In this document: positions 1 through 24,000 of the stretch, piece after piece | Layout of the letters: each line of letters begins with the position of its first letter | Position numbering within the stretch: position 1 is the first letter of the stretch | NCBI RefSeq assembly: GCF_036421915.1 | Contig: NZ_JAZGOM010000007.1 | DNA length: 24,000 nt | From: Georgenia wangjunii | GTDB lineage: Bacteria > Actinomycetota > Actinomycetes > Actinomycetales > Actinomycetaceae | Reading direction: 5' to 3' (one strand) | Program-made: the position numbers and the translations under genes | Notes under the pieces: generated by a model | The model's input: only the letters and a program-made list of their open reading frames with translations | Told to the model about the DNA's origin: nothing | The model's database searches: none

Positions 1-302
1 CCTCCCGCACCGAGGACCTCGACGGCGTGTGGGAGTCCGCGCGCGCCAACATGCGGTCCTACCTCGCGCTCCGCGAGCGGGCCCGCGCCTTCCGCGCGGA
101 CCCGGAGGTCCAGGAGGCGCTCGAGGCGTCCGGCGTGCTCGAGCTCGCGCAGCCGACGATCGGCGAGGGCGAGACCCTGGCCGACCTGCTCGCCGACCGC
201 TCGGCGTACGAGGACCTCGACGTCGACGCCGTCGCCGCGCACGGGTTCGGGTTCGTCCGCCTCAACCAGCTGGCGCTCGAGCACGCGCTCGGGGCCCGCT
301 GA
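1..302 (+). CDS. xylA: xylose isomerase, C-terminal fragment (gene starts upstream of the window; reading frame 3)
   Basis: Frame 3 is open from the window edge to TGA at 300-302. The translation ([40 protein letters not shown]...[18 protein letters not shown]) matches the conserved C-terminal segment of actinobacterial class I xylose isomerases as I recall them. xylB follows directly. Confidence 0.9.
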
Positions 303-317
303 CCTATCGGAACTGAG

Positions 318-335
318 CCCGGCGTCACCGCCGGG
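318..335 (+). other. xylA-xylB intergenic hairpin (7-bp GC stem CCCGGCG/CGCCGGG, 4-nt loop)
   Basis: cccggcg-tcac-cgccggg read directly. It sits between the xylA stop (302) and the AGGAGGAGGA ribosome-binding site (337-346) of xylB. It could be a partial terminator or an mRNA-stabilising stem. Confidence 0.35.
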
Positions 336-352
336 CAGGAGGAGGAAGAGCG

Positions 353-1786
353 ATGACGCTCGTCGCGGGCGTGGACTCGTCCACGCAGTCGTGCAAGGTC
401 GTGATCCGCGACGCCGAGACGGGCGCGCTCGTCCGCTCCGGGCGGGCGTCCCATCCCGACGGCACCGAGGTGCACCCGGACCGTTGGTGGGACGCCCTCC
501 AGGAGGCGGTCGCGGAGGCCGGCGGTCTCGACGACGTCGCGGCCGTGGCCGTCGGCGGCCAGCAGCACGGCATGGTCGTGCTCGACGCCGACGGTGCTGT
601 CGTCCGCGACGCCCTCCTGTGGAACGACACCCGCTCCGCGGCCGCCGCCGCCGATCTCGTCCGCGAGCTCGGCGACGGCGACGCGGAGGCGGGCGCCCGG
701 GCGTGGGCCGAGGCGGTGGGCTCCGTGCCCGTCGCCTCGCTCACCGTCACCAAGCTGCGCTGGCTCCGCGACGCGGAGCCCGCCAACGCCGAGCGGGTCG
801 CGGCCGTCGCCCTCCCGCACGACTGGCTCACGTGGCGCCTCGCCGGGTACGGCCCCGGCTCGGGCGCCGAGGGGCTCGCCGCCCTGACGACCGACCGGTC
901 GGACGCCTCCGGCACCGGCTACTGGTCGCCCATCACGGGGGAGTACCGGCTCGACCTCCTCGAGCTCGGCCTCGGACGTCAGGTCGCGGTCCCGCGCGTC
1001 GTCGGCCCCGGCGAGGTCGCCCTGCGCGGGGAGGGCTTCGTCCTCGGCCCCGGCGCCGGTGACAACGCCGCCGCCGCCATCGGCCTCGGCATGCGCACGG
1101 GCGACGTCGCGGTCTCGATCGGGACCTCCGGTGTCGTCTCGGCGATCTCGTCCACCCCGACGACGGACGGCACCGGTCTCGTCACCGGCTTCGCCGACGC
1201 CACGGGCGCCTTCCTCCCGCTCGCCGCGACGCTCAACGCCTCGCGCGTGCTCGGGGCGGCCGCCCACCTCCTCGGGGTCGACCACGAGGGGCTCAGCGCG
1301 CTCGCGCTGTCCGCGCCCGCCGGGGCCGACGGCCTTGTCCTCGTCCCCTACCTCGAGGGTGAGCGCACCCCCAACCGCCCCGACGCCACCGGCGCGCTCC
1401 ATGGCATGCGCCTGGGCAACCTCACCCCGGCGCACCTGGCGCGGGCCGCCGTCGAGGGCATGCTGTGCGGGCTCGCGGACGGTCTCGACGCGCTGCGGGC
1501 GCAGGGCGTCCCGGTCGAGCGGCTCGTCCTCATCGGCGGCGGAGCACGCTCGGAGGCGGTCCGCCGGATCGCCCCCGCGGTGCTCGGGCTCGACGTCACG
1601 GTCCCGTCCCCGGGCGAGTACGTGGCCGACGGCGCCGCCCGCCAGGCCGCGTGGGTGCTCTCCGGGGCCGATGTGCCGCCGGCGTGGACCTCGTCCGCCG
1701 ATGCCGAGACCTACTCGGCAAAGCCGGTGCCGGCCGTGCGGGAGCAGTACGCCGCGGTGCGCGAGCTGACCGCCACCCGGCGGTGA
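353..1786 (+). CDS. xylB: xylulokinase (FGGY carbohydrate kinase family)
   Basis: 477-aa ORF with a strong SD upstream. The N-terminus [29 protein letters not shown] and later GDNAAAAIG and PYLEGERTP motifs are typical of FGGY/xylulokinase. It is located directly after xylA. Confidence 0.92.
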
Positions 1787-3072
1787 CCGCGCCCCGTCCT
1801 CCCCGGGCGGGGCATCCTCCCCGGGCGGGCGCGGCCGCCGGCCGGCACCGCGGCCTCATCGTGCTCCTCGGGGCGCTCGCGTTTTTGCCGGCAGCCGCGA
1901 CGGACATGTACCTGCCGTCGCTGCCGCAGGTGGCGACGGACCTCGCGACGACGTCGGCAGCGGTGCAGCTGACGATCACGTCCGTCATGATCGGCGCCGC
2001 GCTGAGCCAGCTCGTCCTCGGGCCCCTGTCGGACCGCGTGGGACGCCGCCGGCCCGCGATGGCCGGGCTGGCTGCGTTCGCCGTCGTCGCGGTCCTGTGC
2101 GTCTTCGCCGGGACCATCAGCCAGCTCGTCGCGCTGCGGGTGCTCCAGGGCGTCGTCGGTGCGGCCGCGTCGGTGACCGCCATGGCCGTCATCGGCGACC
2201 GCTACCGGGGCGCGGAGGCGGCGCGGCTCCTCTCCCGGCTGTGGATCGCCATCGCCGTCGCCCCGATCCTCGCCCCGCTCGCCGGGACGGTCATCGCCGA
2301 CGCGTGGGGCTGGCGCGCCGTGTTCGGGGTGCTCGCCGTCATGGGAGCCGCGCTCCTGCTCTGGCTCGCCCGCTCCCTGCCGGAGACGCTGCCCGCGGAG
2401 CGGCGGGCCACGGGGAGCCTGGGGTCCTCGCTGCGCGGGTACGGCGACCTGCTCCGCGACCGGGACTTCCTCGCTCTCGCGCTCCTGCCGGGACTCCAGC
2501 TCGCGGTCCTCATGAGCTACGTGACGGGATCGCCGTTCGTCCTCCAGGAGGAGTACGGGCTGAGCCCCCAGGAGTTCGCGCTCGTCTTCGGCCTCGGCGC
2601 GACGTCGATGATCGTCGGCTCGCAGGTCAACGCCTCGCTCGTGCGGCGGGTCGGGCCGGTCCGGCTCCTGCGGGCGGGGCTGCCGGTGGTCGCGGCATGC
2701 ACCGCCGCCCTCGTCGTCGTCTCGGCCACGCACGCCGGGGGAGTGGTGGGCCTGCTCGTCCCGCTGTGGCTCGCCGTCGCCGTCCTCTCGACGGTCATCG
2801 CCAACGCGTCCGCCGTCGCCATCTCGCGCCACTCCTCCCGGGCGGGCACCGCCTCCGCGGTCATCGGCTCGATCCAGGGCGCGCTCGGCGGGGCGGTCGC
2901 CCCGCTCGTCGGCGTCCTCGGCGGCACCGGCGTGGCGATGACGAGCGTCATGCTCGGCGCCGCGCTCGTCAGCGTCGCCGTCCTCGCGCTCGGCACGCGC
3001 GCGTACCGCGCCGGCGGGGCGGCGGCGCTCACCCCGGACGAGGCTCCCGCGCAGCCGGCCCGACGCGCCTAG
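1783..3072 (+). CDS. MFS transporter, Bcr/CflA drug-resistance-type subfamily
   Basis: Long hydrophobic ORF with about 12 predicted TM segments and the MFS loop motif [13 protein letters not shown] place the start at GTG 1783, overlapping the xylB stop (GTGA), giving 429 aa. The 1465 start in the track would overlap xylB by 320 nt and encodes Arg/Gly-rich junk. Confidence 0.82.
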
Positions 3073-4364
3073 GCCGGGAGCGTCACCTCGGCGTCGACGT
3101 CGCCCGGGGTGTCGAGGGCGAACGTCGCCCGCGTGCCGCCCGCGGTCAGCGCGTAGTCCCCGAGGAAGCCGCTCACGCGGACACGGCCCTCGGCGTCGGT
3201 GCGCAGCGTCGTCGGCGCCAGCCACCACTCTCCCTTGACGAGACCGCGCAGCGCGTCGTACGAGGGCTTGGGCGTGCCGTCCGCGCGGACGAGCCCGACG
3301 GGGGCGCCCAGCCATGCGCCGTCGTCCGTCAGGCCCCAGTACGTGATCGCCTCGACCGAGGGGTGGGAGACGAGCGTGCGGTAGTGCCGCACCATCTGCT
3401 CCGCCTGGCGGGCCTCGCCGTCGGGGGTCGAGGGCCAGCTCGGCACCTGGTAGTCGTTGAGGTCGACGATCTCCGGGGGCATGAGGTCCCCGGACAGAAG
3501 CGTGCTCTCGGTGAGGTGGAGCGGCAGGCCGAAGCGGGAGAACCGCTCGAGGATCTCGAGGGTCTTCTCCTCGCCCCAGTAGCCCTGGTGCATGTGGCTC
3601 TGCAGGCCGAGCGCGTCCACCTCGATCCCGGCCTCGAGGACGCCCTCGATGAGGCACTCGTACGCGGGGGAGAGGTTGAAGTCGTTGAGGAGCAGGGTCG
3701 CCGACGGGTTCGCCGCCCGCGCCTCCTCGAACGCGAGACGGATCGTCGCGATGCGCCCGCGCTCCCAGCACAGGCGCGTGATGCCGTTGCGGCGCTCCTC
3801 GTTGCTGAACACGGGCATGATGACGACCTCGTTGATGGCGTCCCACGTGTCGACGACGCCCGCGAAGCCGGCGACCTCGCGGCGGATGCGCCCGCGCAGC
3901 GCCTCCTCGACGTCGTCCGTGGGGAGGTCGACGAGCCAGTCGGGAGCGAGCGTGTGCCACGCGAGCGGGTGGCCCTTGACCGCGGCGCCCTGCTCGACGA
4001 ACCACTCCGCGGCGCGGCGCAGCCGGGCGGTGTCCGGCGTGCCGCGCTCGGGCTCGAAGCCCGCCCAGTAGAACGGCAGGGTGGCCGTGTTGAACACGTC
4101 GAGCCACAGGCGCGCGAGCTCGGCGCCGTGGGCGGGTGCCGCCCCGCCGAAGGGGCTGTCCGGGTCCGCCTCAGTCTCACCGTTCGCGTAGCCGATGAAG
4201 TCGAAGCCGATGTTCCCGAAGGCGAACCGGTGCCGGGTCTGCTCGACGCGCACCTCGGCGTCGGCGAGCGGGGTGCCGTCGGCCCGGCGGACGGTGAGGG
4301 TCGCCGCGGCGGAGCGGTGGCGCAGCGACGGGTCAGGCGCGGGGGGTGTGCGGAACGGGGACAT
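3069..4364 (-). CDS. glycoside hydrolase family 10 (endo-1,4-beta-xylanase), no signal peptide, likely cytoplasmic
   Basis: 431-aa ORF carrying the GH10 motif series: KGHPLAWH, WDAINEV (acid/base Glu), LLLNDFN, LGLQSHM, HLTEST (nucleophile Glu) and ITYWGLTDD. The N-terminus MSPFRTPPAPDPSLRHRS has no hydrophobic signal segment. Confidence 0.87.
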   Translation of the reverse strand: MSPFRTPPAPDPSLRHRSAAATLTVRRADGTPLADAEVRVEQTRHRFAFGNIGFDFIGYANGETEADPDSPFGGAAPAHGAELARLWLDVFNTATLPFYWAGFEPERGTPDTARLRRAAEWFVEQGAAVKGHPLAWHTLAPDWLVDLPTDDVEEALRGRIRREVAGFAGVVDTWDAINEVVIMPVFSNEERRNGITRLCWERGRIATIRLAFEEARAANPSATLLLNDFNLSPAYECLIEGVLEAGIEVDALGLQSHMHQGYWGEEKTLEILERFSRFGLPLHLTESTLLSGDLMPPEIVDLNDYQVPSWPSTPDGEARQAEQMVRHYRTLVSHPSVEAITYWGLTDDGAWLGAPVGLVRADGTPKPSYDALRGLVKGEWWLAPTTLRTDAEGRVRVSGFLGDYALTAGGTRATFALDTPGDVDAEVTLPA

Positions 4365-4457
4365 GGGTCCTCCTCGTCGAGGAACGGGGCGCGGGCCGGG
4401 AGCGGACCCGGTTAGGGCGCCTGGGCGTGGGTCGGTCTGGGTGGGTCGGGAGGACGC

Positions 4458-5477
4458 TCAGCCCCGGCGCGCCGGCGGCGCCGTCGTGCCGCGCTCGACG
4501 AGCTCGGTGGGCAGCTGGACATGGGTGCTGCGCTCGGCCGTGCCGTCCATGAGGTGGATGAGCAGGTCGATCGCCTCGGCGCCCATCCGTTGGATGGGCT
4601 GGCTGATCGTCGTCAGCGGGGGAGTCGTCAGCGCGGACTCGGGGACGTTGTCGAACCCGACGACGGAGAGGTCCCCCGGCACGTCGAGGCCCAGCTCGCG
4701 GGCGACGTCCATCGTCGCGATGGCCGAGAGGTCGTTCGCCGCGAAGATCGCCGTCGGGCGCTCCGCGAGGGACAGGAGCTCGCGTGCCGGCTCCCGCGCG
4801 CTCTCGCGCCGGTACCCACCGACGCGCACGAGCTCGGGGTCGAAGGCGACGCCGGCGGCCGCGAGCGCGGTGCGGTAACCCTCCTCGCGCAGACGGGAGG
4901 ACTCGAGGTCGTCGCGCCCGCCGAGGAAACCGATCCGCCGGTGGCCGAGGGCCAGGAGGTGCACCGTGGCCGTGACGGCGCCGGTGACGTTGTCGGAGTC
5001 GACGGTCGGCATCCCCGCCGGGCCGGCGTGAGGGTCGATCGCGACGACGGGGACGGCCCCACCGGTGTCGACGACCGTGGGGGTGACGAGGATGGCGCCG
5101 TCGATGAGGGTGCCGCCGAGACGGGAGAGGTAGCGCCGCTCCCAGCCCGCCGGCTTGCCGGCTCGCCCGCCGCCGGAGTAGGCAAGGAGCTCGTAGCCCG
5201 TCCCCCCGATCGCGCTGGAGACGCCCTTGAGGATCTCCGTGCTGAACGGCTCGAACTCCGCCACGAGGATGCCGATGACGTTCGTCCGGTGGCTGCGCAG
5301 GCTGCGGGCGACGAGACTCGACTCGTAGCCGAGGTCCTCGATGACGCGCCGCACCCGCTCGGAGGTGGCCATCGCCACCCCGTACCGGCCGTTGATGACC
5401 TTGGAGACGGTCGCGACGGACACACCTGCGGTCCGGGCCACGTCGTGGATGGTCACGCGCTCAAGCTGCTCCTTCAC
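4458..5477 (-). CDS. LacI-family transcriptional regulator (bxlR-like position)
   Basis: The N-terminal HTH VTIHDVARTAGVSVATVSKVINGRYGV is followed by a periplasmic-binding-protein-like sugar-binding core. The gene is divergent from the ABC/GH3 operon. The start is a GTG at 5475-5477; an alternative GTG seven codons downstream is possible. Confidence 0.9.
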   Translation of the reverse strand: MKEQLERVTIHDVARTAGVSVATVSKVINGRYGVAMATSERVRRVIEDLGYESSLVARSLRSHRTNVIGILVAEFEPFSTEILKGVSSAIGGTGYELLAYSGGGRAGKPAGWERRYLSRLGGTLIDGAILVTPTVVDTGGAVPVVAIDPHAGPAGMPTVDSDNVTGAVTATVHLLALGHRRIGFLGGRDDLESSRLREEGYRTALAAAGVAFDPELVRVGGYRRESAREPARELLSLAERPTAIFAANDLSAIATMDVARELGLDVPGDLSVVGFDNVPESALTTPPLTTISQPIQRMGAEAIDLLIHLMDGTAERSTHVQLPTELVERGTTAPPARRG

Positions 5478-5513
5478 AGCGCGACCATACCGTGCTGCCT
5501 GCCGTAACGAAAC

Positions 5514-5527
5514 CGTTATCGATAACG
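5514..5527. promoter_or_regulatory. candidate LacI-family operator: perfect 14-bp palindrome CGTTATCGATAACG, with a third TAACG half-site at 5505-5509
   Basis: Read directly. The sequence equals its own reverse complement. It lies in the 122-bp divergent intergenic region between the LacI gene and the SBP gene, and it immediately abuts the TTGACA box at 5529-5534. Confidence 0.6.
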
Positions 5528-5528
5528 A

Positions 5529-5558
5529 TTGACACCCCGGAAGCGGCCGTGCGATGCT
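5529..5558 (+). promoter_or_regulatory. candidate promoter of the ABC/GH3 operon (-35 TTGACA 5529-5534; weak -10-like GATGCT 5553-5558, 18-bp spacer)
   Basis: A consensus -35 hexamer was read directly. The -10 assignment is weak. The site is about 40 nt upstream of the SBP start codon. Confidence 0.4.
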
Positions 5559-5599
5559 CGCCGCGTTCTTGCAGTCAACGACGACGAAGGAAGCTCACT

Positions 5600-6919
5600 A
5601 TGGCGAGCAGGCGTTTCCTGTCCACCGTGGCCCTCGGGGCCAGTGCGGCCGTGATGCTGGCAGCGTGCGGGGGCGGTGACAGCGACACCGACGGTGCCGG
5701 CGGATCGACCGCCACCGGCGGCGGGGGCGGCGGCGACGTCACCCTCACGTGGTGGCACAACTCCAACTCCGACCCCGGCAAGGCGTACTACGAGGAGGTC
5801 GCGGCCGACTTCGAGGCCGCGAACGAGGGCGTGACCATCGAGATCAGTGCGCTCGCGCACGAGGACATGCTCACGCGGCTCGACGCGGCGTTCCAGACCG
5901 GCGACGCGCCGGACGTGTACATGGAGCGTGGCGGCGGCGAGCTCGCCTCCCACGTCGAGGCGGGCCTGACGATGGACCTCAGCGAGGTCGCGGCCGAGGA
6001 GATCGAGATGATCGGCCCCTCGGTCGCGGGCTGGCAGTACGAGGACAAGACCTACGCCCTGCCGTTCTCCGTGGGCGTCGTCGGGTTCTGGTACAACACG
6101 GCGATGTTCGAGGAGGCCGGCATCACGGAGGCCCCCGAGACGATGGACGACCTCTACGCGGCGATCGACGCGCTCAAGGACTCCGGCGTCGAGCCGATCT
6201 CCGTGGGCGCGGGCGACAAGTGGCCCGCAGCCCACTACTGGTACTACTTCGCGGTCCGCGAGTGCAGCGAGGAGACGCTCGTCGCTGCCGGGGAGAGCAT
6301 GGACTTCTCGGACGAGTGCTTCATCCGCGCCGGTGAGGACCTCGAGGAGCTCGTCGCGGCCGAGCCGTTCAACTCCGGCTTCCTCGGCACCCCGGCCCAG
6401 ACGGGCGCGACGAGCGCCTCCGGCCTCCTCGCCACCGGCAGGGTCGCCATGGAGCTCGCCGGCCACTGGGAGCCCGGCGTCATGCAGGGCCTGACCGAGG
6501 ACAACGAGGGTCTCGGCGAGAACACGGGCTGGTTCCCGTTCCCGACGGTCGAGGGCGGCGAGGGCGACCCCGCGGCGCCGCTCGGCGGTGGTGACGCCTG
6601 GGCCTGCTCGGCGGACGCCCCGCCCGAGTGCGTCGACTTCATCCGGCACATGCTCAGCGACGAGGTCCAGACCGGCTTCGCCGAGCTCGACATGGGTGTA
6701 CCGACCAACCCCAACGCGACCGGGTCGATCACCAACCCGGCGCTCGCCGACCTCGTGACGGTCCGTGACGAGGCCCCCTACGTCCAGCTCTACCTGGACA
6801 CGCTGTTCGGGGAGAACGTCGGTGGCGCGATGAACGACGCGATCGCCCTCATGTTCGCGGGCCAGGCCACGCCGCAGGACATCGTGGACGCCTCGCAGGC
6901 CGCAGCAGACAACGCGTGA
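5600..6919 (+). CDS. ABC transporter extracellular solute-binding lipoprotein (CUT1 sugar family; bxlE-like position)
   Basis: I place the start at ATG 5600, preceded by GAAGGAAG. The N-terminus MASRRFLSTVALGASAAVMLAAC has a lipobox (LAAC) followed by a Gly/Asp-rich linker, then a family-1 SBP body. The 5492 start in the track would run through the operator/promoter region. Confidence 0.9.
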   Translation: MASRRFLSTVALGASAAVMLAACGGGDSDTDGAGGSTATGGGGGGDVTLTWWHNSNSDPGKAYYEEVAADFEAANEGVTIEISALAHEDMLTRLDAAFQTGDAPDVYMERGGGELASHVEAGLTMDLSEVAAEEIEMIGPSVAGWQYEDKTYALPFSVGVVGFWYNTAMFEEAGITEAPETMDDLYAAIDALKDSGVEPISVGAGDKWPAAHYWYYFAVRECSEETLVAAGESMDFSDECFIRAGEDLEELVAAEPFNSGFLGTPAQTGATSASGLLATGRVAMELAGHWEPGVMQGLTEDNEGLGENTGWFPFPTVEGGEGDPAAPLGGGDAWACSADAPPECVDFIRHMLSDEVQTGFAELDMGVPTNPNATGSITNPALADLVTVRDEAPYVQLYLDTLFGENVGGAMNDAIALMFAGQATPQDIVDASQAAADNA

Positions 6920-7929
6920 GTGACGTGGCAGAGAACGTGACCGCCCCCCGGGCGGATGCGGCCACTGCCACCACACCCCACGGTTCGCGTGCCGCGGGAG
7001 GTCGGCGTGGCTCCGGTCCGCTCTCCATGTCCGGGCGCAAGCGGCTCGAGATCGCGTTCTTCGTGGGCCCTGCGCTCGCCCTGTTCGCCGTCTTCGTCGT
7101 CGTCCCGGTGGTCCAGGCGGTGCGCTACTCGACGTTCCGCTGGAACGGCTTGGGCCCGCTCGACGACTTCATCGGGTTCCAGAACTACGCGAGCGCCCTG
7201 CGCGACAACGTCTTCACCGACGCCGTCATGCACAACCTCACGATCGTCGTCCTGTCGATCCTCATCCAGCTCCCGCTCGGCCTGGCCATCGCGCTCCTGC
7301 TCAACCGGGAGATGTGGGGCCGGACGATCATGCGGGTCGTCATCTTCGTGCCGTACGTCCTGGCCGAGGTCGTCGCCGGCGTCATCTGGCTCATGTTGCT
7401 CCAGCCGGGCGGGCTCGTGGACGCCCTCTTCGACTCCCTCGGGCTCGGCGGGCTCAGCCAGCTGTGGCTCGGCGACCCGGACGTCGCGCTCTACACCGTC
7501 ATGGTCGTCCTCACGTGGAAGTACCTCGGGCTGGCGATCATCCTCTTCCTCGCCGGCCTCCAGGGCGTCCCGACGGACCTGTACGAGGCCGCCCAGCTCG
7601 ACGGCGCGTCGTGGTGGCAGGTGCAGCGCCGGATCACGATCCCGCTGCTCGGCCCGACGATCCGCACGTGGGGCTTCCTGTCGATGATCGGGTCGCTCCA
7701 GCTCTTCGACATGGTCTGGATCCTCACGAAGGGCGGACCCGCCAACTCGACGATGACGATGGCGACGTACCTCATCAACCAGGGCACGGACCGCAGCCTG
7801 TACGGCTACGCGTCCGCGGTGGCGGTGCTCCTCTTCGGGATCTCGCTCGTCATCGCGGCCTTCTACCAGTTCTTCGTCCTGCGCCGGGACAACCCCGACG
7901 CCCCCGCCCCGCGGAAGGTGAAGCGATGA
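6916..7929 (+). CDS. carbohydrate ABC transporter permease (MalF/LacF-like; bxlF-like position)
   Basis: Six-TM permease with the EAA-type loop YEAAQLDGASWWQVQRRITIPLL. GTG 6916 overlaps the SBP stop. An in-frame ATG at 7027 (MSGRKRLEIAFFVG) is an equally plausible start. Confidence 0.88.
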   Translation: MSDVAENVTAPRADAATATTPHGSRAAGGRRGSGPLSMSGRKRLEIAFFVGPALALFAVFVVVPVVQAVRYSTFRWNGLGPLDDFIGFQNYASALRDNVFTDAVMHNLTIVVLSILIQLPLGLAIALLLNREMWGRTIMRVVIFVPYVLAEVVAGVIWLMLLQPGGLVDALFDSLGLGGLSQLWLGDPDVALYTVMVVLTWKYLGLAIILFLAGLQGVPTDLYEAAQLDGASWWQVQRRITIPLLGPTIRTWGFLSMIGSLQLFDMVWILTKGGPANSTMTMATYLINQGTDRSLYGYASAVAVLLFGISLVIAAFYQFFVLRRDNPDAPAPRKVKR

Positions 7930-8825
7930 GCGCCCCCGTCACCACCCCGGCGCCAGGCCGCCCGGCGGTCCTCGGTACGACGCCCCGCCGGCGCCGCAGC
8001 AGCAACGCGTTCCGCGGCGGCAACCCGCTCGTGTACGCCGCGGCGTTCGTCGTCCTCGCCGCGACCCTGGGCCCCGTCATCTACGCGATCCTCGGCGGCT
8101 TCCGGTCCACCCCGCAGCTCGCCGCGGACCCGGTGGGCCTGCCCGACCCGTGGGTGCTGACGAACTACACGAACGTCCTCACGTCGGGAGCGTTCTGGCG
8201 CTTCGCCCTCAACTCCACCATCGTCGCCCTCGTGACGACGGCCATGGTCGTCGTCTTCGGCGTCATGGCCGCCTACCCGCTCGCGCGCTACCGGTTCCGG
8301 GGACGCGAGGCGCTCAACCTCATGTTCACCCTCGGGCTGCTGTTCCCGCTGACGGTGGCGATCATCCCGCTCTTCCTCATGCTGCGGGACATGGGCCTGA
8401 CGAACACGTTCTGGGGGGTGGCGCTGCCGCAGGCGGCGTTCGCCCTGCCGATGACGATCGTCATCCTGCGCCCGTTCCTCATGGCGCTGCCCAAGGAGCT
8501 CGAGGAGGCGGCCATGCTCGACGGCACCTCCCGCATCGGCTTCTTCTGGCGGATACTCATCCCGCTGTCCGGGCCCGCGATGGTGACCGTCGGGGTCCTC
8601 GCGTTCGTCGCGTCGTGGAACGCCTACCTCCTGCCCCTGCTCATCCTCAACGACCCGGCCGCGCAGACCCTGCCGCTCGGGGTGGCGAGCTTCTCCAGCC
8701 AGTACGCCCAGGACACCGCGGGCGTGCTCGCCTTCACGTCGCTGGCGATGATCCCCGCGCTCGTCTTCTTCCTCGCGATGGAGAAGCGCATCGTCAACGG
8801 GCTCCAGGGCGCCGTCAAGGGCTGA
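7926..8825 (+). CDS. carbohydrate ABC transporter permease (MalG/LacG-like; bxlG-like position)
   Basis: ATG 7926 overlaps the upstream stop (ATGA) and is preceded by GGAAGGTGA. The product is 299 aa with the EAA loop EEAAMLDGTSRIGFFWRILIPL. The 7314 start in the track is an out-of-frame overlap artefact. Confidence 0.9.
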   Translation: MSAPVTTPAPGRPAVLGTTPRRRRSSNAFRGGNPLVYAAAFVVLAATLGPVIYAILGGFRSTPQLAADPVGLPDPWVLTNYTNVLTSGAFWRFALNSTIVALVTTAMVVVFGVMAAYPLARYRFRGREALNLMFTLGLLFPLTVAIIPLFLMLRDMGLTNTFWGVALPQAAFALPMTIVILRPFLMALPKELEEAAMLDGTSRIGFFWRILIPLSGPAMVTVGVLAFVASWNAYLLPLLILNDPAAQTLPLGVASFSSQYAQDTAGVLAFTSLAMIPALVFFLAMEKRIVNGLQGAVKG

Positions 8826-8862
8826 TCTCGGCCCCGATCACACAGAGAACGAAGGAAGAACC

Positions 8863-11175
8863 GTGGCAGACGTACAGGTGTGGACCGAGCGCGCAGCCGG
8901 GGCCCCGGCGAGCGAGCGCGTCGCCGCGCTCATGGCCGAGATGACGCTCGAGGAGAAGCTCGCGCAGATCGTGGGTCTGTGGGTGGGCGCCGGGGCGGAC
9001 GGCGAGGTCGTCGCCCCGCTCCAGGACGCCATGCTGGGGGAGACGGCACCGGAGTTCGAGACGTTCGCCACGAACGGGCTCGGCCACCTCACCCGGGTCT
9101 TCGGGACCCGGCCGGTCGAGCCCGCCGTCGGGCGCCGCGCCCTGCGGGACGCCCAGCGCTGGCTCGTCACCCGCACCCGCCTCGGCATCCCGGCCATCGC
9201 CCACGAGGAGTGCCTCACCGGGCTCGCGGCGTGGAAGGCGACGACCTTCCCGGCGCCGCTGTCGTGGGGCGCGAGCTTCGACGCGGACCTCGTCGAGCAG
9301 GTCGGGGCCGCGATCGGGGAGAGCATGGCGCGCCTCGGGGTGCACCAGGGCCTCGCCCCGGTGCTCGACGTCGTCCGCGACGCGCGCTGGGGTCGCGTCG
9401 AGGAGTGCATCAGCGAGGACCCCTACGTCGTCGGCACCGTCGGCACCGCCTACGTCCGGGGCATGCAGAGCGCCGGGGTCATCGCGACCCTCAAGCACTT
9501 CGTCGGGTACTCCGCCTCGCGTGCTGGGCGCAACCTCGCCCCCGTCAGCGCGGGCCCGCGCGAGGTGGCCGACGTGCTCCTCGTCCCGTTCGAGATGGCC
9601 GTGCTCGACGGCGGGGCGCGCTCGGTCATGCACTCCTACACGGACGTCGACGGCATGCCGGCCGCTGCCGACGCGCAGCTGCTCACCGGGCTCCTGCGCG
9701 AGCGGTGGGGCTTCGACGGCACGGTCGTCGCCGACTACTTCGGCGTCGCTTTCCTCCACACGCTCCACGCCGTGGCGGAGGACCTCGCCGACGCCGCGCA
9801 CCAGGCGCTCGCCGCGGGCATCGACGTCGAGCTGCCCACCGGCAACGCCTACCTCGCGCCGCTCACCGCGGCCGTCGAGTCCGGACAGGTCCCCGTCGCG
9901 CTCGTCGACCGGGCGCTCGCGCGGGTCCTGCGCGAGAAGGAGGCGCTCGGCCTCCTCGACGACGACTTCTCCGCCGAGCCCGACGGCGACGTCGACCTCG
10001 ACCCGGCGGAGCACCGGGCGCTCGCCGCCCGCCTCGCCGAGGAGTCGGTCGTGCTCCTCACAAACGACGGAACCCTCCCGCTGCGGGAGCCCGCCCGGGT
10101 CGCCGTCGTCGGCCCCAACGCCGACCGCGCCGAGGCGCTGTTCGGCTGCTACTCCTTCGCCAACCACGTCCTCGGGCAGCACCCGGGCACCGAGCTCGGC
10201 ATCGACGTGCCCACGGTGCTCGGGGCGCTGAGCGCCGAGCTCGCCGGCGCCACGGTGACGTACGCCCACGGATGCGCCGTCGACGACGCGGACCGGTCCG
10301 GCATCCCGGCGGCGGCCGAGGCGGCCGCGGAGGCCGACGTCGCGATCGTCGTCGTCGGGGACCAGGCCGGGCTCTTCGGTCGCGGGACGAGCGGGGAGGG
10401 CTGCGACCGCGACGACCTCGAGCTGCCCGGCGTCCAGCGCGAGCTCGTCGAGGCGGTCCTCGCGACCGGGACCCCGGTCGTCCTCGTCATGGTGACCGGC
10501 CGCCCCTACGCCGTCGACTGGGCGCTCGGGCGGTGCGCCGCCGTCGTCCAGGCGTTCTTCCCGGGCGAGGAGGGGGCCGCGGCCGTGGCGGGCGTCCTGT
10601 CCGGGCGCGTCAACCCGTCCGGGCGGCTGCCCGTCACCCTGCCGCGCTCGGCGGGCGCGCAGCCCTACTCCTACCTCCATGCCCGGCTCGGTGGCGCGTC
10701 GTCCGTGAGCAACGTGCCGACGCTGCCCGCGCTGCCCTTCGGGCACGGGCTGTCGTACACCTCGTTCGCCTACTCGGCCTTCCGCGTGAGCCAGCAGGAG
10801 GTCTCCACCGGCGGGTCGATCGGGGTGCGCGTCACGGTGCGCAACGACGGCGACCGGGCGGGCGCCGAGGTCGTCCAGCTCTACGGGCACGACGTCGTCG
10901 GCTCGATCACGCGGCCCGTCGCGCAGCTGCTCGCCTACGCGCGGGTCGAGCTCGCGCCGGGGGAGAGCGCCACCGTCGACCTCACCGTGCCGACGACGCG
11001 CCTCGCGTTCAGCGACCGGCGGATGCGCCGCGTCGTCGAGCCGGGGGCGGTCGACCTGTGGATCGGGCGCTCGTGCGCTGAGCGGGTGCTCGAGGGGCGC
11101 GTCGAGCTCGTCGGCGACGTCCACGAGGTGACCGTCGACGACGAGAGGTGGTCCGACGTCGTCGTCACGCGCTGA
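8863..11175 (+). CDS. glycoside hydrolase family 3 (beta-xylosidase/beta-glucosidase type; bxlA-like position), no signal peptide
   Basis: 770-aa ORF with an SD (GAAGGAAG) upstream. The GH3 N-terminal domain has the nucleophile motif GFDGTVVADY, followed by a C-terminal alpha/beta domain and a fibronectin-like terminal domain. It is the last gene of the ABC operon. Confidence 0.9.
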   Translation: MADVQVWTERAAGAPASERVAALMAEMTLEEKLAQIVGLWVGAGADGEVVAPLQDAMLGETAPEFETFATNGLGHLTRVFGTRPVEPAVGRRALRDAQRWLVTRTRLGIPAIAHEECLTGLAAWKATTFPAPLSWGASFDADLVEQVGAAIGESMARLGVHQGLAPVLDVVRDARWGRVEECISEDPYVVGTVGTAYVRGMQSAGVIATLKHFVGYSASRAGRNLAPVSAGPREVADVLLVPFEMAVLDGGARSVMHSYTDVDGMPAAADAQLLTGLLRERWGFDGTVVADYFGVAFLHTLHAVAEDLADAAHQALAAGIDVELPTGNAYLAPLTAAVESGQVPVALVDRALARVLREKEALGLLDDDFSAEPDGDVDLDPAEHRALAARLAEESVVLLTNDGTLPLREPARVAVVGPNADRAEALFGCYSFANHVLGQHPGTELGIDVPTVLGALSAELAGATVTYAHGCAVDDADRSGIPAAAEAAAEADVAIVVVGDQAGLFGRGTSGEGCDRDDLELPGVQRELVEAVLATGTPVVLVMVTGRPYAVDWALGRCAAVVQAFFPGEEGAAAVAGVLSGRVNPSGRLPVTLPRSAGAQPYSYLHARLGGASSVSNVPTLPALPFGHGLSYTSFAYSAFRVSQQEVSTGGSIGVRVTVRNDGDRAGAEVVQLYGHDVVGSITRPVAQLLAYARVELAPGESATVDLTVPTTRLAFSDRRMRRVVEPGAVDLWIGRSCAERVLEGRVELVGDVHEVTVDDERWSDVVVTR

Positions 11176-11184
11176 CCCACCGGA

Positions 11185-11210
11185 GGGCGGGGGCCGGCGA
11201 CGGCCCCGCC
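11185..11210 (+). terminator. GC-rich hairpin after the GH3 gene (GGCGGGGGCCG-gcga-CGGCCCCGCC), no T-tract
   Basis: Read directly 10 nt after the GH3 stop. It is a near-perfect 10-bp stem with one bulged G. The lack of a U-tail is common for actinobacterial intrinsic terminators but lowers confidence. Confidence 0.5.
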
Positions 11211-11286
11211 TCGTCCGGGAATGGGCTCACGCGGTCGTCGTGCATCGCCGTCGTGACCCCCGGAGCGGCGCGCGTCACATCGGCGC

Positions 11287-12237
11287 GTGACAGAATCCAG
11301 TAATCCGGATACTGTCCGATGCATGGCCCTGCCGAAGATCCTCATGTCTCGCGTCGGATACGTCACCGCGCAGCTCGCCGAGATGCTCTCCGGGTACGAG
11401 CTCGGCGACCGGATCCCGAATGTCGAGGGACTCACCGCCCAGCTCCACTGCGGCAAGGGCACCGTCCAGGCCGCCTTTGCCGCGCTCGAGCAGGCGGGTG
11501 CCCTCGCCCTTCGCTCGCGCGGGCACCTCGGGACGTTCATCGACGCCATCGACCACCCGCTCCTGTGGGAGCTCGCCGGCCATCGCACCGTCACCATCGC
11601 CATGCCGCTTCCGTACTCGCGACGCTACGAGGGACTCGCGACGGGCCTGCACGCGACGTTCCGGGACCACAGCATCCCGATGTCGCTCATGTTCATGCGC
11701 GGCTCCGTCGAGCGGGTCGGGGCGCTGCGGGAGGATCGCACGGACCTCGTCGTCCTCTCGGCGCTCGCCGCCTCGTACGAGCCGGACGTCGAGGTCGTCC
11801 ATGACTTCGGGCCGGAGACCTACGTGCACTCGCACTGCGTCATCGTCAGCGAGGGGCGCGACCCGCAGGACCCCACGCTGCGCGTCGCGGTCGACCGCTC
11901 GTCCGCGGACCTTCTCGCGCTCGTCGAGCAGGTCTTCGGCGAGCTGCCCCCCGAGCGCCTCGTCGAGGTGTCCTACAACCAGCTCGACCACGCGTTCCAC
12001 TCCGGCGCTATCGACGCGACCGTGTGGAACGCCGACGAGGTCCGGGCGCACATCACCGCGCCCATCGACGTCCACCCGCTCCCGCAGGCGGCGGGCATTG
12101 ACAACACACGCGCCGTCGTCGTGCGGATGCGCAAGGAGCAGCCCGTCGCCGTCGGCGTCCGGGAAGCCCTGACCGACCCCGCCGTCACGGCGATCGCCGC
12201 GGGCGTGGTCGACGGCCGCACCACGCCCACCTACTAG
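11287..12237 (+). CDS. YhfZ-family putative transcriptional regulator (GntR-like wHTH plus ligand-binding-like C-terminal domain)
   Basis: wHTH signature IPNVEGLTAQLHCGKGTVQAAFAALEQAGALALRSRGHLGTFI, followed by an alpha/beta domain. It resembles E. coli YhfZ as I recall it and is the first gene of the yhf-like operon. The start is uncertain (GTG 11287, ATG 11323 or ATG 11344). Confidence 0.78.
   Translation: MTESSNPDTVRCMALPKILMSRVGYVTAQLAEMLSGYELGDRIPNVEGLTAQLHCGKGTVQAAFAALEQAGALALRSRGHLGTFIDAIDHPLLWELAGHRTVTIAMPLPYSRRYEGLATGLHATFRDHSIPMSLMFMRGSVERVGALREDRTDLVVLSALAASYEPDVEVVHDFGPETYVHSHCVIVSEGRDPQDPTLRVAVDRSSADLLALVEQVFGELPPERLVEVSYNQLDHAFHSGAIDATVWNADEVRAHITAPIDVHPLPQAAGIDNTRAVVVRMRKEQPVAVGVREALTDPAVTAIAAGVVDGRTTPTY
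11298..11314. promoter_or_regulatory. AT-richer near-palindrome CAGTA-ATCCGGA-TACTG at the 5' edge of the yhfZ-like gene
   Basis: 5-bp perfect arms (CAGTA/TACTG) flank a TCCGGA core. This is the lowest-GC spot in the 11176-11345 region. It lies inside the annotated ORF if GTG 11287 is the start, and upstream of it if ATG 11323 or ATG 11344 is used. Confidence 0.35.
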
Positions 12238-12244
12238 GAGAACC

Positions 12245-12622
12245 ATGGACCCGACCCTCCGCCAGCGCCTCGAGCTCTTCCGCACGATGGACGAGGTCCC
12301 CGCCGGCGTCGTCGACCTCGTCGAGGACGAGCTCGTCCGCGTGGACCCGGCGGGCCGCCTCAGCGACGACAGCGCCGGGATGTTCGTCTCGCACGCCGTC
12401 ATGGCGTTCAGCCGGCTCCTCGGCGACGAGGACCCGGTTGACGCCCCGAGCGACGCCGTCTTCGACCAGGTCCTCACGGAGGACCCGACGGCCTTGGCGC
12501 GGGCCGGCGCACTCGCCGAGCGGGCGCGCCAGCGCCTCGGCCGCGCCCTGCCCGACGCCGAGGTGAAGTACCTCACCATCCACCTCGCCGTGCTCGCACA
12601 GCATCTTTCAAAGGAGAACTGA
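12245..12622 (+). CDS. stand-alone PRD-domain protein (YhfY-like)
   Basis: 125-aa all-helical ORF with two His in PRD-like contexts: FVSH50AVMAF at 12392-12394 and YLTIH113LAVL at 12581-12583. Size and position match E. coli YhfY. Confidence 0.72.
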   Translation: MDPTLRQRLELFRTMDEVPAGVVDLVEDELVRVDPAGRLSDDSAGMFVSHAVMAFSRLLGDEDPVDAPSDAVFDQVLTEDPTALARAGALAERARQRLGRALPDAEVKYLTIHLAVLAQHLSKEN

Positions 12623-12984
12623 TGAGAATCATCGCCGGAGGTGTCGGCAAGTCCCAGGTCGCCGACGTCCTCAAGACCCTTGTCCGGCCCACAGACGTCG
12701 TCGTCGTGGGGAGCGACATGGACGCCGCGATCAAGCTGAAGACGGGGCAAGCCGACTACTACCTCGGTACGTGCCACACGGGCGCCGGCGCGAGCCTTGG
12801 CGTCCTCGTCGGGATGCTGGGCGGCGACAAGTGCCACACCTTCGCCCGTCACGTCCCCACGGCGGAGGGCGTCGACGCGGCGCTCGCAGCCGGCAAGGTC
12901 GCCTTCGGCTTCTCCGTCGACCAGATCGCCGAGGCCGTTCCGGTCCTGTGGGACGCCCTCATGCGTAAGGAATCGGACTCGTGA
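12622..12984 (+). CDS. DUF2620-family protein (YhfU-like)
   Basis: 120 aa. The ATG overlaps the upstream stop (TGATG). The motif GQADYYLGTCHTGAGASLG and the C-terminal GKVAFGFSV resemble E. coli YhfU as I recall it. Confidence 0.78.
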   Translation: MRIIAGGVGKSQVADVLKTLVRPTDVVVVGSDMDAAIKLKTGQADYYLGTCHTGAGASLGVLVGMLGGDKCHTFARHVPTAEGVDAALAAGKVAFGFSVDQIAEAVPVLWDALMRKESDS

Positions 12985-14387
12985 TCACCCCCGTCCTCTC
13001 CGCCGTTGCCGACGCGGGCGGCAGCGTCAGCTTCGCCACGTGGCAGTCCGTCATCGTCATGGTGACGACCGCCTTCGCCGCGGTCATCGCCCACTACGGG
13101 CTCGCAGTCTTCAACGACGGCGCCCGCCCCTTCATGCTCGACTTCATCCGCGGCAACACGAGCCGGATGGCGACGGCGACGATCGTCTTCGGCCTCTCCG
13201 CGGGCTTCATCTTCGGCCTCGGCGCGCCCATGGCGCTCTCGACCGGCGTCCTCAACCCGTGGCTCATCTTCCTTCCTGCCGAGATCCTCGGCCTGCTCGC
13301 GCCGTGGCGGTGGCTCGCCGGTGCCGCCGGGCTCGCGTGGGGCGCGGTGTGCGCCTACGGACTCTCCGCAGTCAATAGCGCCGCCCAGCAGCTCCCGGTC
13401 GACTTCATCACGGCGCTCCAGCAGATCGGCACGCCGATCCTGTGGCTCTTCGCCATGTTCCCCGTCATCGCCGTGGCGCGGCAGTTCGGGCGCACCAGGG
13501 GCCTCATCACGTTCGGCGCCGAGGCTGCCGTCATCGTCGCCTCCACCGTCCTCTTCCCGAGCATGTTCGCCGGCTCCCTCGCCATGGCGATCGGCGTCAT
13601 CCTTCTGCTCGTCTTCGCCCTGACGAAGGACCGCTCCGACAAGCGGGTGGAGGTCGCAGCGCTGGCCGGCATGGACGAGGCGACCCGCGCCGAGGTGGCC
13701 GCCGCCAAGGCCTCCTCCGAGGAGGCTGTCAACCAGCTCTTCGGCCCGAACGCTGAGCGGCTGCGCAAGAACGTGCCCTGGCTCGCGATCCTCGGCGGAC
13801 TCGTCGCGGCGCTATCGGCGACGCACATCTTCGCGGGCGGGGAGGCGACGAGCTTCCTCATCGCCGACGGCAACATCGTCGAGGCCGCCCAGGTCGACTT
13901 CTATCGGGCCTTCGGGTTCATCCCCCTCATCGCCACGACGGCGCTCGCCTCAGGTGCGTACGCCCTAGCCGGTTTCACGTTCGTCTACCCGGCGGGATAC
14001 CTCCTCGGGCACGTCATCGACAACCCCGCCGTCGCGCTGGCTGTGGCGTTCGTCGTCGGCGCCCTCATCTTCTGGGCCGAGGTTATCGCCCTGAGCGCCC
14101 TCGGGAAGTGGCTGCAGCGCTGGCCCTCCGTGCGTGACTCGGCCGACCACATCCGCAACGCCATCCACGAGTCCCTCCAGGTCGCGATCCTCGTCGGCTC
14201 CCTCATGGCGGCCCTCGCCATGGGTGGTGGCCTCGGCATCTTCATCGTCGGCGGGCTCTACCTGCTCAACGACGCGATCGGCCGCCCCGTCGTGCGGATG
14301 GCCGCCGGACCCGCCGCCGTCATCGTCGGCGGCATCGTGCTCAACCTGCTCTACCTCGTGGGGCTGTTCACCCCCGTTGCCGGCTGA
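12981..14387 (+). CDS. YhfT-like polytopic membrane transporter
   Basis: 468 aa with a GTGA overlap with the upstream gene. There are about 10-12 hydrophobic segments split by a charged central loop (KDRSDKRVEVAALAGMDEATRAEVAAAK). It is always paired with DUF2620 in the yhf cluster. Confidence 0.78.
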   Translation: MITPVLSAVADAGGSVSFATWQSVIVMVTTAFAAVIAHYGLAVFNDGARPFMLDFIRGNTSRMATATIVFGLSAGFIFGLGAPMALSTGVLNPWLIFLPAEILGLLAPWRWLAGAAGLAWGAVCAYGLSAVNSAAQQLPVDFITALQQIGTPILWLFAMFPVIAVARQFGRTRGLITFGAEAAVIVASTVLFPSMFAGSLAMAIGVILLLVFALTKDRSDKRVEVAALAGMDEATRAEVAAAKASSEEAVNQLFGPNAERLRKNVPWLAILGGLVAALSATHIFAGGEATSFLIADGNIVEAAQVDFYRAFGFIPLIATTALASGAYALAGFTFVYPAGYLLGHVIDNPAVALAVAFVVGALIFWAEVIALSALGKWLQRWPSVRDSADHIRNAIHESLQVAILVGSLMAALAMGGGLGIFIVGGLYLLNDAIGRPVVRMAAGPAAVIVGGIVLNLLYLVGLFTPVAG

Positions 14388-14401
14388 GCGGGGGGCGCAT
14401 C

Positions 14402-15373
14402 ATGACGATCCAGACCGTCGACGGCCCGCTCTCGCCGGAGGAGGTCGACGGCGTCGTGCTCCCGCACGAGCACCTCGCCATCGACCTGCGTACCGAGACC
14501 GACCGGGCCGGCGTGCTCGACCACCCCGACCTCGTGAGCACAGAGCTTGCCGCAGCGAGGGAGCACGAGGGCCTGGCGCTCGTCGTCGACCAGACGTGCC
14601 GTGGCATGGGCCGCGACGTCGGGGCGCTGCGCACGATCGCGCAGCGCTCCGGCGTCGCGGTGGTGGCCAGCACCGGGTGGTACTACGAGCGCTTCCACCC
14701 GGAGCGCGAGCCGGGGGACGACGTCGGCGCCGCGACCGAGCTCCTCGTGGCCGACCTCACCGTGGGCCTGGACGGCACGGACGCCCTCGCCGGCGTCATC
14801 GGCGAGGTGGGCACGCACGGCGACGAGCCGTCCACCGCGGAGCGGGTGAGCCTGCTCGCTGCGGGCCGCGCGGCCGTCGCGACGGGCCGCCCGGTGTCCA
14901 CGCACGCCCATCTTGGTCGCGGAGCGCTCGCCCAGCTCGACCTGCTCCTCGGCACCGGGGTCGAACCCCAGCGGATCAGCATCGGCCACCAGGACCTCAC
15001 GGACGCCACTGCCCAGCACGTGGCCCTCGCCGAGGCCGGGGCGTACGTCGCGTTCGACACGGCGGGCAAGGACTCCTACCAGCCGGACGGCGTGCGCCTG
15101 CGGCTCGTCCTCGCGCTCCTCGAGCGCGGCCTCGGTCGCCACGTGCTCCTCAGCAACGACATCTCGCGCCACGGCTACCTCACCGCCCACGGCGGTCAGG
15201 GCTTCCGGCACGTCCTCGGCCCGTTCGCCGCCCGGCTGCGGGCGGCGGGCGTGGACGAGACCACCCTCGGCGACCTCTACCGCGCCAACGCGCTGCGCTG
15301 GCTCAGCGGGCGCGACCACGTCGGGACGCCGCCCACCGGTGGCGCTACGCACACGAAAGGACTGACGGCATGA
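14402..15373 (+). CDS. php: phosphotriesterase-homology protein (amidohydrolase superfamily, binuclear metal centre)
   Basis: 323 aa. Putative metal ligands are H22/H24 (LPHEHL, 14465-14473), E135 (GVIGEVG), H168 (VSTHAH), H196 (IGHQD) and D253 (LSNDIS). Their spacing equals that of the E. coli PHP ligands as I recall them (H12, H14, E125, H158, H186, D243; constant +10 offset). Confidence 0.9.
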   Translation: MTIQTVDGPLSPEEVDGVVLPHEHLAIDLRTETDRAGVLDHPDLVSTELAAAREHEGLALVVDQTCRGMGRDVGALRTIAQRSGVAVVASTGWYYERFHPEREPGDDVGAATELLVADLTVGLDGTDALAGVIGEVGTHGDEPSTAERVSLLAAGRAAVATGRPVSTHAHLGRGALAQLDLLLGTGVEPQRISIGHQDLTDATAQHVALAEAGAYVAFDTAGKDSYQPDGVRLRLVLALLERGLGRHVLLSNDISRHGYLTAHGGQGFRHVLGPFAARLRAAGVDETTLGDLYRANALRWLSGRDHVGTPPTGGATHTKGLTA

Positions 15374-16491
15374 CGCCGAGCACCGCGGGGCGCCCCACCC
15401 TGCCGGCCACTACCCCGCTCCCCGCGCTGGACACCGCTGGCGCTTTCGCCCTGCAGCAGCGGCTCGTCGCGGCGACGTGCGCGTCGCTGCCCGGGGAGGC
15501 CCTGTTCCGGGCGGACGTCGGCGTCGTCCCCGGTCTCGGTCGGCCCGAGACCACCGCCCGGGTGGAGCGGGTCCTCGCCGAGGCGCTCGGCGCCGAGGAC
15601 GCGTGCCTCGTCCAAGGGGCCGGCACCGGCGCGATCCGCGCCGCGCTCTCGGCGGGCCCCTGGCGCGAGGGCGAGCGCAGGCTGCTCCTCCACGACGCCC
15701 CCGACTACTCGACGACGGCGACGACGTTCCGCGACGCCCTCGTCGAGCCGGTCCGCGTCGACATGGACGACGCGGACGCGATCGCCGCCGCGCTCGCCGA
15801 TCCGGCGAGCCCCCGGTGGGTGTACGTCCAGCACACCCGGCAGCGACTCTCCGACGCGTTCAACCCCATGGACGTCGTCGCGCTCGCTCGCGAGCACGGC
15901 CGCCGGGTCGTCGTCGACGAGAACTACGCCGTCGTACGCACACCGGGGATCGGCGTCGAGCACGGCGCGGCCGCGTCGGCCTTCTCGCTCTTCAAGCTCC
16001 ACGGCCCGGAGGGCGTCGGCGTCGTCCTCGGGGATGCCGACGTCGTCGCCGCCGCGCACGCGGCCAACTACTCCGGCGGCGGCCAGGTCCAGGGCCACCA
16101 GGCGATCGCGGCGCTCCAGGCCCTCGTCTCGGCGCCCCTCAACTGGGCGCGCCAGTCGGAGGAGGTCTACCGCCTAGCGGAGGCCCTCAGGGCTGGGGCC
16201 GTTCCCGGCATCGCCGACGCCGCCGTCGCCAACGTCCAGGACCTGTGCGTCGTCGCCCTCCTAGAGACCCCCACCGCCGACGACGTCCGGCGCCGCGCCG
16301 CGGAGAACGGTGCCGCTCCGTACCCCGTCGGCTCGAACTCGCGGTACGAGATCGCGCCGATGGTGTACCGGATGTCCTCCTCCACGCTCGAGGCCCAGCC
16401 TGAGCTGCGCGACTGGACCCTCCGGATCAACCCCATGCGCGCGAGCGCGGACCTCGTCGTCGACATCCTCCGCCGGTCTCTCGCGGCCTGA
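15370..16491 (+). CDS. YhfS-like fold-type-I PLP-dependent enzyme
   Basis: ATG 15370 overlaps the php stop (ATGA), giving 373 aa. It has VVVDENY (the Asp typical of fold type I) and SLFK209LHGPEG (candidate Schiff-base Lys). The upstream 412 codons of track ORF 14134..16491 are an out-of-frame overlap of yhfT/php. Confidence 0.78.
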   Translation: MTPSTAGRPTLPATTPLPALDTAGAFALQQRLVAATCASLPGEALFRADVGVVPGLGRPETTARVERVLAEALGAEDACLVQGAGTGAIRAALSAGPWREGERRLLLHDAPDYSTTATTFRDALVEPVRVDMDDADAIAAALADPASPRWVYVQHTRQRLSDAFNPMDVVALAREHGRRVVVDENYAVVRTPGIGVEHGAAASAFSLFKLHGPEGVGVVLGDADVVAAAHAANYSGGGQVQGHQAIAALQALVSAPLNWARQSEEVYRLAEALRAGAVPGIADAAVANVQDLCVVALLETPTADDVRRRAAENGAAPYPVGSNSRYEIAPMVYRMSSSTLEAQPELRDWTLRINPMRASADLVVDILRRSLAA

Positions 16492-16500
16492 AAGGCTCCC

Positions 16501-17676
16501 GTGTTCCTCGAAACGACCCAGCACCGTAACCCCGCGCTCATCGACGTGGCGCACGAGCTCCATGCCCGCGGGCAGATCGACCCCGACACCTACGTCATCG
16601 ACCGCGACACGGTCGCGGAGAACGCCCGGGCGATCGCGGGCACGGCGGCTGCGCACGGCGTCGTGCCGTGGTTCGTCGTCAAGCAGATCGGGCGCAACCC
16701 CCTCCTCGCAGCGACGATCGCGGAAGCCATCCCGCGCGCCGCGGCGATCGACGTCCGCGAGGTGTCCGGTCTCCTCCGCGCAGGCGCCCGCCTCGGCAAC
16801 GTCGGCCACCTCGTCCAGATCCCGCGCCGCTCGCTGCCCCGCGTCCTGTCCGCCCGCCCCGCGTACGCGACCGTCTACGACGTCGCCAACCTCGAGGCGG
16901 TCGACGCCGCCGCAGCCGAGCTCGGGACCGTCCAGGACGTCATCCTCCGGATCGCGGGCGACCCGGAGACGACGTACCCCGGCCAGGAGGGCGGCATCGA
17001 GGCGGCGGACGTGCTGGCCGTGCTCGAGCGTGCGTCCCGGCTCGCCCACGTGCGGGTCGCCGGTGTCACCGGGTTCCCGTGCGTCCTCTTCGACGCGCGC
17101 ACAGGCGTCACAACGCTCACCCCGACGTTCGACCGGGTCATGGCGGCGGCAGAGGTCATGCGCGCCTACGGGGTCGAGCCCGTCGTGAGCCTGCCGAGCC
17201 ACTCGAGCTGCTCGACGATCCCCCTCCTGGCCGCGGCCGGCGCGACGCACGTCGAGCCGGGGCACGCCCTCACGGGGACCACTCCCGAGCACGTGGTCCG
17301 AGACGACCTCGAGGAGCGGCCGGCGCTCGTCTACGTCTCCGAGGTGGCGCAGGTCGGGCCGCGGGCGGCGCTGTTCGGCGGCGGCTTCTACGCCCGCGGG
17401 CGCGCGAGGAACGTGCTCGTCGGCTCCGGCGACCGCGCCCGCCGCGGCCACCTCGCCACAGCCCCCGGGGAGAACATCGACTACTACAGGCGCTTCGACC
17501 TCGACCCAGGGTCTGAGCCGGCCGTGCTGGGCGAGGTCGCCCTCATGGCGTTCCGCACGCAGATCTTCGTCACCCGCTCGCGGGTGGCCGTGGTCTCGGG
17601 AATCGCCAGCGGCCGGCCGGTGGTCGACGGCATCTTCGACTCGCTCGGCAACGCGGTCCCGGAGGAGACGGTATGA
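16501..17676 (+). CDS. YhfX-like fold-type-III PLP enzyme (alanine-racemase N-terminal TIM-barrel type)
   Basis: 391 aa with a GTG start 9 nt after the upstream stop. The N-terminus MFLETTQHRNPALIDVAHELHARGQIDPDTYVIDRD and the candidate PLP Lys in FVVK61QIGRNP resemble E. coli YhfX as I recall it. Confidence 0.82.
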   Translation: MFLETTQHRNPALIDVAHELHARGQIDPDTYVIDRDTVAENARAIAGTAAAHGVVPWFVVKQIGRNPLLAATIAEAIPRAAAIDVREVSGLLRAGARLGNVGHLVQIPRRSLPRVLSARPAYATVYDVANLEAVDAAAAELGTVQDVILRIAGDPETTYPGQEGGIEAADVLAVLERASRLAHVRVAGVTGFPCVLFDARTGVTTLTPTFDRVMAAAEVMRAYGVEPVVSLPSHSSCSTIPLLAAAGATHVEPGHALTGTTPEHVVRDDLEERPALVYVSEVAQVGPRAALFGGGFYARGRARNVLVGSGDRARRGHLATAPGENIDYYRRFDLDPGSEPAVLGEVALMAFRTQIFVTRSRVAVVSGIASGRPVVDGIFDSLGNAVPEETV

Positions 17677-18905
17677 CCGCGACGGTGCTCGTCCTCGACG
17701 GGTTCGGCATCGGGGCGATGGGGGACGCCGGCATGCTGCGGACCGAGGACGCCCGGGCGGACACCCTCGGGTCCCTGGTGCGTTGGGCGCGGGAGACGCG
17801 TGGGCGCGAGCTGGACGTCCGGCACCTTGCCGGCCTGGGCCTCGCCGCCCTGCGGCCCGACCTAGGGCTAGCCATCGAGACCGCCGGCGTGCGGGCCACC
17901 GCCCGCCGCAGCGCACTCGGCTACCCCGGCGCGGACACCTTCGCCGGGCACCAGACGATGATGGGCGCGGACATGTCCCGCGTCGTTGTCTGCCCCTTGA
18001 GCCAGCGCATCGACGAGGTGCGCGCCGCCCTCGAGGAGGCGGGGCACCGGACGGCGCTCCTCGACGGGAAGCCGGTCATCGTCGTCGACGACGCGATGCT
18101 CGTCCACGACAATCTCGAGGCGGACCCGGGCCTCAACTGGAACGTCTCGGCGCGGCTCGAGCTCGTACCGTGGGAGCAGATCCTCGCCGCCGCGGAAGCA
18201 GTGCGCGCTGTCGCGCCCGTCGCGCGGGTCATCGCCGTCGGTGGGCGCTCCGACCGGCCCCTCACGGAGTCCGTGCGGCCGGGGGACTTCGGCACGATCG
18301 GCATGGACACCCCGGCCAGCGGGTTCTACCGCAACGGCGGGCTCCAGGTGCAGCACCTCGGCGCGGACATCGACCACAGCCGCCAGCTGCCCGAGCTTGC
18401 GGCGCGGGCGGGGCTGCCGGTCACGCTCGTCGGCAAGGCCGCGGACATCCTCGTCACCGACGCGGAGGTGACCCGCCTGCCCGGTGTCGAGACGGAGGAG
18501 ATCCTCACCGACACGCTGCGGGCGGCCACCGGCGGGGGCCTCGTCGTGTCGAACGTCCAGCAGACCGACCTCGCGGGCCACCAGCAGGACCCCGGCCGCT
18601 TCGTCACCATGCTCGAGATGGTCGATGCGGCGGTCCCCGAGCTCGTCGCGTCCCTCCGGGACCCCGGTGACCTCCTCGTCGTCGTCGCGGACCACGGCAA
18701 CGACCCGCTCATCGGGCACGGCTACCACACGCGCGAGTACGTGCCGGTCCTCGCCGTCACCCCCGGGCGGGCGGCCACGGGGGTCGGCGAGGTCCTCACC
18801 TCCCTGGCCGACGTCGGTGCGTCCGTCGCGGCCGCGCTCGGACTGGACCCGACGGCCCTCGGCAACGGTCGCCCGACGGACCTCATGGTCGCCGGACGGC
18901 CGTAG
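17673..18905 (+). CDS. YhfW-like phosphopentomutase-family mutase (alkaline-phosphatase/metalloenzyme superfamily)
   Basis: 410 aa with an ATGA overlap with yhfX-like. DeoB-like motifs are VLVLD9GFGIG, GADT89FAGHQ (nucleophile Thr position), DLAGHQQD and VVADHGNDP. Confidence 0.85.
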   Translation: MTATVLVLDGFGIGAMGDAGMLRTEDARADTLGSLVRWARETRGRELDVRHLAGLGLAALRPDLGLAIETAGVRATARRSALGYPGADTFAGHQTMMGADMSRVVVCPLSQRIDEVRAALEEAGHRTALLDGKPVIVVDDAMLVHDNLEADPGLNWNVSARLELVPWEQILAAAEAVRAVAPVARVIAVGGRSDRPLTESVRPGDFGTIGMDTPASGFYRNGGLQVQHLGADIDHSRQLPELAARAGLPVTLVGKAADILVTDAEVTRLPGVETEEILTDTLRAATGGGLVVSNVQQTDLAGHQQDPGRFVTMLEMVDAAVPELVASLRDPGDLLVVVADHGNDPLIGHGYHTREYVPVLAVTPGRAATGVGEVLTSLADVGASVAAALGLDPTALGNGRPTDLMVAGRP

Positions 18906-19032
18906 CGGGCCGGTCCGGTGTCCGGGGTGCGACGGTGGGCCACGGTGGGCCGCCCGGTGGTCGTGTCGTGGAGGCGGGCGCCCCGGGGCCCGGACAGCGG
19001 TCGTCGGCCGCCCGACTCGCAGGCAGAGCCAC

Positions 19033-19611
19033 TCAGTCGCCGTAGACGATCTCCACGCGGCGGTTCGCGGCGTACGTGCTCGGGTCGTCCGGGTTTTCCT
19101 GCACGGCCGGCTCGGCGTCCGCGAAGCCCGCGACCTCGAGCGCGAGGTCGGGCCGCGCGGCGGCGACGACGTCGGCCACGGCCTGCGCGCGGTTGCGCGA
19201 GAGCTCGTCGTTGGGGATCGGTCCGACGAGCGAGTCGGTGTGCCCGTGCACCTGGACGGCGGCGCCCTCGGGCACGTCGGCGAGGAGCTCGGCGATGCGC
19301 GGGGCGGCGCTGGCCGGCAGGTCGTAGCTCTGCGAGGCGAAGAGGATGTCGGTGGCGAGGGAGATCGTCGTCTCCGTGCCCTCGGTCTCGACGGTCTCGA
19401 GCGAGCGCACGCTGCCCGCTACCTGCCACTGCTGCACCGAGCCGGCGGGGTCCCAGGCGTGCACCGCGGCCGCGAGCTGGTCGGCGGTGGGGGCGGGCAG
19501 GTCGTCGGGGGACTCCGCTGCGGCGCCCAGGGCGGTCGCACCGGTCATCGCGACGGCGGCGGCGAGGGCAGCGGCGGCGGCCCGTGGCCGGCGGGAGGCG
19601 GGGTGGCTCAC
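19033..19611 (-). CDS. OmpA-C-like (peptidoglycan-binding) domain protein with an N-terminal signal/anchor
   Basis: The C-terminal motif series HGHTDSLVGPIPNDELSRNRAQAVADVV..ANRRVEIVY is diagnostic for the OmpA/MotB domain. I place the start at GTG 19609-19611, overlapping the upstream stop (GTGA), giving 192 aa with the hydrophobic stretch AAAAALAAAVAMTGATALGAAA. Confidence 0.85.
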   Translation of the reverse strand: MSHPASRRPRAAAAALAAAVAMTGATALGAAAESPDDLPAPTADQLAAAVHAWDPAGSVQQWQVAGSVRSLETVETEGTETTISLATDILFASQSYDLPASAAPRIAELLADVPEGAAVQVHGHTDSLVGPIPNDELSRNRAQAVADVVAAARPDLALEVAGFADAEPAVQENPDDPSTYAANRRVEIVYGD

Positions 19612-20249
19612 GGGACCGGGATGCCGGTGTACTCGGGCAGCGAGTCGCGCAGCCGCAGGTCGAAGGTGTCGATGTCGTCCTCGGGCGCCGCGTACACGCC
19701 CCACCAGACGACCTGCTCGCCGTTGACGGCCTCGAGCTCGACGGTGCTCGCAGTCCAGTCGAACGCCATGTTGCTGACGGGGGAGTACTCCTTGAGGTTC
19801 TCCCGGTCCACGAGGACGGGGCGGAACTTCATGGCGTTGTTCGGGTACATGTCGTACACGGCGACCGGCTCGTCGTCCTCGACGGAGGCGAAGTTCGGGG
19901 TGAACACGAGGCGCAGAGTCATGACGTCACCCTCGACCTCGAGAGGCAGGACGCCGACCGTCACCTCGTCCTCCGTGCCGGGGAGGATGTAGGAAACCTC
20001 GGCGAGGACGTCGTCGGGATCGATGTCGCGGGCCGCCGCGCCGCTCGCGCCGGGAGCGTCGTCGCCGGACGGGTCGTCCGCCGTTGGCTTCCCGCTCGAG
20101 TCCTCGGCCGTCGTCGCCTGCTCCGCGGTCGAGGCGTCGTCGGAGGCGTCGTCCCCGCTGCACCCGCCCAGCACGAGGGCCAGTGCCGCGGCGCCCGCCG
20201 CCACGGCAGGTCGTGCCCGTCTCGCGCCGCTCGGTCGTGTCCGTCTCAT
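19608..20249 (-). CDS. secreted lipoprotein of unknown function (acidic low-complexity linker plus about 140-aa beta-rich domain)
   Basis: I place the start at ATG 20247-20249, preceded by GAGGAG. The N-terminus MRRTRPSGARRARPAVAAGAAALALVLGGCSGDD has a lipobox (LGGC), and the product is 213 aa. The longer 20432 start in the track adds an Arg-rich non-coding-looking extension. Confidence 0.75.
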   Translation of the reverse strand: MRRTRPSGARRARPAVAAGAAALALVLGGCSGDDASDDASTAEQATTAEDSSGKPTADDPSGDDAPGASGAAARDIDPDDVLAEVSYILPGTEDEVTVGVLPLEVEGDVMTLRLVFTPNFASVEDDEPVAVYDMYPNNAMKFRPVLVDRENLKEYSPVSNMAFDWTASTVELEAVNGEQVVWWGVYAAPEDDIDTFDLRLRDSLPEYTGIPVP

Positions 20250-20444
20250 CGCCGTCTCCTCGGTAGGTCGGCTCAGGCTAGCGGCCAGGCGTCCGACGGC
20301 GGTGCTGTTGATCGCTATTTCGCCGTGCGCCCGCCGCGCAACTGCCCGGCAGCCTGCCTGCCTCCGCCCGCCGCCCGCCGTGCGGCCGCTGCGCCGGCCG
20401 TGCGCCCGGCGCGGCGCGCCACGGCAGAGCACCGGTTACGACGG

Positions 20445-20464
20445 TGCCCCGAGTTGGATTCGAA
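20445..20464 (-). other. tRNA 3'-end-like fragment (TTCGAATCC-AAC-TCGGGGC-A on the minus strand); not an intact tRNA
   Basis: The minus-strand sequence ttcgaatccaactcggggca reads as T-loop, 3' T-stem, 3' acceptor strand and discriminator A. The sequence 5' of it (ctcgc) cannot pair with CCAAC, and no complementary GCCCCGA acceptor 5' strand exists within 80 nt. Confidence 0.25.
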
Positions 20465-20585
20465 GCGAGTTACCGGGTATGGACGGCGTGTCGCCCAATG
20501 TCACGGATTATCCCTCTGACCTGGGCGAACACCCCTATTTCGGCCTTCTGATGCCCCCCGAGTTACGTGCCGTGTATCGTTCGCT

Positions 20586-20618
20586 GCGACACGTGTGCGA
20601 CACGTATGCGACACGGCG
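20586..20618 (+). repeat. three tandem 11-bp direct repeats GCGACACG-NNN (20586, 20597, 20608) just upstream of the integrase ATG
   Basis: Read directly as gcgacacgtgt gcgacacgtat gcgacacggcg. The 8-nt core is perfect in all three copies and the period is 11 bp, about one helical turn. The first junction forms the palindrome ACACGTGT. Confidence 0.85.
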
Positions 20619-20627
20619 GGGGCCGAG

Positions 20628-21749
20628 ATGGCAGGCAAGCGGGCGGGGTTCGGACAGGTCACCAAGCTGCCCTCAGGCCGGTACCGCGCCCGCTACCAGG
20701 TGCCGGACGCCTTCCCCCGGCAGTACGTAAACGGGCCGACGACGTTTGCGCGCAAGGTCGACGCCCAGGACTGGCTCGCTGCCCAACGCACGCTCATCGT
20801 CCAGGGTCTCCTCCGGCCGGCGACGATCGCTTCCCGGGTCACGCTTGCCGAGTACGCCGAGCGCTGGCTCGTCAGCAGACGCAACTCCAAGGGCGAACCG
20901 CTGCGCCCCACGACCGCGCACGTCTACCGCCACTACCTCGACCGGCACATCCTCCCGGCCCTCGGGCCAAGACCGCTGCCGCAGATCACGCGGGAGGACG
21001 TCGAGCGCTGGTTCGCCGGCCTCCTCCCGAATCGCCCGACGCTCCGTGCACGCACGTACGCGCTCCTGAAGACGATGTTCAACAGCGCCGTCGACGACGG
21101 CCTGGTCCCGACGAACCCGTGCAGGATCCGAGGAGGCAGCGGCAGCCGGGCCGTGGTTCAGCCGGTCGTCCTCAGCCCGGCCGAGGTTCGTGCCCTGGCC
21201 GAGGAGATGCCGGACCACCTGCGGCTGAGCATCTACCTCGGCGCCTGGTGCCAGCTCCGCTCGGGCGAGCTGCTCGAGCTGAGGCGCGGCGACATCGGCG
21301 AAAGGTCGGTGCGGATCAGCAGGGGAGTGACGTGGGTGAAATCCCAGCCGATCGTCGGGCCGCCGAAGACGGACGCCGGAGTCCGCGCCGTGGCCATCCC
21401 CCCACATATACAACCCGCCATCGGCGAGCACTTCGCCACCTATGCGAACCCGGGGAACCACGGGCTGCTGTTCCCCGCGCGCGCGGGCGTCGACCGGCAG
21501 ATCTACGGCCCCACCTTCGCCGACACGTTCAAGCGAGCCGCGATACGCGCAGGGCTCCCTGAGTCGCTCCGGTTCCACCACCTGAGGCACACCGGTCTGA
21601 CGATGCTGGCGCAGGCGGGCGCCACCCTGGCCGAGCTGCAGGCGCGGGCCGGACACGCCACGCCTGGAATCGCCATGCGCTACCAGCACGCTGTGGCGGC
21701 ACGCGACGAGCAGATGGCCGACGCGCTCTCAACACTGGCCGAAACGTAG
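20628..21749 (+). CDS. tyrosine-type site-specific recombinase (phage/integrative-element integrase)
   Basis: The N-terminus MAGKRAGFGQVTKLPSGRYRARYQVPD is typical of actinobacterial integrases. It has a SAM-like core-binding domain. The catalytic signature is LRSGELLEL (Arg), HHLRHTG (HxxR) and GHATPGIAMRYQH (His..Tyr). ATG 20628 is preferred over GTG 20595, which lies inside the repeat array. Confidence 0.9.
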   Translation: MAGKRAGFGQVTKLPSGRYRARYQVPDAFPRQYVNGPTTFARKVDAQDWLAAQRTLIVQGLLRPATIASRVTLAEYAERWLVSRRNSKGEPLRPTTAHVYRHYLDRHILPALGPRPLPQITREDVERWFAGLLPNRPTLRARTYALLKTMFNSAVDDGLVPTNPCRIRGGSGSRAVVQPVVLSPAEVRALAEEMPDHLRLSIYLGAWCQLRSGELLELRRGDIGERSVRISRGVTWVKSQPIVGPPKTDAGVRAVAIPPHIQPAIGEHFATYANPGNHGLLFPARAGVDRQIYGPTFADTFKRAAIRAGLPESLRFHHLRHTGLTMLAQAGATLAELQARAGHATPGIAMRYQHAVAARDEQMADALSTLAET

Positions 21750-21901
21750 GAGCTGGCGACGGTCTCGCCGCGCGTGCAGTTGCTCGGTGGACCATGCCCC
21801 GGTGCGCACCCCGACCCCGCAAACGGGCCGTGCCCTGCTACCCACAGCGCCGGCGCCGCGAGAACCTGCATGTCAGGAGCGACGTTAGTTGCGAACAGGC
21901 T

Positions 21902-21924
21902 GATGGGCACTTGAACTGCCCATC
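21902..21924. other. perfect 8-bp inverted repeat GATGGGCA-cttgaac-TGCCCATC between the integrase and the cargo genes
   Basis: Read directly. It is about 150 nt downstream of the integrase stop and about 100 nt upstream of the 22025 start. There is no T-tract. It could be a terminator or a protein-binding site. Confidence 0.3.
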
Positions 21925-22024
21925 CGCAGCGCTCAGCCATGCCGCGCGACGATGATGCGTACTAGGCTGACTCTGCGGGGACACTCGCGTACCGGGTGGT
22001 TGATGCACGATTCTAGGAGTTGCG

Positions 22025-22639
22025 ATGTCGGTCGTTGATAGCCATGGTCGTGAGGGACGAATCGCCGCCTTGAGCGTATTGCACCAGACCGAGACTTCTT
22101 CGAACGTCGGCGAACTCCAAGCGACCACAGCGATCTCGTTGGGCCTCCTCACGTACCTGGCAGCCACGATATTTCTCTTCGACGATCTAGCACCGGAACT
22201 TTTGGCTTTGCTACCACTTGGCGTGCTATTTGGTTGCTCGTATCAGATGCTTCGCGCGGCCGTCGTTGTGCGAAGGGCTGCGCTTACGCGAGCGTACGAG
22301 CGCTGTCTGGCGGAGGCTATCGGCTTCCCTGACGAGTACGCACAAGGGAAGCTTGGGTCGCCGTTCTACGCGTCGCTGGATGACATCGGCGTGATTCGTG
22401 AGCGTCGCGAACCAGGATGGTTGCCTAGGTTGTTCGTAGCCGCAGTCGCGTACCTCGGCTTATATGGTTTATCTGTGCTATATACGACCCTCGTACTTAT
22501 AGAGGTGTGGGACCAGGTCGGCGCGGCATGGCTGACTTTCGGTTGTACTATCGCGTACGCGATATTCTGGCTAGGGTTCTTGGTTGCTGCTTTCATTTCC
22601 TTTCAGCCGAGGAGTCCTTCGAAGCTCCACATCAAGTAG
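22025..22639 (+). CDS. hypothetical 4-TM membrane protein (no family recognised)
   Basis: ATG 22025 is preceded by AGGAG at -11 to -7. The product is 204 aa with hydrophobic segments at about 33-53, 59-76, 137-160 and 167-193, and a ~60-aa charged loop (RRAALTRAYERCLAEAIGFPDEYAQGKLGSPFYASLDDIGVIRERREPGW). Its codon usage is much lower in GC than the host's. Confidence 0.68.
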   Translation: MSVVDSHGREGRIAALSVLHQTETSSNVGELQATTAISLGLLTYLAATIFLFDDLAPELLALLPLGVLFGCSYQMLRAAVVVRRAALTRAYERCLAEAIGFPDEYAQGKLGSPFYASLDDIGVIRERREPGWLPRLFVAAVAYLGLYGLSVLYTTLVLIEVWDQVGAAWLTFGCTIAYAIFWLGFLVAAFISFQPRSPSKLHIK

Positions 22640-22651
22640 CGGCCGGAACCC

Positions 22652-23290
22652 GTGCTAACTGGCGCCGTTTCCATCCGTTACCGAGTTGCACTTTTAGGAT
22701 CCGCTACGTCGGGAATTGTCCTGCAGATCATCCAAGGCGAGGATCCAACGCCGACGTACGAGTACTTCACGATCTGGAGCGCGGCCGCCCTCGTCCTCTA
22801 TGGCTCGAACCTTCTCTCGCGCTTGCCTGCTGCGGAATCCTATGTTCGAAACGCCGCGTCGGCAGGTGCCCTTCTTTCCGCAGTCGTCTACCTGGCCGCG
22901 ATCGCGCCCGTCAACGGAATGGGTTCCGAACCGACGACGGTGGCGGCGAACGCGGTTCTACACTTGGTTGTGCCCGTCGTAGTGATCTTGCTTTACGCGA
23001 GTAAGTACGACTTGCAGTTCCCACCTCGAGCGATCGTAACAACCTTAACGTTCCCGGCTGCGTATCTCGGATGGGCCATATTGACGAGCGCCGTCGGCGG
23101 GGCGCCTCCGGTGTATGTTTTTCTTGACGTGCGACATGTCGGCGTCTTAGGAGTGCTGGGTGCAACGTTAGGAGGTTCGATTGTATACCTCCTAGTCGCG
23201 CTCTTTCTCTCCCGGTTGACTGTACGTAAGAGTCGCCGCGACGGCGAGACTCAGAGACGTAGCTCTGGGGCGACCTCCGGTGCCAGCTAG
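22652..23290 (+). CDS. polytopic membrane protein, possibly of the FAR-17a/AIG1 (bacterial Pr6Pr) family
   Basis: 212 aa with a GTG start 13 nt after the previous stop and 5-6 hydrophobic segments. The motifs YFT40IWS, AVLH104LVVP and VYVFLD resemble the conserved Thr, His and FLD elements of that family as I recall them. No alignment was run, so the family call is tentative. Confidence 0.6.
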   Translation: MLTGAVSIRYRVALLGSATSGIVLQIIQGEDPTPTYEYFTIWSAAALVLYGSNLLSRLPAAESYVRNAASAGALLSAVVYLAAIAPVNGMGSEPTTVAANAVLHLVVPVVVILLYASKYDLQFPPRAIVTTLTFPAAYLGWAILTSAVGGAPPVYVFLDVRHVGVLGVLGATLGGSIVYLLVALFLSRLTVRKSRRDGETQRRSSGATSGAS

Positions 23291-23440
23291 CACGAGCCGT
23301 GGCGGCCCGATGTCGTGGAGCTGGGACCACTTGATCGGGCGGGGGCGCTGGCCGAGCACCTGATCGACGAGGGCGTCGAGTTCGGCATTATCAGGACCGC
23401 CCCGAGTCGGCTCATCCGGGAGGTGAGGCTGGAGGGTCAT
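23192..23440 (-). pseudogene. possible 5' remnant of a disrupted gene (about 50 codons with host-like GC3, then read-through antisense to the low-GC gene)
   Basis: From ATG 23438-23440 the first ~50 codons (MTLQPHLPDEPTRGGPDNAELDALVDQVLGQRPRPIKWSQLHDIGPPR) are mostly G/C-ending, like host genes. Beyond about 23290 the frame only continues antisense to the 22652-23290 CDS. No family was recognised. Confidence 0.3.
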
Positions 23441-23883
23441 GGTCGGGGCGGAAGGAGCCGGTGTTGATGGCGTGCGACGTCGCCGGCCGGTGGGGGCGCA
23501 CCTTGCTCGTTCGATGCAGGAGGGCGGTGTGCATAGTGGCCGCGGGGACGGGGGCGTGGGATGTGTCCGGATCGGGGCCGGCGCGGTGCGGGCGGCGGTG
23601 GCCAGTCTGGGTCAGGACGTCGCCCGCATAGGACCTGGGACTGCGCGCCACCGGCGGGATGTACGACGTACCTACCGACCGAAGGTTGGGCCATGGAGAG
23701 CACGGAAGAGAGGCGAGGTGCGCCTTCTCTAGCGCGTCGAGGCTTCCTATGCACGGAGAGGCGCAGCCGCAGGCCCCGAGTCGTGGCTGCGCGGACCTCC
23801 CTAGGTCGATCAGCCAAGTGAAGATCGCTCGTCCGTTGAGATCGCTGCGGAGGTCCCCGCGTGTCCGTGGAAGGATGCTTCGC

Positions 23884-24000
23884 ATGGCTCGACAGATCGG
23901 ACACGCAGTCGTCGGCTGGGGTTACGAGGGCAAGTCGACGGCAGACCTGCTGGAGTTCGCTACCCGGCACGGCGCTTCGACGGTCGTCGACATCCGGCTG
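23884..24000 (+). CDS. DUF488-family protein, N-terminal 39 codons (continues beyond the window)
   Basis: The translation MARQIGHAVVGWGYEGKSTADLLEFATRHGASTVVDIRL matches the DUF488 N-terminal pattern (..GYEG.t.deF...L...gv..lvDvR). The frame is open to the window edge. Confidence 0.72.
   Translation, partial: MARQIGHAVVGWGYEGKSTADLLEFATRHGASTVVDIRL

Follow-up and report, generated by a model that had tools for sequence, protein, structure and literature searches.

An intact eight-gene yhf-type operon in Georgenia wangjunii with a putative catabolic role

Results

Organization of the yhf-type operon

The yhf module of Georgenia wangjunii is a genuine, intact operon of eight genes, and it is probably read as one leaderless polycistronic mRNA. 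We propose, with moderate confidence, that this leaderless operon carries an operator bound by YhfZ and serves the inducible uptake and catabolism (or salvage) of a nitrogen-bearing sugar derivative via phosphate esters. The analysis covered a window of 24,000 nucleotides of contig NZ_JAZGOM010000007.1. An ORF check of the window placed all eight ORFs on the + strand, with the ends given in the first-pass annotation, and every product fell in the expected family in Pfam and NCBIfam searches. The features were as follows.

11185..11211, + strand: GC-rich hairpin, palindrome GGGCGGGGGCCGGCGACGGCCCCGCC, just past the stop codon that ends the upstream GH3 gene
11287..11315, + strand: putative promoter with embedded operator (-35-like box, palindrome in the spacer, -10-like box)
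11323-18905, + strand: yhf-type operon, eight genes, one-to-one with YhfZ, YhfY, YhfU/DUF2620, YhfT, Php, YhfS, YhfX and YhfW
11323..12237, + strand: yhfZ, 304 aa, GntR-like HTH regulator with YhfZ_C ligand-binding domain
12245..12622, + strand: yhfY, 125 aa, stand-alone PRD-like protein
12622..12984, + strand: yhfU, DUF2620, 120 aa, small alpha/beta protein
12981..14387, + strand: yhfT, 468 aa, polytopic membrane protein, presumed permease
14402..15373, + strand: php, 323 aa, phosphotriesterase-homology protein, binuclear-metal amidohydrolase
15370..16491, + strand: yhfS, 373 aa, fold-type I PLP enzyme
16501..17676, + strand: yhfX, 391 aa, fold-type III (alanine-racemase-like) PLP enzyme
17673..18905, + strand: yhfW, 410 aa, phosphopentomutase-like mutase, alkaline-phosphatase superfamily

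Overlaps were found between yhfY and yhfU (TGATG at 12620-12624), yhfU and yhfT (GTGA at 12981-12984), php and yhfS (ATGA at 15370-15373), and yhfX and yhfW (ATGA at 17673-17676). The gaps were 7 nt for yhfZ/yhfY, 14 nt for yhfT/php and 9 nt for yhfS/yhfX. This packing, with no gap above 14 nt, agreed with the first description of the sequence and is consistent with one transcription unit. A purine-rich SD-like stretch preceded the start of six of the seven downstream genes, php having a G-run only. Each of the eight ORFs had a GC3 of 0.88-0.95 and a GC2 of 0.42-0.54, a signature typical of a high-GC genome, which argues that they are real genes. The host had been taken for a high-GC actinobacterium and the operon for host-like in GC; the host is indeed a member of the Actinomycetota, and GC was 0.70-0.76 over the operon and 0.69-0.77 in the flanks.

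Seven products aligned over their full length with their E. coli K-12 counterparts at 31-44% identity, YhfY being the exception. The claim of a complete cluster, one-to-one with the E. coli genes, was thus upheld by Pfam/NCBIfam and BLAST identities, and for YhfY by hhalign.

Upstream region and start of yhfZ

The hairpin at 11185..11211 is likely a terminator, predicted from the sequence, that delimits the yhf unit on its upstream side; it has no T-tract and was not called by a consensus terminator scan. Further downstream, a -35-like box (GTGACA, 11287-11292) and a -10-like box (TACTGT, 11310-11315) were set 17 nt apart, with the palindrome ATCCAGTAATCCGGAT at 11295-11310 in the spacer. Of 25 Actinomycetota/Ktedonobacteria loci, 23 kept the block in position and sequence 5' of yhfZ, in the order -35, palindrome, -10, ATG, the background rate being 0.24 hits per kb; in the window it occurred as a single copy. 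We predict that it acts as a putative promoter and YhfZ operator. The palindrome, ATCCAG-N4-CYGGAT, was common to the Georgenia, actinobacterial and Ktedonobacteria loci and was found in this clade only, which sets these loci apart from the E. coli cluster.

The first-pass annotation had started yhfZ at GTG 11287. This start was rejected, as it falls inside the -35-like box of the conserved block and the NCBI record gives ATG 11323. The true start thus lies 36 nt further downstream, 7 nt past the -10-like box. Translation of yhfZ from a leaderless mRNA is predicted as probable.

Regulators YhfZ and YhfY

YhfZ scored 280 bits against NCBIfam YhfZ_full (cut-off 260), carried HTH_41 and YhfZ_C domains, and was 31% identical to E. 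coli YhfZ. The profile searches proposed in the first-pass annotation put the products in the yhf families, with a sub-threshold Pfam PRD match for YhfY (E 1e-3) that was equally strong for E. coli YhfY. No BLAST match to YhfY was found among E. coli K-12 proteins; its family aligned with the enterobacterial YhfY family at an hhalign probability of 96.8% (E 2.4e-10). His50, Ala54 and Arg57 were invariant in 71 of 71 sequences, and this His-x3-Ala-x2-Arg stands where PRD histidines that can be phosphorylated characteristically lie.

YhfU and YhfT

YhfU matched DUF2620 (Pfam, E 4e-37) and carried the invariant loop G-x-C51-x-T53-G-A-G56. The best nine PDB matches to its AF2 model (pLDDT 95) in Foldseek were all RpiB/LacB, and PTS IIB was absent from the significant matches. 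The predicted fold therefore most resembles that of the RpiB/LacB sugar-phosphate isomerases, not PTS IIB. As in RpiB, the cysteine of the glycine-rich loop comes after strand 3 in the model, and C-x-T-G-x-G of YhfU aligned with the RpiB catalytic loop C-G-T-G-x-G; profile alignments were weak but colinear (hhalign probability 15-21%). Unlike RpiB/LacAB, YhfU is about 30 residues shorter, has no match to Pfam LacAB_rpiB and does not conserve the Asp9-His10 motif of RpiB.

YhfT matched Pfam YhfT (E 1.5e-137) with 39% identity to E. coli YhfT, and its central hydrophilic linker is longer than in the E. coli K-12 protein. It is a small, isolated membrane-protein family, whose profile found only 309 representatives among 1.84 billion proteins. 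Neither that search nor a structure search detected a relative of known function, and the all-helical AF2 model (pLDDT 86.7) had no fold match among solved PDB structures (best E 0.06, TM below 0.2). Of the earlier label 'membrane transporter', the membrane protein stood, whereas the transporter relationship found neither a fold match nor a characterised relative; a transport role is suggested by the polytopic nature and constant presence of YhfT.

Enzymes Php, YhfS, YhfX and YhfW

Php belonged to the PTE family (Pfam, E 2e-49), and its closest PDB relatives were the E. coli PHP structures 1bf6 and 4lef (E 3e-49). Php shares the binuclear H-H-E-H-H-D site with E. coli PHP, and the metal ligands (H22, H24, E135, H168, H196 and D253) were retained in at least 97% of 81 homologues. 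Two invariant arginines beyond the metal ligands are compatible with an anionic substrate. Php fell below the NCBIfam equivalog cut-off (195 vs 486 bits), and assignment as OPH or phospho-furanose lactonase was rejected on NCBIfam scores far under the cut-offs. E. coli PHP is reported to have no phosphotriesterase activity.

YhfS showed YhfS-like_C (E 4e-36) and aminotransferase domains in Pfam, matched PDB 4j8l (YhfS; E 1.4e-81), and was 44% identical to E. coli YhfS, with Asp183 and Lys209 (in S-x-x-K) conserved. YhfX combined Ala_racemase_N and YhfX-like_C domains (Pfam), matched PDB 4kbx (YhfX; E 3.6e-72), and had Lys61, His255, Tyr297, Arg299 and Arg359 invariant in 74 sequences.

YhfW scored 380 bits against NCBIfam PRK12383 (cut-off 254), matched Pfam Metalloenzyme and aligned with B. 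cereus phosphopentomutase. D9, D88, T/S89, D299, H303, D340, H341 and H352 were invariant in 68 sequences, so that the metal ligands and Thr/Ser nucleophile of the phosphopentomutase DeoB are kept. Identity with DeoB itself was rejected (87-117 bits against equivalog cut-offs of 256-341), PRK12383 being a separate family. All catalytic residues were kept in about 70-80 homologues including the Georgenia copy, which indicates that the enzymes are under purifying selection.

Distribution and gene order

Homologues were found in Ruania, Xylanimonas, Jiangella, Cellulomonas, Aeromicrobium, Nocardiopsis and many Streptomyces. Retention in a phylum distant from E. coli had been singled out at first; the full set is present, but the module is common in Actinomycetota, not exceptional, and the Georgenia copy is a typical example of a widespread Gram-positive version. 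Overall, the spread was patchy, across Actinomycetota, Chloroflexota, Firmicutes, Fusobacteria and Gammaproteobacteria.

The E. coli K-12 cluster yhfZ-yhfY-yhfX-yhfW-php-yhfU-yhfT-yhfS (b3383-b3376) contains the same eight families, in single copies on one strand, with identical catalytic residues. Its transcription order was given correctly in the first-pass annotation (RefSeq MG1655). In Georgenia, X-W closes the operon, whereas in E. coli it comes directly after Y; php lies 3' of U-T, where the E. coli gene lies 5' of it. The orders thus differ as claimed, but the order Z-Y-U-T-php-S-X-W is common in Actinomycetota, Ktedonobacteria and Firmicutes and usual outside Enterobacterales; therefore, the E. 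coli order is the rearranged, enterobacterial variant. The sub-pairs Z-Y, U-T and X-W were retained in both arrangements, as had been stated, and yhfU was always directly 5' of yhfT, often translationally coupled.

The gene-neighbourhood comparison suggested in the first-pass annotation was run on about ten Pfam-labelled loci and BLAST maps, a survey that was neither exhaustive nor statistical. yhfS was missing in C. butyricum, Vibrio tapetis and some Serratia, yhfX-yhfW was sometimes missing in some lineages, and some loci were reduced to php-yhfU-yhfT. The module is divisible, with php-yhfU-yhfT as its constant core. Selection on the sub-pairs thus agrees with their retention, whereas selection on the whole module is only partly borne out in view of these losses.

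Order and content identical to Georgenia were found, for example, in Aeromicrobium, Cellulomonas, Streptomyces albus, Harryflintia and Bacillus sp. 37MA, and YhfT identity to Georgenia was 57-78% within Actinomycetota clusters. Some relatives with the same order had added NagB/Pgl-like, amidase-like or phosphatase genes, or had no yhfS; Georgenia has no such extras, and nothing essential separates its copy from the other clusters of this order.

At related loci, phosphatases of four unrelated superfamilies (PAP2, HAD/Cof, ComB-like and PHP-domain) recurred beside the cluster, the membrane-bound PAP2 lying directly 3' of yhfT in Serratia and Shimwellia. In two Bacillaceae loci the cluster was followed by a NagB/Pgl-type gene, in two lineages it enclosed an amidase-like gene, and in C. 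butyricum a Na/Pi cotransporter/PhoU gene lay directly upstream. Neither a sugar kinase nor IIA, HPr or EI genes were seen in any Pfam-labelled neighbourhood. Signatures of glycosyltransferases, nucleotidyltransferases, ligases and exporters were absent from the window and these neighbourhoods, and no Pho-box or phosphate-regulon gene was noted in the window.

Discussion

No assigned function, substrate, inducer or phenotype for any member was found in the searchable literature, the MG1655 RefSeq names or the Pfam/NCBIfam names, in line with the first-pass annotation. The substrate class is consequently a guess from the enzyme families; the labelled neighbourhoods yielded no kinase as a source of the phosphate esters, a point against the proposed route. 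Beside the observed protein identities, catalytic residues, gene packing, upstream motif and gene-content variation, we infer the biochemical roles, substrate class, order of steps and co-transcription.

A kinase would not be needed if YhfU and YhfT formed a PTS-like group translocator, with YhfT as an IIC-like channel, YhfU as an IIB-like carrier whose phospho-cysteine would phosphorylate the substrate as it is taken up, and YhfY as the PRD module reading the phosphorylation state. The fixed position of yhfU before yhfT (coupled by GTGA in Georgenia), the single invariant cysteine in the YhfU loop, the invariant histidine of the PRD protein, and a phosphomutase without a visible kinase fit such a system. 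However, the YhfU model matched RpiB/LacB, with its cysteine placed as in RpiB, the YhfT model resembled no solved PTS IIC or other transporter, its profile, confined to a small family, did not reach the large families of IIC, and the Pfam-labelled neighbourhoods showed no IIA, HPr or EI genes. We consider this joint reading unlikely. It is likewise improbable that an already phosphorylated compound, for instance an amino sugar or amino acid in organophosphate-ester form, is imported, rearranged and finally dephosphorylated for phosphorus, nitrogen and carbon scavenging instead of classical sugar catabolism. The presence of a phosphomutase, a hydrolase of the PTE family and recurrent phosphatases (among them PAP2 after yhfT) with no kinase in view, the Php arginines, and the C. 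butyricum Na/Pi cotransporter/PhoU gene would suit it; yet ordinary phosphosugar pathways would also be accompanied by phosphatases, regulation lies with a GntR-like protein that binds a ligand and not with PhoB, the window showed no phosphate-regulon feature, and E. coli PHP reportedly lacks phosphotriesterase activity.

A biosynthetic or modifying role, in which the product would be a signalling molecule, part of the cell envelope or a metabolite derived from an amino sugar, appears very unlikely. Amino-sugar biosynthesis, too, employs PLP enzymes, isomerases and mutases, but the absence of transferase, ligase and exporter signatures from the window and the Pfam-labelled neighbourhoods argues against it, as does the reduction of some genomes to the hydrolase, YhfU and the membrane protein. 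The GntR-like ligand-binding regulator, the hydrolase and the patchy distribution over five phyla fit nutrient use better.

For the favoured inducible uptake and catabolism, YhfZ presumably holds the palindromic operator in the promoter spacer until its ligand arrives, and the PRD-only YhfY would give a second, phosphorylation-sensitive input. The substrate may be a nitrogen-bearing sugar, a sugar acid or lactone, or a sugar-amino-acid conjugate, with phosphate esters as intermediates. YhfT would carry the compound across the membrane, and Php, as a binuclear-metal amidohydrolase, would open a bond of lactone, ester or amide type. YhfU, with its RpiB-like fold and cysteine loop, could isomerise a sugar phosphate, and the phosphopentomutase-like YhfW could move the phosphate group. 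The racemase-like YhfX and the fold-I enzyme YhfS would then account for epimerisation followed by removal or transfer of the amino group. A patchy spread, together with a dedicated regulator and a membrane protein, is the typical pattern of an accessory catabolic operon.

Gene structure and family identity of the yhf operon

The yhf operon comprises eight ORFs on the + strand of the window, ending at 12237, 12622, 12984, 14387, 15373, 16491, 17676, and 18905. The start/stop overlaps claimed in the first-pass annotation were found at their exact places (TGATG at 12620–12624, GTGA at 12981–12984, ATGA at 15370–15373, and ATGA at 17673–17676), and the non-overlapping junctions had gaps of 7, 14, and 9 nt. 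Third-position GC was 0.88–0.95 and second-position GC was 0.42–0.54 in every ORF, which marks all eight as true genes at this genome composition. The operon was also described as host-like in GC, and its values of 0.70–0.76 agreed with 0.69–0.77 in most of the flanks. A purine-rich Shine-Dalgarno-like stretch precedes six of the seven downstream genes, and php has a G-run only. It is the packing of the genes (overlaps and gaps of at most 14 nt), together with a single conserved promoter-like block upstream, that speaks for the predicted co-transcription. The exact sequence of YhfU is also present on contig JAZGON010000007.1 of assembly GCA_036421975.1.

Pfam and NCBIfam searches gave the expected yhf families for all eight products.

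Family assignments of the eight yhf products
YhfZ: HTH_41 and YhfZ_C; NCBIfam YhfZ_full equivalog 280.4 bits (cut-off 260), Pfam YhfZ_C E 3.8e-52
YhfY: PRD-only small protein beside yhfZ; weak, sub-threshold PRD match
YhfU: DUF2620; E 3.8e-37
YhfT: Pfam YhfT; E 1.5e-137
Php: PTE; E 2.2e-49; best PDB matches E. coli PHP 1bf6 and 4lef
YhfS: YhfS-like_C and aminotransferase folds; PDB 4j8l (YhfS) E 1.4e-81
YhfX: Ala_racemase_N and YhfX-like_C; PDB 4kbx (YhfX) E 3.6e-72
YhfW: PRK12383 'phosphopentomutase'; 380 bits (cut-off 254); nearest relatives with a solved structure, phosphopentomutases

The solved relatives of Php, YhfS, and YhfX are the E. coli proteins themselves, and no solved relative of YhfU or YhfT was found by sequence. 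Php stayed below the NCBIfam equivalog cut-off (195 vs. 486 bits). Seven products aligned over their full length with their E. coli namesakes at 31–44% identity. YhfY gave no BLAST alignment with E. coli YhfY; by hhalign, 21 actinobacterial and Ktedonobacteria Y proteins matched 50 enterobacterial YhfY proteins at 96.8% probability (E 2.4e-10, 119 columns). The PRD score of E. coli YhfY is sub-threshold and equal to that of the window YhfY, and every one of 71 YhfY sequences has His50, Ala54, and Arg57. The one-to-one correspondence with the E. coli cluster proposed earlier is therefore borne out by the family matches, the seven BLAST alignments, and the profile comparison of YhfY. The locus contains a YhfZ regulator with YhfY beside it, the DUF2620–YhfT pair, Php, the PLP enzymes YhfS and YhfX, and the YhfW mutase. 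As an orthologue it is ordinary, and the operon type to which it belongs is known yet uncharacterised.

Conservation of catalytic residues

The catalytic residues named here are conserved in at least 97% of about 70–80 homologues, including the window copy. Php conserves H22, H24, E135, H168, H196, and D253, forming an H-H-E-H-H-D metal site, together with the invariant R232 and R256. Conserved positions of YhfS are D183 and K209, and those of YhfX are K61, H255, Y297, and R299. In YhfW, the conserved D9, D88, T/S89, D299, H303, D340, H341, and H352 agree with phosphopentomutase motifs. YhfW keeps these catalytic residues but misses the equivalog level of DeoB, whose models scored 87–117 bits against cut-offs of 256–341.

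Distribution, gene order, and constant core

A YhfT scan with one genome per species yielded 80 loci, on which the eight families were mapped; the overall comparison set the window copy against about 90 other loci. The window order Z-Y-U-T-php-S-X-W was present in about twenty Actinomycetota and Ktedonobacteria loci, with actinobacterial genera including Enemella, Boudabousia, Aeromicrobium, Cellulomonas, Propionicimonas, Streptomonospora, and Brachybacterium. In Pfam-labelled neighbourhoods, this order or close variants of it occurred in Streptomyces albus, Harryflintia, Bacillus sp. 37MA, Thalassobacillus, Clostridium butyricum, and Alicyclobacillus. The E. coli order, given in the first-pass annotation as Z-Y-X-W-php-U-T-S and identical to that of the fetched K-12 region, was present in about forty-five Enterobacterales loci. 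Therefore, the E. coli arrangement is lineage-specific, and the window arrangement is the standard for Gram-positive phyla.

Protein searches additionally recovered homologues from Ruania, Xylanimonas, Jiangella, Nocardiopsis, and many Streptomyces, as well as from Thermoanaerobacterales, Coprothermobacter, Sebaldella, Vibrio, and Photobacterium. Retention of the module in a distant high-GC phylum had been emphasized; all eight genes and their catalytic residues are indeed intact, but with homologues this widespread the retention is not exceptional.

Almost every locus keeps the pairs Z-Y, U-T, and X-W intact, as had been suggested. The gene for YhfU lies directly upstream of yhfT in nearly every locus, and in the window the two genes overlap at the GTGA; where a few loci seem inverted, the order is an artefact of stop-to-stop sorting. 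The proposed selection on the whole module holds only in part, and the set is not indivisible: gene content shrinks in several lineages. C. butyricum, Vibrio tapetis, and several Serratia lack yhfS; Enterovibrio contains Z-Y-php-U-T; and some Serratia and Shimwellia loci contain php-U-T alone, followed by a PAP2 phosphatase. The neighbourhood analysis thus defined php-yhfU-yhfT as the constant core.

In the Alicyclobacillus fastidiosus locus (8290–15625), yhfZ, php, and yhfX were each called as two adjacent ORFs; this cluster may be decaying to pseudogenes, or the splits may be assembly frameshift errors.

Predicted RpiB-like fold of YhfU

An AlphaFold model of YhfU was built from 36 homologues and reached pLDDT 95. 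In a Foldseek comparison of this model with the PDB, LacB (D-galactose-6-phosphate isomerase) and ribose-5-phosphate isomerase B made up all nine of the best matches (E 8.5e-4 to 5e-3, probability 1.00, TMq 0.58–0.64), so that the predicted structure would share the RpiB-type alpha/beta fold. YhfU has a single invariant cysteine, which follows the third strand as part of the loop G-x-C51-x-T53-G-A-G56. In every alignment made, C51-x-T53-G-A-G56 is matched to the catalytic loop of RpiB, C66-G-T68-G-V-G. The first natural matches of the YhfU profile among PDB sequences were the RpiB-like 2ppw and 3c5y, aligned across this loop but with E values of only 0.12 and 0.48.

In contrast, the position of RpiB D9-H10 reads G-G-V or A-G-L in YhfU, and the Asp-His motif is absent. 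Pfam LacAB_rpiB did not match any of the 36 YhfU members up to E 10, and hhalign of YhfU against RpiB gave a probability of 15–21%. Family membership by sequence was also rejected with a 13-sequence RpiB/LacA/LacB alignment built from plasmid records, which was colinear with YhfU at an hhalign probability of only 14.6%. YhfU did not show the RpiB/LacAB combination of sequence-profile membership, N-terminal Asp-His, and C-terminal phosphate-binding residues. Given the weak profile link and the missing Asp-His, YhfU is fold-related to RpiB rather than a member of its family. The predicted model suggests a sugar-phosphate isomerase of the RpiB type, not an accessory to transport.

On the Klebsiella pneumoniae plasmid pKP1601-1, an RpiB/LacA/LacB-family gene (192–775) lies immediately upstream of an annotated PTS transporter subunit IIC. 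The resemblance of this isomerase and membrane-protein pair to yhfU-yhfT is superficial.

YhfT is an isolated membrane-protein family

The YhfT model (pLDDT 86.7) is all-helical, with a hydrophilic helix joining two hydrophobic halves. It matched none of the solved structures (best E 0.06, TM < 0.2), and an internal duplication was unsupported (hhalign 9% probability). A search of 1.84 billion proteins with the YhfT profile gave no more than 309 representatives. YhfT is an orphan membrane-protein family, and it may act as a permease.

A metagenomic protein of 294 aa (P0445) was considered as a YhfU-YhfT fusion of the 'Rosetta stone' type. Its similarity to YhfU ends after about residue 80 and is followed by an unrelated stretch and then by YhfT; it is most likely a contig frameshift rather than a natural fusion.

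Control region upstream of yhfZ

The 150 nt upstream of yhfZ were compared across related loci. A conserved block was found that consists of a -35-like hexamer, a palindrome ATCCAG-N4-CYGGAT, and a TAnnnT -10-like hexamer overlapping the palindrome end, with an ATG 6–8 nt after.

Elements of the yhfZ upstream block in the window
11287–11292: -35-like GTGACA
11295–11310: palindrome ATCCAGTAATCCGGAT
11310–11315: -10-like TACTGT
11323: ATG of yhfZ (NCBI gene call)

The first-pass annotation had started yhfZ at GTG 11287. This had to be corrected, because the NCBI gene call starts at 11323 and the conserved elements placed at 11287–11323 make that GTG part of the -35-like box. The block leaves no space for a ribosome-binding site, so the yhfZ mRNA is probably leaderless. 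Leaderless mRNAs are common in actinobacteria.

Of 25 Actinomycetota and Ktedonobacteria loci, 23 carry the palindrome ahead of yhfZ when one mismatch is allowed; the background rate is 0.24 hits per kb, and the 24-kb window contains a single copy. It was found upstream of yhfZ in none of the Enterobacterales, Vibrionaceae, or Firmicutes loci, nor in the one Streptomyces locus. The simplest reading of this pattern is that the palindrome is a candidate YhfZ operator between the -35 and -10 elements. Such an operator of the actinobacterial and Ktedonobacteria clade would offer a direct route to the inducer through YhfZ-DNA binding and ligand screening.

No E. coli-type sigma-70 promoters or T-tract terminators were found, as expected at this GC content. 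A riboswitch or other RNA leader was rejected, since no Rfam family reached threshold anywhere in the window; a riboswitch-screen paper that names yhf genes uses the operon as a landmark only.

Neighbouring genes in the window and in other genomes

Genes flanking the yhf operon in the window
353–1786: FGGY sugar kinase, upstream xylan/xyloside region
1465–3072: MFS transporter, same region
3069–4364, - strand: GH10 xylanase, same region
4458–5477, - strand: LacI regulator, same region
5492–8944: ABC sugar-binding protein and permeases, same region
8863–11175: GH3 glycosidase, last gene of the region
19033–20249, - strand: OmpA-family protein (192 aa) and 213-aa protein without Pfam family, converging on yhfW
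20595/20630–21749: tyrosine-recombinase (phage integrase) gene

A GC-rich hairpin at 11185–11211, just past the stop of the GH3 gene, parts the xylan/xyloside region (353–11175) from the yhf operon, and this region looks like an independent unit. Downstream, the OmpA-family and 213-aa genes did not recur beside yhf clusters elsewhere. No pointer to the yhf substrate was found within the window. The stretch 20595–24000 probably represents the margin of an integrated mobile element, about 1.7 kb past the operon. Beyond the integrase, at 22–24 kb, GC falls well below that of the operon, to 0.58–0.66, and the ORFs have no Pfam matches; no tRNA gene was found in the window.

Phosphatases of four unrelated superfamilies recur beside yhf clusters in other genomes: PAP2 in Serratia and Shimwellia, HAD/Cof in Alicyclobacillus, Bacillus sp. 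37MA, and Sebaldella, a ComB-like phosphatase in Thalassobacillus, and a PHP-domain protein in Bacillus sp. 37MA. In two Bacillaceae loci, the gene directly after the cluster is of the NagB/Pgl type, and in Alicyclobacillus and Sebaldella an amidase-like gene lies within the cluster. No sugar kinase or PTS component was seen in any Pfam-labelled yhf neighbourhood.

In three Serratia and Shimwellia loci, a PAP2 membrane phosphatase gene directly follows yhfT (L063, 11350–12222; L075, 2803–3648; and L069, 11338–12201, the last by position and size only). PAP2 is also next to yhfT in loci reduced to php-yhfU-yhfT, and the core in Serratia/Shimwellia loci is preceded by a gene that has neither annotation nor Pfam match and encodes about 298 aa. 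On the Clostridium butyricum contig (1462–5713), genes with Viral_Rep and Zot-like domains, which are filamentous-phage-like, occur a few kb from the yhf cluster, and a Na/Pi cotransporter/PhoU gene lies directly upstream of it.

Possible function of the yhf operon

The absence of a known function, as stated in the first-pass annotation, was confirmed within the full-text literature searched, in which no paper assigned a substrate, inducer, or pathway to the yhf operon. The matches obtained were irrelevant (B. subtilis namesakes, screen tables, strain B3379, a sigma-54 microarray list, and a peptide-resistance screen). Pfam, NCBIfam, and RefSeq of 2025–2026 still use placeholder names, and RefSeq lists all eight E. 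coli K-12 products as putative or uncharacterised. Of the fully conserved E. coli K-12 operons still without any assigned function, the yhf cluster is, to our knowledge, one of the larger.

The gene set points to inducible uptake and catabolism. It combines a presumed ligand-binding repressor, whose candidate operator lies in its own putative promoter, with a PRD protein that keeps its histidine, and it adds a membrane protein, a metal hydrolase, the RpiB-like YhfU, a phosphomutase, and two PLP enzymes. The metal-hydrolase family of Php includes lactonases and amidases. We lean, with modest confidence, towards an inducible operon for the uptake and catabolism of a nitrogen-bearing sugar, a sugar acid or lactone, or a conjugate of sugar and amino acid, any of which would be handled in phosphate-ester form.

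Because no kinase was seen, two rivals have to be weighed against this catabolic role. PTS-like group translocation by YhfU and YhfT would fit the coupling of the two genes, the YhfU cysteine, and the PRD protein, but it is weakened by the fold data and is improbable. PTS IIB carries its phospho-cysteine loop after strand 1, whereas YhfU matches RpiB/LacB; PTS IIB was not among the significant Foldseek matches of YhfU, and no solved PTS IIC matched the YhfT model. IIA, HPr, and EI genes were not found in the window or in the Pfam-labelled neighbourhoods. An identity of YhfU and YhfT as PTS IIB and IIC was rejected on the fold evidence and the small size of the YhfT family. Import of an already phosphorylated compound, which would likewise dispense with a kinase, is also unlikely. 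A biosynthetic role ranks as the least likely of all and is very doubtful.

YhfT with its obligatory partner YhfU could form an unrecognised uptake system, in which transport is coupled at the membrane to isomerisation of the substrate or to phosphoryl transfer and monitored by the PRD protein. This proposal is speculative and rather improbable; if true, the YhfT-YhfU system would be a new group-translocation analogue distinct from the PTS.

The window copy is ordinary and therefore does not by itself open the problem of function. What attracts interest is the operon type, whose function is unsolved, and not this copy. The comparison provides testable leads for it: php-yhfU-yhfT as the core, the RpiB-like character of YhfU, YhfT as an orphan family, a candidate operator, and recurrent phosphatases with no kinase seen.

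Follow-up and report, generated by a model that had tools for sequence, protein, structure and literature searches.

The php, yhfS, yhfX and yhfW genes of Georgenia wangjunii (positions 14402–18905) make up the 3' half of a compact eight-gene yhf/php operon (11287–18905), which on the strength of its family matches is predicted to be the orthologue of the E. coli yhfZ-yhfY-yhfX-yhfW-php-yhfU-yhfT-yhfS cluster. The orthology and the intactness of the module can be taken as almost certain. The full reading proposed here, in which an intact and probably co-transcribed module encodes working enzymes that would act by the mechanism set out below, is assigned a probability of about 0.5. The window, meaning the whole stretch of DNA that was analysed, is 24,000 nucleotides long, and the eight genes lie in it as follows.

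yhfZ, 11287–12237, + strand: GntR-like regulator (NF041241 YhfZ_full, Pfam YhfZ_C)
yhfY, 12245–12622, + strand: stand-alone PRD protein (weak Pfam PRD match and conserved position)
yhfU, 12622–12984, + strand: small protein (Pfam DUF2620)
yhfT, 12981–14387, + strand: polytopic membrane protein (Pfam YhfT)
php, 14402–15373, + strand: 323 aa (Pfam PTE, 1BF6/4LEF)
yhfS, 15370–16491, + strand: 373 aa, fold-type I PLP enzyme (PDB 4J8L)
yhfX, 16501–17676, + strand: 391 aa, fold-type III PLP enzyme (PDB 4KBX)
yhfW, 17673–18905, + strand: 410 aa, alkaline-phosphatase superfamily phosphomutase (NF009049)

All the families of the E. coli-type module—YhfZ, YhfY/PRD, YhfU/DUF2620, YhfT, Php/PTE, YhfS, YhfX and YhfW—are encoded co-directionally in one cluster on a single strand, with intergenic gaps of -4 to 14 nt. 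The start of yhfT overlaps the stop of yhfU, the ATG of yhfS overlaps the stop codon of php, and yhfW is translationally coupled to yhfX. BLASTP against the E. coli counterparts gives significant matches for seven of the eight proteins (31–44% identity) and none for YhfY. The E. coli K-12 cluster (b3383–b3376) resembles the present one in its eight families, its single strand and tight clustering, and its catalytic residues; it differs in gene order, being Z-Y-X-W-php-U-T-S rather than yhfZ-yhfY-yhfU-yhfT-php-yhfS-yhfX-yhfW, and in its host, which here is an actinobacterium of 73% GC; nor does an frl (fructoselysine) operon adjoin the present cluster. The order Z-(Y)-U-T-php-S-X-W is common to 80 actinobacterial loci; it also occurs in three more genomes with unrelated flanks, in a Bacillus plasmid, in a Cetobacterium plasmid and in a metagenomic contig. 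The E. coli yhf/php cluster has long been known, and its actinobacterial copy is a sound observation rather than a new one. The literature that was searched assigns no function to the yhf genes, and the RefSeq names of the E. coli genes still read 'putative'.

The regulator YhfZ scores 280 bits against NF041241 YhfZ_full (cut-off 260), matches Pfam YhfZ_C (E 4e-52) and is 31% identical to E. coli YhfZ. The start of its gene is ambiguous, lying either at a GTG at 11287 or at an in-frame ATG at 11323. YhfY matches Pfam PRD weakly (E 1e-3, below the cut-off); its gene holds the same position across all loci, and its His50 is invariant in 67/67 homologues.

YhfU matches Pfam DUF2620 (E 4e-37) and has no Pfam PF02502 match. 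Its predicted structure (pLDDT 92.7) has the fold of a sugar-phosphate isomerase of the RpiB/LacAB type: RpiB/LacAB isomerases head the PDB matches (TM 0.65–0.68, probability 1.0), and a search of the ESM Atlas agrees. No EIIB stands among the matches listed in the structure search. Cys51, invariant in 79/79 homologues, lies in the loop G-T-C-H-T-G-A-G, and a weak hhalign alignment (E 0.05, probability 1%) places C51/T53 on C66/T68 of RpiB. YhfU shares with RpiB/LacAB (PF02502) its modelled fold and, going by that weak alignment, may share a loop, C51-H-T-G-A-G as against C66-G-T-G-V-G; it differs in being around 30 residues shorter and in always being paired with the membrane protein YhfT. 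The consensus of YhfU does not show the N-terminal Asp-His and the C-terminal Arg cluster of RpiB. On the basis of its model and the invariant Cys, the module may have a fifth catalytic member in YhfU. YhfT, presumed to be a permease, scores 460 bits against Pfam YhfT and is 39% identical to E. coli YhfT; its model is all-helical (pLDDT 75.5), and the structure search matched it to no solved fold, transporter or EIIC.

The original prediction held that the four open reading frames of the 3' half encode Php-, YhfS-, YhfX- and YhfW-like proteins with intact active sites, and family matches far beyond chance bear out their identity. Php matches the E. coli PHP structures 1BF6/4LEF (E 3e-49) and Pfam PTE (E 2e-49), and carries the HxH, bridging Glu, His, His and Asp of the PHP subgroup of the phosphotriesterase family (PF02126). 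Its six metal ligands, H22, H24, E135, H168, H196 and D253, align with H12, H14, E125, H158, H186 and D243 of 1BF6 and are all invariant in 80/80 homologues; the offset is a constant +10, so the spacing is indeed that of E. coli PHP, as had been claimed. The bridging site holds Glu where true phosphotriesterases have a carboxylated Lys, a role for this residue that is reportedly described in the paper on 1BF6. At 194.9 bits, Php does not reach the cut-off of 486 for the E. coli Php equivalog (NF007373), which makes it a Php-like relative and not an equivalog by NCBI's rule. Models for a phospho-furanose lactonase (NF045706, 55.4 against 630 bits) and for the organophosphate hydrolase OPH (NF041153, 61.8 against 500 bits) were likewise rejected.

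YhfS matches E. coli YhfS (PDB 4J8L) over its full length (E 1e-81), as well as Pfam YhfS-like_C (PF22475, E 4e-36). D183 (VVVDENY) and K209 (SLFKL) align with the Asp of 'VLVDGAQAV' and the Lys of 'SGHKLYGP' in SufS/CsdB; both are invariant among homologues, and around 26 residues separate this pyridine-N Asp from the Schiff-base Lys. The family profile matches Met gamma-lyase at E 2e-9 and SufS at E 3e-7, suggesting that the Cys/Met gamma-lyases and cysteine desulfurases are the nearest relatives of YhfS. There are also weak matches to 2-aminoethylphosphonate transaminase (E 3e-4 with NCBIfam, E 0.07 in an alignment search). Membership of the DgaE/SelA family (PF03841 or NCBIfam DgaE) was considered and gave no match at E 0.01 or better. 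A distant tandem relative of YhfS, P0123, matches SelA at E 6e-15.

YhfX matches E. coli YhfX (PDB 4KBX) at E 4e-72 and combines Pfam Ala_racemase_N (PF01168) with YhfX-like_C (PF21279). The candidate Schiff-base lysine K61, invariant in 82/82 homologues, aligns with E. coli YhfX and with Lys59 of the A. xylosoxidans D-threonine aldolase, which is the PLP-binding lysine of that enzyme (PMC4401734). Over the PLP barrel, the family profile comes closest to D-3-hydroxyaspartate aldolase, D-threonine aldolase and D-threo-3-hydroxyaspartate dehydratase (E 8e-7 to 2e-4), and reaches alanine racemase (Alr) at E 0.33 only, as against 8e-7 for the D-hydroxy-amino-acid aldolases. While the lysine and the alanine-racemase-type barrel that had been predicted are both present, YhfX thus appears nearest to the D-beta-hydroxy-amino-acid aldolases and dehydratases rather than to racemases. 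It shares the PLP barrel and K61 with these enzymes (4V15, 6QKB, 3WQC), in an alignment that covers the N-terminal barrel only and leaves the Mn/Zn ligands His347 and Asp349 of D-threonine aldolase outside the aligned region; YhfX has a C-terminal domain of its own, PF21279.

YhfW scores 380 bits against NF009049 (cut-off 254). Its D9, T89, D299/H303 (DLAGHQQD), D340/H341 (ADHGNDP) and H352 align with the Asp, Thr, Asp-x4-His, Asp-His and His of the B. cereus phosphopentomutase 3M8W, and the nucleophile T89 is Thr in 71 homologues and Ser in 4. YhfW resembles this DeoB in its alkaline-phosphatase-type core, metal Asp/His residues and Thr nucleophile, and differs in its cap: the core domain alone aligns, and the cap (residues ~103–249) has no detectable similarity to DeoB. 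Both DeoB phosphopentomutase models were rejected (TIGR01696, 87.5 against 341 bits; NF003766, 117 against 256 bits). There is a weak match to Pfam Phosphodiest. YhfW is not universal in yhf modules, since in the variant carried by a Bacillus plasmid yhfW is absent and ATP-grasp genes stand in its place.

Every residue named in the original prediction was found at its stated position by a scripted check and aligns with a catalytic residue of a solved relative. The columns are invariant in ~75–82 homologues, E. coli included, with the exception of YhfW T89. This alignment and invariance uphold the view that the enzymes are, as far as sequence can tell, catalytically competent. The four enzymes are real, but they are not a self-standing core, being half of an eight-gene module which travels as a unit.

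In the mechanism proposed here, the module would comprise a regulator (YhfZ), a PRD protein (YhfY), an uptake pair (YhfU and YhfT) and the enzymes Php, YhfS, YhfX and YhfW. A compound would enter via YhfT together with YhfU, and would be, or become, a phosphate ester. Scanning with Pfam and NCBIfam found no kinase family in the eight-gene module, so the phosphate would arrive either with the substrate or from a PTS relay; the phosphorylation step is one that we infer. Php would hydrolyse a lactone, ester or amide ring, and YhfW would shift the phosphate between hydroxyls. The target of YhfX would be a beta-hydroxy-alpha-amino-acid centre of D configuration, which it would either split by retro-aldol cleavage or turn into a keto acid and ammonia by beta-elimination, and YhfS would carry out a second PLP-dependent elimination or deamination. 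Across six related genomes, the host itself and 5/5 other carriers all have HPr and Enzyme I, compared with 84/200 genomes of a phylum sample that includes five unpublished genomes (G147, G057, G234, G191 and G096). Among 80 loci, none has a ptsH or ptsI gene closer than 10 kb to the cluster.

The original suggestion, a substrate bearing a phosphate or sugar-phosphate as well as an alpha-amino-acid moiety, fits all the findings made here; a phosphate combined with an amino-acid-like centre has roughly even odds. The idea is somewhat strengthened by the relatives of YhfX, which act on D-beta-hydroxy-alpha-amino acids, by the RpiB/LacAB sugar-phosphate-isomerase fold of YhfU, and by a parallel cluster in Enterococcus with a DgaE-type ammonia-lyase and a KDGP aldolase. 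Our best guess at the class of substrate is an amino-sugar acid of the 2-amino-2-deoxy-aldonate type that carries a phosphate, or the corresponding lactone, and our second guess a glycated or ribosylated amino acid; that it is an amino-sugar acid is a tentative proposal. The phosphorylated glycated amino acid which had been offered as an example gains no direct support: the same family scans found no deglycase, as well as no kinase, in the eight-gene module. It is a rather doubtful further step to see in the module an undescribed route for a phosphorylated amino-sugar-acid-like nutrient in which YhfU, as an RpiB-derived Cys protein, would form with YhfT a new type of PTS-fed phosphocarrier and permease, or would be a transporter-coupled isomerase, and in which a sugar-acid phosphate would be the substrate of YhfX as a D-beta-hydroxy-amino-acid aldolase or dehydratase.

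The Enterococcus cluster encodes an SFCGS protein, membrane DUF4310–4312 proteins, an amidohydrolase, a DgaE-type PLP ammonia-lyase and a KDGP aldolase (PMC11934601). Together with the Salmonella dgaABCDEF D-glucosaminate pathway it parallels the yhf layout, with a small Gly-rich Cys protein alongside membrane proteins, an amidohydrolase-superfamily hydrolase and a fold-type I PLP lyase; the YhfU model superposes on PF14272 SFCGS proteins with a TM of 0.67. The yhf module differs in lacking the KDGP aldolase and a mannose-type PTS, and in adding a fold-type III PLP enzyme and a phosphomutase. The dga chemistry consists of PTS phosphorylation followed by the action of a PLP ammonia-lyase on a 2-amino-2-deoxy-aldonate 6-phosphate. 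The parallel is an architectural one only, because YhfS lacks a DgaE/SelA match at the threshold given above.

Other substrates would divide the work among the enzymes differently. From a ribosyl-, pentosyl- or nucleoside-like amino acid (resembling S-ribosylhomocysteine), YhfS would release the amino acid, while YhfW as a pentose 1-phosphate/5-phosphate mutase and YhfU as a pentose-phosphate isomerase would feed the pentose-phosphate pathway. This would suit the methionine gamma-lyases that are the nearest characterised relatives of YhfS, the phosphopentomutase-like YhfW core with all its catalytic residues, and the ribose-5-phosphate isomerase B fold and Cys-x-Thr-Gly-x-Gly loop of YhfU. It is nevertheless unlikely: the YhfW cap is unlike that of DeoB and the DeoB equivalog models fall below their cut-offs, the family scans found in the module neither a phosphorylase nor a kinase that could supply a pentose phosphate, and neither Php nor a YhfX of the D-beta-hydroxy-amino-acid aldolase/dehydratase type is given a role. 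If the substrate were no sugar but a phospho- or phosphono-amino compound, for instance an O-phospho-D-hydroxy-amino acid or the ester of an aminophosphonate, Php would cleave a phosphoester, with YhfW as a phosphatase or phosphotransferase and the two PLP enzymes processing the amino acid set free. The RpiB-like YhfU and the PRD protein point instead to sugar-type metabolism, and Php, despite its place in the phosphotriesterase family, lies far below the OPH model (62 against 500 bits) and has the PHP-type Glu bridge, not a carboxylated Lys. We regard this as quite unlikely, even with the phosphatases and phosphodiesterases of the alkaline-phosphatase superfamily to which YhfW belongs and the weak aminoethylphosphonate transaminase matches of YhfS.

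An unphosphorylated amide, lactam or small peptide-like compound containing a D-amino acid could be opened by Php, in some lineages with an amidase, and its D-amino acid degraded by YhfX and YhfS, leaving a side product to YhfW. An amidase gene lies between yhfT and php in the Cetobacterium locus, the ATP-grasp genes that replace yhfW in the Bacillus plasmid variant are of an amide-forming kind, and D-amino acids are the substrates of the enzymes related to YhfX. Against this stand the sugar-phosphate-isomerase fold of YhfU and the retention of YhfW, which keeps all its catalytic residues across 75 homologues (T89 as Thr or Ser) and whose gene is coupled to yhfX here, making such a substrate improbable. 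Nor does the cluster resemble a decaying, horizontally acquired remnant without current function in this host. Its rare and patchy distribution and the adjoining integrase islet would fit such a fate, but none of the eight frames is interrupted or shortened, start and stop codons overlap, every catalytic residue is kept, and GC3 is like that of host genes, so that decay is highly improbable.

The YhfS_C domain is patchy and rare, occurring in 2/40 relatives and in 1/400 other Actinomycetota sampled, an integrase islet lies ~1.7 kb downstream of the module, and the GC3 of the module, ~0.9, is the same as that of host genes. A catabolic role is probable, and the module has the look of a horizontally mobile accessory operon that would serve to break down a single imported compound.

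The gene cluster at 11287-18905 of the window is an addition to a known, uncharacterised system, the yhf/php operon of E. coli. To our knowledge that operon has long remained uncharacterised, and we know of no substrate for it, although crystal structures exist for three of its proteins. The literature searched yielded no functional study of the yhf genes or of DUF2620; matches were gene lists or unrelated B. subtilis genes of the same name. The E. coli K-12 operon (yhfZ-yhfY-yhfX-yhfW-php-yhfU-yhfT-yhfS), whose genes are still ‘putative’ in RefSeq, comprises the same eight families as the window module. Identity to the matching E. coli protein runs from 31% to 44% for seven of the eight window proteins. 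In the window, where G+C is about 73%, the eight genes lie on the plus strand with gaps of -4 to 14 nt. Their families were assigned with Pfam and NCBIfam:

Genes of the yhf/php module in the window
Start at 11287 or 11323, plus strand: YhfZ (NF041241, 280 bits)
YhfY position, plus strand: PRD protein (Pfam/NCBIfam)
12622-12984, plus strand: YhfU (DUF2620; Pfam/NCBIfam)
Between yhfU and php, plus strand: YhfT (460 bits)
First of the four genes in 14402-18905, plus strand: Php, a phosphotriesterase-family protein
From 15370, plus strand: YhfS-like fold-type I PLP enzyme
After yhfS, plus strand: YhfX-like fold-type III PLP enzyme
Last module gene, plus strand: YhfW-type phosphomutase (NF009049, 380 bits against a cut-off of 254)

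The ATG at 15370 of the YhfS-like gene overlaps the php stop codon. The start of yhfZ is ambiguous (window 11270-11325), being either a GTG at 11287 or an in-frame ATG at 11323; the near-repeats GCGCGTCAC and GCGCGTGAC, which include the inverted pair GTCAC/GTGAC, lie across the first of these two starts and are a candidate operator. An operon scan, of a kind ill-suited to actinobacteria, returned no sigma-70-type promoter and no intrinsic terminator, and no Rfam family reached its gathering score in the window.

The original prediction held that Php and the YhfS-, YhfX- and YhfW-like proteins keep intact active sites. Each residue that it named was located at its position by a script check. 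In Php (E 3e-49 against E. coli PHP, 1BF6/4LEF), the metal ligands H22, H24, E135, H168, H196 and D253 correspond to H12, H14, E125, H158, H186 and D243 of the E. coli protein, with identical spacing at a constant offset of +10. The YhfS-like protein (E 1e-81 against E. coli YhfS, 4J8L) aligns its D183 and K209 with the PLP aspartate and lysine of SufS/CsdB, while K61 of the YhfX-like protein (E 4e-72 against E. coli YhfX, 4KBX) aligns with Lys59, the PLP lysine of Alcaligenes D-threonine aldolase (PMC4401734). In the YhfW-like protein D9, T89, D299/H303 and D340-H341, and also H352, align with counterparts in B. cereus phosphopentomutase. Across 75–82 homologues, drawn from 80 fetched loci and E. 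coli, these catalytic columns of all four enzymes are invariant except that of YhfW T89 (Thr in 71, Ser in 4). Position check, alignment and homologue invariance together confirm the observation on the four enzymes and their active-site residues. The accompanying interpretation, that the substrate carries both a phosphate or sugar-phosphate and an alpha-amino acid moiety, is reasonable and open to a sharper form, and is unproven.

The YhfX family profile finds D-3-hydroxyaspartate aldolase, D-threonine aldolases and D-threo-3-hydroxyaspartate dehydratase at E-values of 8e-7 to 2e-4, and alanine racemase at 0.33 only. This preference for D-hydroxy-amino-acid aldolases and the dehydratase points to a probable reaction on a D-beta-hydroxy-alpha-amino acid that proceeds by aldol cleavage or by beta-elimination, not racemisation. 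The YhfS family profile matches methionine gamma-lyases at 2e-9 and, next, cysteine desulfurases at 3e-7; by this measure YhfS is nearer lyase-type enzymes than classical aminotransferases. YhfW has the catalytic core alone in common with DeoB, its cap domain being unrelated, and scores below the cut-offs of the DeoB equivalog models. Php, which has a Glu bridge, is of the PHP type and reaches the cut-off of neither the organophosphate hydrolase nor the phospho-furanose lactonase model. Candidate fusions of YhfS to other enzymes included none that was informative: P0176 has the appearance of a chimera, P0202 has a YhfX C-terminal piece beside a YhfS N-terminal piece, and the metagenomic P0123 (747 aa) is a tandem YhfS-YhfS fusion. 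P0123 matches SelA (PF03841, E 6e-15), whereas the window YhfS does not.

The fold predicted for YhfU (pLDDT 92.7) has ribose-5-phosphate isomerase B and galactose-6-phosphate isomerase as its best PDB matches (TM 0.65–0.68). An ESM Atlas search agrees with an RpiB/LacAB-type fold and also ties YhfU to the SFCGS family. Cys51, invariant in 79/79 homologues, sits in the loop G-T-C-H-T-G-A-G past strand 3, and in a profile alignment of weak score C51 and T53 fall on the RpiB loop C66-G-T68-G-V-G, whose Cys66 is catalytic. On the model, YhfU is possibly a fifth enzyme of the module. The yhfU gene is always followed by yhfT, also in E. coli with its rearranged operon; on that ground YhfU may be not a free isomerase but a Cys protein associated with the transporter. 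A predicted YhfU–YhfT complex scored 0.17 (mark 0.32), which speaks neither for nor against pairing. The YhfT model matched no solved fold with either Foldseek (nothing in the PDB below E 0.09, TM below 0.25) or VIA-align wide (best Z 6.5, helical fragments only), and the ESM Atlas gave no usable match. Either an isomerase or a Cys carrier descended from an isomerase would fit YhfU.

The substrate of DgaE is D-glucosaminate 6-phosphate, a D-beta-hydroxy-alpha-amino acid with a sugar-phosphate tail. By analogy, the YhfX and YhfU results suggest a molecule of this kind. An element of Enterococcus faecium encodes an SFCGS protein, DUF4312, DUF4311 and DUF4310 proteins, an amidohydrolase, a DgaE-family PLP ammonia-lyase and a KDGP aldolase (PMC11934601), a layout that parallels YhfU/YhfT, Php and the PLP lyase of the yhf module. 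The two differ in that YhfS, unlike the PLP ammonia-lyase of the E. faecium element, falls outside the DgaE/SelA family by both Pfam and NCBIfam.

As to the source of the phosphate, Pfam and NCBIfam find no kinase in the module, though a phosphomutase is present. His50 of the PRD protein is invariant. HPr and Enzyme I are encoded by the genome that the window comes from and by each of the five further carriers tested, which lends weak support because the carriers are kin; in a phylum sample of 200 genomes, 84 have HPr, a count that takes in the unpublished genomes G147, G057, G234, G191 and G096. Within ~10 kb of the cluster, none of 80 actinobacterial loci has a homologue of ptsH or ptsI.

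The module is rare. Of 40 relatives, 2 carry YhfS_C, as does 1 of 400 other Actinomycetota in a sample, and the YhfS family amounts to 35 clusters at E <= 1e-30 among 1.84 billion representatives. The gene order of the window, Z-(Y)-U-T-php-S-X-W, recurs widely: in 80/80 actinobacterial loci located by YhfS alignment (mostly Streptomyces; also Jiangella, Cellulomonas, Brachybacterium and Propionibacteriaceae), in one metagenomic contig, and in three further genomes with flanks unrelated to those of the window. Two plasmids carry variants. That of Cetobacterium somerae (NZ_CP092520.1, locus L091) has Z-Y-U-T-php-S-X-W with an amidase gene between yhfT and php; the match of this ‘amidase family protein’ (7048-8079) to Pfam Amidase is weak (E 1.6e-4), and the rest of the cluster is identical in order. 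On that of Bacillus thuringiensis (NZ_CP126475.1, locus L090, 5924-16451), Y-U-T-php-S-X is followed by three ATP-grasp genes that replace yhfW, one of them annotated hypothetical with ATP-grasp Pfam matches, and by an MFS transporter. There, tblastn found no yhfZ in the cluster, and two hypothetical genes lie upstream of Y.

A sugar-utilisation region (353-11175), separate from the module, lies upstream of it in the window, and an OmpA-like pair and an integrase islet lie downstream:

Features flanking the module in the window
353-1786, upstream: FGGY kinase
3069-4364, minus strand, upstream: GH10 enzyme
4458-5477, minus strand, upstream: LacI regulator
5492-8825, upstream: ABC solute-binding protein and two permeases (sugar ABC transporter)
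8863-11175, upstream: GH3 glycosidase
20595-21749, ~1.7 kb downstream of yhfW: tyrosine integrase (Pfam Phage_integrase)

The upstream region was not found beside the yhf module in three relatives. G+C falls to 0.58 past the integrase (22000-23000), and no tRNA genes were found in the window; the integrase and low-G+C stretch look like a small integrated islet. Since the flanks are unrelated to it, the module behaves like an accessory operon, mobile and self-contained.

The window adds an intact actinobacterial copy of the yhf/php operon and leaves knowledge of the yhf family itself unchanged. The catalytic machinery is strongly conserved across phyla, and such conservation argues for a genuine pathway in current use. 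What is gained in practice is a narrowed search for the substrate, for which the relatives of YhfX point to D-configured beta-hydroxy-alpha-amino-acid centres, those of YhfS to elimination chemistry, and the YhfU fold together with YhfW to sugar-phosphate handling.
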